Assembly: GCA_964428355.1 (NCBI GenBank)
Contig: CAYRYU010000026.1
Coordinates: forward strand, 11,521-75,520
Origin: an uncultured bacterium
GTDB taxonomy: Bacteria > Muiribacteriota > Ozemobacteria > Ozemobacterales > Ozemobacteraceae
Direction: 5' to 3'
Length of the DNA stretch: 64,000 nucleotides
Of this stretch, positions 1-64,000 are shown piece after piece (position 1 is the first letter of the stretch; each line of letters begins with the position of its first letter). Both the position numbers and the translations under genes were made by a program. Under the pieces are notes generated by a model. It did no database searches. It saw only the letters and a list, made by a program, of their open reading frames with translations, and was not told where the DNA came from.

Positions 1-277
1 CCCAGATGAAATCGACGTCGTAGTAAAGACCCCGAAAGACGAGGAGGTAGCGCCCCGATTTGGTGAACTCGAGCTTGAACTCGCCTTTCTCGTTTACCCA
101 AGCGTAGATGTCGGGATTCCCTGCAACCGTGACCTTCGATCCCGTGGGAACGAGGCCCGGAGGCGGGACGAGTTTTCCCGTAACCGTCGCGACCGGGATG
201 ACCAGCTTCTCCTGAATGCAGCCGTGGGAAAAGAGTATCGCCAGGCCGAGGAGGAGAATCGGAATTTTCCTGTTCAT
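1..277 (-). CDS. lipoprotein with carboxypeptidase-regulatory-like fold, N-terminal 92 codons only (gene runs off the left edge)
   Basis: Reverse-strand ATG at 277-275 opens MNRKIPILLLGLAILFSHGCIQEKLVIPVATVTGKLVPPPG...KGEFKLEFTKSGRYLLVFRG. It has a basic n-region, a hydrophobic core and a lipobox-like LFSHGC. It starts 9 nt after the stop of the SLH porin gene and the frame stays open to position 1. It is absent from the ORF track because it has no stop in the window. Confidence 0.55.
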   Translation of the reverse strand, partial: MNRKIPILLLGLAILFSHGCIQEKLVIPVATVTGKLVPPPGLVPTGSKVTVAGNPDIYAWVNEKGEFKLEFTKSGRYLLVFRGLYYDVDFIW

Positions 278-286
278 ATCGTCGTC

Positions 287-2665
287 CTAGAAGTTGGTCT
301 TCGCTTCGAACATGAGCATCTTGTTGGTGCCTATGTTGACCCAGTCGCGGCCGTTGTCCGTGCTGGTGACCGCCCAACGCCAGTCGTCGGGATAGTCGTA
401 GCCGAACTTCAGCTTTATCGTGGCGTCCTTCGTGATGTCGTAGATCAGCTCCCCGTAGATGTTCTCGCGGTCGAGATCGTCCTTGGTGCCGTCCTTGTAG
501 TCGATGATTCCTCGGGAGTACAAGGCCTTTCCGCGGAACTTGTCGGTGAAGTTCTTCTTCAGTTCACCCAGGATGGCGTTGGCGAGGCTCGACTTGGTCG
601 CATCCGAGCGGTTCTCGAAATCGACATGCTGCACGCCGCCGGTGAGGCTGAAAGTCGGGGTCAGGTTGTAGGTCGATTCCCCGATGTAGTCGATCCGGAT
701 GTTCTCCTGGGGAGCGTTGGCCCACTTGACCTGGTGCTCGACGCTTCCCTTCGCGAACACGCGGGGGTTGATGTTCGAGTTGACCTCGAAGTAGCCCACC
801 CGTTCGTTGTATTTGTAGGTGACTCCGTTCACGGTGTCGAGGGAGTCGTGGTCGGTTCCGACCTTGATTTTTCCCAGGGCGCTGACGGAATCGTTGAGCT
901 TGAGTTTCAGCTCGGCGGTGTTGCAGATCCAGCCGCCTTCGTGGGGAAGGGCGTCGAGTTTCTGCTCGAAATCGTATTTGAGCGTGGTGCTGTCCGTGAA
1001 ATCGGAAAGGAGCTGGAAGGTGAACTTCCGCCCGGAGTATCCGTCGGTTTCCTGGGGGGCATTGGGATCGACTTCCCAGGTCTTGCTCAGGTAGGTTGCT
1101 TCCATCGAGAGGTTCTTCGCGATGGAGAGGAGCTTGTTCCCGAAATCGTAGTTGGCGGAGAAACGGGTGAGCTTCTCCCCCCAGAACCCGCTGTGCTTGT
1201 AGTTGTCCTTGAATACCGGTGCGTAGGGGTAGTTGGAGGAGTCGTCCTCGTCTCCGATGTCGTAGGCCCAGATGGGAGACATGTGCGCCCGGAACTCCCG
1301 GCCGAAATCGTAGTGCTTGGCGGTTCCCGTGAAACCGCCATTCTGAAGGCTGACATCGAACTTGGTCGCCTCGTCCCCGAGGTTCCGGCTCTTCCCGTCG
1401 CGGGTGTCCTTGTGGTAATCGGTCGAGGTGAGGAACTCGGCGGTGGCCTGGATCTTCCCCGCCCGCTCCGTGGTGTAACTCACGTCCGCGCCCCGGACGG
1501 TATTGGAATTCCCCCGGATGACGTAGTCGTTGATCTTCTCGGCGAAGGTCGTTCCAACAGAAAGCGCATCCGGACTGAACTTCGAGGGAAGTTTCCAGAC
1601 CAGGCGACCGGCGAACATCTCGGTGGGGTCGTCGTTCTTCAAACCGCCGCCCTTGGAACCCATCTTTCCGGAAAGGCCACGGGCAAGGTCGGTCTTGTAA
1701 ACGGATCCCTGGTAGTTGAGATCGCGGTCGGTACCGGAAAACTCGACGCCCTGGTAGGGCCAGACGACTTCGGAGTCTTCCGAAACCATGTTGAGGGGAT
1801 CGTTGATTCCGTTGATCGATTCGTAAGCGAACACCCTGACCTTCATCGACTTGGCGTTGCTGATGAAATGGATCTTGTTGGACTGGGTGTACCTGTCGTT
1901 GGTGATCTTGGTCACGTAATCATCGATGTTGTCGAACGGGTTTGCGCCGGAGGTTTTCCCGTAATCGTTGTAGACGACCTTGTTCCAGGTCCGGCCTGAG
2001 ATGTAACCGTTCAACTCGAAGAATGCTTCGATCTTTTCCCCGAGGGGTTTTCCGGTGAACCTGATGAAGATCTCCTGAAACATGTACTGCAGTCCGGGCT
2101 TGTCGAAATCCTCACTGCCCCAGAATCCCTGGTGACAGGTGGGCGGATCGAAGATCATCTGACTGCGTCCGCGATAGAAGCCACTTACCTTGACCTTGGG
2201 AAGGGCTTCCTCGAGGGTCTTCAGTTTTCCTTCGGAATCGGTCATCCGGCGTTCGAGGGTGTCGACGCGCACACCGAGAAGACCCAGCTCGTCCTTGAAC
2301 TCCTTGGTCAACCTTCCGAGAGAAGCCCGCTCCGCTTCAGTCGACTCGTCGAGCGCGGCCTTCTTCTCCTCGATCCGGCGCATCATCCGGGCAAGGATCA
2401 GGGCGACGTCGTACCGCGTGATGACCTTGCGGCCCTTGAAGGTCCCGTCGGGGTAGCCTTCCATGTATCCCTGTTTGATCAGGAAATCGACGTCCTTGAA
2501 CGCCCAATGATCTTTCGGAAGGTCCTGGAAAGCGGGCTGTTGGCCCGACTGGGGCTGGGATTGCTGGGCCGAGGCCTGGAAGCCGGCAAGCAGGAATAGC
2601 ACAAGCATTGCCCGGAACAACGTCCAGAAAGAGCCGCGGTTCACGATCGTTTGCCTCTTTATCAC
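287..2665 (-). CDS. SLH-domain outer-membrane beta-barrel porin (SLH + coiled coil + barrel)
   Basis: 792 aa. Signal peptide (LFRAMLVLFLLAGFQASAQ). SLH motif FQDLPKDHWAFKDVDFLIKQGYMEGYPDGTFKGRKVITRYDVALILARM. Coiled-coil linker. Long segment of alternating beta-strand character ending in the OMP-type C-terminal ...MFEAKTNF. Confidence 0.9.
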   Translation of the reverse strand: MIKRQTIVNRGSFWTLFRAMLVLFLLAGFQASAQQSQPQSGQQPAFQDLPKDHWAFKDVDFLIKQGYMEGYPDGTFKGRKVITRYDVALILARMMRRIEEKKAALDESTEAERASLGRLTKEFKDELGLLGVRVDTLERRMTDSEGKLKTLEEALPKVKVSGFYRGRSQMIFDPPTCHQGFWGSEDFDKPGLQYMFQEIFIRFTGKPLGEKIEAFFELNGYISGRTWNKVVYNDYGKTSGANPFDNIDDYVTKITNDRYTQSNKIHFISNAKSMKVRVFAYESINGINDPLNMVSEDSEVVWPYQGVEFSGTDRDLNYQGSVYKTDLARGLSGKMGSKGGGLKNDDPTEMFAGRLVWKLPSKFSPDALSVGTTFAEKINDYVIRGNSNTVRGADVSYTTERAGKIQATAEFLTSTDYHKDTRDGKSRNLGDEATKFDVSLQNGGFTGTAKHYDFGREFRAHMSPIWAYDIGDEDDSSNYPYAPVFKDNYKHSGFWGEKLTRFSANYDFGNKLLSIAKNLSMEATYLSKTWEVDPNAPQETDGYSGRKFTFQLLSDFTDSTTLKYDFEQKLDALPHEGGWICNTAELKLKLNDSVSALGKIKVGTDHDSLDTVNGVTYKYNERVGYFEVNSNINPRVFAKGSVEHQVKWANAPQENIRIDYIGESTYNLTPTFSLTGGVQHVDFENRSDATKSSLANAILGELKKNFTDKFRGKALYSRGIIDYKDGTKDDLDRENIYGELIYDITKDATIKLKFGYDYPDDWRWAVTSTDNGRDWVNIGTNKMLMFEAKTNF

Positions 2666-2790
2666 CGGTTTACTCTTGACTGGGATGAGAATCCACCTTC
2701 CTTATCGGCAGATCCTTCCGAAACTTTTACGGAGAATGACCCGATGCGATTGAACACCCAATCGCCAGGGAGACAATCGGGAAAGGTCCA

Positions 2791-5094
2791 TCAGAAGTTG
2801 GTGCGGGCCTCGAAAATCAGCATCTTCTGGGTATGGATATCCTTCTCTTCCCTTCCGTTCTCGACACTGGTGATGTCCCACCTGTCGTCGAAGGGATAGT
2901 CGTAACCGAACTTCAGCTTCACGCTCGAATCCTTGCTCACGTCGTAGATGAGTTCCCCGAATATGTTCTCCCGGTCGATCGTCTTTCTCTTTTTCGTCTT
3001 GTACTCGATCAGTCCCCTGGTGTAGAAAGCCTTCCCTCGGAATTTTTCGGAGAAGTTCCGCTTGAGCTCTCCCAGGATGGCATTGGCCAGACTCGAATTG
3101 TCGGCATCCCCGCGGTCCTCGAAATCGACGTGCTGGACACCCCCGGTGAGGCTGGTCAAGGGATTGATGTTGTAGGTCGATTCCCCGATGTAGTCGATCC
3201 TGATGTTCTGCAAGGGAGCGCTCGTCCACCGGGCCTGGTGCTCGACGCTTCCCTTGGCGGACAGCCTTGGATTGACCTCGGCGTTCAGCTCCAGATAGCC
3301 GGTCCGGTCGTTCCTATGCCAGGTTTTCCCTTGGAGCGTATGTATCTCGTCGCGGTCGTCCGACCACATGAACCTGGCCTTCGTTCCCACGGAATTGCCC
3401 AGTTTCACATCCAGCTCGACCGTGTGCTTGAGAGTACCTTCCTCATCGGGAAGTGCATCGAGCTTGTTCTCCAGATCGTATTTCAACGTGCTGCTGTCGG
3501 TGAAATCGGACAGGAACTGGTATGTGAACTTCCGACCGGAGTATCCGTCGGTCGCCTGGGGATTGTAGGGATCCACCTCCCATGTTTTGCTCAGGTATGT
3601 CACCTCCATGGATACGTTGCGTGCCATCCGGGTGAGTGTCTCCCCGAACTCGTAGGCCGCGGAGAAGCGGGTCAGCTTTTCCCCCCAGAACCCCTCGTGT
3701 TTGTAGTTGTCGAGGAACACCGGATCGAATGGATAGTCGCTCATGACATCCTCCTCCCCGATGTCGTAGGCCCAGATCGGAGCCATCCGCGCCCGGAAAT
3801 CACGTCCGAAATCGTAGTGTTTGAAGGTGCCGGTGAAACCGTCTTTCTGGACCGACACGTCGCAGAGCATCCCCTGGTCTTTCAGGTTCACGGGCTTTTC
3901 CTCCTCGTAGAATTCTTCGTCTTCGGCAGGGACCTCCTCCTCGTCGTAGATCGATTCATGGGTCAGCTTGTGATGATCGGTCGAGGTCAAAAACTCGAGA
4001 TCCGCCTGGATCTTGCCCGCACGCTCGGTCGAGTAGCTGAGGTCGACCCCGCGTACCGTGTTGGAGTTCCCGCGAACCGTGTAATCAGCGATCTTTTCGG
4101 CATACGAGGTTCCGAGAGTCAGTGAGTCGGGGCTGAATTTCGCGGGGAGTTTCCAGACGAGGCGCCCTACAGCCATCTCGCTCTTGTCGGTGTAGCCTGC
4201 CCGCAGGTCGTTGTTGTAAACGCCACCCTGGTAGCTCAGGCCCCCGTCGGTTCCCTGAAACTCCACACCGTTGTGGGGATCCACGACATCGGCATCCTCG
4301 GTGAAGATGTTCATCGGATCCGTCAGTTCGGTCACGTTCTCGTTCGCGAAAACCCTGACCTGGAGCGAGCGGGCGTTGCTCACGAAGTGGACCTTGTTCA
4401 TCTGCAGATACCGGTCGGCGGAAACCTGGTAGAGATAGTCGTCGACGTTGTCGAAGGGGTTCGTCCCGGAGGGTTTCCCCGAATCGCTGTATTGGAGTGC
4501 ATTCCAGGACCGTCCCTTGATGTAGCCGTAGATCTCGCCGAACACCTCTATCCGCTCGCCAAGAGGTTTTCCGGTGAACCGGACGTAGGCCTGGTTGTAA
4601 AGAGTCTGCAGGCCCGGCTTGAGGAATGACGTCTGGGAGCCGGTCTCGTCGCGCTGGACGGATACGGGTTCGATGATGAACTGGCCGGTCGACCGGAGGT
4701 ACCCGGATATTCGTGTCTTTGGAAGGGCGGTCTCGGTTCCCTCGAGCCGTTTTTCCATGTCGACCGCCCGCTTTTCCAACGTGTCGACCCTGACTCCGAG
4801 CATCGAAAGCTCATCGCGGAACTCGGCGACGAGGCGCGAGATCGCGGCCTTTTCCTCTTCGGTCGCCTTGTCGTCCCCCGCCTTCTTTTCGTCGAGCCTG
4901 CGCAGGATCCGGGCAAGGGTGAGAGCCAGATCATACCGGGTCAGGATCCGGCGGCCGGCGAAAGCCCCGTCGGATTGGATCTTCCAGTAACCGGCCTTCA
5001 CAAGGAAATCCACATCGCCGAACGCCCAGTGGTCCCTGGGAATATCCTGGAACGGGGAACTCTGGCACCATCCGAAGGAAGGCGCCATCAGCAT
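2791..5094 (-). CDS. SLH-domain outer-membrane beta-barrel porin, tandem paralog
   Basis: 767 aa, collinear with the 287-2665 product along its whole length (same SLH motif FQDIPRDHWAFGDVDFLVKAGY, C-terminus ...IFEARTNF). The first canonical start at 5094 leaves no signal peptide. The in-frame upstream sequence (to about 5157) encodes RIIRQTNRTPPGPPVLILAVLLMLMAPSFGWCQ, which matches the paralog signal peptide, so the true start is probably upstream and non-canonical. Confidence 0.9.
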   Translation of the reverse strand: MLMAPSFGWCQSSPFQDIPRDHWAFGDVDFLVKAGYWKIQSDGAFAGRRILTRYDLALTLARILRRLDEKKAGDDKATEEEKAAISRLVAEFRDELSMLGVRVDTLEKRAVDMEKRLEGTETALPKTRISGYLRSTGQFIIEPVSVQRDETGSQTSFLKPGLQTLYNQAYVRFTGKPLGERIEVFGEIYGYIKGRSWNALQYSDSGKPSGTNPFDNVDDYLYQVSADRYLQMNKVHFVSNARSLQVRVFANENVTELTDPMNIFTEDADVVDPHNGVEFQGTDGGLSYQGGVYNNDLRAGYTDKSEMAVGRLVWKLPAKFSPDSLTLGTSYAEKIADYTVRGNSNTVRGVDLSYSTERAGKIQADLEFLTSTDHHKLTHESIYDEEEVPAEDEEFYEEEKPVNLKDQGMLCDVSVQKDGFTGTFKHYDFGRDFRARMAPIWAYDIGEEDVMSDYPFDPVFLDNYKHEGFWGEKLTRFSAAYEFGETLTRMARNVSMEVTYLSKTWEVDPYNPQATDGYSGRKFTYQFLSDFTDSSTLKYDLENKLDALPDEEGTLKHTVELDVKLGNSVGTKARFMWSDDRDEIHTLQGKTWHRNDRTGYLELNAEVNPRLSAKGSVEHQARWTSAPLQNIRIDYIGESTYNINPLTSLTGGVQHVDFEDRGDADNSSLANAILGELKRNFSEKFRGKAFYTRGLIEYKTKKRKTIDRENIFGELIYDVSKDSSVKLKFGYDYPFDDRWDITSVENGREEKDIHTQKMLIFEARTNF

Positions 5095-5280
5095 GAGAAG
5101 AACCGCCAGAATCAGGACAGGCGGCCCTGGAGGGGTTCGATTCGTTTGCCTTATTATTCTTCTCTCTGGGGAAAATTGGAATGACCCACACGAAATATCG
5201 GCAAACGGGTATCGATGGGTTAAATCACCTCTCCCGGAAAACAGGAGGGGAGAAGGAACCTATGGCCTGAGGAAGGGTTT

Positions 5281-7224
5281 TCAGCGACTGATAATTCTGG
5301 CCAGACCTTCCGGGTGGAGATTGGACTCGAGATTCCTTACAAGGGCGGAGTTTCCGTTGATCCTTCCGTTCCTCACCGGGACATCGGGGTTTCCGGCGAA
5401 CCTGGTTTCGAAGGTGAAATCCGGGTCGCACGGTATCTCCCTGAATCCATCCAGATCGAGCCGGAACGGCTTGATCAGCTCGTTTCTTCTCGCAAGCAAC
5501 CGCTCCACGGCAACCTTCTGGACGAAGGAAGGCCAACCGCTCTCGGAAAAACAGCGCTCGAGATCGAATCGGCTGAAACTGGAAATCCTCGCGGCCATCC
5601 ACCGGGCATCGGCCCAGGTACAATGTTTCCATACCCTTGGCAGGAAGAAAGGTCGCATCTTGAAGGAGATGCGGTTGGCTCTGTTTTCTATGAACGATTT
5701 GGGGAAGGAGTTGAGCTCGCCCGAACACCGGAACTTGCCCAGGGAGTATCCGAGGTCGCTCTGGAACTCGACGAAACGATCGAAAGCCCTGGTCTCGCGA
5801 TTGAACAACATGGCCGTCCGACAGTTGTTTTCCTTCATGTCGATGTTGTTGATCCAGGCGTTGAACACGAGCGAACCACGATGCACCCGGTCGATCAGGG
5901 CTTTCCCGGAATTCAACGGAACATCCCCCAGGCACTTGACGGCGGGGCAGAAAAAGGACAACTGGCACTCCCGGAATTTCACGTAGTTGGCCCCGATGAA
6001 CTCCGCCCCGATCGATTCACGCTCCGCAAAAGCCTTGTCAACGACTCCGGTTCCAAGAATCGCACCGTCGGAACCTTTGAGAACTGGTTCCGGAAGCAGG
6101 AAACGTCCCGGGTGGTAGGAGTTTCCCCTTTTCAGGATACGGTCACAAACCTGGGCGAAGGTGTGAACGACGTCGGGCCCCCTCTTCGAGGGTGGGGCGA
6201 GAACGAGGATCGTTTCGCCGGGCCCGGAATAGAGCTTGATATCGGTGCATGAGGCCCCCAGATCGATGTAGAGCCGGGAAAGAGCCACATCGGTGTGAAT
6301 CTCCGGCCCCCATTTCATCTGCCATTTCAAGCCGAACCGGTCGAAAGTCGGGAGTTTCGGGTTGCCAAAATTCACACGCCTGTCCAGGATGGTCGTGATT
6401 TTCTCGGAAAAATCGGCCGGAGACGGGGAAAGCGGGAGTTCGGTACAGAACAGGACCCTCTTCGAAAACCCGAAATCGAAGCGTTCGAGTTTGGGGTTCT
6501 GGAGCCGGACCAGGGTTTTCATTTCCTCCAGGAACGCGTCGTAGCGATTTCCGGGAGGGGTTTCCACGATGGTCGGATGGTCTTTCGCGGGTTGGAGCCG
6601 GGAAACCTGAATTGGGCTCAGCCTGGCCAATTCGTCTTTTCCGATGGGTCCCCGGCCTTCTGGAGCATACAGCTCCGCCGCTTCCAGACCTGCGGGACCG
6701 TCTCCCAGCTTCTCTTCGGGATTGGCAGGATTGGGGACATTGAGTATGAGCGGCCCGCCGAAGTAATGGAAAATTCTCGTGAAATAGTCCTCGAATCGTC
6801 CCGGGTGAGCCTCTCCTATCGCGTCAAGACAGTTGAAATGCTGTCGCTGGATCTGGATGAACCGCCGCATCTGATCGGGAGTCGCGGCTGCCTTCCCGAG
6901 CTCGGCCGACAACTTCTGACCGGCGGAAATGATCTCATCGAAAGACCGCATTCCCGGGTTCCGGGCGATCTTTTCGGGAGAACCGGGGTTCTGTTCTTTC
7001 AGGAACTGCTCGAACCGCGTTCGTTCCTCGGAAACCTCCGCGAGGAACTCGGCGATCACTTCCGGAGAAAGCGGTCGCAACTGGTAGTCCGCGGTCTTCC
7101 TTCCCAGGGCCGGCCCCGGACTTCCGTCGCAGAACGCGCAAACCAGGAGGACAAAGACAGTGAAGAGGGCCGAAACCCTGACGGCCTTTAACAAAAGCTT
7201 CCCACAGTTCCGCTTTTCCAGCAT
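5281..7224 (-). CDS. membrane-anchored or secreted hypothetical protein, possible atypical (PI3/4-kinase or HipA-like) kinase fold in the C-terminal half
   Basis: Long ORF. The ATG at 7224 (MLEKRNCGKLLLKAVRVSALFTVFVLLVCAFC) gives a signal or anchor and has an AAGGGG Shine-Dalgarno-like element upstream. The track start at 7272 is a GTG. Segments GLKWQMKWGPEIHTDVALSRLYIDLG and SLVFNAWINNIDMKENNCRT resemble the Lys/Glu and catalytic-loop motifs of atypical kinases. This is weak, motif-level evidence only. Confidence 0.7.
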   Translation of the reverse strand: MLEKRNCGKLLLKAVRVSALFTVFVLLVCAFCDGSPGPALGRKTADYQLRPLSPEVIAEFLAEVSEERTRFEQFLKEQNPGSPEKIARNPGMRSFDEIISAGQKLSAELGKAAATPDQMRRFIQIQRQHFNCLDAIGEAHPGRFEDYFTRIFHYFGGPLILNVPNPANPEEKLGDGPAGLEAAELYAPEGRGPIGKDELARLSPIQVSRLQPAKDHPTIVETPPGNRYDAFLEEMKTLVRLQNPKLERFDFGFSKRVLFCTELPLSPSPADFSEKITTILDRRVNFGNPKLPTFDRFGLKWQMKWGPEIHTDVALSRLYIDLGASCTDIKLYSGPGETILVLAPPSKRGPDVVHTFAQVCDRILKRGNSYHPGRFLLPEPVLKGSDGAILGTGVVDKAFAERESIGAEFIGANYVKFRECQLSFFCPAVKCLGDVPLNSGKALIDRVHRGSLVFNAWINNIDMKENNCRTAMLFNRETRAFDRFVEFQSDLGYSLGKFRCSGELNSFPKSFIENRANRISFKMRPFFLPRVWKHCTWADARWMAARISSFSRFDLERCFSESGWPSFVQKVAVERLLARRNELIKPFRLDLDGFREIPCDPDFTFETRFAGNPDVPVRNGRINGNSALVRNLESNLHPEGLARIISR

Positions 7225-7787
7225 CTTCAAACCCCTTGATGAAATCAGGCACCGAGGAAAGAGACCTTGCACCCATTATACCACTCGCCCGAACCCGCAC
7301 TTGAATCCGATGTTTTCCGGTTTCCCTTGCACCGCCTCAATGGATGCAGTACCCTTCGGGACTTTTTCCATAACATGCAGTTGGTACTGGATGTCTTCAA
7401 CAGGAGTTCCAAAATGGGAACACCCGACCGGTTTTCCGGTCGGTAATGTTCCCCCGTTCCTCAGGATGGGATGATTTCCCAATGCAAGCGGGGCTGCAGC
7501 TGCGAATGGAAATCCGAGAGTTTCAAATGGGATCCCCGAAAAAGGCAATTTGTCCCAGTAGTTTCCGTGCCATAAATTGTAGATGAAAGTCCCGATCGTC
7601 GGTCGTGAATAGGAGGAGAGATGGCGCGATATACCCGGGAGTGGCGATCAGGACTGGAACCTCGGGTCAGGATTCGCTTTGATTGCCATGGATTTTCGGT
7701 GCAACCGCGCGTAAAATGGATGTGGAATCATCGGGAAACTTGCACGGATTCCTTTCGTCCGGGAAATGGGCGAGCTTGGGAGGGGAG

Positions 7788-9131
7788 ATGAAGCCAGCCT
7801 CCAAACGGTTTTTTGCGAAGTGGTTGTTGGGCCCCTTGATGATCCTGTGTGGACTTTTGGTCGGGTATCTATGGTGGAAACATGGCTTCACCATGCGGAT
7901 TCTGGCGATTCCCGCCACCCCCGTTGTCATCATTTTCCTCGTTGGAATGGGAATCTGGGCAACAAAAATCGGTTGGGTCGACGGGAAAATGGGTGACCAT
8001 TTCGATTTCGGTGAGCGTTTCACCCCTCCTGTTAGCCGGTCACCGTTGCCACTCATTCCACCGATGCCTCCGAGGCACTTGGCGGAACCTGAAGTTCCAA
8101 GGGCTCCCCCGAAACCACGTGTTCCCGAAAGAGTGGAACCAGCCCCAGGGAACCCGGAAATGGCGGCCATGGCCACAAAGAGGGAACCGTCCCCACCAGC
8201 CAAGCCTCGATCCAGCAAGAGGGTCGACAAAGCCACGGCTGAACGTTTTCGGAGTGCCATCTATGGAAGGGACCTGGAAATGGTGAAAATCATGCTTGCG
8301 GAAGGAGTGGATCCGAACTTCCAGGAGAAGGACCGGAACTCCTTCCTCAACTCCGCTGTTTGTGCGGGATCGACCGACATCGCTCGTTGTCTCCTGGAGG
8401 CGGGCGCTCATGCTGAAGGTGATGACCCTGAGAAGATAACCCCATTTGGGGAAGCCGTTTCCAGGGGGAATGCGGAAATCATGAGGTTGCTGATGGCTTT
8501 TGGCGTGACTCTCGACCGAAACGACTGGAACAATGTTCTGGCAAGAGCCACTGAGAACGATCATCTCGAGGTGGTCGACCTTGCGATCGAGTACCGGGCT
8601 GATCCGTCGACCATTATCCGCGATTACGAACGTGGCGACCATAGCATTCTTGAGATGGCGATCTTCCACCGGAATCCCATTATCCTCCAACGCTTTATGG
8701 ATCTGCATTCCCGAAGGCCAGTCTTCTCGTCGACGGCTTTGCAACGCCGCCTTTCCCAAGTGGTGGCAGACAATCGTCCCGAACTTGTTCCCCCGTTCCT
8801 CGGGCTCGGTCTGGATCTCGATTCGATCCGCCTCTACGAGGGGCATACCCTTCTTTCCCTGGCCCAGATGAAGGGTTTTGCCATGGTGGAAAAGCTTCTC
8901 CGGGACGCCGGGATGAAACGGGATTTGGCATTTTTCGAGCTGATGAGGAATTTCTTCAGGGCAGTTTTCGAACAAGACGGAGAGCGGATCCGTTCTCTTG
9001 CCGCTTCCGGGGCCGATCTCCAGTGGGAGGACGGAAACCGTCGCACTCCCCTCCTTGCCGCAATGGTCTTTAACCGTCCCAGGTCTGAAAAGATCCTGCG
9101 CGAGCTGGGGGCCAGGGAGCCAGGTTCATAA
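7788..9131 (+). CDS. membrane-anchored ankyrin-repeat protein with proline-rich linker
   Basis: ATG at 7788 preceded by GGGAGGGGAG. Two N-terminal TM helices (LLGPLMILCGLLVGYLWW, AIPATPVVIIFLVGMGIW), then a P-rich linker. Ankyrin repeats follow (GRDLEMVKIMLAEGVDPNFQEKDRNSFLNSAVCAGSTDIARCLLEAGAHAE; TPFGEAVSRGNAEIMRLLMAFGV...). Confidence 0.85.
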   Translation: MKPASKRFFAKWLLGPLMILCGLLVGYLWWKHGFTMRILAIPATPVVIIFLVGMGIWATKIGWVDGKMGDHFDFGERFTPPVSRSPLPLIPPMPPRHLAEPEVPRAPPKPRVPERVEPAPGNPEMAAMATKREPSPPAKPRSSKRVDKATAERFRSAIYGRDLEMVKIMLAEGVDPNFQEKDRNSFLNSAVCAGSTDIARCLLEAGAHAEGDDPEKITPFGEAVSRGNAEIMRLLMAFGVTLDRNDWNNVLARATENDHLEVVDLAIEYRADPSTIIRDYERGDHSILEMAIFHRNPIILQRFMDLHSRRPVFSSTALQRRLSQVVADNRPELVPPFLGLGLDLDSIRLYEGHTLLSLAQMKGFAMVEKLLRDAGMKRDLAFFELMRNFFRAVFEQDGERIRSLAASGADLQWEDGNRRTPLLAAMVFNRPRSEKILRELGAREPGS

Positions 9132-9493
9132 TGTTTGTCTCCAACAGAGAACTTCGAAAGGGGAACCGTTTGAAAACCTATCGTCCAAAACGTTTGGCGG
9201 CTTCCGGGCCCGATTGATCGCCCGCGACGACATGCTGGGTTTCATTTCCACCCTCTCTGGTGTCCTCCCGTCATTCTCCATTCATTCAAAGGTGAAGAAG
9301 ATTACTACTGGTGGAATGAGCTCATGCGGGTGGTGGGTTACCCGAGATTTCGAAATAGAAAGAACCGGGTGGAGCCAAGGGTACGGAAACGGCGGTCAGA
9401 GAATTTCCAGCTTCTCATGGGAGACCGGCATGAATACTTGGAAATCCACCATCGGAACCGGTATAAAAAGCCTTCCTTGTCTTAGCACCATTC

Positions 9494-9541
9494 GGGACAC
9501 ACGACCAGTTTTCAAGAGTTTTCTAATCGGTCGTGTGTCCC
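9494..9541. other. perfect 13-bp inverted repeat (stem-loop) in the 520-nt intergenic region
   Basis: GGGACACACGACC (9494-9506), 22-nt loop, GGTCGTGTGTCCC (9529-9541). It lies about 145 nt upstream of the HEAT-repeat gene start. No U-tract follows. Confidence 0.4.
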
Positions 9542-9684
9542 CAATTTCCCAGGATGGGGAGGCATTTCGGGGTCTGTTGCCAAGGGGAGCGGAAAAGGGT
9601 AGATTTTCCTGGGAAGGCATACCCGGGGGATCGGGCGGCTTTCTCTGACGGATGGTGAAGCTTCCGTCTTTTCGGGAGGAAACG

Positions 9685-12003
9685 ATGAAGGAAGGCCCCG
9701 CCGATTCGAGGCAGCTAATCCAGGATCTGGACGCTCCGCTCCGGTCCTTCAGGCTTTTCGCGATCGAGACTGCACTCCACCAGGGCTCGGGAAAGGAGTT
9801 GGCGGAAGCTCTCGCCCGCCGAAAAGAGTCCGAGAAAGACGAGGAATGTCTCCTCCTCCTTTCCCATGCCATCGCTGCCGTCCTTTCCCGCACTCCATCA
9901 CCCGGCCAACCTTCAGTATCAATGGATTCGGGGCCGACTCCCGGCTCGACTGCGGCAACAGTGGATGCTGCCCCGTCCTCCTTCCCGGATCTGTTCAGAG
10001 GAACAGGAACTCAGGGCAGGTTGGCCCTGTTGAGTCATATTCCCGAAACCCGATGCCGCGAACTCGCCACCCTCGTCCTGCCGCTGATCAAAGAGGAATC
10101 CGACCCGGTCGTTCTGGGAAGGCTTCTTCGCGTTTTCGGCCCATCCGCCAATCCCGAGTTCATTCCCGTTCTTTCCGGCCTCCTCTCCCATCCGTTCCTT
10201 TCGATCCGGATGGCGGCACTGGAGATCCTGGTCCGGATAGCCCCCACCCAGCTCGAAAAGGGCCTTCCCCGGTTCCTTCTCAGCGAAGAACCACGGATCC
10301 GTCTCCTCGCAATCCAGGGGCTCTGCGCGATCGACCCCGAGGAGGCGGTCCTTCATTTCGACCGCCTCCTTATGGGCACTGAGCGAAGGGTCAGGGAGTT
10401 CGCGCTCAAGAACGCCTTCTTCCTTCCCTCCGACCGCATCAAACCCGTTCTTGTCAAGTTTCTTTCGGCCGAAAAAGACCTGGAGCTCGTCGAACAGGCA
10501 GGAATACTGCTGCTGATCAACCCTGACCCCGAAATCCCCTTCCTTCTGACCTGTTCCTCCATCGATTCGCCCAGGGAAAAGGCCGATCTCCTTGAAAGGC
10601 TTTCCGACAAGGCGGTGGATGCGCTCGAGGCCTCGGGACAACTCGGTGCGGACCGGAAAACCTTCCAGGAAAGGCTTTCTGGTGCCCGTCAGCGGGTCGC
10701 GGAAGCCAACCGGCTTCGCGATCAGGCGTTTTCAACCATCCTTGGGGGAGGAAAGGCGGGTATCCCTTCGGACAGGGACCACCGTGCTGCCCCCGAAACT
10801 CAGGAACAGAAAGCGCCCGCGGTATCGGAACCTCCTTCTTCCGCCGAATGGGCATCGCTCTCCCCCGATGAGCAGGCCCGCCGGCTCGCGCTGCTGACAG
10901 AACACGATCTCCCCAAAGCCCGCGACCTCCTGGCAGGGTTCCTGTATGAAAAGAGCCCGACTCCTGACCTCACCGCGGTTTTCCTCCGCACCGCCTCGAG
11001 GCTGGGGTTGGCTTTTCCCTCTGACCGGGCCGAAGCGCTCCTTCGGCATCCGGATGAAAAGGTCGTATCGGCGGCTCTCGAATTTCTCGGACATTGCGAT
11101 CCAGACCGGTTTTTTCCGAGGCTGGGGCAGTTTCTGAACTCGGGAAGTCAGATCATCAAGCTGACGGCGATCAAGATCCTGAAGAGGTTCGATCCCGGAG
11201 AAGCCGTATCCCGCCTTGGAGCGATGCTTTCTCAGCGTGACCCCGCCCAGCGGCGGCTGACGATGGCCTGCCTGATGGTAATGGATTTCCCCCTCATACG
11301 CGAGCATCTCCTGGGTGTCCTTCGTTCCACCAGCGATCCCGAGCTGCTCCAGATGGGCCTCTGGCTTTTCCAGACAAATCCCGACACGGGAAACCTGTAC
11401 CATCTTTTCACACTCGAACAGGACCTGTTGGGAAGTTTCGCTGACCAGGTGAAGGAGATAAGGGTCCAGACCGGACGGAACCTTCTCGAGATGGGCATCC
11501 TGACGCCCCAAGCCCTGAAAAACATCGAGGATTCGCTTCCGAAAAAGTATTCCGAGGAACAGGCCCGGCGGAGAGCATCCAAACCCTATTCCGTCAGCAC
11601 CCTCCACCCCGCCGACGGGGGGGAGGCTTTCCTGAAACCCTGGCATCTGGCTGCCGTTATTGGAATCGGGTTCCTTTTGTTGGTCAACCTGGTCACCTTT
11701 CTGGGTGGAAGCGGCCCCCTTCCTTCTGATGAGACCGATTCCAATATCGGAAGCGCAACTCCGGGAGCAACCGTTGCCGTTACCGAGCATGCCATCGGAA
11801 TGGTACTCCCCGAGCAGGGCACTGGAGGCGCTTTCCGCATCAAGACGGAGATGGGAGAAGTCATCCAGTTGCTGACTCCGGGACCACTTGCAAAACATCT
11901 CAAGCCGGGTGCAAGGGTGAGCGTCGAGTTCGTCCCCGTCCGGCGGACCCGGAAAGGCGTCCTCGTTGCCCAGCCCCGTTCCGTCGTGATCCGAAAAGAG
12001 TAG
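9685..12003 (+). CDS. HEAT-repeat protein with C-terminal TM helix and small extracytoplasmic domain
   Basis: ATG at 9685 is preceded by GGGAGGA at optimal spacing; the track start at 9652 is also possible. Repeated HEAT-like units (PVLSGLLSHPFLSIRMAALEILVRIAP; EEPRIRLLAIQGLCAIDPEEAV; HPDEKVVSAALEFLGHCDP; SGSQIIKLTAIKILKRFDP). TM helix AAVIGIGFLLLVNLVTFLGG near the C-terminus. Confidence 0.85.
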   Translation: MKEGPADSRQLIQDLDAPLRSFRLFAIETALHQGSGKELAEALARRKESEKDEECLLLLSHAIAAVLSRTPSPGQPSVSMDSGPTPGSTAATVDAAPSSFPDLFRGTGTQGRLALLSHIPETRCRELATLVLPLIKEESDPVVLGRLLRVFGPSANPEFIPVLSGLLSHPFLSIRMAALEILVRIAPTQLEKGLPRFLLSEEPRIRLLAIQGLCAIDPEEAVLHFDRLLMGTERRVREFALKNAFFLPSDRIKPVLVKFLSAEKDLELVEQAGILLLINPDPEIPFLLTCSSIDSPREKADLLERLSDKAVDALEASGQLGADRKTFQERLSGARQRVAEANRLRDQAFSTILGGGKAGIPSDRDHRAAPETQEQKAPAVSEPPSSAEWASLSPDEQARRLALLTEHDLPKARDLLAGFLYEKSPTPDLTAVFLRTASRLGLAFPSDRAEALLRHPDEKVVSAALEFLGHCDPDRFFPRLGQFLNSGSQIIKLTAIKILKRFDPGEAVSRLGAMLSQRDPAQRRLTMACLMVMDFPLIREHLLGVLRSTSDPELLQMGLWLFQTNPDTGNLYHLFTLEQDLLGSFADQVKEIRVQTGRNLLEMGILTPQALKNIEDSLPKKYSEEQARRRASKPYSVSTLHPADGGEAFLKPWHLAAVIGIGFLLLVNLVTFLGGSGPLPSDETDSNIGSATPGATVAVTEHAIGMVLPEQGTGGAFRIKTEMGEVIQLLTPGPLAKHLKPGARVSVEFVPVRRTRKGVLVAQPRSVVIRKE

Positions 12004-12029
12004 CAGAAAGCTTTCACCCACCCTGGGTT

Positions 12030-12160
12030 CACCACAAAGACACGAAGTTCACGAAGGCCACAAAGGTGGTGAAGGGTTTTGAAATGGCCCAGTTGCCCCC
12101 GTTTCCCGGGTTGCCCACGTTCTTCTTCGTGAACTTCGTGTCCTCGGTGTCTTTGTGGTG
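12030..12160. repeat. long imperfect inverted repeat between convergent genes (possible bidirectional terminator or REP-like element)
   Basis: CACCACAAAGACACGAAGTTCACGAAG (12030-12056) pairs with CTTCGTGAACTTCGTGTCCTCGGTGTCTTTGTGGTG (12125-12160). The two blocks of 13-14 bp are separated by a 9-nt bulge in the right arm, with a loop of about 68 nt. Confidence 0.5.
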
Positions 12161-12207
12161 ATCTCCCGCGGGGAGAGGGAACGGTCACGAACGGTGAAGC
12201 CCGCCGT

Positions 12208-12840
12208 TCAGTATTTCTCCTCGCTGAATTCCCCCGGAGTCCGCCATCTGGGATCGAGATTCGATTCCCGGGCCTGCCTGATCGAAACAACGAGCTTCTG
12301 ATGATGTGACTGCGGGACCTGGCTCCCGGAAGGGATTATGCTGACCTTTACCTCCAGTTCGACCAGAGAGGTGAAGGTGGAAACGGCCTTGATTTCCAAC
12401 ATGTCGACCTCGCTGCAAAGGAGACGCCGGCTGCCGCTCGCGTCGTTCCTTTCGATGGTCCTCCTGGAAGGGTCGAACAGGTATTCCACCCGCTTGTAGG
12501 CGACTTCTTTCTTCGGTCCGGGAAGCGCTTCGGGAACCAGCATCGTGCAGCCCCCCGAAGCGAGGGCCTGGAAAGAGCGCTCCACCGCGAACCGGTTTTC
12601 CCCGAGGGCTGTCACAACCGCAAAGGAGGTGGAGATGTCCCGTTCCATGGAACGGAGGATGATCTCCACCATGTCTTTCGCCTGGCCCCGGGCGGTACTG
12701 AGCGAAGTGGTTTGTCTTGCGGAGGAAAGGATCCAATAGAGGCTTCCGCTCAGGACTCCGAGAATCACGAGTGAGACGAGAACCTCCGCGATCGTGAATC
12801 CCGTCGATGCCCTGGCTCCAGGCTGCTTTCGCGATTTCAC
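12208..12840 (-). CDS. prepilin-type N-terminal cleavage/methylation domain pseudopilin (module C, third gene)
   Basis: MKSRKQPGARASTG|FTIAEVLVSLVILGVLSGSLYWIL: short basic leader, G-1, F+1, E+5 and a hydrophobic helix. 4-nt overlap with the upstream gene. Confidence 0.85.
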   Translation of the reverse strand: MKSRKQPGARASTGFTIAEVLVSLVILGVLSGSLYWILSSARQTTSLSTARGQAKDMVEIILRSMERDISTSFAVVTALGENRFAVERSFQALASGGCTMLVPEALPGPKKEVAYKRVEYLFDPSRRTIERNDASGSRRLLCSEVDMLEIKAVSTFTSLVELEVKVSIIPSGSQVPQSHHQKLVVSIRQARESNLDPRWRTPGEFSEEKY

Positions 12841-13322
12841 GGCCGGACCACCAGAAACATCATTGTCTCCGTGCTCTTGGCAAGACCTGCGTTGCCGGGG
12901 CGGGTCCAGGAGACGAAGGCCTCCACTCCGATCGCGTTCTTCGTCCCTTCGGCGAAACGGAATATCGCCCCCATCTCGAAATCCTTGTAGCCCCGCTGGA
13001 TGGAAACCACCCCAGATGCAGTCAGGTTCAGCCCCCGCCGGTTGAGTTCCGCCCCGTCGTATGCCTGGTAGACGATCGAATCGACCGGAACGAGTTTGAC
13101 GAGCCGGTTGAAATCCTGACTGAGGATCTCATGATGGAAGGACTCCAGGATCTTTCGGGCCATCGCGATCTTGGTGGCCTCGATCTCCTGGGCCGCGCCC
13201 TGGATCAGATGACGGTAGATCGGAACGGCGGCGAGAACGAAGATCACGACGGAAATCAGGATCTCGAGAAGGGTGAACCCCTCCCGACCCCGGAATCCCC
13301 ATTTTGCCTCACTGTTTGACAT
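12837..13322 (-). CDS. prepilin-type pseudopilin (module C, second gene)
   Basis: ...GFRGREG|FTLLEILISVVIFVLAAVPIY, a class III signal-peptide motif. Overlaps both neighbouring genes. Confidence 0.85.
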   Translation of the reverse strand: MSNSEAKWGFRGREGFTLLEILISVVIFVLAAVPIYRHLIQGAAQEIEATKIAMARKILESFHHEILSQDFNRLVKLVPVDSIVYQAYDGAELNRRGLNLTASGVVSIQRGYKDFEMGAIFRFAEGTKNAIGVEAFVSWTRPGNAGLAKSTETMMFLVVRP

Positions 13323-15993
13323 ATTGGAGGTTCAACCACCTTTTCCCCAGGGAAGCATGATACCGCCTTGGCTCGAACTTGCCAACGTCCCTCATGACGG
13401 ACAGGGGAGTGATCCTGCAGGCGGCGGCATTGAAATAGACCTCGACACTGTTGATGAAGGAACGGTTGAACTGGTTGATGACCAGGTTGCCGTCAATGAC
13501 CAACGGGTTCCCCGCGGGGTTCGTCAGCGTGGCGTTCGAGAAACAGGCCGCCTCGATCCGGGTACAAGGCTTCCTGACCATGATGCTTCCCGCACGGGCC
13601 ATCAACGTGAAAACCACATCCCCCGGCCGACTGCCGGGAGTCCCTGGATCCTTGTCCTGACGCATGATGTCGGTCTGCACGAAGATGTTGCCCTTCGCGA
13701 CGAGAATTCCCTTCCCCTTTACCTTCCAGGGCTTTCCGGCCTTGTCGGCGGTGATCCGCAGGCTTCCCTTGATGTAGGTCACCCCGGTGCAATCGAACAC
13801 CCCCTTGTCGGACCTCCCGCCTTCTTCGATGGGGCGGCCCACGTCCCGCCAGAAGTCCTCCTCGTTCTCGTAATAATGGGTCGCCTTTTTCGCATACTGA
13901 AGGATGCTATAGACGTTCTCGGGCATGTTCCGGAACTCGTAGGGAGACCATTGTCCGGTATCGCTCTTTTCGAAGGCAGGTTTTCCGACGAGCCCGAAAT
14001 CGTTTTCCGGCACCCGGTACTCGATGTATGACTCGGTCAGGTCCTTCGGCGGGGGACCGGCCCCCTTGGGAAGCACTCCCACATGAACGTTGCCGTATCG
14101 CATCTGCATAAAGGCTTCCGCACGCAATCCAAGGGGATATTCGATGTGACCATATCCGAAAAGGAGGCTCGGGGCGGCAAGGCCGTCGCACTGTTGGAGG
14201 ATCTTGAGGAGGTTCTTCGTCCCTACCGGGATGAAAGGCCGGATGGAACGGTCGGTGTTGTGAAGGACGGGGAAATCGACCTGGTGGGGCCGGTCGGGAT
14301 AGGCCGTCATGTCCAACCAATTGAAGGTCGGAATCCATTGGAAGATCGGGGGATCGACCGAGTTGGGCTTGAACTTGTCCATCGTCATCGCGTTGTATTC
14401 CGTCTGGAATGGCTCGTCCTTGGAGCCGATGAAGGTGTTTATCTTCATCATCCCATCGGAATTGACCCGGACGAGGCCTGGTACGAGGCAATTGGAGTCG
14501 GGGGCCGGAGTCCCGCCACACCCGTCGAACCCTGTCAATGCCCGGTAGTCTCCACCCGGAAGAGGACTCCCTTCCGGAAGCGGATGGACCGTGAAGGTGG
14601 CGAGGATCCCTGCCTTTTCACGTTCCGGGGGAAAACGCCACTCGATGGGTTTGCCTATCCGCGAAATATCGGCTGGATCGGGAATGGCGTTCTTGTCCTC
14701 GGGGCGTTCGAAAAGCAGGGGCGAGTTGGCCACGAAAAAGGCATACTCGGGCGCGGGCGGCTGGAGATCGGAAACCTTGAACTCCCGGTCGGCCTGGAGA
14801 ACCTTTCGGATATGGATTCCGCCCCCCCCTGTTCCGCCCTGGACAAACTCGACATGGGCGGTCAGACGGACTGTCCCGACTTTCTCGATTACCAGGGGTT
14901 TTGCCCCGAAGGCGGTCGAACGTTCCTGGCGCAACCGCTCCACATCGATCGGAGGGGGGAACGGCGGAAGTTTGTCCCATCCTGCCCGTATCGACTGATG
15001 GAGAACCCCTGCCCTCCATTCGACGCGGGAAAGGAAGTCCTCGATCTCACCCATGATCATCGAGCGGATCGAGGGCATCGAAACCCGCTTCCCCTTTGGG
15101 AAAGCCACGGTCTTCCGGATCTCCTCATCGATATCGAGCAGCCGCGGGTTCTCCTTCATCATCCCGGAGATGTCCAGGAAGCCCAGCGCGACGATCTTGG
15201 TGAAGATCTTGATGGCAGTCTCGGAAAGCTTGTCGAGGAATACCCGGGCCTGGGCAAAGATGGCCGCCAGGCCGACGAGAACCACCTTGTGCTCGTCGTG
15301 AGCGGCCAGATTCGGCAGTTCGAACCTGAACCGGGCATCGCTGGAAAGGCTTTTCAGGGACCCACCGGATTCCGGAACCCGGTCAATGCCGTCGAGAAAG
15401 CGGCTGGGTTCACCCCAGGCCGGGGTCGGAGGGATGGTAATCCCCGGAATCTCGTACTTTTCGTTGAAGGCGGCGAACCCCTGTGCCTGCAGTATCTCGC
15501 AGGTAACCTTGAGGCTGGGGACGTTGGAATTCCCGCCGAGGTCGTCCACGAGATCCTTCAGGGCCATGAGAGGTTTCTTGTCGATTCCCTCGAAAACCAG
15601 AGGCGGAGGAAAGAAGGCAGGTTCGAGGCCACCGTTTCCCCGCCCAAGGGGAGAAGCCTGGGGGTTCGGCGAGGACAGCGGGGCGATGAACCGGAAGTAG
15701 GCGAAAAGCTGGGGGTCGTCCTCGGGGTTGACGTTGTCCTTCAGGTATCTTGCGACAAGTTCGACCGCGGCCTCCGCAAGCGCCTCGACCCGTTTCTCGT
15801 GGCTCATGAACCGGGTCGAAAAACGCCGCGAATGGCTCGTGCGGAAATAGCCTACCAGAAGCAAAGCCAGGAGAACGACGATTCCCACCGTGATCACGTA
15901 GGCCGTCCCCCTTCGGTTTCCACCCTCCTGGGGACGCGAATGGGAAGGGATCGGGGGGGCGAAGTCAGCCGAAGATCCGTTTCCTGAGTGCAT
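13309..15993 (-). CDS. giant GspK/PilX-like N-terminally anchored protein (module C, first gene)
   Basis: 894 aa. N-terminus RRGTAYVITVGIVVLLALLLVGYF resembles the GspK/PilX RG-x-A-L-x-x-V-L anchor and lacks E+5. It shares blocks with the 19253 and 50967 products, for example REFKVSDLQPPAPEYAFFVANSPLLF. Confidence 0.8.
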   Translation of the reverse strand: MHSGNGSSADFAPPIPSHSRPQEGGNRRGTAYVITVGIVVLLALLLVGYFRTSHSRRFSTRFMSHEKRVEALAEAAVELVARYLKDNVNPEDDPQLFAYFRFIAPLSSPNPQASPLGRGNGGLEPAFFPPPLVFEGIDKKPLMALKDLVDDLGGNSNVPSLKVTCEILQAQGFAAFNEKYEIPGITIPPTPAWGEPSRFLDGIDRVPESGGSLKSLSSDARFRFELPNLAAHDEHKVVLVGLAAIFAQARVFLDKLSETAIKIFTKIVALGFLDISGMMKENPRLLDIDEEIRKTVAFPKGKRVSMPSIRSMIMGEIEDFLSRVEWRAGVLHQSIRAGWDKLPPFPPPIDVERLRQERSTAFGAKPLVIEKVGTVRLTAHVEFVQGGTGGGGIHIRKVLQADREFKVSDLQPPAPEYAFFVANSPLLFERPEDKNAIPDPADISRIGKPIEWRFPPEREKAGILATFTVHPLPEGSPLPGGDYRALTGFDGCGGTPAPDSNCLVPGLVRVNSDGMMKINTFIGSKDEPFQTEYNAMTMDKFKPNSVDPPIFQWIPTFNWLDMTAYPDRPHQVDFPVLHNTDRSIRPFIPVGTKNLLKILQQCDGLAAPSLLFGYGHIEYPLGLRAEAFMQMRYGNVHVGVLPKGAGPPPKDLTESYIEYRVPENDFGLVGKPAFEKSDTGQWSPYEFRNMPENVYSILQYAKKATHYYENEEDFWRDVGRPIEEGGRSDKGVFDCTGVTYIKGSLRITADKAGKPWKVKGKGILVAKGNIFVQTDIMRQDKDPGTPGSRPGDVVFTLMARAGSIMVRKPCTRIEAACFSNATLTNPAGNPLVIDGNLVINQFNRSFINSVEVYFNAAACRITPLSVMRDVGKFEPRRYHASLGKRWLNLQYVKQ

Positions 15994-16810
15994 TTATCTG
16001 CTCCTTCACGTCGGCCTCCACCAGGGGACGTTTGTCAGCCGGAACCTGCCATTTCCTCATGACCTCGTCCACGTAGGAGTTGAAAACGGTCTGGTCCTTG
16101 ATCGCCTTGAGTTGGAGAGCGGCATCCCTGACCCATTCGATGCTCGTCTCCGCATCGGTTTCGTCGAAACCCATGTGAGAGAAGTCGTTGTCCTTCAACA
16201 GCATGGCCTGGGCCATCGAATATTCTATGTATGCGTCCTCGTCCTGTAGTCTGGCCGCTGCTTCCCGCATATAGTCGTAACAATAGTATTTCGTCGTCGG
16301 AGAGGCCGCCGGATCTTCCAGAGCCTTCTTCAGCTCCCTCAGGGCGGCCTGGTAGTCCTTCGACTCGAAGGCTAGCACCGCAGCCGGCATGTTGGCGAGG
16401 GCCCGCATCCGGTAGGTTTCTTTGGTATCGGTGGCGATTTCCGGGTTCTCAAGGAAACCCGCGAACCATTCATCGGATTCCTTTTTTCCCTCCTCCCGGA
16501 AATCGCGGGCCTCCTGGGCGATGGCCAGCATCTCCTCGCTCACCACCTTCGAGGACGCCCGTGGAGCTGAGGCCACCGAAAGGGTGGATTGGGGGGAACC
16601 CCAAAAATCCGGGCTGGGAGCGTATTGGTCGGGAGAAGGGGGTGGACCAACCACGACCGGGGAAGTTGCGGGCCCTGAATCCGTTGACGTGGACCTTTCC
16701 AACCATGGGGGCAATCTCCCGAGCAGGAGAAAAAGGAGGCAAAGGAAAAGGACCAGTATTACGACCCAGATCCACCGCTTGCTTTCCATTTCGATCTTTC
16801 CATTCTCCAT
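15965..16810 (-). CDS. single-pass membrane protein with TPR-like helical domain
   Basis: TM helix WIWVVILVLFLCLLFLLLG, a P/S-rich linker, then helical repeats (AVLAFESKDYQAALRELKKALE...). Overlaps the start of the downstream GspK-like gene, so it is probably the first gene of the module C operon. Confidence 0.7.
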   Translation of the reverse strand: MENGKIEMESKRWIWVVILVLFLCLLFLLLGRLPPWLERSTSTDSGPATSPVVVGPPPSPDQYAPSPDFWGSPQSTLSVASAPRASSKVVSEEMLAIAQEARDFREEGKKESDEWFAGFLENPEIATDTKETYRMRALANMPAAVLAFESKDYQAALRELKKALEDPAASPTTKYYCYDYMREAAARLQDEDAYIEYSMAQAMLLKDNDFSHMGFDETDAETSIEWVRDAALQLKAIKDQTVFNSYVDEVMRKWQVPADKRPLVEADVKEQINALRKRIFG

Positions 16811-17197
16811 TCCGAGGATTGAGAACCCGCCTGGAGTGGAACCCGTTACTGGAGCGCACTCAAAAGAACATTCTCACCGAACCTTCCCGGTAACTGAAGC
16901 CGCGAGATCCGACTGCCCGGTGGTTCCAAGTCAAACAATCTTACCAGAAATTCCCGGGTAGGGTTACAGGAAATTGCCCTCTCAGGTCGGAAACAGGCAA
17001 GAATAAGGCGCGCGGGGCCGGGAAACGACCCAAAATGAACACCGCAGAAAAATGGCTGGGAGAAAGGCAACGGGGTCGCGGAGTCACAGAGGCGAAAAGG
17101 GAATCTTTTTTTGGCCCCCATCCAATCGACTTTCCATCTCCGAATCTCCGAGCTTGGGGGCAAATCCCCTCGGTCATTTTTCTTGCCCCCAGAAACG

Positions 17198-17227
17198 TTG
17201 ACATATCTGGATTTCGAATGCTATTTT
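17198..17227 (+). promoter_or_regulatory. sigma70-like promoter for the STAS gene, predicting a near-leaderless mRNA
   Basis: TTGACA (17198-17203), 17-18 nt spacer, TATTTT (17222-17227). The ATG at 17238 lies only about 11 nt downstream and has no Shine-Dalgarno sequence. Confidence 0.45.
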
Positions 17228-17237
17228 TGATTCCAAC

Positions 17238-17594
17238 ATGGATGCTTTTTCGATTCGCATTGAATCTCATGATCCCGTGACGATCATCCGGATCCAGGGC
17301 TATCTTGCTCTGGAGGCCGGCCAGGAGCTTCACGAAAGGTTGTTCGATCTTTTGAAGCAGGGAAAACTCCGCTTCCTCCTCGATTTTTCCGAGTGCAAAC
17401 TGATCAGCAGCCCCGGAGTGGTGAGCCTTCTCGAACTGGTGATCAAGGTAACGGATGATTTCCGGGCCCGAATTGCGATCTCGGGACTGGACGACCTGAA
17501 AACAAAGGTATTCAAGATGGCCGGTGTTTCAAACATCGCCCCGGCTTTTCCGCAGGAATCCCAGGCATTGGGTCATCTCCTCAAGGACAGCTAA
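17238..17594 (+). CDS. STAS-domain anti-sigma-factor antagonist (SpoIIAA/RsbV-like)
   Basis: 118 aa. Typical layout: VTIIRIQGYLALEAGQELHERL...LRFLLDFSECKLISSPGVVSLLEL...ISGLDDLKTKVFKMAGV, with the conserved phosphorylatable Ser position (ISSPG). Confidence 0.9.
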   Translation: MDAFSIRIESHDPVTIIRIQGYLALEAGQELHERLFDLLKQGKLRFLLDFSECKLISSPGVVSLLELVIKVTDDFRARIAISGLDDLKTKVFKMAGVSNIAPAFPQESQALGHLLKDS

Positions 17595-17699
17595 GCCAGG
17601 GCCCTTTCGAGAACTGCCGGTTCCCGGAAAAAATGTAACCGTTCCCGGGTTATTCCGGTAAGGTGGGTGGGTCCGATTTCACACCGAAGGAGAAAACCA

Positions 17700-18023
17700 A
17701 TGGTTCGTTCCGCGATTTCCCTCTTCCTCGTGGTTCTGACCAGCGTCTTTCTATCCGGATGCTGCTGCCCCGCTCTTGATCTCTCAGCCCTTTTCGGGGG
17801 CGGCCAGACGACCTTGAACGCCCCTACCCAGACCCAGTCCCAGGATGCCGCCGCAGCGAAACAGACCGCCATCGAAGCAAAGGCAGCGGCTGACCAGGCT
17901 CTGGAAAAGGCGAACCAGCAACAGACGCAGATCGATGCTCTCAAGACCTCGATCAAGGAAACGAATTCCACCTCTCCGGCGGGAACATCATCCAGCACGG
18001 TTCCGGCAGCCGACTCGAAATAG
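17700..18023 (+). CDS. small lipoprotein with Ala/Gln-rich coiled coil
   Basis: ATG at 17700 preceded by AAGGAG. MVRSAISLFLVVLTSVFLSGC lipobox, then AAAKQTAIEAKAAADQALEKANQQQTQIDALKTSIKE. Confidence 0.7.
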   Translation: MVRSAISLFLVVLTSVFLSGCCCPALDLSALFGGGQTTLNAPTQTQSQDAAAAKQTAIEAKAAADQALEKANQQQTQIDALKTSIKETNSTSPAGTSSSTVPAADSK

Positions 18024-18091
18024 GGAAAGCCGGGTCCCATGAAACCAGGTTTGATGGCCCCGACAGGGATGGCCGGCCTTTCCGCAGACAC

Positions 18092-18664
18092 ATGACGGAA
18101 AAAGGGGCCAGGGTGTTCCCCGAATCGGAACTGGTGCAGAAGGCAAAGCAGGGCCTCCAGGAAGGTTACGAGGGGCTCGTCGACCGCCACCTCGGGGGAG
18201 TGCATGCCTTTCTCATGCACCTCCAGGCACCGGAATCGGTTCGTGATGACCTTGTCCAGGAAACGTTCGTAAAGGCATTCCGGTCTATCGGAGGCTTCGA
18301 TGCCTCGAAACCCTTCGGATCCTGGCTCCTCACGATCGCAAGGCATGTCCTTTACGACCATAATTCCAACGCGAAGAGACAACTCGAAGCCCGGAGCCCG
18401 CTCGGGAGGCCGGCCCCCCACCACGATATCTCCCAGGGAGTCATCGATCGCCTGTCTGTCAGGCAAATCCTGACCAGGCTTTCCCCTGCCGACCGCCTTC
18501 TGATAGAGCTTCGCGTTTTCCAGGGGATGTCCTTCCCCGAAATCGCAGGGCTGTTCGGAGAAGCGGTTGGAACGATGAGGGTGAGGTTGCATCGAATCCT
18601 CGCCGGGCTCAAGGAAAGGATCAATGACGCGGAGGAAAGGGAAAACAGGAATGAACAAGCCTGA
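18092..18664 (+). CDS. ECF-type RNA polymerase sigma factor (sigma-70 family)
   Basis: Region 2 (DDLVQETFVKAFRSIGGFDASKPFGSWLLTIARHVLYD) and region 4 (LSPADRLLIELRVFQGMSFPEIAGLFGEAVGTMRVRLHRILAGL). Confidence 0.9.
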   Translation: MTEKGARVFPESELVQKAKQGLQEGYEGLVDRHLGGVHAFLMHLQAPESVRDDLVQETFVKAFRSIGGFDASKPFGSWLLTIARHVLYDHNSNAKRQLEARSPLGRPAPHHDISQGVIDRLSVRQILTRLSPADRLLIELRVFQGMSFPEIAGLFGEAVGTMRVRLHRILAGLKERINDAEERENRNEQA

Positions 18665-19256
18665 ACTCTGCCGGGACGTTTTCGACATCCTGTCCGGGGC
18701 ACCGGCAGGAGACCTTCCGCCCCACCTCGCCGCTCACCTTGCCGACTGTTCGGAATGCAGGGCGTTGAAAGCCACCCTTTCGGCTGTTGCCGAAGCCCGT
18801 TCGACTCTCGATCCAACAGTTCATGACAGTCTGAAAGCCGGAATACTCGGATCGGTGTGCCCGGCGGGTCCCTCGTCGACCGAGGGGGGGTGCACTCCCT
18901 CGGCCGGTTTGAATGAGGAACCACAAATCCCGGAATCAACGGTTTCAAGGGTTCTGGGAATACCTGCAAAAGCCATCCCATTCGTTGCCGGGGCAATCCT
19001 CGTTCTTTTCCTGGGATTTCCCATGTTCAAGAATCTCTTGACCCGGGTTTCGGGAGGCCGAACGGCAGAAGTTTCCAAGACCTTTCTCCAGGCGCAACCC
19101 CCTGGTTCACGACCGCCACCGGGCGCGGGCGGTGCAGAGCCCGGCAACCGCATTTCGTCCGGTCCATCGCAGCCGGCAGGTTCACCTCCTGCCGAGGTCA
19201 CCGAACAATCCAACCCGACCGGTACCATGGGGATTCCCCCGGTGGACGCCAAGTGA
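18651..19256 (+). CDS. zinc-finger (zf-HC2) single-pass anti-sigma factor
   Basis: ATG at 18651 overlaps the sigma-factor stop. H-x3-C-x2-C motif (HLADCSEC). TM helix IPFVAGAILVLFLGFPMF. P/G-rich extracytoplasmic tail. Confidence 0.8.
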   Translation: MNKPELCRDVFDILSGAPAGDLPPHLAAHLADCSECRALKATLSAVAEARSTLDPTVHDSLKAGILGSVCPAGPSSTEGGCTPSAGLNEEPQIPESTVSRVLGIPAKAIPFVAGAILVLFLGFPMFKNLLTRVSGGRTAEVSKTFLQAQPPGSRPPPGAGGAEPGNRISSGPSQPAGSPPAEVTEQSNPTGTMGIPPVDAK

Positions 19257-21289
19257 TCCCGATCCGGCCCGCAGAACGAGGGAACCTGGCCAAGCATACG
19301 AGAAAGGGCATCGCACTCTGGCTGGTTCTTCTCGTCCTGATCGTCCTCGGAACCCTGGCCTTCCGCTATGCATGGATGGCCAGCTCCGGCCGTGCGGTCG
19401 TTTTCCGCTTCGAGCAGAGCGGCATCGCCCGGGATCTTGCCGATTCCGCCTCGCTCGAGGGCCTTGCCTGGCTTCAGAAAAGGACCGCCTCCCCGGAGAC
19501 CCCGGAAAGCAGGTGGCTGCTCGAACGTAGTCCCACTCCCCTTCCTCTCCCGGTTCCAATGACGCTGGAACAGGCCGGCAGGTCGATCGGCGGGGATTTC
19601 GCTCCCCTGATCGAAACCGAAGCCAGATGCCTGGATTTCCGGGGTGAAAGCAGCATGAAGAACCGATATGGGCCCGGTGAGGGCGTAGGAACCCTCGAGA
19701 TTTCGGTCCGGGTAAGGATCTCGTCACCCTCTGGCGGAGGAAAGGACCGCGCGGATGTCCATCTTTCGAGGTTCCACGATTTCAAGGTTGCCGACATCGT
19801 TAGCCCCCGGTCCAATGTAGGCCAGCGCGATTCCTACTTCCAGGGTTTCATTCTGGATTTCGCTTTCTTCCTGCGAGACGGGGTCTCGGAGTTCCGTTCG
19901 ACCCTGGGCGCGAACCTGAATTCCCGGGGAACGCGCCTTCAGATCATCCAGTCGCATCTGGACCCGGCACACCGGGGAAAGGTCTTCATCGGGGGAACCG
20001 AAGACCAGGCCGCCGACCGTCTTGTTTTTCTCAACATCGACGAAGCCCGTGGGGACCTCATTCCTTCGCTTCCCCGGAAGGTGATTCGAACGGTCGGTTA
20101 CGACGAGCTGAGGATCCTCTTTCCAAGGTTGAGGTATTACGAGGGAAAACATCCCCTTCTGCTGCCGGTTCTGAGGAAACTCCGTGGAATCTTCGAGGCG
20201 GCAAACGTTCCCCTGGTCAGAAATCAGCCCGCCGCATCCGATCCGGTGGGAATATGCGAAGACCAGGTTCGGACGTTTCTTCGCTCGGTCGCCAAAGACG
20301 AAGAGGCGAATTCCGATCCGGGCCTGGATCTCGTGATGGACCTTCCCGCGCTCCTTTCAGATCCCGCCCAGGCGGATTCGGTCCTCGAAGGAAGGCTCCG
20401 GCAGCGTTTCATCCACTTCGTCACCTTCCGCTTCGATATCTCCGGTATCGTGGATCCCACCACCCTGGTTCTCGAGCCGGATGACCGGAAGCTCCTGGAC
20501 TCCCTCCTCCCCTGCACTCCGCCCCCCTCGCCACCCCTGACGAACACGAACCTCCGGGATTTTTTGGAAAAACTCCCCGAAGTAAACGGCACCCCCCCAG
20601 ATCCCGGGCTTTCAATCATCTCCCGTTTCGACACCGACTTCCTGTACCGTCCGGGCTTGACCATGTCTAGCCGGCTTCGCCCCGATTCCTTCGCGGTTCC
20701 AAGATTCTTCAATGCGAGCGGCAGGATGATAACCGCGGGAACGCCAAACCCGGGAGGAATGGAACCGTTCGCGCACGTCAATCTCTGGGGATACCGCATG
20801 ACCGACCCCGTTTCTCTCGAAGAAATAGGGGTTCTGGACAGGAAGAACCGGAAGATCAATCTTCGGGGCATCAAGTGGACAGACGGAATGGTCTCCCTGG
20901 GAGACCCGGGAGGACCGACATCGATCGAAGGCCAGGGAATACTAATCTCAAAGGGAGGCTTCCGCATCCTGGGACCCCTGAGGAAATCGTCCCCCGAGGC
21001 CCTTTGCATCCTTTTCACCCACGGAGGGGACATCGAGGTGGACACGGACCAACCCGTCGAATCATCGCTGATAGCCATTCCCGACGGCACAACCGGAGGG
21101 GAGATCCTTCCCCTGAAAACACTCGATCTTTTCGGGGCCTTTGCGGCCAGAACCCTTTCCCTCAACAGGTGGAAAGGGAAAGGGATCCACAAGATCCGCT
21201 ATGATCCTCTTCTCAAGCGGGATTCCCCGCTCAGAAGCATCGTGATTTCTCCCGCGGTTTCCTTCCACAGGATCACGGAGGGAATCTGA
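19253..21289 (+). CDS. giant GspK/PilX-like N-terminally anchored protein (module A, first gene)
   Basis: 678 aa. The GTG start overlaps the anti-sigma stop (GTGA). N-terminus TRKGIALWLVLLVLIVLGTLA. Collinear with the 50967-52940 product: LVFLNIDEARGDLIPSLP vs PIFLNIHESLAGIIPKAP, and C-termini IRYDPLLKRDSPLRSIVISPAVSFHRITEG vs IQYDERLKPERDIYSITISPVPQFQRISES. Confidence 0.8.
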   Translation: MIPIRPAERGNLAKHTRKGIALWLVLLVLIVLGTLAFRYAWMASSGRAVVFRFEQSGIARDLADSASLEGLAWLQKRTASPETPESRWLLERSPTPLPLPVPMTLEQAGRSIGGDFAPLIETEARCLDFRGESSMKNRYGPGEGVGTLEISVRVRISSPSGGGKDRADVHLSRFHDFKVADIVSPRSNVGQRDSYFQGFILDFAFFLRDGVSEFRSTLGANLNSRGTRLQIIQSHLDPAHRGKVFIGGTEDQAADRLVFLNIDEARGDLIPSLPRKVIRTVGYDELRILFPRLRYYEGKHPLLLPVLRKLRGIFEAANVPLVRNQPAASDPVGICEDQVRTFLRSVAKDEEANSDPGLDLVMDLPALLSDPAQADSVLEGRLRQRFIHFVTFRFDISGIVDPTTLVLEPDDRKLLDSLLPCTPPPSPPLTNTNLRDFLEKLPEVNGTPPDPGLSIISRFDTDFLYRPGLTMSSRLRPDSFAVPRFFNASGRMITAGTPNPGGMEPFAHVNLWGYRMTDPVSLEEIGVLDRKNRKINLRGIKWTDGMVSLGDPGGPTSIEGQGILISKGGFRILGPLRKSSPEALCILFTHGGDIEVDTDQPVESSLIAIPDGTTGGEILPLKTLDLFGAFAARTLSLNRWKGKGIHKIRYDPLLKRDSPLRSIVISPAVSFHRITEGI

Positions 21290-21291
21290 CG

Positions 21292-21777
21292 GTGCGGAGC
21301 CTGCAAAAATGTGCCCCGTCCCGGTTTCCCCGCCCCGGGTTTTCCCTTCTCGAGGTCCTGATCGCCTGCTTTCTTCTCGCCCTGGCCCTTCTTCAACTCC
21401 TCTGGATGAACCGGTATTCCAACGAATGGGCTATGGATGCCTATTATCGGGCGATGGCAACCTCCCTTGCCCGCGAACCGATCGTGATCTTCAGGGGTTT
21501 TGGGGCACGCTGGCTCCGTGACTACGAGAAGCACCAGCTCCCCCAGTATCCCCTGGGTTGGAGCCCGATTCGGGAAGCGGACGGGGATCTCTCGATGCAC
21601 CCCGCGGAATCGGGGGTTTTCCAACGGAATATCTCCCTGACCAACCTTGAACAAGCCGGGAGCAGGGGTGTCCGGGTCACCGTCACCGTGGTTCCGGAGG
21701 GCGGGACCCGTGTCATGCGGTGGCTCCGCCGGGACCAGCTTGTACTGGAAGCCTTGATTCCGGAGGGAATGCCGTGA
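21292..21777 (+). CDS. prepilin-type pseudopilin (module A, second gene)
   Basis: ...RFPRPG|FSLLEVLIACFLLALALLQLLWMNRYSNEWAMDAYYRAMATSLAREP. Close paralog of the 52937-53419 product. Confidence 0.85.
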   Translation: MRSLQKCAPSRFPRPGFSLLEVLIACFLLALALLQLLWMNRYSNEWAMDAYYRAMATSLAREPIVIFRGFGARWLRDYEKHQLPQYPLGWSPIREADGDLSMHPAESGVFQRNISLTNLEQAGSRGVRVTVTVVPEGGTRVMRWLRRDQLVLEALIPEGMP

Positions 21778-22562
21778 GAGGGAATCTCTCAGCCTTTTTT
21801 CCGGCGACCGATTGTCGGAAGCATTGTCGGGAGCGCGGGATGACGCTTTTGGAGGCCGTCCTGGTGGTCTCCCTGGTGGTTCTTCTGCTCGGCCCGATAT
21901 ATCAGGTTTTTCACCATGGTACAAGAGCCTCGCTCAGGGGGATGCTGCACGTCGAGACGTCCATGGAAGCGATGCGCGTCCTTCGTCAGGTTTCCGACGA
22001 CCTCCGTGATTCCTGCCTTCCCATGGACGAACAGGGCTTCACCCTCGATTTCTCGAAAATGCTCGGAACCGACGGGGTTCCGCCGCTGCAGTCCTACACT
22101 TTCCTCAGATTCCCCCAACATGGTTCCCCCGACCAGGTGATGCAGTTCGCCCGCCAGGGTAAGGCATCCCGGCGGGCCAGCCGGATCACCTACCGCCTCG
22201 AGCCTCTTTCGAAAGCCGGGTTGAAACACAGGCTGATCAGGACCGAGCGATTCCATCCCGAACACCCCCTCGCGTCGACCTATCCCGGAGGGGAGAGAAT
22301 AAGCATCCTGAGCGAGCGGGTCCATTCCTTCATTCTTCTTCCCGACTCGGCACGTTCCGGAAACCGTGAGCTGCACTTCTTCTGGGTGACGCTCCAGATG
22401 GTCGATTCCCTCTCCCCCGCCGATGAGGAAAGGATTCTCCAACGAAGGGAACAGGCCGCTATCGGAGACTATTTCGACGTGGTCTACCCCGAATTCTTCA
22501 ACGCCTTCCAGAACCGGGGTTTCTTCAACCGGAACTGGCACACGGGGATTTCGGCCCCATGA
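21774..22562 (+). CDS. prepilin-type pseudopilin (module A, third gene)
   Basis: ...CRERG|MTLLEAVLVVSLVVLLLGPIYQVF. Proposed GTG start at 21774 overlaps the upstream stop (GTGA); the track ORF starts at 21720. Paralog of the 53416-54225 product. Confidence 0.8.
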   Translation: MRGNLSAFFPATDCRKHCRERGMTLLEAVLVVSLVVLLLGPIYQVFHHGTRASLRGMLHVETSMEAMRVLRQVSDDLRDSCLPMDEQGFTLDFSKMLGTDGVPPLQSYTFLRFPQHGSPDQVMQFARQGKASRRASRITYRLEPLSKAGLKHRLIRTERFHPEHPLASTYPGGERISILSERVHSFILLPDSARSGNRELHFFWVTLQMVDSLSPADEERILQRREQAAIGDYFDVVYPEFFNAFQNRGFFNRNWHTGISAP

Positions 22563-23355
22563 AGAACGCGATGATGCCAGATCCCACGAAGAAAAGGGAA
22601 AGAACCTGGTGGGTCGTGAGCCCCCAATGGACGATCGGGTTCAGGCGGATGAACTCCACGAGAAACCGGGAAACCCCGAACCATACGAGAAAGATCGCGT
22701 ATCTTCGCCCCGACCCAACCTTGAGGGGGAGCGCCAGAAGCAGGATGAACAGGGCAATGTGGCTGAGGCTTTCGTAGAGTGGCGCGGGATGGACGGAGAT
22801 CGCCGCAGGAACCGGTTCCCCCGGATACATCGACCGGAAAAGATTGCAAAGCAACGGGTTTCTTTCCGAAAGGGTGGAACACAGGCCGTTGGGAAACGTC
22901 ATCCCGAACCACGAAATGGTCGGAGCCCCATAGCAACCGTCCCCGGAGAAGAGGCATCCCAGCCTGCCGACGGCGTATCCAACAGCGAGCCCGGGGGACA
23001 TCAGGTCCCCAATCCGCAGGATCGATTGTCCTGCGTGCCTGATCCTGATCCAGCAAAGAATGGTTCCGAGGATGAACCCTCCAATAACGGAGAAACCGAA
23101 AAACGAGAAGACCGCATGAACCAGGTCGGACCGATAGGCAGGCCAGAACTCGAATACGCAGAGAATTCGTGCCCCGACAACGCCGCCGAAGATCGCCAGA
23201 ATAAACACATCGCGCAGAAGGACCATTTCCGCATCATTCTCCCGGAACTCCTTCCAGGAAAGAAAAAGGGCGAGACCGAAAGCCACCGTTACGAAAAAAC
23301 CGTAAATGGCGATCGGGAGAAGGATCGCAACCGGAAAACCAGTCCCCATCGGCAC
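22525..23355 (-). CDS. lgt: prolipoprotein diacylglyceryl transferase
   Basis: Polytopic membrane protein with Lgt-family blocks: ...GARILCVFEFWPAY..., GGFILGTILC, AVGRLGCLFSGDGCYGAPT, HPAPLYESL, VSRFLVEFIRLNP. Confidence 0.85.
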   Translation of the reverse strand: MPMGTGFPVAILLPIAIYGFFVTVAFGLALFLSWKEFRENDAEMVLLRDVFILAIFGGVVGARILCVFEFWPAYRSDLVHAVFSFFGFSVIGGFILGTILCWIRIRHAGQSILRIGDLMSPGLAVGYAVGRLGCLFSGDGCYGAPTISWFGMTFPNGLCSTLSERNPLLCNLFRSMYPGEPVPAAISVHPAPLYESLSHIALFILLLALPLKVGSGRRYAIFLVWFGVSRFLVEFIRLNPIVHWGLTTHQVLSLFFVGSGIIAFFMGPKSPCASSG

Positions 23356-23663
23356 TCCCTTTTTTCATTCTTCGGACAACCGTTAACCGCCCTTGCGCCC
23401 TTACAATTTTCCTCTGATTGGAACCGGGTGGGAAGCAGAGCAGGGTTGACTTTGCCGCGCATACTCTGCAAGAATTGCCCTATGATACCAAATGACGGAA
23501 GGCCGAAGGTGGATTCGACGATGAAAACCCGGCCAGAGCCCCAGACCGTGATTAACACAGAGTCCCCAGAGGCCACAGAGACTCCCGGTTCTGTGGCGAC
23601 TGTCGAATCTGTGCACCCGGTGGCAGCTCCTTCCTGCATGCCGGAATCTTCGCTGCGATTGGT

Positions 23664-26591
23664 ATGAGATCCTGTCCCCAGGATCCCGCCGATCTTTCTC
23701 CCGAGACCGGAAAACAGGTTTCAAGGCAAGTAGAGAGGGATGGGGATGCGGACCGTTCCCGGAACTCCCTGCTTCTCCCAATTGCATCCATCGTTCTCGT
23801 TATCGCACCCCTGGTTTTTCTGCTCTGGGCGGGGTTTGCCCTGGCCGACCAGGAAGGGGAGGACCATCGGGCTTCCGTCAGAAAGGAACTCGCGGAGCTC
23901 GCCCGCGAACTGTTGACTGAGACCGACCCGGGACACCTGACAAGGGCCGGCTTCCTTGCCTGGGTGGGGAAGGAAGGGCACACCCGTCCTCAACCGGACG
24001 AGCGGAATTCCCCCGTTGCCTGGTGGCGAAGCGGGGATGGAGCGGCTTCCTGCCCGGGTTATCTGGAAGATCTCGGCCGTTTCTTCCAGACCGGGAGTAT
24101 GGCTTCCCCATCCACTTTCTTCCGGTTGACGGACAACCTGGGCTGGGGATTCAGGCCCGCTTTCTGCCGTGACAATCCGGGACTTCCCGTCGAGGTCCTC
24201 TGGAATGGGTCCTGGCACCGGCTGATATGGGATTTCGAACCGGGAACCGATCACGTTCGACTGGCAGTCCTTCCGCCGCCCGATCAGGAAAAAGCCATTC
24301 GGGAAGCATGCGGCCGCCGTTGCCCAGGAACATCGACCGGATGGAGCGTCCTCCAGAGGACTCCGGAAAATCCATTCCGGACTGCTTCCGCGGCCCTCCC
24401 ACCCCAGTCAGCTTCCCTTCCTTACGGCATTGACGACCGGGGGCCGGAAGAAAAGGAAACCCATGTCGAGCGGATCAACCCCTGGTTGTCTTTGATCCTG
24501 GAACGCCCGGTCACCGATCCCGCACCGGGAATCAGGCTCCGGATCGCGGCCATGGCGGCAATCCTGTTCCTCTTCCTGGGTCTGGGGATGCGGAATTTTC
24601 CCCGCTGGTCCGTCCGGGCCAAGACCGGCTTTTTCGTTGTGTATCTGGTCGGCGTGCCTCTGATGATCATCCTGGTCCAGAGCGGTGCCCTGCGTAGAGG
24701 AAGGGTTTTCCGTGAGGAAAGCCGCCTTCGGCAAGAAGGGGAAGCGATGCTGCTGGACTTCGACAGAAGGTATTCCGATTTCGAAATGACTTTTGGAAAA
24801 GGCTTGAAGTCCCTTGTCGGGTCGGACTCCTTTCGTCGATCGAATCCCGAGTCTCTCCGGTCGATTATCCAGCCATTGATTGAAGGGGGACGCATCCAGG
24901 ATATTCTGGTACTCGACCAGAAGGGGTTCCCATTTCTTTCCCTCTCCAAGACACCTTTCCACGGCGAAAGGAGCCGGGTCCACCAGGAATATATCCAGTC
25001 CATCCTCGAGGAGCGAAACTCCCTCCCCCGGACCTCCCGTTCAAAGATGACCGACAGCCTTTTCGAGGTTTTCCGAAAGTCCTCCTGGGGTTCCGTGGTC
25101 GAGTCTCCAGGCCGGCTGGTCCAGTTCATGACAGAGGGAAAGCAGGTCTACAGTTTCATCTATTTCTTCCCCCAAGGAAAAACAGACCCGGGCGCAAAAG
25201 GGCGCCCCACACCGGAGTCCCCCGATCCGCGAGGGAAGGCCGAAGAAGCTCCCAGACCCGGAGCGGTCCTCATCCAGATGGGGATGGCGGAGGTTGCCAG
25301 GACATACCTGAAGCAAAACCTGCCCGGCAACTGGAAGTTCCGGATCTCGGCAAGGGAAAGGGAGACTGGAAACTGGTTTCCGGATCCGACAACGGAATTC
25401 CCCGCCTTCGAGGCTTTCGTGGATTCTGTTGCCCGTCAGAAGCGACTTCTCAACTGGTCCTTTCCGACTCCCGACGGGACCGCCCTCGTCCTTGGGAGGC
25501 CTGGACAAAGGCTTGCGGGCTATGACCTCATCGCGTTCATTTCCCCTGAAAAACTCGCCGCCGGCCCTGAGGAATGGACGCGAAGCCTTTTACTCCAGGC
25601 AGGCCTCTGCATGATCCTGCTCATGGCGGGCTGGTGGTTCCTGAGCACGAGCGTCATCGGGCCTCTTCGGGAAACCCTCGAGGGCGTCCAGAATCTCCGG
25701 CGCCGCCGCCTCGATTACCGTATCCAGACAACATCCGGAGACGAACTGGGCAGGCTGGGCGAGGCGTTCAACCAGATGTTGGAGGTTTCCAAGGAGATCC
25801 AGGCCGCAAGGGAAGTCGAGGAAAGGCTCCAGCCACCCGGTGACCCGAAGATCCCGGGGATCTCCTTCCGGACATGGTATTGGGGCGGGCTCGCCCTGGA
25901 CGGTTGCATTAGGGATTGGTTCGAGCTTCCGGATTGCTCCTGGGCAATTCTTCTGGGAACCTCGCACGGGCGGGGAATCACCGCCGCCCTGGGTTCGGGA
26001 ATGGCTCGGGCGATCATCATTTCCCATTGTCAGGAGGGTCTCGACCCCGCCGGCCTTTTCCCTCGCATCCACAAAGCCTTCCTCAGCCTGCAGGGCCCCG
26101 CCCAGGCAAGCGATTCGGGAAGTCGCCCTGCAGCCCCTCCCGTCTCCCTTTGCCTGTTGATCTACCACCCCGCCGGCCATTCCTTCGTAGCCCACCAGGC
26201 GGGGTTTCCCCGCCTCGCCCTTTGCAGGGCGCAGAACGGGCAGATTTCCTTCCCCCCCAACCCCGGGATTCCTCTTGGGTCGATCGAGCGTTTTGAAACG
26301 GGGGTTTTCCGGGAAACCCTCTCCGAAGGTGACTCCATCGTCCTGGCCTCGGTCCCCCCGGTTTCGGATTCCTCCGTTGAGTCCACCGAAATGATCCGGG
26401 AGTCTTTCCACGGATTGGTCCGGAAAGCCGGGAACCCTCTTGAGGGGGATTTTCCGGACCATTTCGGTTCGGGGTTGGAAGGGGAGCTGGGGGAGGTCCT
26501 CAAACGGGGGGTCAGCGCGGTCGTGATCCGCAGAAATCGCAGCTCCACTCCCGACCTTTCGGGGCCGTCGGAAGGGGGTGCCCGGAATTGA
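23664..26591 (+). CDS. large membrane sensor protein, HAMP + degenerate PP2C/SpoIIE-like domain (predicted pseudophosphatase)
   Basis: 975 aa. Several TM segments, then a HAMP domain (IGPLRETLEGVQNLRRRRLDYRIQTTSGDELGRLGEAFNQM). The C-terminal domain aligns to SpoIIE but carries LGTSHGRGITAAL in place of GDVxGHG, GDSIVLASV in place of SDGLxE, and GVSAVVIRR in place of DDxTxLxLRR. Confidence 0.85.
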   Translation: MRSCPQDPADLSPETGKQVSRQVERDGDADRSRNSLLLPIASIVLVIAPLVFLLWAGFALADQEGEDHRASVRKELAELARELLTETDPGHLTRAGFLAWVGKEGHTRPQPDERNSPVAWWRSGDGAASCPGYLEDLGRFFQTGSMASPSTFFRLTDNLGWGFRPAFCRDNPGLPVEVLWNGSWHRLIWDFEPGTDHVRLAVLPPPDQEKAIREACGRRCPGTSTGWSVLQRTPENPFRTASAALPPQSASLPYGIDDRGPEEKETHVERINPWLSLILERPVTDPAPGIRLRIAAMAAILFLFLGLGMRNFPRWSVRAKTGFFVVYLVGVPLMIILVQSGALRRGRVFREESRLRQEGEAMLLDFDRRYSDFEMTFGKGLKSLVGSDSFRRSNPESLRSIIQPLIEGGRIQDILVLDQKGFPFLSLSKTPFHGERSRVHQEYIQSILEERNSLPRTSRSKMTDSLFEVFRKSSWGSVVESPGRLVQFMTEGKQVYSFIYFFPQGKTDPGAKGRPTPESPDPRGKAEEAPRPGAVLIQMGMAEVARTYLKQNLPGNWKFRISARERETGNWFPDPTTEFPAFEAFVDSVARQKRLLNWSFPTPDGTALVLGRPGQRLAGYDLIAFISPEKLAAGPEEWTRSLLLQAGLCMILLMAGWWFLSTSVIGPLRETLEGVQNLRRRRLDYRIQTTSGDELGRLGEAFNQMLEVSKEIQAAREVEERLQPPGDPKIPGISFRTWYWGGLALDGCIRDWFELPDCSWAILLGTSHGRGITAALGSGMARAIIISHCQEGLDPAGLFPRIHKAFLSLQGPAQASDSGSRPAAPPVSLCLLIYHPAGHSFVAHQAGFPRLALCRAQNGQISFPPNPGIPLGSIERFETGVFRETLSEGDSIVLASVPPVSDSSVESTEMIRESFHGLVRKAGNPLEGDFPDHFGSGLEGELGEVLKRGVSAVVIRRNRSSTPDLSGPSEGGARN

Positions 26592-29374
26592 CCTACTTTA
26601 GAAAGGCCCAGAATTTTCTCCTGATCCTGGTTTTCTTCTTCCTTCCCTGCTTCGGGATCTTCCTTTCGTGGGAGGAGGATTTTCTTGCCGAGAGCCGCCA
26701 AATCGAGGACCGCCAGATGGAGGATTTCCGGCGAACCGCATGGCACGGTGCCTTCGTTCATCGACATGCCCCGATGGTCGCAAGACTCGGAAACGCCTTT
26801 TACAGCGGGATCCGGAAGGGAGACCCCTTCGCGTATGTGGCCTCGCTTCCATGGGATCTCCCCTCCTTCGCCAACCTCGAGATAGCCATCTTCCCAAGGG
26901 GCGGGAAACTGGTATCTCCCCCCGGGTCACCAGTGTCTTCGCGAAAAGTCTTTACGGTCCTCGCCAAGGACCTGGAGGACGGTCATCTTCAGGAAAAGAA
27001 CGTTCCCTGGGCCCAGTCAGCTGTTGGACCTTATCTTGCCCGGGACCTGGAATGGTTTCCGGGAGTGACGATTTCGAGACCGGATCCAAAGGGTGAGAAG
27101 TGGTTTTTCTGGAAGATCGACCCGGACGGAAAAGGAGTGATGATCCTCTCGCGCGGTGTGACCAGGCCTCTCGAACCTTGGAGGAAATGGCTCCGCCGAA
27201 GGAAAGGCAAGAGTCGGGATTATTGGCTCCTTGACCGGCGAAACGGGAAATGGATCGGGACCACGGCCCTTGATGAGGAATCCCGGGCGATCATCAGGAG
27301 AGCTCCCCGAACCGGCTGGGGAAAGGAGCGGAGCAGTAGCGATTCCCTCTATTTCACCGGAGTTCTGGGGAACGACCTTATGATGGTACTCCGCACGGTA
27401 GATCCTGACGTAGCCGCCAGGAAAAAGGCCGCCAGAGCCTGGGTCCTTCTGGGAATGCTGCTTCCGGCGTGTTGGATGGTTTCGCTCCGGGTCCACCTCC
27501 TCGAGTTGCCCCTGTTTTCACGGTTGGTAGCGATTTTCCTCTCCCTCACGCTCCTTCCGCTCTACCATCTTGGCCGCCTGGGAACCCGATGGAGTGAGGA
27601 CCGCCAACGCGAACTGCTCGATCGGCGCCAGGAAAGCAATCTCGAAACCTTGCGCAAAACCGATTCCCGCATTTCCGAGATCGTTTCCGACGAAATCAAC
27701 CTCGCAAAGGGACTCTGGAAAAGGATCGTCACCGAGAAACCCGATCCTGTGCGAAGGAAAGAAATGCTCGAAAAGGCCCGGGCGGGAGAACTGTTCCTCG
27801 TTTACCGTGTCATTTCAGGGGAAGGGGGAATCCTCGATCAGACCTCCGTAAGAAACGACCAGGGGGAGCTCCAGCTTTTTTTTGGACAGGAGATGCTGAG
27901 GCGCTACGGAATCCTGCATACACCAGGGCATTGGGCGATGACGGCAATCCTTCGCAGCCCGCTTTTCGGGTTTTCGGGACTCAGCGACCGGCGGGGAGAG
28001 GAAGTCCCCTGGCAGATGGACAATTCGTGGGCAGCAACCTCATTCTGGGATGTGGATCCCCACGCGACCGCAACGGAACCGGCTTTCTTCTTCTGGTTCT
28101 TTTCAATCGGAAGGATTCTTCCCGAACTTCTTCGCCGGTCCCCCCAAGGAATGTGGATTCAATCCCCCAACTATTGGACCCGTTGGGAACCCAACATCCC
28201 TCAGGTCCCATGCCCCGACGACCTTTTTGCGCAAAGCTGCATGGGAGGTGAACCCGCATCGAGAGTGGTCCGGCACCGGGGCCGGCCGTATCTTGTGACC
28301 CTCCTTCCGACTTCCCATCTGCTCTTCCGGACCACTGTCTTGATGACCATAGCCGACCTGGGTCCGGAGGCGGAAATGCTCCGGACCCAGTCACGGCTCC
28401 TGTGGTCTGGGGTTGTGACCAGTCTTCTTATCGTCGGCATACTTGCGCTGGTGATCAGCCGCTCCTTTCTCGTCCCGGTTCGCAGGATCTCCAACGGTAT
28501 CAGGACAATGGAAGAAGGCCGACTGGACGCGGCGATTCCCGATCTCGGACCCGACGAATTCGGTGAGCTCGGAAGGGCTTTCAACGACATGATGGCGGAA
28601 CTCGCCGAGCACGACCGGGCACGGACCGTACAAGACAGTCTGATTCCCGCCGTGCCACGAACCCTTCCAGGGTTCGAGGTCGCATTGCGCTACCAGCCTC
28701 TCCACGGTCTCTGCGGGGATTACACAGACACCCTCTGCCTGCCCGACGGGAAACTCCTCCTGGTATTGGGTGACGTCACGGGTCACGGTGTTTCCGCCGC
28801 ACTGATGGCTACCATGGCCAAGGCAATCTGCTCCCTGAGCGTTCTGGAGGGGCTCGATCTCGCCAGACTCTCCCAGCGTCTCAACCACGTGATCGCCATG
28901 GTGGGAAAGCGCAGGCAGATGATGACGATGTTCGCCGCGTGTCTGGATGCAGCGGCGGGAGACCTGGAATGGACCGGAGCAGGGGCTCCATTTCCCTTGA
29001 TGCGTCAAGGGGATGGAAGCGTGAAGTTCCTCGAACAGGTAGGATTCCCGCTCGGAAGTTCCGCCGCGAAACGCAACAAACCGGAAAAACTGGCTTTCCC
29101 TGATGGGGCGGCCCTCCTGATCTACTCGGACGGCCTGTACGAAGCCCTGGACGAGAGTCAGAACCCCTTCGGCTTCCCACGTCTGGAAGCCCTGCTCAAG
29201 GCCCGCGGATTCCTTCCTGCGGAAGGACTGGCCTCCGAACTGATGAATTGTCTGAGGAAACACCAGGGCCGGACGCCTCCCGCCGACGACACCACGATCC
29301 TGATTCTCCGCCGGGTTTCCAACCCGGTATCCCCGCATCCGGCTGTCGATTCCACAGTGCTTCCAGAGAAATGA
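26588..29374 (+). CDS. large membrane sensor phosphatase, HAMP + canonical PP2C/SpoIIE domain (RsbU-like)
   Basis: 928 aa. The TTG start overlaps the upstream stop (TTGA). HAMP domain (VPVRRISNGIRTMEEGRLDAAIPDLGPDEFGELGRAFNDM). SpoIIE motifs CGDYTD, LGDVTGHGVSAALMA, YSDGLYE and ADDTTILILRR. Confidence 0.9.
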   Translation: MTYFRKAQNFLLILVFFFLPCFGIFLSWEEDFLAESRQIEDRQMEDFRRTAWHGAFVHRHAPMVARLGNAFYSGIRKGDPFAYVASLPWDLPSFANLEIAIFPRGGKLVSPPGSPVSSRKVFTVLAKDLEDGHLQEKNVPWAQSAVGPYLARDLEWFPGVTISRPDPKGEKWFFWKIDPDGKGVMILSRGVTRPLEPWRKWLRRRKGKSRDYWLLDRRNGKWIGTTALDEESRAIIRRAPRTGWGKERSSSDSLYFTGVLGNDLMMVLRTVDPDVAARKKAARAWVLLGMLLPACWMVSLRVHLLELPLFSRLVAIFLSLTLLPLYHLGRLGTRWSEDRQRELLDRRQESNLETLRKTDSRISEIVSDEINLAKGLWKRIVTEKPDPVRRKEMLEKARAGELFLVYRVISGEGGILDQTSVRNDQGELQLFFGQEMLRRYGILHTPGHWAMTAILRSPLFGFSGLSDRRGEEVPWQMDNSWAATSFWDVDPHATATEPAFFFWFFSIGRILPELLRRSPQGMWIQSPNYWTRWEPNIPQVPCPDDLFAQSCMGGEPASRVVRHRGRPYLVTLLPTSHLLFRTTVLMTIADLGPEAEMLRTQSRLLWSGVVTSLLIVGILALVISRSFLVPVRRISNGIRTMEEGRLDAAIPDLGPDEFGELGRAFNDMMAELAEHDRARTVQDSLIPAVPRTLPGFEVALRYQPLHGLCGDYTDTLCLPDGKLLLVLGDVTGHGVSAALMATMAKAICSLSVLEGLDLARLSQRLNHVIAMVGKRRQMMTMFAACLDAAAGDLEWTGAGAPFPLMRQGDGSVKFLEQVGFPLGSSAAKRNKPEKLAFPDGAALLIYSDGLYEALDESQNPFGFPRLEALLKARGFLPAEGLASELMNCLRKHQGRTPPADDTTILILRRVSNPVSPHPAVDSTVLPEK

Positions 29375-29406
29375 ACCGCAACCGGCCCAGGGTGCTGGAC
29401 TTTCCC

Positions 29407-29727
29407 CTTCCTTGCTGTCAAAAACGGGGGAATGTCCTACCATCATTCGGGTGGAATATCTGCTGGAGGATTTCTTGAATCGAACGAAACGACGGGCGGC
29501 ACCCCTGAGGGAGTCGAGGCCTTTTCGGACTCGTTGTTCGGCTACCATCCGCTTCTTCTGGCTGCCGGCATCTTCTCGGCCATTCTCGGTCTCCAGCCGG
29601 TCGTAGGTCTTTCCCACCTGGTGAAGCTTCCGTAGTCAGGGATGTCGATCCTGGTACTTGGCCTGATCTTCCTCGGAATCACGCTCGCTTCGCGAAGATT
29701 GGCAGGAATCTGGCTCACTACCGGAAC
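29407..29727 (+). repeat. left copy of a 321-bp direct repeat (about 95 percent identical to 42241-42561)
   Basis: Base-by-base comparison with 42241-42561 shows about 15 mismatches and no indels. Similarity stops abruptly on both sides. Confidence 0.9.
29432..29635 (+). pseudogene. truncated duplicate of the 5' end of gene 42276-43610
   Basis: Encodes MSYHHSGGISAGGFLESNETTGGTPEGVEAFSDSLFGYHPLLLAAGIFSAILGLQPVVGLSHLVKLP then TAG, where the intact gene has TCG. Homology continues for 30 more codons and then ends. Confidence 0.8.
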
Positions 29728-30123
29728 AACTGGGAAGAAAACCTTGTTCGTCTCATGTCGTTCTGCACACCGTGATGATCCTCCCCAGCACTTTTCGGGA
29801 CACATTGGGCCCACTTCCTTGCCCCGAAAACCCAGAAATGGAAAGCAACATGATATCCTCTGCTGACGGCAGACCGAAGCGCTCCCTCTGAGAAATAGGG
29901 ATTCCCTTTCCGGAAGGGCGGACTTTCCCCAGGATATGGTCAGCGAGAAACTCCTCGATCATCACCCTCGATTTCCCCGCGATCAATCAGAGCCCAGGGA
30001 GCCCCTGAGTTACCGTGGCCTGTGATCGGATCCTGATCGCCCCACCCTCACGAAGCAATGCCCGCGTTCTGTGCTGGAAACTGAATCGGGGAAAGGAACC
30101 CCATTGAGGGCTGTAGCGGGAAG

Positions 30124-30882
30124 CTACTGCGCTGGTCTGGGGAACTGCGCTGCCAGATCTTGGAGGAACTTCCTCGACAGCGTGGAGCCACCGAGTCGTT
30201 GGGCTTTCGCAACCTTTTCCCAGGCACCAGCATAGTCCCGACGCAGAAACAACGCCACCGCCCAATTGGAATACAGGGGCTCGTAGCCAGGCTCGAGCTT
30301 CTCGGCCCGTCCGAAACACGTCAGGGCTTCCGCCATTGCGGTTTTCGCGGAGTTCTCCTCGCTCATGCCACCCGAAAGGATGGTCAGGGAAAAGCCGAGG
30401 TCGACCAACAATCTGGCATTGTCAGGCAACATTTCTGCCGCTTTCCGCAACATTTCCACTGACTTGTCGATGTTTCGCATGGCCCCACTGACCACCCCGA
30501 ATCCCCAGTAGACCCCGGGGTTCTGCGGATCCAGGAGCCAGGCCTGGTTGAAGCGCATCATCGCCGTTTCGGGATCGCGCTTCCCAAGGAAGGCTTGCCA
30601 TCCCTTTTTCACGAACTCCTCCGCCGCTTTTTCTCGGCCTCCTGCGATCCGGGTGGCTTCTGCGATGAAGCTGCTGTCCGCTTCGATCTGGGTTTCGCTC
30701 TTGGTCACCCCTCCGAACATGGGCAACAGGTTGGGATTCACAGCGGCTCCTCCTTCAACACGTGGTTGGGAAATTTTGTCCTGGTGAGTGTTTTCCAGAC
30801 GCCGGGAAAACGTTCCGGCCCCGGGGTCGGCATTTCCCACCGCTACCCATGGGAGACCCGCCAACAAAAGAATTTTCATCAA
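30124..30882 (-). CDS. secreted TPR-repeat protein
   Basis: Signal peptide MMKILLLAGLPWVAVGNA. TPR-like units (AMMRFNQAWLLDPQNPGVYWGFGVV; ALTCFGRAEKLEPGYEPLYSNWAVALFLRRDYAGAWEKV). Confidence 0.8.
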   Translation of the reverse strand: MMKILLLAGLPWVAVGNADPGAGTFSRRLENTHQDKISQPRVEGGAAVNPNLLPMFGGVTKSETQIEADSSFIAEATRIAGGREKAAEEFVKKGWQAFLGKRDPETAMMRFNQAWLLDPQNPGVYWGFGVVSGAMRNIDKSVEMLRKAAEMLPDNARLLVDLGFSLTILSGGMSEENSAKTAMAEALTCFGRAEKLEPGYEPLYSNWAVALFLRRDYAGAWEKVAKAQRLGGSTLSRKFLQDLAAQFPRPAQ

Positions 30883-31009
30883 ACTCGTACTCTTCGTAAT
30901 TCATCACCTCCGGTTGGTTTCCGTCCTTGAAAACCACAGGGTTTGCCGCTGAGGTTGGTCCAGAAAATTTGACACCAAAGCTCCGATATGTTGAAAGAGC
31001 GGAGGTGCT

Positions 31010-31046
31010 CTTTGAATTGGGCCCCGCGAAGGGGCCCAATTCAAAG
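31010..31046. other. perfect 16-bp hairpin with 5-nt loop (terminator-like, no U-tract)
   Basis: CTTTGAATTGGGCCCC GCGAA GGGGCCCAATTCAAAG. Located about 170 nt downstream of the minus-strand gene ending at 31214. Confidence 0.4.
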
Positions 31047-31213
31047 GAATTCAGGAACAAGCGAGAAGTCCAAGAACCAGAAAGACCCAAACTCCTTCCT
31101 CCAATCCCACATCCGCCATGTTCTCCGGGAATCACCATACTCTCCAGAAATACACCCTCCTTAACGGGCTTGCAAGGAAAACGAAACCCGATCTTGTCCT
31201 TTCACCAACCGCT

Positions 31214-31909
31214 TCAGAGAAGCAGAAAAAACAGTCCGAGCAGGAACTCGTGCTTTTCCAGCCAACCATACAGAGGCGTGTCCGGGTGATCCAATTCCGA
31301 AGGCTGAAAGTCGATGAAGAATTCGTCGGGATCACACCCTGTTTCTTCACATCTGGCCCCAAACTTATTTTCGGCGGTTACGCCGGGATACTGGCCCACT
31401 TTCGGACCCCCGACATACCCATGGAGGGCGCAGATGATTCTCCCCGTGCCCGTAAGGGAATCGGGCCCCCCGTAGTATTCACACCCCATGCTGGGTTTCT
31501 GGATCTCCGTCTTGAGATACTGCTCCTTTACCAACCGTGAAATGTCGATTTCAAGAGTCTCCGGGGCGCGGGCCATCATCTGCGCGTGATCCATGTCGTA
31601 CATATCCAATACTCCCAGAATGGCCCTCATGTTCGCGAAGGATGCAACGAACCCGTGGGGGGGGACCGAAAACCTGTAGATTCCCTCGATCTGCCTGGGA
31701 TTCGGACTTTGGAACTCATCCTCCACGTCGAGAAGCCCTACTCCCTCTTCGATCGAGATCGCAACCTTTCCCTCCTTCAAGAACGGCTCCACGAGCCAGG
31801 AGAATCGTTACGACAAACGCATTTCCCCGTTTCCCCGAACGGAGGGAACTGCCAGAATCATGAACAGGGCGAGGGAAACGCATAATCTCCGAAGTCTCCG
31901 CGCGTTCAT
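31214..31909 (-). pseudogene. secreted hypothetical protein interrupted by an in-frame TAA
   Basis: ATG at 31909 opens the signal peptide MNARRLRRLCVSLALFMILAVPSVRGNGEMRLS. A TAA follows at 31810-31808. The same frame then continues RFSWLVEPFLKEGKVAISIEEG... for 192 more codons (track ORF 31214-31792, GTG start). Confidence 0.55.
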
Positions 31910-31928
31910 CGTTGCACCTCCCTCTCCG

Positions 31929-32291
31929 TCACGATTCTCCGCTCGAGGCGTGGGCGCCCATTCTTCCGGTGGACGGGACCGGAAAACCACCTCCCCCGGG
32001 GAAATCGCACCTTCGGACCGAGACGACGGATGAAAGCCCGGTTCGGCCCGTGATGGAAGCCAGTTTCCCGGGAGGAACATCGAGGAGGGGACTCGTCAGG
32101 GCGTCTTCAACCTGCTTCAGTTCGGAAACTGAAGAAAGAGAGGATTCCTGATCTTTCCAGGAATTGTCGCGGATCGCGGCGATCCAATCACCCTGGGAAT
32201 CGTCCGGGGCCCCAAGGAACACCCCTCGCGTGAAAGCCACCGTCAGAATGGCCAGAATGGCATATCGGAGCCAGTTCCTCCCGCTTCCCAT
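31929..32291 (-). CDS. small membrane-anchored hypothetical protein
   Basis: 120 aa with TM helix WLRYAILAILTVAFTRGVFLG. Ends 20 nt before the next minus-strand start. No recognisable domain. Confidence 0.4.
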   Translation of the reverse strand: MGSGRNWLRYAILAILTVAFTRGVFLGAPDDSQGDWIAAIRDNSWKDQESSLSSVSELKQVEDALTSPLLDVPPGKLASITGRTGLSSVVSVRRCDFPGGGGFPVPSTGRMGAHASSGES

Positions 32292-32726
32292 GCCGTTGCT
32301 CCCCTTTCGAGAACGCGTGTCTGATCATCATCCGGATCACCCATGGTCAAAAATGCACCACCCCAAGGGGGTGGGCAAATTCGATGCGGTAAGTACCGGA
32401 AATCCCTCCGACATTTGGGAAATGTGGACCCATCGCAATTTCCCCGTTCAGCGGATAGGGCCACACCTTTCCGTGTGCGTCGGTTTTGTCCCAACCTCAG
32501 GCTTTCTCCGGAAGGAATTGAACATCTTGACACACATCCGAAAATGAGACTGGAAATGTGGAATCCATTAACTGCCAGGTCGAGAATTTGAAGGACGACA
32601 TGGCCCCTGGCTTGTCATACGCAGATGTGCAGCAGATGTTCCGGTTGACAGAAGATTTCGTTGGTGATAGCTTCTTGAGGAAGCCGGGACGGGCCTGATT
32701 CCGCCCATCCCCTCCCCAAAAAAGCG

Positions 32727-33977
32727 ATGCAAAAACGAGTCATCCCATGGGTTCTTGTACTCTTGTGTTTTTCTGGCACCGGGAGGGCAGGGGACATCCG
32801 GTTCTGGGATGTGCAGCGCAAGGGTGCGAACTTCTTCCCCAACAACCCGCGGGCAGAACGTTTCCAGGATGCTGCCAGGGCCGGGATCGTGATCGCACGC
32901 CTGGCCGTCAACAAATGGCTCAACGGAAGGCCCCCCGCAGAGCTTGGGGATTTCCTTCTAGGCCCGAAGGATCGGTATTCCGGGATCGTCGGAAAGGACC
33001 TCGCGTATCTTGTGAAGGTTCTGGACGATGCCGATCGGGCGGGGTTGAAAGTCGTTCTCACGATGTTGAGCCTGCCAGGTTCCCGATGGCTGCAGCACAA
33101 TCGCGTGAACGGGAAGTGCATCCAACAATTCGACCTGTGGAAGGATTTCACCTTTCATCGCCAGGCCGCCAGTTTCTGGCGGGAGCTGGCATCCGCGTTG
33201 AAAGACCATCCCGCGGTCGTGGGATACAACATTCTGAATGAGCCCTGCCCTGAGCGGGCCACCGCGGTAAGACTGCGGGACTGGTACACGATGGATTACG
33301 GGAAATGGTACCAACAGGTGAAAGGCACTCCTGCGGATCTCAATCTGTTCTACAAAACGGTCATCCAGGCCATCCGCGAGGTGGACCAGGAAACCCCGGT
33401 GGTTCTGGATTCAGGATTCTATGCCAATCCGTATGCCTTTCAGGTTATCGACCCGGCCATCATCCAGGATGCAAACGTTCTTTACTCCATTCACACCTAT
33501 GAGCCCTCGCACTTCGCGACGGGCGAAAAGCCAGGCAAGTTCAGGTATCCCGGGGACATTCCAACCGGTGAGCTGGATGGCCCCAACGATGATGACGCCC
33601 AGCCTCCTTTTGCACCCATCGAACACTGGGATCGGGGAAAGTTTACCCGGTACTTCAAGGTGGTCACAGACTGGATGAGCAGGAACCATGTTCCCCCAAA
33701 CAGGATCTACCTTGCAGAGTTCGGAGCGGACCGGGAGGCCCTGGGGGTGGTGGATTTCTTCAGGGACAGTATCGGTTTCTTCAACTCCCAGGGGTGGCAC
33801 TGGTCATTCTATTCCTATCGAGAGGACGACGGCTTTCCCAAGATGGATTATGAACTGGGAACGGGCCCCCTTCCGGAAGGCTACTGGAAGAGCTCGGAAG
33901 AATACTCCTGTGGAAGATCCGGTTTGTATCCCATTTTGAATCCGCTTTGGCAGGTCATCCAAAACGGACTGAGGTAG
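32727..33977 (+). CDS. secreted glycoside hydrolase family 5 (cellulase-type) enzyme
   Basis: Signal peptide MQKRVIPWVLVLLCFSGTGRA. GH5 acid/base block VVGYNILNEP, the HTYEP block and the nucleophile block IYLAEFGA. Confidence 0.88.
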   Translation: MQKRVIPWVLVLLCFSGTGRAGDIRFWDVQRKGANFFPNNPRAERFQDAARAGIVIARLAVNKWLNGRPPAELGDFLLGPKDRYSGIVGKDLAYLVKVLDDADRAGLKVVLTMLSLPGSRWLQHNRVNGKCIQQFDLWKDFTFHRQAASFWRELASALKDHPAVVGYNILNEPCPERATAVRLRDWYTMDYGKWYQQVKGTPADLNLFYKTVIQAIREVDQETPVVLDSGFYANPYAFQVIDPAIIQDANVLYSIHTYEPSHFATGEKPGKFRYPGDIPTGELDGPNDDDAQPPFAPIEHWDRGKFTRYFKVVTDWMSRNHVPPNRIYLAEFGADREALGVVDFFRDSIGFFNSQGWHWSFYSYREDDGFPKMDYELGTGPLPEGYWKSSEEYSCGRSGLYPILNPLWQVIQNGLR

Positions 33978-33985
33978 ATACGGGG

Positions 33986-35032
33986 TTAAGAATGTTGTAA
34001 TCCTCGGGTATGATCTCGGGAGGGGCTTTCATGAGAAAGTGGTTCAATCCAGGGAAGAGCATGAAAGTTGATTCCGGTATCAGGGGGCGGGGAATCTGAT
34101 CCACTTTGGTGTCCTGCCCACCCTCGCCCCGCTGAGGGATTCCCTTGGGGAACGTCTGGTTGGGGAAATGAGGCTCCTCCCATGATCACGAACCCTGCAC
34201 TTTCCGGGCAGTAATCGGACAACACCGGAATGAGCTTTCCCCCCATTCCATGACCGGCTACAAAGATCCTTTTTGAGCCGATATCCTAACGGTTCCGGAG
34301 AATCCGGATGGCCGCGGAGGCTTTGCCGAAAAGAACATCCTGGGGAGGGAAGCGGAGTCCGCTCCTTTTTCACTGATCAAAATAGGTGGTAATCTGCATT
34401 TCGTAGCGGATTACTGCGATTCCCGACCAGCCAGCCCAAGCGCCAGATCGCTGAACGGTTTGTTGGATCCAATGGTTGAATCCCGATCCAGCAAGGCTCC
34501 ACCGCCGGGAACAAGGATGACTGCGGGAATGGGTCCCTTCCCCCTGGGGATCGTCAGGGTTGTCGGAACATTCCGTCCATGGTTGTCGAAATCCGCTGCT
34601 TCTTCAAAGAAGTTCTCTTCATTCGCGTACGACGGACAGTTCGAGGTATTTCTGGAGTGGGGCGGATCGATCGAAAACTCCCCAATCTGTTTGCTCCCAT
34701 CGAAGACCATTCTCACATCCACATCGAGTTGTACAAACTGCTGGGAATAAGTATCACGTTTTTTCCGGGAGATTTTTCTGAATAGGTCTGACCTCGCCCG
34801 CTGAACTTTCCACCCTTCTCCTGAATGAGATTCCAGATCTCCTTGAGCCGCTCGGGAGTGCATTCTTGGGCGGCTTTGTGGGTGAAAAAAAAATCGCGGG
34901 GAAAGCAAGATCACCTTTGGCCAGCGCATCGACGATCTTTTCGGCGGATCTCTCCAGAGGTTCTTCGTTCTGGTTCTGAGCACTCAGGGGAATTCCAGGC
35001 AACATAGCGAAAACCAGGCATCCGAAAAGCAT
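33986..35032 (-). pseudogene. decayed alpha/beta hydrolase (DUF3887-like N-domain + hydrolase) with multiple frameshifts and an in-frame stop
   Basis: Homology jumps between all three minus frames. Order of pieces: signal peptide and MLFGCLVFAMLPGIPLSAQ...AKGDLAFPAIFF; then FTHKAAQECTPERLKEIWNLIQEKGGKF; then KGPIPAVILVPGGGALLDRDSTIGSNKPFSDLALGLAGR; then GIAVIRYE; then SAAIRILRNR-TAG-DIGSKRIFVAGHGMGGKLIPV...; then FMLFPGLNHFLM. The nucleophile elbow reads GHGMGG rather than GHSMGG. Confidence 0.7.
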
Positions 35033-35490
35033 CTAAATCAACGTCAATCTTCGACCTTCTTCTCCCTAATCGCTTCAAACCTGCTTTCCCGAAGGACCAC
35101 CCGAGAGACAAAAATACCATATTGGGAGCAACCTTCCGATCCGGACGGGCCACTCCCCTTCCGGGCAGGAACAACGACGCATTTCAATTCGGGAGCCTAT
35201 TGTGACGTGTCGGTCATTGATCAGTATTGCTGGTATGATTTAAACAATGGCTAAAAAAACCATCCCGTCGGCGAGATTCTTCCCAGCGCATTGGGCCTGT
35301 GCGACATGGGCGGCAACCATCTTCCCGATTTTCCCCCCAGACCTGGACATAGGTTTGGCGGAAGACCGACCCCGGGACCTCCCGGCCTTTCGGGCAATGA
35401 TCCGGCAGGGAACCGCCCCCGATGGAAACATGGTGACCGCCCTGCGGTTGTTCAACGAGTACTCGTTCGACATTTCCCGGGAAGGCGCGA

Positions 35491-36237
35491 GTGGGGAGCA
35501 GGAGGCTGTCGGTGGAAATCAGCCGCAAGCGGCTGAACCTGATGGTGGTGCTGGACCACTCGAGTTCGATGAATGAAGAAGCCAGACCTCCGGACTTTGG
35601 AGGAGGCGCGGAAAGTGGTGCGGGGAAGAGGCCCCCGGAAGAGGGGAAGAAGGCGACCAGGATCGAGGTGGCGGCTGAAGCTGTTATCACCCTGCTCGAT
35701 CATCTGAAACCCCAGGACCGTTTTGGCCTTGTGATGTTCGATTACCGGGCCTTCCCGGTCATCAATTCGCAGGAAGTGGGGGGGCTGAACCTCGAAGCCC
35801 TGCGATTTCACCTGCGCAACCTCCGGCCCCGACATCCAACGAGTATCGGGCAGGGCCTCGGCTTCGGTGTCAGATTGCTCTCACTTCTGGAGATGGAGAA
35901 TCCCACCACCGATGAAGAGTATCGGGTCGTTCTCCTGACGAACGATCTCCCGATCGCCTTCCACAAGGCCAACCGCGACGACCTGATCCTCGAGGCCAGC
36001 CGCGCTTCTCCCCTCGGGATCCATTCGACCGTCATCGGAATCGGGGAGGTCTTTCCGATCGAGATCGCCGAAATCCTCTCCCGGATCCCCGGAGCAAGTC
36101 ACCTGGCCATCTCCACCACGCAGGATGCAAGGAGACTTCTGGCAAGCCAGGCCGATCTGGTCGGGGACCGTATCCTGACCCGGGAGGTCGAACTGTTCGA
36201 CAACATCTTGCGGGAATCCTCAGCTCCCGATCGGTGA
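35491..36237 (+). CDS. von Willebrand factor A (VWA) domain protein, possibly the 3' part of a frameshifted gene starting at 35247
   Basis: MIDAS motif in LNLMVVLDHSSSM, plus later VWA blocks (DRFGLVMFDYRAF; TSIGQGL; RVVLLTNDLP). The overlapping ORF 35247-35576 in another frame ends with NMVTALRLFNEYSFDISREG, which resembles the N-terminal region of YfbK-type VWA proteins. Confidence 0.75.
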   Translation: MGSRRLSVEISRKRLNLMVVLDHSSSMNEEARPPDFGGGAESGAGKRPPEEGKKATRIEVAAEAVITLLDHLKPQDRFGLVMFDYRAFPVINSQEVGGLNLEALRFHLRNLRPRHPTSIGQGLGFGVRLLSLLEMENPTTDEEYRVVLLTNDLPIAFHKANRDDLILEASRASPLGIHSTVIGIGEVFPIEIAEILSRIPGASHLAISTTQDARRLLASQADLVGDRILTREVELFDNILRESSAPDR

Positions 36238-36280
36238 CCAGAAGCGGAGTTGGAGAAACTCTCCGCCCCCCGGCGCAAAT

Positions 36281-37126
36281 CTACCTTGAAGCCAGCCGGA
36301 CCGCGGCTCCCTGGCACTCGTTGCCTGCCAGGTCTTTCGCCCCGGTGATTGTGATTGCCTTGATCGGTCCGTCGACGAGGTTCCCCTGCCCCTTTGGGAT
36401 GAAGATCTGGACGATGAAATTCCTATCATCAGCCCAGGCCCCGGAGGTGCCATCGAGGGGATACCCGGAGGCTGTTACCAGCGTGACGCTGGGGCGGGAA
36501 GCCCTGTCCATGGCCTCGTTGAAGGAGAACTGCAGATAGAACCCCCCCGCCCCGATGCAGGTTCCGGGGGGAAGGGGAAGCGGGGTGCTGGCAAGCCCGC
36601 CCCGTTCTTGCGGCCCCGCCGCAGCGTCGAAGGTGGAAATGCCCTGGTGGATCGGAAACAGCGGCTGGGGGCCGACTTCCCTGGGAAGGTCGCGGTCGTG
36701 GAGAGCTAGGAAACGGGCTCTTGCCTCCAGCCGGCCCAGGACGGATCGGGCCAGCGAAGCCCGGTTGCCTCCCCGCGCGGCGAACGCGGTCAGAACCTGG
36801 CGGGCCGTCGCGCAATCCTGGAGGGTTTCCAGGTTTCCGATCTCCCGGCTCAGCTTTTGTTCCGCCTGCTCCAGGGCTATTCCCTGGGGGTCGGGATCAG
36901 GATGGAACCGGGATGGGTCTCCCGCGGTGTCGATGATCAGATGGCTCCACTGGCCGGGTCTACCGGGAGTCTTCGGAACCAGCACACATCCTCGGGGCGG
37001 GGCGACTTCCCGGCAGCCCGCTTCCAGCCGGGCCATGAAACCCTGGGAATCATGACTCCCTGCCATTGCTCCCAGGGCCGGGAGCCAAAGCAGGACCACC
37101 AACCACAGGCCGTCGCTTCGCTTCAT
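36281..37126 (-). CDS. secreted hypothetical protein with C-terminal Ig-like segment
   Basis: Signal peptide MKRSDGLWLVVLLWLPALGAMA. The C-terminal part FYLQFSFNEAMDRASRPSVTLVTASGYPLDGTSGAWADDRNFIVQ...ITGAKDLAGNE resembles bacterial Ig-like (SbsA/Big-type) domains. Confidence 0.7.
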   Translation of the reverse strand: MKRSDGLWLVVLLWLPALGAMAGSHDSQGFMARLEAGCREVAPPRGCVLVPKTPGRPGQWSHLIIDTAGDPSRFHPDPDPQGIALEQAEQKLSREIGNLETLQDCATARQVLTAFAARGGNRASLARSVLGRLEARARFLALHDRDLPREVGPQPLFPIHQGISTFDAAAGPQERGGLASTPLPLPPGTCIGAGGFYLQFSFNEAMDRASRPSVTLVTASGYPLDGTSGAWADDRNFIVQIFIPKGQGNLVDGPIKAITITGAKDLAGNECQGAAVRLASR

Positions 37127-37220
37127 GATCCCTCTTCCAAATTGTACCCAAGTGGGAATCTGCCCGCAAGTGAGCAGGTTTCGGTGTCAGGCTTCGAGGA
37201 ATTCCGAGGCGGTTTCGGAG

Positions 37221-37355
37221 AGGTCCCGAAAACTCCGCCATCCGGGCGGAAACGTGACACGTCGCCCTCCGTGGACGACAGGTCCCGAAAAGCTTCCCCA
37301 TCCAGGGGAAAACGGGACACGTCGCCATCCATGGGCGACAGGTCCGGGATGGCCC
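37221..37355. repeat. intergenic tandem repeat, 59-60 nt unit, about 2.2 copies
   Basis: Units start at 37221, 37280 and 37340 (AGGTCCCGAAAA...GACACGTCGCC...GACGAC). Each unit holds short hairpins, for example GTCGCC ATCCATG GGCGAC. Confidence 0.8.
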
Positions 37356-37498
37356 GGAGACGGACCCGGATCTTGCCTTTCCACTCCCGGGGAATGAATC
37401 ATTTGGAGATACAAGAGTCCGAGGACTCCCTCGGTGGATGTGGTCGGAGGGGCGGGGCCGCCCAGGCCGAGCCCAAAGCGGAGGGAACCCCGCTGATA

Positions 37499-38320
37499 TC
37501 ATCCTTCGCTTTTCGGAAGGCGTTCCGCAACGATGGAATAGACCATCGGGATCTTCCGGCCGTGGCGAGTGAAACGGTATCTTCCCTGGTCATCGGCTTC
37601 GAGTCCGGCGAAGCAGGAATACGGGGAGTAGTCGTATTCTTGAAAATCCTTGATCACGAGACCGTTCCCGATCAGGGACATGAAAACCTCGGCAAAGGGG
37701 TGGTTCCATGAAACCGTATCATGGGTGATGGGAGCATCTGGCGCAGCATAGGTTCCCTTCAGGGTTTCCTCGATGGTGTCGTGATTGAAATACGAGTAGT
37801 CGATGCGGGAGAGAGTGGTATCGAACATCCAGATGAAGGGGTGAAACTCGACGAAAACAAAGGTTCCGCCGGGTTTCAGGAAGCGGGAAATGACCCGGCC
37901 CCATCGGCCGAGGTCGGGAAGCCACCCGATGGTTCCATAACTGGAGAAGACGATGTCGAATTCGCCATCGAGCTTCTCGGGAAGGCTGTAAACATCGCAA
38001 CAGATGAATTCGGCCTTTGCCCCTGTCGCCGCGGCAATTTCGCGGGCTTTGGCAATGGCGATGTCGGAAAGGTCAACCCCCGTTGCCCGGGCACCCAGAC
38101 GGTCGAGGGAGATGGTGTCCTGGCCGAAGTGGCATTGGAGGTGGAGAGCGGACTTCCCAGCAATATTCCCAAGCAGGGATTTCTCGATGCCTTGGAGCGA
38201 GCTTTTTCCGGCGAGAAACCCTTCCATGTCGTAGAAGGGGGAACTCATGTGCCAAGCGGTTCGCTGGTTCCAGGAATCGCGGTTCTTCACGAGATAGTCA
38301 GGGGGAATCTGCCTCGTCAC
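37499..38320 (-). CDS. class I SAM-dependent methyltransferase
   Basis: Motif I region ALHLQCHFGQDTISLDRLGARATGVDLS. Post-I and II blocks FICCDVYSL and FDIVFSSYGTIGWLPD. Motif III block LKPGGTFVFVEFHP. Confidence 0.88.
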   Translation of the reverse strand: MTRQIPPDYLVKNRDSWNQRTAWHMSSPFYDMEGFLAGKSSLQGIEKSLLGNIAGKSALHLQCHFGQDTISLDRLGARATGVDLSDIAIAKAREIAAATGAKAEFICCDVYSLPEKLDGEFDIVFSSYGTIGWLPDLGRWGRVISRFLKPGGTFVFVEFHPFIWMFDTTLSRIDYSYFNHDTIEETLKGTYAAPDAPITHDTVSWNHPFAEVFMSLIGNGLVIKDFQEYDYSPYSCFAGLEADDQGRYRFTRHGRKIPMVYSIVAERLPKSEG

Positions 38321-38603
38321 CGGATTTCTCCTCGGGTAAATTCTCGAAAGTATATCCTATCGCTTTGCAGAGCCTGTGCAAATATTAATCCTGGATCCGC
38401 ATTCCTCCCCCCCAAATACTCATGAAGGATTTTCAGCCGTGAGTGTACCAGAAATGGCACCATTTCGGTAAGACACTTCATCGAAAAAAAACTGGACCTT
38501 TCTTTCTGTTGGAATATCCTTCCCGGATTGCCTTTGGGGAGGGGGCTATACGTTCGAAAGAGCTCCATTGGTCCGATTTTTCCATGAAGAGAGAAGAAAT
38601 CAC

Positions 38604-39230
38604 ATGAAAAAGGTCCTCGGAGTTTTCGTTATCTTTGTTTGTCTGGCTTCCGGGTTTGCCGGTTGCCGCATGTTCGGCGGGGATTTTGGCGATTCCGGCC
38701 AGGATACCTACATCCCCCGAAGCACGCCGGGTGGTTCCAATGTATCACCTCTGCTCAAGGCCGGTATCGGCGATTGGATTGACATGAAAACCACCTCCAC
38801 GGTCGATGGGATGAATATCGTCCAGGATGTTCACCAGGAGGTCGTGAAAAAGGATTCGGTGTCTCTGACCCTCAAGACCGTCACCACCCAGGACGGATAC
38901 CAGATTTCCTCGGTCGAGGAGGTTGTCTCCCTATCCGCCCTGGACAGCCTCGATGAACTGCTGAAGCAGGCCGCGTCCAGCGGCATCCGGATCGAAGTAC
39001 TCGCGACCGGGACGGATACCATCGTGGTCGCGGGAAAATCCTTCGATACCTACCGGGAAGCCTATCAGGTCGTAAAGGATACGGGAGAAGACCAGGGAAC
39101 CACGAAGATGACCTTCTGGTCACATCAGGACCTCCCGCTCTTCACCGTTGCCAGGATCGCCCTGGAGATCCAAGGGTCGGTCCAGGCCAGTTGCACCACG
39201 GATGTGGTGAAATACGGTTTTGGCAGTTAG
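38604..39230 (+). CDS. lipoprotein, hypothetical
   Basis: MKKVLGVFVIFVCLASGFAGC lipobox at the ATG at 38604. No recognisable domain. Confidence 0.72.
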   Translation: MKKVLGVFVIFVCLASGFAGCRMFGGDFGDSGQDTYIPRSTPGGSNVSPLLKAGIGDWIDMKTTSTVDGMNIVQDVHQEVVKKDSVSLTLKTVTTQDGYQISSVEEVVSLSALDSLDELLKQAASSGIRIEVLATGTDTIVVAGKSFDTYREAYQVVKDTGEDQGTTKMTFWSHQDLPLFTVARIALEIQGSVQASCTTDVVKYGFGS

Positions 39231-39284
39231 CGGATCCCAGCGATTCCACCGTCCTTGACAACACATGCCCAGGAGGTTTGCGTC

Positions 39285-41092
39285 ATGCTCAGGAAATCCT
39301 CTGTTCTTTGCCTAACCCTCGTTCTCGTTCTTTTGACCACATTCGCCCTGCCGGCCCAGACGGCAGGGATTCGTGCCTCAACCCTCACCGACGGCCGGAA
39401 GATCTTTTTGCGTGCCAATAGCGGGGGGGGTACATGTCCGCTTCCACCAATGGCACGGTCTCGACGTCATCGACCCAGGACGCCAACGAAATCTTTTCCA
39501 TTGTTGCCAAGGGTGGCAACAATGTGGCCCTGCTGGCCAACAACGGCAAGTACGTCCGTTCCGACGCCAACGGCGTCCTGACTGCGGATCTTGCCGCCGC
39601 GTCGGACAACTTCTCGATTTTCCAGGTCACCTACCATCCCAACGACCACGTGAACCTGTTGTGTCTGGGAAACGACCGGTACATTTCCCAGGGATCAAGC
39701 CAGGGGAATCCCATCCGGGCGACGTCGCCCGCTCAGACCTCCGAGGCGACCTTCAAGGTGATCCGGATCCTGGTTGAGGGTCAGGTCATCGGCTTACGGG
39801 GCGACAACAACTACTATGTCAGCGCCCGGCCCAATCAACGTGGGGAAGTGTTGGCCAACAGCGGCGTTTTCGGCACCTGGGAGAAATTCACCGTCTATTC
39901 TCGAGGCGGACGGAAGATCGGTCTCCTGGCCCAAGCCAACAATCAGTATGTCCAGGCGAGCGAAGATTATGAAGGCAGATTCGGTGCCTGGGCAAACGCC
40001 ATCGGCTCCTGGGAAACGTTTGAAGTAACCTATCTCGGGGACGACGTGATTGCCCTGAAAGCCGATCTCAACGGATGTTATGTTACCAACGATCACAACG
40101 AGGATGGTCGCTTGTGGGCGCGGGCATCGACCATCGGCACCTGGGAAAAGTTCACCATCTACAATCCCCCGAGTCCCTCCGCAGTGTATGCTTCCCCCTT
40201 GGCCGCAGCGGTCCAAACCTATGCCCCGGTGGCCTATTTTCAGACCAACGAGTCGTATCTTCCCTGCTCCATCGAGGATTTCCTGGCCAACACCGAGGAA
40301 GCCGCGGACAACGGACTGAAGATCAAGAACGCGAGCATCAAGAGTGGGAACCTGGCCACCGCCAAAGCCTATGTGAACATCGTTGTCGGGTCGACCTATA
40401 CCGACCTCCAGTATTGGTTTCTCTATGGCTACAACGGGGCCGGAACGGCCTACATCAAGTACTGGGTTGCCGCCACTATCCGTTGGCCACCTTGGGAATC
40501 CTCGGGCCCTCATTGGGAACCGGCCGGCGATTTTTCCATGAGTCCCGGCGGGCAGCACGAGGGTGACTGGGAACATATCACGGTGCGCATTCGGAACGAC
40601 AACTATGAGGCTCAGCAGGTGTACTTCGCATATCATTCCGAGGGTGATCTCCGAACCTACCAGTCCTCCCTGAGGAATGGCCGGGTGGCGTTCTATGCCT
40701 CCAGGAACGGCCATGCCGCCTACGCCACGGCCGAGCGGCACTACCCCACCTTCAAGAATCTCGGCGTCGAATTCCGGCTGCTGGATCAGACCTCCTCCCC
40801 CGGGCCGTTTCTCGATACCAAGGGAAAATGCGTGATTATCGGCGCCCATGACACCAACGGGGTGGACGTGCCCAACCTCGTTGATACCGCACTCTTCGAT
40901 CGGATCAAGAAATACACCGGTCGCTGGGGAAGGGTCGTTGTCGGAAAAATGAACATCCCCTCCGGCCCCTTTGGGGTGTACAAGAAAATAATCGAAAGCG
41001 TCGGACTCTCCGGCCCCCTGGCCGAATTCGACGAGGAGAAGGGACCTGAGCCGCCCTGGACCAAGGCGTCCTGGACCCAACCGGAGTTCTGA
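39285..41092 (+). CDS. secreted fascin-like beta-trefoil + Vps62/DUF946-like protein; signal peptide separated from the body by a frameshift at a G8 tract
   Basis: AGGAGG lies 8 nt before the ATG at 39285 and opens MLRKSSVLCLTLVLVLLTTFALPAQTAG...FLRANSGGG. The frame is lost at G8 (39423-39430). The main ORF 39434-41092 continues MSASTNG... with three fascin-like repeats (GKYVRSDANGVLTAD; NNYYVSARPNQRGEVLANSGVFGTWEKFTV; NGCYVTNDHNEDGRLWARASTIGTWEKFTIY). Vps62-like blocks follow (YAPVAYFQTNESYLPCSIEDFL; GDWEHITVRI). Confidence 0.82.
39423..39430 (+). repeat. G8 homopolymer at the frameshift point
   Basis: GCGGGGGGGGTAC. One extra G (G9) would read ...ANSGGGYMSASTNG... and fuse the signal peptide to the main ORF. 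Confidence 0.9.
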
Positions 41093-41208
41093 TTCCCTCC
41101 CGGGAAAGGGTGATTCCCTCGCCAGATATGCGCATGCCCGCTACGAATGGGCATGCTGCATAGTCCGGCGGGGTGTGACCTCGGACCAGCCCTCCCCCAG
41201 AACAAGCC

Positions 41209-41250
41209 AAAGCCTCGCCTGCCCAGAATGGTGCGGGCGAGGCTTTTCCT
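41209..41250 (+). terminator. Rho-independent terminator candidate downstream of the fascin/Vps62-like gene
   Basis: AAAGCCTCGCC (41209-41219), 16-nt loop, GGCGAGGCTTT (41236-41246), followed by TCCT. The GC-rich core stem is 8 bp and runs into a T4 tract. Confidence 0.5.
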
Positions 41251-41489
41251 ATTGAGAGTCTTGGGCTGCCCGAACCGGAGTGCCCGGGGGCAACCATCGG
41301 ATTTCGGTGAACCCGAACTCTTGAATGGTCCCCAGTCCCCCACCAAGGCATGAATGCAAAATCCCCGAACATCCCGTTACTGGCGTTCGAGGATTCGTGC
41401 AATGAAGGATGTCCACATCGGGGGAATTTCTCGAGCGGGAAGCTGATTCCCACCCAAGAAAATGGAAAAGGGCTACGCCTGTCTTGTTT

Positions 41490-41807
41490 TCAGATTGTCT
41501 CCAACCCCAGCCCATTGAGAAACTCATAGGTCGTGTCGTAGGCGTGGTTCCTGGTGGGGTCGCTGTCATCGCCGGCGGGAACCACGATGACCATTCCCTG
41601 TCTTGCGCGGGTGAGCAGGACCCGGTAGGCGTTCTTTTGATAGACCTTTCGGGAAGGGCTATGAATACGCTACCAACGTTTCCCATGGAATGACCATTGA
41701 TCCCAACCCTGCGGGGTGTAGCGGAAATCGCCGTCCCATGTCACGCAAGCCCAGTCGAGTTCGAACCCCTGGACCTGGGACTCCGTTCCGACATCTTCGA
41801 GATAACA
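41490..41807 (-). pseudogene. C-terminal remnant of a DUF2075-family (Schlafen-like) helicase with an in-frame TAG
   Basis: The minus frame reads ...YLEDVGTESQVQGFELDWACVTWDGDFRYTPQGWDQWSFHGKRW-TAG-RIHSPSRKVYQKNAYRVLLTRARQGMVIVVPAGDDSDPTRNHAYDTTYEFLNGLGLETI-stop. The NAYRVLLTRARQGMVI block and the preceding QG-x-E-x-DW block are characteristic of DUF2075 C-termini. No N-terminal ATPase part is present. Confidence 0.6.
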
Positions 41808-42100
41808 GGATGGGAACCCGCCGACGATGCCTGTTTCCCGAAGGGTTTTCGCGTTGGCATTCGAACTGCCCCTCCGCCGGGGGAGGTTTTCGTTGCCGGG
41901 AATTTCCCAAAGGTGGTCTGATCGAAGGTGCCTGAACGGAAGCTCAGGATGGAAGGATTTCCGCGGTCGGCAAAATTGTCGAAGCAGTTCCCGCAGAGGA
42001 TGCTCAATCTCTTCGAAGGTAAGGAGCCGAGGTCTTCCTGCCTTTAGTTGCCCAAGGGCCAGAGGATCAGAAGCGGGTTTGGGGGAACTCTCTGCCCATG
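41808..42100 (-). pseudogene. remnant resembling the N-terminal DNA-recognition region of HNH/ScoMcrA-type restriction endonucleases, fused in frame to the helicase remnant
   Basis: LALGQLKAGRPRLLTFEEIEHPLRELLRQF...SFHPELPFRHLRSDHLWEI...AKTLRETGIVGGFPS matches my recollection of that family's pattern (PF-x-hL-x-x-D-x-x-W-x-I). No nuclease domain follows. Recall-based and unverified. Confidence 0.3.
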
Positions 42101-42240
42101 CTGGGCCCAGACCCGAATGCTGGCAAAACGCCGGCGAAGTTCCTTCGGTTCCATTGGAAGATTCTACCGGATTCGCCAGCTGGGAAGTTTCATGATCCAC
42201 CTCCCGGAAACCCGTACCGGAACCAATATGGATTACTGAC

Positions 42241-42561
42241 GGACTTTCCCATTCCTTGCTGACAAAAATGGGGGAATGTTCTACCATCATCCGGGTGGAA
42301 TATCTGCTGGAGGATTTCTTGAATTGAACGAAACGACGGGCGGCACCCCTGAGGAAGTCGAGGCCTTTTCGGACTCGTTGTTCGGCTACCATCCGCTTCT
42401 TCTGGCTGCCGGCATCTTCTCGGCCATTCTCGGTCTCCAGCTGGTCGTAGGTCTTTCCCACCTGGTGAAGCTTCCGTCGTCAGGGGTGTCGATCCTGGTG
42501 CTTGGCCTGCTCTTCCTCGGAATCACGCTCGCTTCGCGAAGATTCACAGGAATCTGGCTCA
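42241..42561 (+). repeat. right copy of the 321-bp direct repeat (promoter region and first 95 codons of gene 42276-43610)
   Basis: See 29407-29727. Confidence 0.9.
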
Positions 42562-43610
42562 GACGGCGGGGGCTCAACTTTCCCACGGTCGTGATCTGGT
42601 CGTTCCCCCTTCTCACCTTCCTTTTCACCTACATTTTTTCGTTCCTCCTGCTCGTTGCGTGGCCGGGACACGCAGGCCGGGGGTTCTGGCCCGAGTTCCT
42701 CCGTCTCAACCCCAAGACCACGACCGTCATGTTCACCTCCAGCTTCTCGGGTTTCTTTTTGTGCATGTTGATCCTGGTCATCATCGAAACCATAAGATAC
42801 GTCCAGTGGTCGGTTGGTCTGGCGGTCAGGTTTTCCTGGGGGGAAGACCCTGCCGGGGCGGTTTCCGGAAAGAATCCCCCGCCCCCGGGCTCCGAAGCCA
42901 CCCCTCCGGAAACGGAAAAGGCAAGGTCCGGGGCGGAGGACCAGTTCCAGAAGGTCAGGGCGAAGCTCGACGCATTCCACGCACTCAGGGCCCAATCATC
43001 ACGATTCACCCGACGGGCGCTCGGAGCGGTTTTCCTTCTCCTGGTAGGCGTGAGCTCGTGGATAATCTTTCTCAAGCCCGAAACGATCCTCTTCTATCGT
43101 TCAGAGGTCCAGCTCCAGACACGCCAGCATCCCGAAATCGCTTTCGAGACCCTCAACCACCTTGCCCAGAAGTATCCGGATTACAAGTACCTCGATACCG
43201 TCAAATTCCGCGCAGCCTGGACCCTGGACCGGCGGATGGGCGATTATCCGGGAGCGGTCAAACGCTTCGAGGGGTTCCTTGGGGAGTTCGGCTACGAAAA
43301 CGTGTGGACCGACGACGTCCTGACGAACCTGGTCCGCCTCCAGCTCGATAAGTGCCACAATGCGACAGAATCCCTGAAATGGGCGGAAATCTATGGGGAG
43401 AAGTTTCCGAACGGTTTGATGGCCCCCCAGATCGCCCTCTACCGGATCCGCGCGCTTTCCGAAACGGGCCGGACGGATGCCGCAAAGGACGCGCTGGCCA
43501 AAGCCAGGGAACAGTTCGGTGGAGCGGTTATGAACATCTATGACAACGAGGACGATTTCGTCTCCACTCTGACCTTCGCCGACGCGCTCAGGAGCCTCAA
43601 CCTGGACTGA
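42276..43610 (+). CDS. polytopic membrane protein with C-terminal TPR-like (BamD/YbgF-like) domain
   Basis: 444 aa. About 6 TM helices, a P-rich linker, one further TM helix, then helical repeats (LAQKYPDYKYLDTVKFRAAWTLDRRMGDYPGAVKRFEGFLGEF...). Confidence 0.8.
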   Translation: MFYHHPGGISAGGFLELNETTGGTPEEVEAFSDSLFGYHPLLLAAGIFSAILGLQLVVGLSHLVKLPSSGVSILVLGLLFLGITLASRRFTGIWLRRRGLNFPTVVIWSFPLLTFLFTYIFSFLLLVAWPGHAGRGFWPEFLRLNPKTTTVMFTSSFSGFFLCMLILVIIETIRYVQWSVGLAVRFSWGEDPAGAVSGKNPPPPGSEATPPETEKARSGAEDQFQKVRAKLDAFHALRAQSSRFTRRALGAVFLLLVGVSSWIIFLKPETILFYRSEVQLQTRQHPEIAFETLNHLAQKYPDYKYLDTVKFRAAWTLDRRMGDYPGAVKRFEGFLGEFGYENVWTDDVLTNLVRLQLDKCHNATESLKWAEIYGEKFPNGLMAPQIALYRIRALSETGRTDAAKDALAKAREQFGGAVMNIYDNEDDFVSTLTFADALRSLNLD

Positions 43611-43628
43611 AACTGCCGGCGGCCCTTT

Positions 43629-45038
43629 TCAGCTTCCGGCTTCGGGGCATGGTTTCCCTTCTTGTCCGACGGGCTTCCCAATCCGGGGGGTCTTCCTGAA
43701 TCCGAGAACCCATGCGTCCGGGAACGGGCTGCCCGCAGTTCCCCGGGCCCAGGCGATTCCCGGGATCCAGACGATCTGGTCATCCCACGCCACCACGGTC
43801 AGGCTCTCCCGAACGTGGACCGGGATCTTCCTGTCGATCAGCCAACGGCACAGCTTCTTCCCTCCCCGTCCTTTTGCCGGGTGGAAGCGGTCTCCCGGTT
43901 TCCGCCCCCGGATCAGGAGGAGTTTTCCGAGAAGGAAGGGATCGACCCAGATCCGGTTCGGGAAATCGGGGTGGGGGTCCCTGGAGAGAAGGAATTCGCG
44001 GTCGGCAAACGCCGCAGGAACATCAGGTATCAGCTTGGCCGGTTTTCCTTTGAGAACGGAGGAAGGGAGGACCCGTTCCAGCCCTGATGCCGTCCTCACC
44101 ACGAATCCCCCATCGATCTGGACGCGCCTTCCGCAGCGCCCCTCCCGGACCAACTCTTCGAGACGTTGAAGGCGGGGGCGGGTCAGGCTTCCTTCGGAAA
44201 CCCCCGGGAGCAGCCAGTGTTTGATCATCTCCCTCAGCATGAGCGCATTCTTGACAGACCCGGTTTCCAGTATCGGAGACTCGGCCAGTGTTGGAACCCT
44301 CCTGACCCTCCGTTGGAGAAGAAGGAACGCATCCCGGAGATCACCCGCAAGGTTACTGATCCGCCGGGCGATTCCGGGCCTCATGCTCTCGAGAAAAGGA
44401 ATCAGTTCGCTTCGGATCCGGTTTCGGAGGAACCGGGGATCGGCATTGGTCTCGTCGGTCAGCCACGGTTGCCCCAGTTCGTCCAGGACCGCCAGGATTT
44501 CGCTCCTCGAAAGACCAAGTAGAGGCCGCCAGAGGCGGAGCGCGCCACCACCCACGGGAAGAACCGAGACGCGGCGCATGCCCCCGATTCCCTGCAGTGA
44601 GGCTCCCCTGATGAGCCTCATGAGAACGGTCTCGGCCTGATCGTCACCGTGGTGGCCGAGGGCTATGGTCTCGGCTCCGGTGAGCCGCGCCATTTCGGAG
44701 AAAGCCGCGAAACGTTCCCGTCTGGCCCATGCCTCCGTCCCTCCCATCGCCGAAATCTCCCCGGGCAGCGGAGGTTGAAGAAGGGTCGAAAAGAAAGGCA
44801 GGGAAAGCCTCTCCGCAAGTTGCCGGACCCATTCCGCGTCCGAACCGCTGCCGGCCCTCAGCCCGTGGTCGACATGAAAAACGTGCAGCTGGAGCCCGCT
44901 TTCAACGCCGATACCGTGCAGAAGGCGCAAAAGAGCGACCGAGTCGGCCCCCCCGGACACTCCGATGCCGATCCGGGTGGCGGGAATCCTTCCCAGGAGC
45001 CGGCGCGCCTTTCTCGCGAAGATCGGATCCTTTTCCAT
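43629..45038 (-). CDS. tilS: tRNA(Ile)-lysidine synthetase
   Basis: PP-loop IGIGVSGGADSVALLRLL, ALGHHGDDQAETVLMRLIRG, and the C-terminal TilS domain GRKPGDRFHPAKGRGGKKLCRWLIDRKIPVHVRESLTVVAWDDQIVWIPG. Confidence 0.9.
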   Translation of the reverse strand: MEKDPIFARKARRLLGRIPATRIGIGVSGGADSVALLRLLHGIGVESGLQLHVFHVDHGLRAGSGSDAEWVRQLAERLSLPFFSTLLQPPLPGEISAMGGTEAWARRERFAAFSEMARLTGAETIALGHHGDDQAETVLMRLIRGASLQGIGGMRRVSVLPVGGGALRLWRPLLGLSRSEILAVLDELGQPWLTDETNADPRFLRNRIRSELIPFLESMRPGIARRISNLAGDLRDAFLLLQRRVRRVPTLAESPILETGSVKNALMLREMIKHWLLPGVSEGSLTRPRLQRLEELVREGRCGRRVQIDGGFVVRTASGLERVLPSSVLKGKPAKLIPDVPAAFADREFLLSRDPHPDFPNRIWVDPFLLGKLLLIRGRKPGDRFHPAKGRGGKKLCRWLIDRKIPVHVRESLTVVAWDDQIVWIPGIAWARGTAGSPFPDAWVLGFRKTPRIGKPVGQEGKPCPEAGS

Positions 45039-45109
45039 GGCTTCTCTCCGATTTTACCACCGCGGCAACCCCAAAAACAGTGATACCACCGATCAGCACC
45101 AAGACATGT

Positions 45110-46954
45110 TCAACCTGCCGATTTGGCGGGGACCTCCGGAGCTGCAACGAACTGGCGATCGTACAACCTCTTGTAGAGCCCCCCTTTCCGACACAACTCA
45201 TCGTGGGTTCCACGCTCCACCAGCCGGCCCGACTCAACCACGCAGATGAGATCGGCATTCCGGATGGTCGTGAGCCGGTGCGCGATAACGACGGCGGTGC
45301 GGCCCGCCAGAAGACGTTCCAGGGCCTCCTGGATCAGCCTTTCGGTGATCGTGTCCACGCTGGCGGTCGCCTCGTCCAGGATCAGGATGCGCGGATCGGC
45401 CAGGATCGCCCTGGCGATGCAAACCAACTGCCGCTGTCCTATCGAAAGATTGACTCCCCCTTCCAGGATTCGCGTGTGATACCCCTCCGGAAGAGCCTTG
45501 ATGAATTCGTGCGCGTTCGCCGACCTCGCCGCCGATTCCACTTCCGCCATGGGAGATCCGGGGCGTGAGAACCTGATATTGTCCGCCACGGATCCGTTGA
45601 AGAGGAAGGGATCCTGCGGGACGAGGCCCATCTGACCCCGAAGCGACCGTTGGGTGACGCTCCGGACGTCGATTCCGTCGATCGTGACCGCTCCCGCAGT
45701 CACATCGTGCAACCGCGCGATCAGGCCCGCGATCGTGGTCTTCCCCGCACCGGTGGGCCCGACCAGGGCGACCGTCCGTCCGGGTTCGATGACGAGGTCG
45801 ACCCCGGTCAGGACAGGTGTCCCGGGGACATAGTGAAATCCGACGCCGCAAAGCTCGACCTTTCCGGAAACCCTCGGAAGTTCGAACGCGTCCGGGGAAT
45901 CTCCGAGTTCCGGAACCGTGTGGAGCAGCTCCAGAACCCTCTCCCCGCCGGCCATCGCGGATTGCATTGTGGAGTACAACTGGGAAAGGTCCTGTATGGG
46001 CTGGAAGAACCGCGTCACGTAGGCGAGAAACGCAACGACCGTCCCGAGCGTGATCTCCCCGCGGGCGACGGCGGCGCCGCCCACCCACAGCACGGTTCCC
46101 GTCGCAAGCAGCGCCAGGAAATCCACGGTCGGCAGGAACAGGAATGACAGGGACATCGCGTCGATGTTGGCATCCCGGTTCGCGCGATTCACCTCCTCGA
46201 ACCTCTCGGCTGAAACCCCCTCCCGAGCGAAGGCCTGGATGACCCGGATCCCCGAAATGTCCTCCGCAAGTCCGCCGACCACGGCCGCGATCCTGTTCCG
46301 GGTCTGTCGGAAAGCGGCCCGGGCCTTTCTCGAGAAGATCCAGGTTGCCGAAAGCATCAGCGGCAGTACGGCAAATGCCGCCAGCGCGAGCTTCACGTTC
46401 ATCGAGAGCATGACCATGACGATCCCCGAAAAGACCACGGCATCTCCCAGAAGAGTCGCGACTCCCTCCGAAAGGAGATCGTTTATCACGGCGACATCGT
46501 TGATTACCCGCGAGATCGTGACGCCGACGATATGGGTATGGTGATACGAAACCGGCAACTCCTGAAGATGCCGGAAAAGACTTCCCCGGAGTGTCTCGAG
46601 AACCCGGAGCCCCACCCTGGAAAGCAGATACTGCTGGGAAGCAGTCGCCACGTAGATTCCAAGGAATGCCGTTGCCATGAGGAATGAAGTGAAAACGAGT
46701 CCCTGGACGTCACCGGAAGCGATGTCCCGGTCGATGGCAACCTTTACCAGACAGGGAGTCGTCAGGGCAAGAGCGGAGGAAACCGTCATCAGCCCAAGTG
46801 CTCCCGCCATCCTCTTCCAGTGCGGAACAAGGAAACGGAGCAGGCCGGCCAGGACCCCGGCATCGAAAGCCCGCCCTTCGGTTTCCTTCCCGAACTTCTG
46901 GATCGCGCTGCGGGGCCCCATGGAGGAACCCGTCGACCCGATGGAAAAGCTCAT
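45110..46954 (-). CDS. ABC exporter permease/ATPase fusion (consensus Walker B-Glu and switch His; degenerate LSIGQ signature)
   Basis: 6-TM exporter domain plus NBD. Walker A GPTGAGKTT, signature LSIGQRQ, Walker B ILILDEATASVD, switch VVIAHRL. The ATGA overlaps the upstream gene. Confidence 0.92.
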   Translation of the reverse strand: MSFSIGSTGSSMGPRSAIQKFGKETEGRAFDAGVLAGLLRFLVPHWKRMAGALGLMTVSSALALTTPCLVKVAIDRDIASGDVQGLVFTSFLMATAFLGIYVATASQQYLLSRVGLRVLETLRGSLFRHLQELPVSYHHTHIVGVTISRVINDVAVINDLLSEGVATLLGDAVVFSGIVMVMLSMNVKLALAAFAVLPLMLSATWIFSRKARAAFRQTRNRIAAVVGGLAEDISGIRVIQAFAREGVSAERFEEVNRANRDANIDAMSLSFLFLPTVDFLALLATGTVLWVGGAAVARGEITLGTVVAFLAYVTRFFQPIQDLSQLYSTMQSAMAGGERVLELLHTVPELGDSPDAFELPRVSGKVELCGVGFHYVPGTPVLTGVDLVIEPGRTVALVGPTGAGKTTIAGLIARLHDVTAGAVTIDGIDVRSVTQRSLRGQMGLVPQDPFLFNGSVADNIRFSRPGSPMAEVESAARSANAHEFIKALPEGYHTRILEGGVNLSIGQRQLVCIARAILADPRILILDEATASVDTITERLIQEALERLLAGRTAVVIAHRLTTIRNADLICVVESGRLVERGTHDELCRKGGLYKRLYDRQFVAAPEVPAKSAG

Positions 46955-48690
46955 GGATTGCCACTCTCCGACTGTCTGTGGTAAAGCTCCGCATAAAGCC
47001 CAGAAGAACGCAACAATTCCTCATGCTTACCGCTTGCGGCGATTCTTCCCTGTTCGAGGATCAGAACCTGGTCGGCTTTCCTCAAGGTGCTCATCCGCTG
47101 TGCGATCACGAAGCAGGTTCTTCCTTCCATCAATTTTCCCAAAGCCGCCTGGATCAACTCCTCGGTTCCCGTGTCCACGCTTGCCGTGGCATCGTCGAGT
47201 ATCAGTATTTTCGGGTCTTTGAGGAGGGTCCGCGCAATCGCGATACGTTGTTTCTGGCCGCCCGAGAGGGTCACCCCCCTTTCCCCGATGACGGTATCGT
47301 AGCCGTTCGGAAGCTCCAGGATGAAACCGTGCGCCTGGGCGGCCGTGGCCGCGGCAATCAGCTCGGGCTCACTCGCTCCCGGCCGTCCGAAGAGGAGGTT
47401 TTCCCTGACCGTGGTCGCAAAAAGCGTGGTCTCCTGCAACACGATACCTACCTGGTCCCTGAGGGAGGCGAGGGTCACATCCTTGCTGTCTAACCCGTCG
47501 ATGAGGATCCTTCCCCCCGTCGGATCGTAGAATCGGGGAATCAGGTTGATGATGGTCGACTTTCCCGACCCCGTCGTTCCCAGGATCGCCACGACGGTTC
47601 CCCGGTCGGCCCTGAACGTGACGTTTTTCAGGATCCGGTGTCCCCGGAAATAGGCGAAGGATACACCTTCGAACAGCACCTCCCCACGCACGGGAGGAAG
47701 AGGTCGCGCGCCAGGGGAATCCCTGACCTCTGAAACCGCGTCGAGAATCTCGAAGATCCGTTCACCGGCCGCCGAGGCCTGGGCAACAGCGGGAATGATC
47801 GTCCCGATCCGCCGGACGGGCACGATCAGAAGGCCGAGATACGTGGAGAACGCGACGAGCTCACCAAGTGTCAAGCCCCCGCCGATCACGAGCCATCCCC
47901 CGTATCCGATTATGATTACCGAAGCCAGGTTCGCTATGAGGTCGATCAGCGGAGAGTTCAGTGCCTGGATCCTCGCGACTCCGGAGGTGAGGGTGAACCA
48001 TCGGCGGTTTTCACGGGAGAACCTTCCGATCTCGGCTTCTTCCTGGGCGAAGGCCTTGACTATCCGGACTCCCCGAAGGTTCTGTTCGAGGCGGGTGGTC
48101 ACCTTGGCCAGCTGCTTCTGGACGATTAGGGCCATGGGCCTGAGCCGACTTCCGAGTGAAAACGCGCGCCATGCAAGGAGGGGCATCGTCGACAGGGACA
48201 GCAATGCAAGGCGGGGGTTCATCCAGGCAAGCATCAGCCCGGTTCCAACCAGGAGGATCACCCCATCGGCGATACGGAGGAAGGCTCGCCCGGTGATGAA
48301 GCGGATCCGTTCCACATCCTGGATTGCCCGGGTCAAAAGCTGGCCTGTCTCGCTCCTGTCATGATAGGAGAAGGAAAGGCGGGAAAGCTGCCGGTGGATG
48401 GCATTCCGGAGATCGTATGCGACGCTCTGGGAGGCGGTTTCGCTCCATCTTCCCTGGAGGAATCCCAGGCCGCTTTTCAGGAAGGCGAGCACCAGAAGCG
48501 CGATCACGGAATCCGAAACGACCGATGGATCCTTCCCTCCGATCCCGTGATCGACGATCCACCGGACGAACTGGGGGATCGCGAGCGCCAACCCGTTGAT
48601 GGCAAGGAGGGCCAGGTAGCCTCCCAGCGTCAGGCCCCAATAAGGCCGAAGCAATCCCAGACACCGCCAAAGGATCTTCCCAGAATTCAT
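46951..48690 (-). CDS. ABC exporter permease/ATPase fusion (degenerate catalytic residues; consensus LSGGQ signature)
   Basis: Start chosen at ATG 48690 (MNSGKILWRCLGLLRPYW). Walker A GTTGSGKST, signature LSGGQKQR, Walker B ILILDDATASVD (Glu to Asp), switch FVIAQRM (His to Gln). Confidence 0.92.
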   Translation of the reverse strand: MNSGKILWRCLGLLRPYWGLTLGGYLALLAINGLALAIPQFVRWIVDHGIGGKDPSVVSDSVIALLVLAFLKSGLGFLQGRWSETASQSVAYDLRNAIHRQLSRLSFSYHDRSETGQLLTRAIQDVERIRFITGRAFLRIADGVILLVGTGLMLAWMNPRLALLSLSTMPLLAWRAFSLGSRLRPMALIVQKQLAKVTTRLEQNLRGVRIVKAFAQEEAEIGRFSRENRRWFTLTSGVARIQALNSPLIDLIANLASVIIIGYGGWLVIGGGLTLGELVAFSTYLGLLIVPVRRIGTIIPAVAQASAAGERIFEILDAVSEVRDSPGARPLPPVRGEVLFEGVSFAYFRGHRILKNVTFRADRGTVVAILGTTGSGKSTIINLIPRFYDPTGGRILIDGLDSKDVTLASLRDQVGIVLQETTLFATTVRENLLFGRPGASEPELIAAATAAQAHGFILELPNGYDTVIGERGVTLSGGQKQRIAIARTLLKDPKILILDDATASVDTGTEELIQAALGKLMEGRTCFVIAQRMSTLRKADQVLILEQGRIAASGKHEELLRSSGLYAELYHRQSESGNP

Positions 48691-48869
48691 CCGGTCACCG
48701 ACGTTCTTCCACTTCGATGCGATTCCCTTCCGCTTGTGAGAGGACCATTCCTCACCCGTTCCGGCGAAAGAATGGAATGTCCGGAATGGGTAAACGATTT
48801 CGCCGGAGCTGGAAGATGGTATCATCTTTGTGGGAATTTCCGGATGGGGAATTCTTTTCGGAGGGAAAA

Positions 48870-50003
48870 ATGAAGAGATTCCATTGGCTCGCGGTCTTGG
48901 CCCTGCTTCTTGGTGGATTGCCAGGAAGCGACCACCATGCTTCTGCCCAGGGGAGCCCCCAGATCGAGAAGCTCAGGGACTCACTCGACCAGAATCCCGA
49001 GAATGCAACGGGCTGGTACAACCTTGGCGTCCTCTATCTTCAGAAAGACCAGCTCGAGGAAGCACACGAAAGTTTCCAGAAAGCCATCGAGGTGAATCCG
49101 GAGTTGGCGGTGGCCCACTACAACCTTGGGATAACGTGCCAGAAACTGAAGCGGCTGGAAGACGCGGCAGCAGCTTTCCAGAGGGCGGGAGAGCTCGACA
49201 GTTCAAACGGATCCGCTTTCCTGAACCTGGGCGGTGCCTTGCAGGGGCAGGGAAAGTTCGCCGAAGCGGCCGAAGCCTACCGACAGGCGGCGGCCATCAA
49301 CCCCCAGGACGTCGAGTCCCAGTTCGGTCTTGCCTGGATGCTCTGGCAATCGGGCCAGGTGGACGCCGCCGAAGAGCAGTATCCGGTCCTCGCGGCTCTC
49401 GACAAGACCCGGGCGGACAATCTGTACAACCAGTACAGGCAGGCGCGCGCGGCTGGCGCGACCGGCGAGGGGAACCTTCTCTCCGCGGTCCAGAAAGGGG
49501 CAAAAGACGAGGTCGAGCAGATCCTGGTGAAGGGTGCCGACCCCAACCAACCCGGTGAGGGAGGGAAACTCCCGCTTCATCTGGCCATCGAGACGGGCAA
49601 GAACGATATCGTCGATCTTCTGCTTTCTAACAAGGCGGATCCCCAGTCCAGGGATGGGCTGAACCAGACCCCACTCCACGTTGCAGCCTGGAAGAACAAC
49701 GCCCAGGCCGCCCGGGCTCTTCTTGCGGCCGGTGCCCCGGTGGATGCCCGGGGATTCGATTCCCCCGCCGATGGCCCGAGCGAAACGACCCCGTTGATCA
49801 TGGCGGCACAGTCTGACGCCGTCGAGGTTGCCGAGATCCTGATCGAGGCGAAGGCTGACGTGAACGCCCTGACGAACGTCAAGAACGGAACGTTCCGCCG
49901 TTCAGCCCTTTTCTGGGCTGAGAAGAGCAACTCCAACCGGGTTGCCGAACTCCTTCGGAAGCATGGCGCGGAAAAGTTTCCGTCCGGAGCTACCCAGAAC
50001 TGA
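48870..50003 (+). CDS. secreted TPR + ankyrin repeat protein
   Basis: ATG at 48870 after GGAGGGA. Signal peptide MKRFHWLAVLALLLGGLPG. TPR units (GWYNLGVLYLQKDQLEEAHESFQKAIEVNPE...). Ankyrin units (KLPLHLAIETGKNDIVDLLLSNKADPQSRDGLNQTPLHVAAWKNNAQAARALLAAGAP). Confidence 0.85.
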   Translation: MKRFHWLAVLALLLGGLPGSDHHASAQGSPQIEKLRDSLDQNPENATGWYNLGVLYLQKDQLEEAHESFQKAIEVNPELAVAHYNLGITCQKLKRLEDAAAAFQRAGELDSSNGSAFLNLGGALQGQGKFAEAAEAYRQAAAINPQDVESQFGLAWMLWQSGQVDAAEEQYPVLAALDKTRADNLYNQYRQARAAGATGEGNLLSAVQKGAKDEVEQILVKGADPNQPGEGGKLPLHLAIETGKNDIVDLLLSNKADPQSRDGLNQTPLHVAAWKNNAQAARALLAAGAPVDARGFDSPADGPSETTPLIMAAQSDAVEVAEILIEAKADVNALTNVKNGTFRRSALFWAEKSNSNRVAELLRKHGAEKFPSGATQN

Positions 50004-50090
50004 ATCCGGTCGGGTCGGGTGAACCTGGCCTTCCAGATGTCCCGAGCCAGACCCCAGTTTCCGCCTGGAGTTGGTGCCTGCCCCGTTTCT

Positions 50091-50771
50091 TCAGTTTCCG
50101 GTTGCGTCTCCGCCCGGAACTCCGCAAAAGGCGGCAAACCTGGGATGCAGGAACACCAGATGGCGGAAGGTGTCGACCAGGATGGACAGCCCCGCGAGGA
50201 GATTCTTCAACCCGATCTCACACGCCGAATCGTCCGTCGTCCAAAGGTGCTCCTGGCCGATGCTTCCGGTATCGACCAGCCGCCCCGCCCGGCGTCCGAG
50301 TTTTCGCCCTGGATAGAGACAGTCGAGCAACTGGGTAAAGGACTCGTTGAACCACTGGAAGTTCTGGTTCGCCTGGTCGACGAGGAGACCCATCGGCCCA
50401 TCGAGAACCGGGCCTTCGGGGAACTTCGGGTTGAAGATCCCATCGACCTCCTTCTTGAAATAGATCGCGTTCCCGGTGTTGAGGGTTTTCTCGAGCGCAT
50501 GGATCAGCGACAGGAAGATCGCGGCATGCGTCATGAGTTCCCTTGTCATGATCAGGCCTGGAAGTATCTTTGCGGTGAAGTACATCTCGTATGCCGTCTT
50601 CCCAAGATGGACCGACAACTCGTACAAGAGCCGGTAGTAGATCTCGAGCTTCAGGAACAGATCGCCTTTCGGAGTGGAAATGACTTCTCCGGTCGCTTCC
50701 GGGAGCGCAAGTTTGCCCAGCTCCCCCTGAAGTTGGAATACCTCCATCAACAGTTCGGTTTTTCTGCTCAT
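50091..50771 (-). CDS. all-helical hypothetical protein
   Basis: 226 aa ORF occupying the space between two plus-strand genes. No confident domain. It contains one R-x4-H string (RELMTH), which is not enough to call a HEPN domain. Confidence 0.6.
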   Translation of the reverse strand: MSRKTELLMEVFQLQGELGKLALPEATGEVISTPKGDLFLKLEIYYRLLYELSVHLGKTAYEMYFTAKILPGLIMTRELMTHAAIFLSLIHALEKTLNTGNAIYFKKEVDGIFNPKFPEGPVLDGPMGLLVDQANQNFQWFNESFTQLLDCLYPGRKLGRRAGRLVDTGSIGQEHLWTTDDSACEIGLKNLLAGLSILVDTFRHLVFLHPRFAAFCGVPGGDATGN

Positions 50772-50966
50772 CCCCTAGATCCTTTCTCTTTTCCGTTAGC
50801 CCTCTTGGTGGCTCTGAACAATGATATCACGGTCGACCGTCGGGCAAAACCGTCCGACTTCTTCCGGGCCATCACCCCTGTTGTGCTATCATCTCACGAG
50901 TCCTCACCTCAACTGATGGAGGGGCCCCGTGGGTATCCCGGAGATGATCGATTCGCTTCACCCGCT

Positions 50967-52940
50967 ATGATCCGAAGAAATCCTTCGTACCGCGGCTTTG
51001 TCCTTCCCCTGGTGCTGCTGATCCTTTTCCTGGTTGCATCCTTCGCGATCTCCTATTTCCAGTTCGGAAGATTCTCCCAATCAACCTCGTTCAGACTCGA
51101 GCTCAGGGAAGCCTGCCGGATGTATTCTCAGTCCGCCCTCGAGGAAGGATTGATCAAGTTCCATCTCGAAACCGCCCGTGAGGATTCCGAAGCGGGCAAA
51201 TGGCTCCTGGGTAACGATCCCACGATGACCTTGGGTGTTCCGACGACCGATCTGGCGATGAGCACCAACCCCTGGGGGTTCAGCCACTTCCTCAAGCTGG
51301 AAATCTCCCGCGTCGATTGCCGGACCAAGGGGATCACGGGAACCCCATTCTTCGGCAAGGAACGCCTTGGAACGCTAGCCTTCACGGCCTTTTCCGAGTT
51401 TCGGAAGCCCAACGGGGAGAAGATCGTCGGGTGCCAGTTCATCCGGCACCATGAGTTCCGCATCGCGGCAATCGTCACCCCCCAGGAGAAAGGCGCAAAC
51501 CGGACTCAGTACAAGCCAGGATTCACGCTTGATTACTCACTTCTCGTCCGGAACGGATTCGAGGAGTTCCAAAGGACAAACGGAAAGAACCTGAATTCCA
51601 ACCCTCCCCGCCTCGAACTCCTCCAGCCGGGCAAGGAGAAAGCCGGAAAGATCTATTTCGGCGACACCGAATCTTCGGCCGCCGACCCGGATAAGAAGCC
51701 GATTTTCCTCAATATTCACGAATCGCTCGCGGGGATCATCCCCAAAGCTCCCGGGATGACCTCCCTGGGAATCGAGGACCTGGTGAAATTGTTTCCGGAA
51801 CTGGACCGGATCAAGGATCTCATCCCCGGCGTAAAGGGACAGATCATCCAGGAGAACAAACCTCTTTGCTTCGATGCGGACCCGGGGAATTCCCTCGAAA
51901 CGGAAAGCAGGAAGTTCCTTTCGGACAATCCCAGGACACATATCGAGGCAAACGTTGCCCCCGGCCTCTGGATCCTGTCCAGGAATCCCGCGCTCGCATG
52001 CGATCCGGATTTCGCGAAGGAAATCCTCGAGGGATCAGTCCGGCAGAGATTCCACCATTTCGCCTTTTTCCAGATCGATCAGGATTCGATCGCGGACTTT
52101 TCGGACTTCACCAAGGAGACCTTGAAGAAATACAGCCTCAAAGTGTGTTTTCCGTTCGGCATTGCCGGGATCAAGCAGTCGGAAATGAACTTCATCAAGG
52201 GGTTGCGGGAGATTGCCGGTCAGAGGAACGACCCCAATCTGATAGCCCACCTGAATTCCGATTTCCTGTACCAGGGAAAACAGGGACCAAGCCTCCCGGG
52301 TGCAAATCCCTCGTTCGACCGGCCTTCTTTCTTCGACAGGAGGAATCGGCCCGTTCCCATCGATGAAGCCGGTCCCGGGTTGGTTCCATTCCAGAGCCAC
52401 GAGCTCTGGTCAAAGGGGTTTGCCAACCCTACCCAGTTCCAGAATTCGGGATACCTTGACAAACGGACCGGACGCCTGTTTCTGCGCGGGATTCTTTGGA
52501 TCGAGAATGGACGCCTGGTGATCGGGGATTCCACCGACCCTGCCGGAGAAACGAAATTCGCCGGGTGCGGAGCGGTAATGTGCAACGCCCTTGATATCTT
52601 TTCCGGCCTCGAGCCCGAAACGGAAAAGGATATCGTCGTTTTCAACGCCTATCCCAATCGAAGCCTTCCCGGATTATTCCCGGTCAGGATCGGCACATCC
52701 AAGGAGATCCATGCATCGCTGATCGTCACGAACAACCAGTTCACCGGATGTCTCCTCCCGTCTGTCCCGATGAAAATTTCCGGCGCGGTCGTGGTGGACA
52801 TCCTTGGCATGAATTCGTGGGCACCCGGAGAGCACACGATCCAGTATGACGAGCGCCTGAAGCCTGAAAGGGACATATATTCGATCACCATTTCCCCCGT
52901 TCCGCAGTTCCAGAGGATCTCCGAAAGCGACTCCCAATGA
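50967..52940 (+). CDS. giant GspK/PilX-like N-terminally anchored protein (module B, first gene)
   Basis: Start set at ATG 50967 (MIRRNPSYRGFVLPLVLLILFLVASFAISYF) by alignment with the 19253 paralog. The 50019-50966 part of the track ORF is antisense to the 50091-50771 gene. 657 aa. Confidence 0.8.
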   Translation: MIRRNPSYRGFVLPLVLLILFLVASFAISYFQFGRFSQSTSFRLELREACRMYSQSALEEGLIKFHLETAREDSEAGKWLLGNDPTMTLGVPTTDLAMSTNPWGFSHFLKLEISRVDCRTKGITGTPFFGKERLGTLAFTAFSEFRKPNGEKIVGCQFIRHHEFRIAAIVTPQEKGANRTQYKPGFTLDYSLLVRNGFEEFQRTNGKNLNSNPPRLELLQPGKEKAGKIYFGDTESSAADPDKKPIFLNIHESLAGIIPKAPGMTSLGIEDLVKLFPELDRIKDLIPGVKGQIIQENKPLCFDADPGNSLETESRKFLSDNPRTHIEANVAPGLWILSRNPALACDPDFAKEILEGSVRQRFHHFAFFQIDQDSIADFSDFTKETLKKYSLKVCFPFGIAGIKQSEMNFIKGLREIAGQRNDPNLIAHLNSDFLYQGKQGPSLPGANPSFDRPSFFDRRNRPVPIDEAGPGLVPFQSHELWSKGFANPTQFQNSGYLDKRTGRLFLRGILWIENGRLVIGDSTDPAGETKFAGCGAVMCNALDIFSGLEPETEKDIVVFNAYPNRSLPGLFPVRIGTSKEIHASLIVTNNQFTGCLLPSVPMKISGAVVVDILGMNSWAPGEHTIQYDERLKPERDIYSITISPVPQFQRISESDSQ

Positions 52941-53419
52941 TGAAGCGAAAAGGATTTTCCCTTCTCGAGCTCCTGATCGGCTTCCTCATCCTTTCCATCG
53001 GAATCGGGAGTTTCCTCTGGTTGAACCGCATGTCGAACCAGGTCACGATGGACTCCTACTACCGCCTGCTTGCAACGAGATTGGCATGGGAACCGGTGGA
53101 GGTATGCCGGGCAATCGGGTTCTCGAGGTTGAGCCTCCTTCTTCGGAACTCCCCCAACGAGCCTTTGAAGGGATATTCAAACGAATGGATCCAGGTGCCC
53201 GAGAGTCAGGAGAACTCCGGCGGGTTTCCACGGCTTTTTCGACCTCCCGAAGCCTCCCTTTTCGAAAGGAAGGTGGTCTTCGGAGAGTTGAGCGATGGAA
53301 TGACTTCCCACATCGCGATCTCGGTCGAGGTGCGGCTGAAAGGTGAGTCCGCGTGGGGAAGGTTCCTGAAGAGAAATGTCCTGCAGGCCTCGGGCCTGAT
53401 CTGGGAGAAAGTCCCTTGA
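52937..53419 (+). CDS. prepilin-type pseudopilin (module B, second gene)
   Basis: MMKRKG|FSLLELLIGFLILSIGIGSFLWLNRMSNQVTMDSYYRLLATRLAWEP. The ATGA overlaps the upstream stop. Confidence 0.87.
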   Translation: MMKRKGFSLLELLIGFLILSIGIGSFLWLNRMSNQVTMDSYYRLLATRLAWEPVEVCRAIGFSRLSLLLRNSPNEPLKGYSNEWIQVPESQENSGGFPRLFRPPEASLFERKVVFGELSDGMTSHIAISVEVRLKGESAWGRFLKRNVLQASGLIWEKVP

Positions 53420-54225
53420 GAAGGTCGAGAAGACAGGGTTTCACCATGATCGAGGCGATCATTGTCGCAACATTGATTGCACTTCTCGTCATCCCTCTCT
53501 GGGACACCCTCAAGGGCGGGGCGAAGGGAAGCCTTTTCGGGATGCGAAAGATCGACACCTTTCTCGAAGCGGAAAGGATCCTGCGGTTGCTCCATCAGGA
53601 TCTCAAGTGCTCTCTTTTCATCATCCCCAGCGGGAAATTCAACGGGCAGAACTCTTTTCTGCTGGGAAATCCGGGAGGTGTTTCGGCCGGCCCGAAACCG
53701 AACATCGTCGTTACGAAACAGGGAACCTGGCCAAACCTCCGATTTTCGTTCGTCTACTTCCCTTTTCAGGGAGAAATCGATCGGATCGTCGGCGCCGACA
53801 GGTCGGAGGGCCTTGGGAATCGGCTTTTGAACAGGATCGAATATCGGCTCGAGGCATCGAAGGAATACCCTTCCTGCTTTTCACTGGTCAGGAAAGAAGT
53901 CTTCCATCCGGATCACCCCCTGGCGGGGGTGAATCCGGGCGGGGCGGTGGAAAAGGTGCTCAGCAACAGGGTCAATTACTTCGAAATCGAGTGTTTTTCT
54001 CCTCCCGAGGCTCCCGACGTCCAGGTTTTCTGGGTAAGGATTTCCCTGTATGAAACCCCCCCCGCTGGAATTGGAACGAATCCACCCGGAAGCATCCTGG
54101 CAGATTCGGGCAAGATCGTGGAATTCTTCGATACCGTATCATCGGATTTTTTCCAGAACATCCGTCAGACGGTCGGTTATCGTCCCTGTTACCACATCTA
54201 CGGAACCAGCGCTCCAACTGAGTGA
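53416..54225 (+). CDS. prepilin-type pseudopilin (module B, third gene)
   Basis: (TTG)RRSRRQG|FTMIEAIIVATLIALLVIPLW. Proposed TTG start at 53416 overlaps the upstream stop (TTGA); the track ORF begins at 53353. Confidence 0.8.
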   Translation: MRRSRRQGFTMIEAIIVATLIALLVIPLWDTLKGGAKGSLFGMRKIDTFLEAERILRLLHQDLKCSLFIIPSGKFNGQNSFLLGNPGGVSAGPKPNIVVTKQGTWPNLRFSFVYFPFQGEIDRIVGADRSEGLGNRLLNRIEYRLEASKEYPSCFSLVRKEVFHPDHPLAGVNPGGAVEKVLSNRVNYFEIECFSPPEAPDVQVFWVRISLYETPPAGIGTNPPGSILADSGKIVEFFDTVSSDFFQNIRQTVGYRPCYHIYGTSAPTE

Positions 54226-54290
54226 GGCGGGGCTTTCGGGTTCGCTTGCCGGCAAGGATGGTCATTTCCATAACCCATGCCGGAACAGGA

Positions 54291-55280
54291 CTACCAGATC
54301 GGGTTCTGGTTCACTTCTTCGGTATCCTGGGTTTGCTCGACGGACCCGTTTCCTTTTTCCTCCGCGGAGTCGGAGGTCTTGGTGAGGCCTTTGTTTTCCC
54401 CTTCCTCGACCTTCCCATCGGATATCGGAATGACGGCCAGGTCGGGAAGAGAGTTATCCAGAATCGCTTTTCCCAGTTCTGTCTTGAAATCCGCATCAGA
54501 TTTCATCAGTTCGAAGAACTGGGTCATGATCTCACCCACGCTCCAATCGCTGAATTTCTTGGTAACGCCATCGACAACCTTTGTCGACGCTTTTTTCTCG
54601 AGCATTTCGATAACTCCATCCGCCACATCTTCACCCCTGGCCGCCCCACCCATTTTGGCCAGTAGAGAGATGATGCCGGAAATCATTGCCTTTCCATCGC
54701 CTTTTCCATTGTTAGCCGTTGCCGCTTCGACGATCCCGGCTACATCACCCAAGGCTTCCAACATTTTTCCCACGGTCTCGAGGTTGGGAATCCCCGCCAT
54801 GGCAAGGAAACTCGCTTCAGCCTGGAGGAAATCCCCTACACTTTTGTTCTGTATCGAACTAACCATATACCCCAGGAATTTTATGCCGTTGTTCACTCTG
54901 TCGAGGGGAGGGACGGCCATCAGGAGGATGTCGCCGAAGCTGTTCGCAATCGAGGTCAGAAGGCCATCCTGAGACATGCCCAGAATCCCGGTGAAGATTC
55001 CCGGCAACCCGTTCTTGAGAACCTCCGGATTTGTAAGGGTCTTGACGACCTGTGATTGGGCCTGGTCGGCGAACTGGCAGACCGAATCCTTGATCTTTTC
55101 CAGCTCGACCCCGACATCGAGGTTGTCGGCAACGATCTTTCCGAGTTTGCTGCCCTGGGCTACAGCTTGATCGATAACCCCCGAAATGCCATCCAGAGGG
55201 TTTCCCGCGTTCGCGACCGAGCAGGAAAAGACCAAGGCCAGAAGCAAAAGCCCCCATTTTCGACCCAGGATCCTGACCAT
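54291..55280 (-). CDS. secreted helical hypothetical protein with acidic C-terminal tail
   Basis: Signal peptide MVRILGRKWGLLLLALVFSCSVANA. Low-complexity helical body rich in G/A/V/K/D. By eye it looks less GC-rich than the flanking DNA; this was not computed. Confidence 0.72.
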   Translation of the reverse strand: MVRILGRKWGLLLLALVFSCSVANAGNPLDGISGVIDQAVAQGSKLGKIVADNLDVGVELEKIKDSVCQFADQAQSQVVKTLTNPEVLKNGLPGIFTGILGMSQDGLLTSIANSFGDILLMAVPPLDRVNNGIKFLGYMVSSIQNKSVGDFLQAEASFLAMAGIPNLETVGKMLEALGDVAGIVEAATANNGKGDGKAMISGIISLLAKMGGAARGEDVADGVIEMLEKKASTKVVDGVTKKFSDWSVGEIMTQFFELMKSDADFKTELGKAILDNSLPDLAVIPISDGKVEEGENKGLTKTSDSAEEKGNGSVEQTQDTEEVNQNPIW

Positions 55281-55392
55281 AATATCCCTCCTTTATCGGG
55301 TTTTGACTATTCTACCCTTGCCCTGACGTTTTGGTTTACTGTTTTCTGTTTCCGGCAATTTCGTGGGCCTCTTCCCCGAAGCCTGGAGGAGT

Positions 55393-58300
55393 TCAGCGGG
55401 TTCCTTCCGATTTTCCTGAGTCCTGCTTTTCCTCGAGCGACCGGCGAAGAACGAGAACAGTGCGGTCGTCATCCGGTTCGGAGGGTCCCATATAGGCTGC
55501 GATCCGGCCGAGAACGGCATCGATGAGTTTTTCTACCGGAAGATCCCTCGTTTCGGTCCATGATTCGTCGATGGCCCGGGCCAGGGCGGGAAATCCGAAG
55601 ACCTTTCCCGACGGATTCTTGCACTCAACGAGACCATCGGAGTACAGGAGAATCAGCGATTCGCCGGAGAGAGGGATGTTTACCGAGGCAAACCGGACCC
55701 GCTTGATGATTCCCACCGGGGTGGATTGGGTCTCGATGAAAAGCGCTTTTCCCGATGGAGAGTCGATTCTAAGGGGCGCGCAATGGCCGGCATTGACGAT
55801 GGAAAGCTGGTCCTTTTCGGTGTCGAGGACCCCGAACACCGCGGTCATCATCTTTTTCTTCTGCAACATGTCGAGGAAAAGGCTGTTGAGCTTCGTGAGA
55901 AGCCCCTCGGGATCGTCCTGGAAATCCCGGGCGAGAAGACGGACCCCCACTTTCGCGATCGCGGTCACCAGGCCCGCCGAGATGCCGTGCCCGGCCACAT
56001 CCCCGAATGCGAAAGCCAGCCGATGCTCAGAGAGGGGGAAGAAATCATAGAAATCCCCTCCCACGGCCTGCATCATCCGGTTGGCCCCGGCGATTTCCCA
56101 TCCGTCCTGCTCCAGCCCTCCTTGTGGAAGAATGGCCTGCTGGATCTGTCGGGCGAGCTCCATGTCCCCGAGCCGTTCCAAGGCCTGGTTGAAAGCCACG
56201 CTGAGCTTCCCCAGCTCATCTTCGGCAAGGGAACCCAGACGGATGTCGAACTCCTTCCGTTGAATCGCCCTCATTCCCGCCCGCAGGTTTTCCACGGGTT
56301 GGATGAACCGCCAGTTCAAAAGCAGGATCAGACCGATACCGAAAAGCAGGAACCCCCCTCCCGCGATGGAAAGCTTGAGGCGCAAGGACCTGAGCGGCTC
56401 GAAAACGATATCGAGAGGGGCCCTGGCAACCAGGATATAGAGGAGGAGTTTCCCGCACCGTCGGGCGGCAACAAGTTCCCTTCCGTTCTCTCCGGTTGAC
56501 AGGAACGAGACTTCGGAGGTCCCACCCCCGAGCCTCCGGAAGACCGGAAGGAACTTGCGGTAATCGAGCATCCCTGGGTGGCATTCGAGGTAGGGAAACA
56601 GCGAGACCGCATGGAACTTCACCGGTTCGGGAAAACCCCCGTTTCGCGCCGCGATCGGCGAAAGAAACTCGGATTGGATGTATCTTGCGAAGTGCGAGGA
56701 AAAGAGGAAGTAGTCCTTCCTCCCTGTCGCATTCGAGAGAAGGTCGACGAATATGAAGTCTTCACGGTTGAGAGCCCCGAACCGCATGAAAGAACCCCTC
56801 GAGAGGTTGAATGTGCGGAGACCGAAATCGAAATCCTCCAGGAAGCTGTCCACGATCAGACTTCCCGCAGAAGCGGGTGAGGGGGGCATATTCTGTCCCC
56901 CTCCTGAATCACCCGCTGAGTCGAACATCGAACGGGCGATCCCACGGAAGAACTTCCTGTTGCTGTTATCAAGGTCCTCGCTCCCCGGCGACCTTGCTGT
57001 GTCGCTCACATCCTTCTTCGACCATGGTCCGGAGGAGTTCAGTGTTCCGCGGAGGCTTTCGACCCAGGGGGCGGACATTGCCTTGCCGTCACCTATCGCT
57101 CCCGCCTGGGGAATCCGGTCGACCATGGCCTCAACCCAATCTCTTCTGAAGGTGAGGCTTTTTTGGCCGAACCATTTGAAGAATGCTTCGTCCGAATTGA
57201 AAAACTGCCCCCCGGAAATGATTTCACTGGTAGAGGAAATCAGGAGGGAATAGTTGCATCCGATCGTTTCGGGAAGACTTGCCATCCTCTCCCGCAAGAG
57301 GGCCGGGTTACCGGCAAGATCCCGCCAGGCATTCTCCAGACCGCGGTAGAATAGAACCTTCTTAAGAAGATGGGTTTCGAAATCGTTGTCGATTGCAGCC
57401 AGGGAATCGAGCATCTTCTGCCCAAACCGCTTGGAAAGCACGCCTTCCTCCTCGTATTGGAAGGAAATCCCCCAGAAGAACGTGAACAATGCGGGGACCC
57501 CGAAAACCAGAACCAGGAAGAACGCCATCTTCCACCTCAAAGGGAAGGGAAGACTCCAACCTTCACGAGCGACTTTCCAGAGGAAGGACAGGAAGGCCAG
57601 GCTGACGACGAGGTACACTGCGAAAATCAGGGCGACCCATACCCGGGGAGCCTCAGGAGAAGGAGAAAGGCCGAGAAGGAAATCCCCGCCTTCAAGGCTC
57701 CGGACGACAACCTGGAAACCCTGGTGGAAGAAACGGTTCCCCGGCTCGCTCTCGAGCCTGGAAAGCAGTGCGGGCAGCGAATCCCGGGAGAAACCGGAGG
57801 GGAGCTTCCCATGCGGAGCTCCCTGAAACCGCGCTACGAAATGGAGATCCCCCGCCTGCGAAAACCGGTTAATCGCCTGGCTTAGGAGAAACCTGGCAAG
57901 AAGGGGCTCCCGTTTGATCATCACCAGAATCCCCGCAATCTCCTCCGGTCTTCTTCCGGCCTCGAACCTGACGTATGCCCCAAGACAGGGATCGCTGTCG
58001 GGAAGAATGTGAACGCGGCGGTGGAAACCCTTCAGGAAGGCGATCTTCTTCCGGATTCCCGGAATCGACGTCTCGAGTTTCCCGATTTGGGAATCGGAAA
58101 GTCGGGTTTCCTGATCGAACGGTTTGCACAATTCCTGAAACAGGACTTCCAAAGCATCGTTTCGGGCTGATGGGAGAATCGCCTTCCCTGCCCCGTTGAA
58201 GACACAGACATCGAAGATACCAGCAGGAAAAGACCCGAGGCGGGTTCGAAGGCCGAGATCGACCATCTCTGGTTGTGCGGGTTTGCCCAGAAGCGCTTCA

Positions 58301-58551
58301 TCGAAAAGTCCCCGGTCCAGGAGCGGGGTGAGAGCCTCCTGGATATCCTGCCCCTGGTCGATCATGGAGAGACCGTCCTCGATTTTCAGGAAGCCGCTCT
58401 CCACGCTGCTCTCCATGCTCCTTTGCATCAGGAATCCTGCCCCGGTCCAGAAGAAGAACGCGGGACTTCCCCAGAGGGCAACTGCAAGCAGCAACCATCT
58501 CCGGAAAAAGAAGGTCTGTGTACTGGGAGACCTGGCACCAGCCGGACTCAT
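55393..58551 (-). CDS. large membrane sensor phosphatase, HAMP + canonical PP2C/SpoIIE domain
   Basis: 1052 aa. HAMP domain (IQPVENLRAGMRAIQRKEFDIRLGSLAEDELGKLSVAFNQA). SpoIIE motifs GGDFYD, FGDVAGHGISAGL, YSDGLVE and DDDRTVLVLRR. The ATGA overlaps the upstream gene. Confidence 0.9.
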   Translation of the reverse strand: MSPAGARSPSTQTFFFRRWLLLAVALWGSPAFFFWTGAGFLMQRSMESSVESGFLKIEDGLSMIDQGQDIQEALTPLLDRGLFDEALLGKPAQPEMVDLGLRTRLGSFPAGIFDVCVFNGAGKAILPSARNDALEVLFQELCKPFDQETRLSDSQIGKLETSIPGIRKKIAFLKGFHRRVHILPDSDPCLGAYVRFEAGRRPEEIAGILVMIKREPLLARFLLSQAINRFSQAGDLHFVARFQGAPHGKLPSGFSRDSLPALLSRLESEPGNRFFHQGFQVVVRSLEGGDFLLGLSPSPEAPRVWVALIFAVYLVVSLAFLSFLWKVAREGWSLPFPLRWKMAFFLVLVFGVPALFTFFWGISFQYEEEGVLSKRFGQKMLDSLAAIDNDFETHLLKKVLFYRGLENAWRDLAGNPALLRERMASLPETIGCNYSLLISSTSEIISGGQFFNSDEAFFKWFGQKSLTFRRDWVEAMVDRIPQAGAIGDGKAMSAPWVESLRGTLNSSGPWSKKDVSDTARSPGSEDLDNSNRKFFRGIARSMFDSAGDSGGGQNMPPSPASAGSLIVDSFLEDFDFGLRTFNLSRGSFMRFGALNREDFIFVDLLSNATGRKDYFLFSSHFARYIQSEFLSPIAARNGGFPEPVKFHAVSLFPYLECHPGMLDYRKFLPVFRRLGGGTSEVSFLSTGENGRELVAARRCGKLLLYILVARAPLDIVFEPLRSLRLKLSIAGGGFLLFGIGLILLLNWRFIQPVENLRAGMRAIQRKEFDIRLGSLAEDELGKLSVAFNQALERLGDMELARQIQQAILPQGGLEQDGWEIAGANRMMQAVGGDFYDFFPLSEHRLAFAFGDVAGHGISAGLVTAIAKVGVRLLARDFQDDPEGLLTKLNSLFLDMLQKKKMMTAVFGVLDTEKDQLSIVNAGHCAPLRIDSPSGKALFIETQSTPVGIIKRVRFASVNIPLSGESLILLYSDGLVECKNPSGKVFGFPALARAIDESWTETRDLPVEKLIDAVLGRIAAYMGPSEPDDDRTVLVLRRSLEEKQDSGKSEGTR

Positions 58552-61550
58552 AGCGGATCACCACCTCCTCCCGGGGTGGCAGTGCCTCGGTCAGATTCCC
58601 GATCGATGCAGAGAATGACCTGTTCCCCTATACCGTGGTTCCCGGAAAGCCCCCGATCGGCTTCCTGGAAGATTTCCTCTCCGACTTGATCCAGGGGGGT
58701 CTTCCCAAGCCTTTCCAACAAGTCCCAGAAACGACCTCGAGGAGACCGAGGATCGGGTGCGAAAAATTCCGAATGGAGCCCGGGGGTTCCGATCAGGATC
58801 CGCCCTCCCTTGGGGAAGCCCATCCGGAACTCCTTGCCGGGCTCCTCCGAAGGCGCGGGGGAAGCGCCCAGGTCGAGCAGCTCAGGACTCGTTCCCCCGC
58901 AAAGGCATGCCAGGAGCCAGTTCCCAACCGCATGGAAACGGACTCCCACCAGGTCCGGATCCCAGATTCCAAGCAGGAGGGCCACTTCGTGCCCCTGCCG
59001 ACCTTGGGTGGCAGGATTCCCTGGGGGCTCTTGCCCCGGCTCCTCCCGGGGGCGGAAATCCTTGGGGCCCTGCCCGAGATCAAGGCGGAGGAAATCCATT
59101 CCCCGACGAAGGATTTCCCCGGGTGGCAGCCCCGGACAACGCTCGAACAGAAGCCGGAACGTCGTCATGTACATCGCCAGAAGAAGGCCTCGGAGTATTC
59201 CGGAGTGTCGGATCTCACCGGCAAGAAAGCCGATTCCCCCTCCTGGAATCGGGACCACCATGAAAAAGCTTCCCGCGATCGGTTCGACGCCGCGATGGAA
59301 CCCGCGTGCGCGGAACTGCCCGACGGAAATGACCCTTCCCGGAAGGAGTTCCTTCTGGACTGCTGATGCGGCCTGAATCTCCTCGAGGTCGGCCAGGACC
59401 CCGTTCAACCCTCCCGCAACTTCTTCGAGTTCATCCCCTGACCGAAAGCTGATCCGGTCCTTCAGGCGAAGGCATGTCAGGCTTTCCAGGCCTGCAGACA
59501 AGTTTTGCAGCGGGTCCAGAAGGCTCTGGGAAAAGATGAGCCCGAGGGCAATCATGAAAACCATTGTCAGGATGGAAAGGAACCGGAAACGCCTTTCCAG
59601 GTCCGAAAGCTCGCTTTCATGCACGGAGAAAGGCGTGAAGAGGAAAAGATGGAAATCCAAAAGCCTGGTTCCCGGGGCCACTGTTGCGAGGACCGATCTG
59701 CCCTTGAGGGTTCCGATCAACGATCTTGGGGAACCTGTCTGTCTTGTCTGCTCCAGGAGCTCACTGAAAAGTGCGTTTTCACCAGCCCTTCCGGGGATGT
59801 TGCCCAAAGGCGAGGAGCGGCTCTTTGGCGCGGCTCCCAGCCGGAACGGCGAGTTCCGTGCGAGACGGCGCCTCGCTCTTTTCAGGAAATCCGCCTCGAG
59901 CATGATCGAGTCGAATGTCAGGAAAAGCACGCCACGGGGGGTGCCGGATCGTGTCCTGATGAAATCCACGAACACCAGACCGGGATGGTTGAGAAAGTTG
60001 TAGGTTCCGATCCGTCCCATCATCCTGAAAAACGTCTCCAGGACGAAAGGCGCGGAAAGAAGGGCATCCGTCATCGGATTGGACGGAGGGATTCCTTCCA
60101 GTCCTTTGAAGTGATAAGCCAGGAGATTGGAGCCGAGAGATTGGAATACGTTCTTGAAGTATTTTCTGGGAATCGAGCCCGAAGACTCTTTCTCGTGAAA
60201 GACCGCATCCCAGAGATCCTTGCCTTCTCCAGCGAGACAGGCGATGTAGAACTCCTCATGCTCGAGCCCGGAGCGGAACACCTTCAGATAGTCCGGATCG
60301 GATGACCCCATGGCCTGTTTCATACTTCGCCGGAGTTCCTCCTCCCTCGGTTTCAGGGAAGGGAGGAACTGGTCGTCCACCTTCTGGAGTATCTGGAGCG
60401 CCCTTTCATGGCACTGTCGGACGATGGCATCCCGGCGCGAGTCCACGTAGGAGGTCCCAAATGCGAAAAGCCCTGCGCAGCTGACCCCTCCGGCAAGGAG
60501 AAAGATCCCCATCAGTTGCGAACGGATGGGAAGGCGCAAAGGTTTTCCCCATCGCCATCTTGCCAACAAGCCCAATACCAGGAGAAGGCCGGAAAAGGCC
60601 ACCAATGTCCTCGGGAGGTAATCGCCCGGCCGACGGTCTCTCACCGGACGGAATCCAAAGATCCTCAATCGCGAGGGGAGGTCGAAGAAGCGGACCCAAC
60701 ATCCGTCCACCCGGTTCTCCTCACCTGAATGCACCTCTCCCAGCCATTTCTTCATGGAGGGCGTGATTCCCGAGGGAAATTTCCCATGGAGAATCCCCGG
60801 GTTTTCCAGGTCCACCCATCCGAGCCGGATCTCCTTGTCGACCAGCTTTTGCTGCCGGACGACCGACTCGTTCGTGAACAGATCGCGTGGAAGAAGATTC
60901 AGGTCCAATAGGAAGATCATATCCCCGGCTGGTAGGGCTTTCGCCCTTTCCCCTCTTCCGAGCTTTTGGGGCGGCAGTGGAAACCACCCGCCCAGTCCCA
61001 AAAGGCCCAGTTCGGCAAAATCGAGGACCCTGCCGGGGGATTTCGCCATGAAAAGCACCTTCTCGGAACTTCCGCAAAAGGATTTCAGGAACGAATCCTC
61101 TCCAGGGCCAAACGGTTTGTCCAGGTTTTCCCTGCGCTGTTTCAACAGGCGCATAAACCGTTCCGAAGCGAGCTTGCGGGTGGTGGGGATTCCGTCAAGT
61201 TCCAGCCGGTTTCCGGCCGGGCCGAAAAAATAGACGCTGAGGCATCCCTGGGGAAGGAGGCGGAACAAGGCTGGAAGTCTCCCGCCCCATTTCCAGCGGC
61301 TTATCAGCTGCCTGGCGAAGTCTTCACAACGGGAGTCGGCCCGGGATTTCCGAGATGTGGCGGAAACCACCACCTCGAGTTCTTTTTTTTGCGATTCCTC
61401 TCTGGTCTGATGGCTCTTCGCTTCCAGTTCCCCGAGGACGTGGAGAAAGCCTAGGAACGGGAAAACGACGAGCACCAGGAGCAGAAAAGCGGGAAGCAGA
61501 CCCACCTGGGTTTCGAGAACCCTTTCCTTCACATCACAATGGTAAGCCAC
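58548..61550 (-). CDS. large membrane sensor protein, HAMP + degenerate PP2C/SpoIIE-like domain (predicted pseudophosphatase)
   Basis: 1000 aa. HAMP-like segment (LLDPLQNLSAGLESLTCLRLKDRISFRSGDELEEVAGGLNGV). The C-terminal domain aligns to SpoIIE but carries AGSFFMV for GGDFYD, LAGEIRHSGILRG for GDVxGHG, IGTPGLHSE for SDGLxE, and EQVILCIDRE for DDxTxLxLRR. Confidence 0.85.
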   Translation of the reverse strand: MAYHCDVKERVLETQVGLLPAFLLLVLVVFPFLGFLHVLGELEAKSHQTREESQKKELEVVVSATSRKSRADSRCEDFARQLISRWKWGGRLPALFRLLPQGCLSVYFFGPAGNRLELDGIPTTRKLASERFMRLLKQRRENLDKPFGPGEDSFLKSFCGSSEKVLFMAKSPGRVLDFAELGLLGLGGWFPLPPQKLGRGERAKALPAGDMIFLLDLNLLPRDLFTNESVVRQQKLVDKEIRLGWVDLENPGILHGKFPSGITPSMKKWLGEVHSGEENRVDGCWVRFFDLPSRLRIFGFRPVRDRRPGDYLPRTLVAFSGLLLVLGLLARWRWGKPLRLPIRSQLMGIFLLAGGVSCAGLFAFGTSYVDSRRDAIVRQCHERALQILQKVDDQFLPSLKPREEELRRSMKQAMGSSDPDYLKVFRSGLEHEEFYIACLAGEGKDLWDAVFHEKESSGSIPRKYFKNVFQSLGSNLLAYHFKGLEGIPPSNPMTDALLSAPFVLETFFRMMGRIGTYNFLNHPGLVFVDFIRTRSGTPRGVLFLTFDSIMLEADFLKRARRRLARNSPFRLGAAPKSRSSPLGNIPGRAGENALFSELLEQTRQTGSPRSLIGTLKGRSVLATVAPGTRLLDFHLFLFTPFSVHESELSDLERRFRFLSILTMVFMIALGLIFSQSLLDPLQNLSAGLESLTCLRLKDRISFRSGDELEEVAGGLNGVLADLEEIQAASAVQKELLPGRVISVGQFRARGFHRGVEPIAGSFFMVVPIPGGGIGFLAGEIRHSGILRGLLLAMYMTTFRLLFERCPGLPPGEILRRGMDFLRLDLGQGPKDFRPREEPGQEPPGNPATQGRQGHEVALLLGIWDPDLVGVRFHAVGNWLLACLCGGTSPELLDLGASPAPSEEPGKEFRMGFPKGGRILIGTPGLHSEFFAPDPRSPRGRFWDLLERLGKTPLDQVGEEIFQEADRGLSGNHGIGEQVILCIDRESDRGTATPGGGGDPL

Positions 61551-61907
61551 CCCCCGGAGAATGGCAAGGAAGCTGAAGAATCAGGCAGACGATAACCGCC
61601 CCCGCCATGGAATACGGGTTCCTCCTTCCGCGGGAATTTTGAAAAGAGTTTCCGCATGCCCTGACCGGGATTATTGACAAAACCCGGGGTTTGTTCCAGA
61701 TTGGAAAACAGGAGGAACTCATCGCCAGGACAGGAAAAGCATCTGGCGAGTGCCCCGAAGGAACGAGAAGATCCAGGGGAATCATCTGCGTAACGCTCAG
61801 GACCATGTGGGCGCGTCCGTTTGCGCTTTCCCGACTTCCGGTAACCGGCGGGCCAGGAAAGCTGAAATCCCGGATCCATCAAGAGGATTTTTCAAGGAGG
61901 TCGGCCA

Positions 61908-63890
61908 TTGAACCCAAGTTTGAGATCCTGGAGGTTTTTTGTCCTGTGCGGCCTGATCCTGACCATTTCCCTTGCCGCATCACCTGCCCGGGCCATTACG
62001 ATCCAAAACCATTCAGGCCAGGTGATCAACGTCCGGGCGTATTACGTCAGGGGCGGACTGTTCGGAATGACGATCACACAAGCAGGAAAGATCGTCCATA
62101 TCGACCATGGACAGGTCGTTACCTACGACCGCCCGCCAATGGCTTTCGGTGCCGACCGGGAAATCGTCATCTCCAACGATCCCGTGATCCTGGCCGATAC
62201 TCTGACCCAGAAGCGGTATGACGCGACCCCGCATTTCAACATCGGTGTCACGCAGGGCGAAGCGTTCCACGTCGGCATGGAAAACGGAGCGTTCAAGGGA
62301 TACAACGCGGCCCAATGGGCGGTTCTCGCGACAACGCGGGCCGCTATCGGCTCGATCGAGGATGCATTCCAGAAAAAGGTCGATGAGGCACTCGCCCCCC
62401 TCCGAAAAGCGGTCGAAACCATTTTCAAAACACATCCCTACGCGAACCGGACCGCCACTGTCCGCGTGGGAACAGCCCTTTGCCGGGAAGAGATGGAGTT
62501 CCGTACGAACCGGAAACGACGGATCCGCCCTGAACTGGAAAAGAAGTTCGGCCTGAAGATTTCCGATTCCCAAGTTCCCGTGATCGGGCTGGTGGTGAGC
62601 GGTGGGGGATACCGGGCGATGATCGGCTGCTGCGGCTTTCTGATGGGCGCTGATGAAACCGGGATTCTCGACGTCACCATGTATCTCGCGACCCTCTCCG
62701 GGTCGACCTGGGCCGTGGGTCCGTGGCTCATGGGAAAGGACGACATCGGCCGTTTCCGGATGAACCTCGCCGCAAAGGTGGAGCAGGACCTGTTCTCTCC
62801 CACCATCACGAAAAGTGAGGCGGAGTCCATCATCCTCAACCTGATGCTCAAGGACAAGATGGGCCAGCCGATCACGGGCATAGACCTGTATGGAAGCCTC
62901 CTGGCGCGCAAACTTCTTTCCGACCTTGGAGACAGCCGCCAGTTCGACGGTCTTTCGTTGATGATTCCGCGGATCAGCCGGGCGGAAGATCCGTTCCCCA
63001 TCTTCACCGCGGTGTCGAACAACATCTCTCCCGATTCGAACTACGCATGGTTCGAGTTCACTCCTTATGAGGTGGGAAGCGACTTTCTCAAGGCGTTCGT
63101 TCCATCCTGGGCGTGGAACCGCCCCTTTTCCAATGGAACCTCCCAGATGAACTGCCCCGAACCCGGCCTCGGTTTCGGAATGGGAATCTTCGGGTCGGCT
63201 TTTGCCCTCCGTGTCCAGGATATCGTCGACAGGATCTTTCCCCAGAGTTCAAAGGAAGGGATGCTGCTGAAGGCGCTCGTCACTCCGATCCTCCAGAAAT
63301 ATGGTCTTTCGGAGGAAGGCGTTCGCAAGACCGCGATCATCCCTGGCGGTCAGGTCCTCAACTGGGCGCTCGGTCTTTCGCAGACCCCCAATTCGGCAAG
63401 GAAACAACCGATTATCGAGATGGCGGATGCCGGAATGCAGGCGTGTCTTCCGTTCTACCCGCTTCTGCGGCCTGAACGGACCCCGGACATCCTGATCGCC
63501 CTGGACATGGGGGATGAAGCTCCCGATGCCGCTCCCGCACTGAGGGCTGCCGAGAAATACCTCAATCAGAGGGGCATCCCCTTCCCCAAAATCGATTACA
63601 GCCAGCTTGGCCACGATAATCTCAACATTTTCGGGGATCCGAAGAAGCGGAATGTGCCCGTGGTGCTTTACATCCCGAACATGAAGAACACCGCCCTCCA
63701 GCCCCCCTTCAACAACTTCGATCCCCACAGCCCCGCGGTCGGCGGTCTCACCGGATATGCCAGCGTCGCCAACTTCCGGTACTCGAGGGACCACTTCCTG
63801 CAGTGGAGCGAATTCGTCCGTGCCAACACCGCCAACCTGGCCCCCCGGATCCTTGAGGTGATCAAAGAAAGAACCCTGGCGAAAAAGTAG
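61908..63890 (+). CDS. secreted cytosolic-phospholipase-A2-type (PLA2_B / lysophospholipase catalytic domain) lipase
   Basis: TTG start 7 nt after AAGGAGG. Signal peptide MNPSLRSWRFFVLCGLILTISLAASPARA. An N-terminal domain of about 190 aa, then the cPLA2 blocks VIGLVVSGGGYRAMIGCCGF (oxyanion GGGxR), LATLSGSTWAVG (GxSGS nucleophile) and EMADAGMQACLPFYPLLRPERTPDILIALD (catalytic Asp in DAG). Confidence 0.85.
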   Translation: MNPSLRSWRFFVLCGLILTISLAASPARAITIQNHSGQVINVRAYYVRGGLFGMTITQAGKIVHIDHGQVVTYDRPPMAFGADREIVISNDPVILADTLTQKRYDATPHFNIGVTQGEAFHVGMENGAFKGYNAAQWAVLATTRAAIGSIEDAFQKKVDEALAPLRKAVETIFKTHPYANRTATVRVGTALCREEMEFRTNRKRRIRPELEKKFGLKISDSQVPVIGLVVSGGGYRAMIGCCGFLMGADETGILDVTMYLATLSGSTWAVGPWLMGKDDIGRFRMNLAAKVEQDLFSPTITKSEAESIILNLMLKDKMGQPITGIDLYGSLLARKLLSDLGDSRQFDGLSLMIPRISRAEDPFPIFTAVSNNISPDSNYAWFEFTPYEVGSDFLKAFVPSWAWNRPFSNGTSQMNCPEPGLGFGMGIFGSAFALRVQDIVDRIFPQSSKEGMLLKALVTPILQKYGLSEEGVRKTAIIPGGQVLNWALGLSQTPNSARKQPIIEMADAGMQACLPFYPLLRPERTPDILIALDMGDEAPDAAPALRAAEKYLNQRGIPFPKIDYSQLGHDNLNIFGDPKKRNVPVVLYIPNMKNTALQPPFNNFDPHSPAVGGLTGYASVANFRYSRDHFLQWSEFVRANTANLAPRILEVIKERTLAKK

Positions 63891-63960
63891 GCGTCCCGCA
63901 TCCGGTTGCCCTGACGCGATATCGGAAAATCAGGGAGCGGTAAGGCAGTCCCGGAAGCAC

Positions 63961-63993
63961 GAAAGCGGCAGTCCGTGTTCGGATGCCGCTTTC
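63961..63993. terminator. perfect 10-bp hairpin downstream of the lipase gene (terminator-like, no clear U-tract)
   Basis: GAAAGCGGCA, 13-nt loop, TGCCGCTTTC. Located 70 nt after the stop at 63890. Confidence 0.35.
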
Positions 63994-64000
63994 GGGTGGT

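Follow-up and report, generated by a model that had tools for sequence, protein, structure and literature searches.

A tandem pair of membrane sensor proteins with degenerate and canonical PP2C domains, recurring in uncultured Riflebacteria and possibly forming one receptor unit

In the present study, two adjacent genes for large membrane sensor proteins (pair B) were analyzed in a window of 64,000 nucleotides, the window being the whole stretch of DNA under analysis. Both genes lie on the minus strand, where the upstream gene, B1, precedes the downstream gene, B2, and shares four bases with it:

58548..61532, minus: B1, upstream gene; membrane sensor with putative HAMP and pseudo-PP2C domains, with its nearest relatives in the upstream-partner clade
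55393..58551, minus: B2, downstream gene; 1052 aa from an ATG, with a double-sensor layout and four transmembrane segments, like B1
58548..58551, minus: ATGA junction, where the TGA stop of B1 overlaps the ATG start of B2 (reads ...GCT ATGA GTC...)

A purine-rich stretch, GGGAGGAGGTGGTGA, is present inside B1 upstream of this junction. The preliminary description of this DNA had reported two minus-strand genes with an ATGA overlap, the first encoding 1000 aa; both reading frames and the 4-base overlap were recovered, and the length of B1 requires revision, as 1000 aa are obtained from a GTG at 61550 and 994 aa from an ATG at 61532, the latter being the more likely true start. The ATG was chosen by one gene caller (P0001), and the alignment of P0152, an ortholog of B1, begins there. 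A 117-aa open reading frame at 61529-61882, which has an ATGA overlap with the ATG of B1, was rejected as a gene because its translation is of low complexity and a family match is absent. A scan for promoters and terminators gave counts close to the shuffle expectation and was uninformative.

The sequence of B1 is consistent with four transmembrane (TM) segments, the last of which is followed by a putative HAMP domain:

61443..61499, minus: TM1 (residues 12-30), from a hydropathy scan; a long helix in the AF2 model
60618..61442, minus: predicted extracytoplasmic domain 1 (residues 31-305), mixed alpha/beta in the AF2 secondary structure, pLDDT about 80-90
60459..60617, minus: TM2-TM3 hairpin (residues 306-358), from a hydropathy scan and the AF2 model
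59589..60458, minus: predicted extracytoplasmic domain 2 (residues 359-648), mixed alpha/beta, from hydropathy and AF2
59382..59588, minus: TM4 (649-667) and divergent HAMP (667-717), two helices in the AF2 model

Extracytoplasmic domain 1 matched no Pfam family, and domain 2 is homologous to the corresponding region of B2 and of A2, the downstream member of a second pair in the window (pair A, members A1 and A2). The putative HAMP domain of B1 (PF00672) scored 14.7 bits in Pfam against a cut-off of 25 and aligned without gaps to the HAMP domains of B2, A1, and A2; because the gap-free alignment of these four proteins extends from HAMP to motif 2 of the PP2C domain, their linkers are of equal length. 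Across TM4, HAMP, and linker, B1 and P0152 are 63% identical.

The two proteins of pair B differ in the C-terminal domain, where the following features were assigned:

58593..59330, minus: B1 pseudo-PP2C domain (residues 735-980), from hhalign, AF2 with Foldseek, and motif alignment
59256-59276, minus: B1 degenerate motif 1, AGSFFMV, metal Asp replaced by S
59199-59225, minus: B1 degenerate motif 2, LAGEIRHSG, metal Asp replaced by E
58767-58793, minus: B1 degenerate motif 3, IGTPGLHSE, metal Asp replaced by P
58596-58625, minus: B1 degenerate motif 4, EQVILCIDRE, metal Asp replaced by G
58992..59084, minus: Pro/Gly-rich insertion in the B1 pseudo-PP2C domain (residues 817-847), pLDDT below 50, predicted disordered
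56170-56322, minus: B2 HAMP, Pfam 7.5e-09, 36.2 bits (cut-off 25)
55441-56139, minus: B2 canonical PP2C, Pfam SpoIIE 6.7e-40, 137.5 bits, profile positions 2-191 of 192
56044-56061, minus: B2 motif GGDFYD, from translation and alignment
55984-56004, minus: B2 motif GDVAGHG, from translation and alignment
55624-55641, minus: B2 motif SDGLVE, from translation and alignment
55453-55473, minus: B2 motif DDDRTVL, from translation and alignment

All eight motifs quoted in the preliminary description were found in the translations, four in each protein, and they align to the four metal-site motifs of PP2C. In B2, each of the metal-coordinating Asp motifs is present (GGD, GDxxGHG, SDG, and DDxT), and the proteins that match it best are downstream members of other pairs; judged from these residues, B2 is probably the catalytic phosphatase of the pair. 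In B1, none of the four metal-coordinating Asp residues is left. A Pfam scan of B1 did not detect the PP2C/SpoIIE domain (PF07228), and a PDB sequence search using the B1 C-terminus as a single sequence returned nothing relevant. Alignment of the same region to a canonical PP2C profile with hhalign gave 99.9% (E 1.2e-31, 228 columns), and the best Foldseek match of the AF2 model was the PP2C domain of SiaA (6k4e, TM score 0.77, E 1.8e-8), with further fold matches to RssB, RsbX, SpoIIE, and Rv1364c, the PP2C structures lying at TM scores of 0.70-0.77. The profile alignment and the predicted structure thus show the C-terminus of B1, as modeled, to be a full-length PP2C fold and a true PP2C homolog, and the loss of all four metal Asp residues places it as a pseudo-phosphatase homolog, not as an enzyme of the family. 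Because Pfam misses dead partners of this kind, genome annotations probably list them as hypothetical proteins.

The pseudo-PP2C domain is not uniformly conserved. In its first half (735-825), B1 is 62% identical to P0152, and in the rest of the domain the two are 37% identical with 66 gap columns; given this low identity and the large indels, part of the pseudo-domain may be drifting. Approximately 25 residues of the Pro/Gly-rich insertion are missing in P0152, and A1 carries a shorter insertion in the same loop. The best-kept part of the PP2C fold in B1 is the first half, comprising beta1-beta2, alpha1, and alpha2.

These substitutions raise the question of whether B1 might still be catalytic through a non-canonical metal site. 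A Glu is found at motif 2 (GEIRHSG) and near motif 4 (GEQV) of B1, other members of its clade read GGEIFD at motif 1, some positions have stayed acidic, with conservation inside sub-clades, and semi-canonical members exist, such as L003_U, which keeps three of the four metal sites. Moreover, the Asp-to-Glu changes of Chlamydia CT259 could in theory permit metal binding (PMC4552016). We nevertheless consider residual catalysis very unlikely, because at most one of the four ligand positions of B1 is acidic, with Ser in motif 1, Pro in motif 3, and Gly in motif 4, and because different residues are kept in different sub-clades, so that no alternative metal site is shared. In addition, CT259 was inactive on both RsbV proteins despite the residues that it keeps (PMC4552016).

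Pair B belongs to a large family of PP2C sensor proteins, with 321 representatives at E<=1e-10, and nearly all of the 150 listed are 900-1050 aa long. The full-length genome matches found were all from Riflebacteria/Ozemobacteraceae MAGs or unclassified MAGs. Trees were built by neighbour-joining. Among 142 representatives, a single bipartition takes in 43 of the 44 degenerate proteins, and the upstream-partner clade, in which B1 falls, is degenerate in 43 of its 48 members; this clade has dozens of members with mutual identity below 50%, full length throughout. A word-indexed protein search was nearly blind to the family: B1 alone retrieved itself and one 22% match, a 30-sequence profile added only the ortholog P0152, and a combined profile of A1, B2, and A2 gave nothing useful, missing B2 and A2 themselves, so that this search yielded no ortholog of A1, A2, or B2. 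A metagenome scan contributed just two more family loci.

The tandem order was seen again in 14 further loci of other assemblies, and a B2-type gene directly follows the upstream-clade gene in 11 of 12 readable contexts; this recurring arrangement is not due to chance. Of 16 pairs, 11 have the dead member first, and all 14 downstream members with a readable C-terminus are canonical. In pairs L001, L092, L049, and L051, both members are canonical. A 4-base NTGA overlap joins the genes in 11 of the 16 pairs, and the remaining junctions are two overlaps of 11-14 nt and three spacers of 4, 13, and 209 nt, found in pairs L010, L091, and L051. From these junctions, we infer that the translation of the pair members is coupled.

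The preliminary description had argued that the dead partner is under selection and not decaying, and several results agree with this claim. First, P0152 is intact at 51% identity to B1 and keeps the degenerate motifs. Second, for the pseudo-PP2C domain, a dN/dS of 0.30 (bootstrap 0.21-0.41) was obtained from the upstream-clade orthologs L006 and L009 and 0.22 (0.13-0.38) from L004 and L005, these values describing other members of the clade of B1 and not the DNA of B1 itself; the PP2C domain of the live partner gave 0.20. The suggested estimate of dN/dS across relatives therefore indicates purifying selection in both ortholog pairs. Third, the degenerate clade is large and the gene order is conserved. 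As for frameshifts in relatives, P0152 has none, and one upstream-type gene, in L053, is frameshifted and stands without a downstream partner. Thus, maintenance of the B1-type pseudo-PP2C domain by purifying selection in relatives is supported by these sequence comparisons, and the recurrence of the two-gene unit across uncultured Riflebacteria likewise indicates that selection keeps the dead partner.

The partners also diverge together. Distances among the upstream (U) proteins and among the downstream (D) proteins correlate with r=0.99 across 7 pairs, and the sensor and HAMP regions are as conserved in U as in D. The first half of the pseudo-domain of the U proteins is as conserved as HAMP, and the second half is loose. 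Within one pair, the sensor domains are only about 17% identical, so B1 and B2 probably sense different things.

If B1 were instead a duplicate in neutral decay that has so far escaped interruption, its unrecognized Pfam domain, the poorly conserved second half with its lineage-specific 25-residue insertion, and the frameshifted gene of L053 would be understandable. Such decay is scarcely credible in view of the intact 994-codon frame of B1, the intact and equally degenerate P0152, the full length retained by the strongly diverged members of the clade, the dN/dS of 0.20-0.30 in relatives, and sensor and HAMP regions that are conserved as in the live partner.

A second pair with a degenerate first member is present on the opposite strand of the window:

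23664..29374, plus: pair A, with a TTGA junction between A1 and A2
23664-26591, plus: A1, 975 aa, degenerate PP2C with three of the four Asp lost
26588-29374, plus: A2, 928 aa, TTG start, canonical PP2C

The earlier observation that the degenerate-first, canonical-second arrangement occurs in a second, diverged copy is thus correct, including the lengths of the proteins and the TTGA overlap. Motif 3 of A1 reads VSDSSVE, and A1 has probably retained the Asp of this motif and lost the three others. The expectation that the two degenerate members, A1 and B1, would cluster together was contradicted by the neighbour-joining tree, in which a split with 100% bootstrap sets B1 and the upstream-partner clade apart from A1, A2, B2, and the downstream types. 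The best matches of A1 are the same canonical proteins as those of A2, and in relatives of the pair A type both members are canonical. A1 therefore appears to derive from the canonical clade of A2, and this position, apart from B1, suggests that its catalytic residues were lost independently. Pair A would then represent a separate upstream loss of catalysis, and the two pairs would not be copies of a single old pseudoenzyme lineage.

Two other genes of the window bear on the possible substrate and neighbourhood of pair B:

17238..17594, plus: STAS-domain protein, 118 aa, anti-sigma-factor antagonist type, Pfam STAS 3.5e-07
54291..55280, minus: 329-aa protein with a signal peptide, 113 nt after B2 on the same strand

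The STAS protein is 35-38% identical to STAS genes that adjoin the pairs in L051 and L049, and it is the only candidate within the window for the substrate class of these phosphatases. A STAS gene was absent beside pair B and within the 5-kb flanks of other B-type pairs. Among the window ORFs scanned with Pfam, no RsbW-type kinase (HATPase_c_2) was matched, and none lies beside pair B. The 329-aa protein, which may be co-transcribed with B2, matched no Pfam family and is without a homolog in the other loci. For the pseudopilin and large-orphan neighbours, no sequence match was found in the other fetched loci. The repeated occurrence of pseudopilin-like genes and large orphans as neighbours may hint that the pairs control a surface apparatus resembling a pilus or a secretion system. 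The pair in L051 is adjoined by an analogous N_methyl gene and a large orphan.

Herein, we propose that B1 and B2 are an inherited two-gene receptor unit in which the active subunit is regulated by a pseudo-phosphatase partner at a 1:1 ratio, a reading to which we assign a probability of roughly 0.55. First, B1 and B2 would be paralogous inner-membrane receptors, each with four TM segments, two extracytoplasmic sensors, HAMP, and a helical linker that leads to a PPM/PP2C domain of RsbU/SpoIIE type at the C-terminus. Second, the ATGA overlap would couple translation so that the two are made at about 1:1. Third, an asymmetric B1-B2 heterodimer might form through contacts of the HAMP domains, of the linker helices where they cross, and of the PP2C domains at their alpha1/alpha2 face; signals from the B1 sensors would then control the one active site, that of B2, with dephosphorylation of a phospho-STAS partner-switching protein as the presumed output. 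The PPM domains of the RsbU family, HAMP-linked ones included, dimerize through alpha0/alpha1/alpha2 with crossing linkers, and dimerization controls their activity (PMC12143880). As to history, the ancestral pair may have been two active paralogs of which the upstream gene repeatedly lost catalysis, in the main Ozemobacter-type clade, in the sub-clade of B1, and in A1, whereas the downstream gene would have lost it in no readable case.

An alternative is that B1 is a separate, non-catalytic decoy or scaffold, whose dead PP2C domain binds phospho-STAS or the kinase without turnover and so opposes or buffers B2. The retained fold and the purifying selection would fit such a function, and precedents exist: sequestration of RsbV1/2 has been suggested for Chlamydia CT589 (PMC5177608), and the pseudo-PP2C domain of E. 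coli RssB is a binding or adaptor module (PMC12143880). However, the second half of the pseudo-domain, which faces the substrate, is the least conserved and carries the large indels, while the first half, with the alpha1/alpha2 switch and dimer face, is best conserved; tight translational coupling and co-divergence are also more typical of subunits of one complex, and we regard the decoy as unlikely.

It is quite unlikely, in our estimation, that B1 and B2 each form a homodimeric receptor of their own and lie in one operon for co-expression only, B1 having an output other than phosphatase activity. Every line of evidence also fits two co-expressed homodimers, the sensor domains within a pair have little identity, and both proteins carry complete TM, HAMP, and linker modules able to homodimerize. 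Yet B1 has no output domain other than the pseudo-PP2C domain in the Pfam scan or the AF2 model, and even strongly diverged pairs retain the dead-then-live order and the 4-base overlap. Moreover, the retention of the downstream catalytic residues in every readable case suggests that the pair needs exactly one active site.

More tentatively, and with somewhat less confidence than in the two-gene unit itself, the proposal can be extended. The pairs may be obligate asymmetric receptor phosphatases, the counterpart of pseudokinase/kinase receptor heterodimers, in which two double-sensor ectodomains converge on one active site and the dead PP2C domain acts as an allosteric activator or gate via the alpha1/alpha2 switch face, the upstream subunit having been disabled at least three separate times and the downstream subunit never among the pairs read. 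Loss in the upstream direction only would imply that a structural asymmetry was already present in an ancestral heterodimer of two active subunits.

Recent work treats regulated PP2C dimerization as a general on-switch, and a family in which one subunit is always dead would permit a direct test of this view and asks what the non-catalytic subunit of a presumed dimer contributes. The question is also relevant to what CT589 does in Chlamydia, where attempts to manipulate it genetically were unsuccessful (PMC4552016). For comparative and biochemical studies, the Riflebacteria family supplies dozens of diverged cases, among them intermediate and fully active pairs, and the recurrent loss of catalysis in one direction only, following tandem duplication, is a useful case of pseudoenzyme origin.

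Stress and developmental programmes are activated by sensor phosphatases of the RsbU/SpoIIE family. By its Pfam score and four Asp motifs, B2 clearly belongs to this type of PPM domain (PF07228), the predicted fold of B1 matches structures of SpoIIE, RsbX, and Rv1364c, and the STAS genes adjoining the related pairs L049 and L051 recall the partner-switching pathway in which such phosphatases act. In Bacillus subtilis, RsbT activates RsbU, which is soluble and homodimeric, in contrast to the built-in membrane sensors and the proposed asymmetric dimer of pair B. Pseudomonas aeruginosa SiaA, of the SiaABCD pathway, is the best structural match of the B1 model and has the same TM-HAMP-PP2C output architecture, but it is catalytically active and stands alone, unlike the paired, dead B1, and a paired pseudo-paralog of SiaA was not noted in the literature consulted. 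SiaC, the substrate of SiaA, is not known to be a STAS protein. The regulation of RsbU through its dimer, linker, and switch helices is the source of the mechanism proposed for B1 and B2 (PMC12143880). The C-terminal PPM-fold domain of E. coli RssB has lost catalysis and kept the linker and the alpha1/alpha2 regulatory features (PMC12143880); RssB, a soluble protein, serves ClpXP as a response-regulator adaptor and has no active paralog as partner, whereas B1 is a membrane receptor paired with B2.

The closest precedent for pair B, by analogy, would be RsbU (CT588) and CT589 of Chlamydia trachomatis, CT589 being a membrane paralog of RsbU without metal-coordinating residues (PMC4552016). As in pair B, these are adjacent membrane-spanning paralogs with periplasmic and cytoplasmic PP2C-like domains, one of them without metal ligands, and Chlamydia RsbU has a HAMP linker. 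The likeness is one of organization, and orthology of B1 to CT589 is not expected. In comparison, the proteins described herein are about 1000 aa long with four TM segments and two extracytoplasmic domains, their genes overlap, which suggests coupling, in a fixed dead-first order, and they belong to a large Riflebacteria family with several pairs per genome, in which catalysis appears to have been lost more than once.

Pair B consists of an upstream gene, B1, whose PP2C domain has lost its metal-ligand aspartates (a dead domain, or pseudo-PP2C), and a downstream gene, B2, in which the four Asp motifs are intact (canonical, or live). A second pair, A1 and A2, is found in the same window.

58548-61550, minus strand: B1, ORF of 1000 aa from GTG; ATG start at 61532 preferred (994 aa)
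55393-58551, minus strand: B2, ORF of 1052 aa from ATG, directly after B1
23664-26591, plus strand: A1, upstream ORF of pair A
26588-29374, plus strand: A2, downstream ORF of pair A

All eight motifs quoted for B1 and B2 in the preliminary description were found in the translations, and the ATGA overlap reported there, B1 then B2 on the minus strand, was read in the junction sequence (GCT-ATGA-GTC), in which the TGA stop of B1 overlaps the ATG start of B2; a purine-rich stretch lies immediately 5' of this junction. The gene order and coupling of pair A were likewise as described, with a TTGA overlap of A1 with A2. The start of B1 is placed at 61532 because the call of one gene caller (P0001, 994 aa) and the alignment with P0152, an ortholog of B1, both begin at this ATG, six codons inside the GTG. 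A 117-aa ORF (61529-61882, minus strand) whose stop overlaps the B1 ATG by ATGA was rejected as non-coding, its translation being of low complexity with no family match.

In Pfam, SpoIIE-type PP2C and HAMP domains were detected in B2 (6.7e-40 and 7.5e-09), A2 (2.9e-39 and 7.9e-14) and A1 (1.8e-12, partial, and 1.3e-10); SpoIIE-type PP2C was not detected by Pfam in B1, and its HAMP domain (14.7 bits) was under the cut-off. BLASTP aligned B1 with B2 (3e-14) and A2 (3e-17) across the second sensor domain, the HAMP domain and the N-terminal portion of PP2C, pairing AGSFFM and GEIRHSG of B1 with GGDFYD and GDVAGHG, respectively. Over the whole domain, the profile of B1 relatives matched that of canonical members in hhalign (99.9%, E 1.2e-31, 228 columns). 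The full-length AlphaFold2 model of B1 (30-sequence alignment as input, mean pLDDT 78) has a beta/alpha/beta/alpha pattern at residues 735-980, and its top PDB match is the PP2C domain of SiaA (6k4e, TM 0.77, E 1.8e-8), followed by RssB, RsbX, Rv1364c and SpoIIE, all PPM phosphatase domains. The profile match and the model matches show that the PP2C fold of B1 is genuine, with Ser, Glu, Pro and Gly aligned at the four metal-ligand Asp positions. A common layout for B1, B2, A1 and A2 was obtained from a hydropathy scan and the B1 model: TM1, an alpha/beta extracytoplasmic domain of ~270 residues, a TM2-TM3 hairpin, a second extracytoplasmic domain of ~290-370 residues, TM4, HAMP, a helical linker and PP2C, the aligned HAMP-to-PP2C spacing being identical in all four. 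A Pro/Gly-rich insertion, predicted to be disordered (58992-59084, minus strand), follows helix alpha2 of the B1 pseudo-PP2C; ~25 of its residues are missing from P0152, and the corresponding loop of A1 carries a shorter insertion.

An exhaustive phmmer search with B1 against 1.84 billion representatives returned 840 proteins at E<=1e-3, of which 321 reached E<=1e-10; among the best 150 relatives listed, almost every one is 900-1050 aa long. When three metal positions were scored in an alignment of 142 full-length family members, Asp was present at all three in 92 proteins, at two in 6 and at one or none (degenerate) in 44, and nearly all of the best ~35 matches of B1 were degenerate. In neighbour-joining trees from sensor, PP2C or all columns alike, one bipartition grouped 43 of the 44 degenerate proteins, including B1 but excluding A1. 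When one genome for each GTDB species was scanned for two degenerate-clade-specific motifs, the full-length matches were confined to Candidatus Ozemobacteraceae, Ca. Ozemobacter sibiricus, Ca. Riflebacteria MAGs and MAGs labelled simply "uncultured bacterium", some genomes carrying at least two copies. From this distribution, the window probably belongs to the same candidate phylum.

Sixteen pairs from this window and other assemblies (L-numbered loci) were readable, including both window pairs. Eleven of the 16 have a dead upstream member: pair B, L002, L005, L006, L008, L009, L010, L012, L090 and L091, in all of which the downstream member was seen, and pair A, where A2 is canonical. In L003 a semi-canonical upstream member has a live downstream partner, and both members are canonical in L001, L092, L049 and L051. 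The downstream member is canonical in 14/14 pairs with the C-terminus present (in L002 and L090 the contig stops before it). The two genes overlap by four bases (NTGA) in 11/16 pairs and by 11-14 nt in two; the other three pairs have spacers of 4, 13 and 209 nt. A B2-type gene directly follows the upstream-clade gene in 11 of the 12 cases with downstream sequence. The only exception is L053 (Ga0100398_1004538, nt 31-2431), a GGELFD upstream-type gene with a frameshift near nt 1385-1590 and no partner gene within 4.2 kb downstream; either this gene is an orphan undergoing decay or the sequence contains an error. In L005 (nt 7739-10760), two overlapping ORFs (570 and 460 aa) together make up the canonical downstream partner; the break is either an assembly frameshift in the MAG or genuine. 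In a tree of 22 full-length proteins (200 bootstraps), B1, P0152 and the L002-L012 upstream genes were separated with 100% support from all downstream genes, B2, A1, A2 and the L001 upstream gene. The upstream sub-groupings were mirrored among the downstream partners, and upstream and downstream protein distances were correlated across seven pairs (r=0.99). Therefore, the upstream and downstream genes diverged jointly as a unit that predates the split of these lineages.

Neutral decay of the dead partner is contradicted by Nei-Gojobori dN/dS estimates (95% bootstrap) for two ortholog pairs of the upstream clade and by the intact P0152. In L006/L009, dN/dS was 0.25 for the whole dead upstream gene and 0.30 (0.21-0.41) for its pseudo-PP2C, compared with 0.21 and 0.20 (PP2C) for the live downstream gene; in L004/L005, the dead upstream gene gave 0.20 and its pseudo-PP2C 0.22 (0.13-0.38). 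B1 itself was compared by protein only: P0152 shares 51% identity with it along the whole length and retains AGSFFM, LAGE..GILRGLL, IG.PG.H..FF and EQV.LCI. Identity between the two is 0.52 in the sensor domains, 0.63 in TM4, HAMP and linker, 0.62 in the first half of the pseudo-PP2C (beta1-alpha2) and 0.37, with 66 gap columns, in the rest. Mean pairwise identities among upstream and among downstream members of seven pairs are, respectively, 0.30 and 0.27 (sensor), 0.38 and 0.40 (HAMP), 0.38 and 0.56 (PP2C first half) and 0.24 and 0.39 (PP2C rest). Together with dN/dS, these regional identities indicate that the dead domain is looser than the live one, yet clearly constrained, and the constraint is strongest in the half with the alpha1/alpha2 helices. 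The proposal that the dead partner is selected rather than decaying is thus upheld, by dN/dS in clade relatives and at the protein level for B1.

The two degenerate window members had also been expected to cluster, and here the trees disagree: A1 lies outside the B1 group (100% split). Its best matches (P0131, P0142, P0063, P0078 and P0085) are the canonical proteins that A2 also matches best, and both members are canonical in the two other pairs of A1/A2 type, L049 and L051; so A1, which lacks three of the four Asp and probably keeps that of motif 3 (VSDSSVE), lost its catalytic residues separately from B1. Within the upstream clade, the main group has GGE[IL][FY]D and no acid at motif 2, the B1 group lacks an acid at motif 1 but has Glu at motif 2, and semi-canonical members such as L003_U are placed near B1. 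These different leftover residues, read on neighbour-joining trees and motif states, suggest more than one catalytic loss there too.

No STAS or kinase gene adjoins pair B. Features downstream of pair B and elsewhere in the window are as follows.

Downstream of pair B, same strand: 329-aa secreted protein
17238-17594, plus strand: STAS gene, 118 aa
18092-18664, plus strand: ECF-type sigma-70 factor
18624-19256, plus strand: 210-aa protein with a CxxC motif and a TM segment, probably an anti-sigma factor
19253-22562 and 50019-54225, plus strand: three-gene sets beside pair A and pair B

The STAS, sigma factor and likely anti-sigma factor genes lead a co-directional run ending in pair A at 29374; a 365-aa ORF on the opposite strand (17591-18688) is probably spurious. 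STAS homologs directly adjoin the pairs in L049 and L051. STAS proteins are the usual substrate class of RsbU/SpoIIE-type phosphatases, which these STAS genes fit. In each of the paralogous three-gene sets, a large orphan protein (678 aa in one set, 973 aa in the other) accompanies two prepilin-type proteins with an N-methylation (N_methyl) motif; between the sets, the orphans share 30% identity and the prepilin-type proteins 32% and 29%. The L051 pair lies beside a comparable arrangement of an N_methyl gene and an orphan of 733 aa, with no detectable sequence similarity to the window sets. Elsewhere in the window, two tandem paralogs of ~770-790 aa (287-5094, minus strand) are 59% identical, the first with an S-layer homology (SLH) domain, and two genes for ABC exporters, each with a TM domain and an ATPase (45110-48825, minus strand; 37% identical, 4-base overlap), look like a heterodimeric exporter, another coupled paralog pair. 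Domains more usual in eukaryotes, namely a PLA2_B lysophospholipase catalytic domain (8.6e-32), Vps62 with an FRG1/fascin-like N-terminus, two instances of ankyrin repeats, one of them in fusion with TPR, and part of a Schlafen-type helicase, were observed among the loci 61908-63890, 39434-41092, 7683-9131 and 48717-50003 (plus strand) and 41670-42461 (minus strand).

Dimerisation via alpha0/alpha1/alpha2 with crossing linker helices is predicted or shown for PPM domains of the RsbU family, HAMP-linked ones among them, and it switches the enzyme on (PMC12143880). Herein, we hypothesize, as the most likely reading, that B1 and B2 would be made 1:1 and form an asymmetric heterodimer, in which B1 would supply a second sensor-domain set and an allosteric partner face, the only active site would come from B2, and a phospho-STAS protein would be dephosphorylated as the output. 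The main rival, that B1 is a decoy or sequestering protein, has a parallel in the sequestering role likewise proposed for Chlamydia CT589 (PMC5177608), and we regard it as unlikely.

Full-text literature searches returned no paper connecting Riflebacteria with these phosphatases and none containing both "pseudophosphatase" and RsbU. The closest precedent is Chlamydia RsbU/CT589, membrane paralogs of which one lacks the metal ligands (PMC4552016); no role had yet been assigned to the dead CT589 in that report. Unlike RsbU/CT589, the window pairs have a four-TM double-sensor architecture, and the Riflebacteria-type pairs have a fixed gene order with putative translational coupling. Moreover, the Riflebacteria family has expanded into many pairs, including fully active and intermediate ones, and among the pairs read, catalysis has been lost repeatedly and in the upstream gene only.
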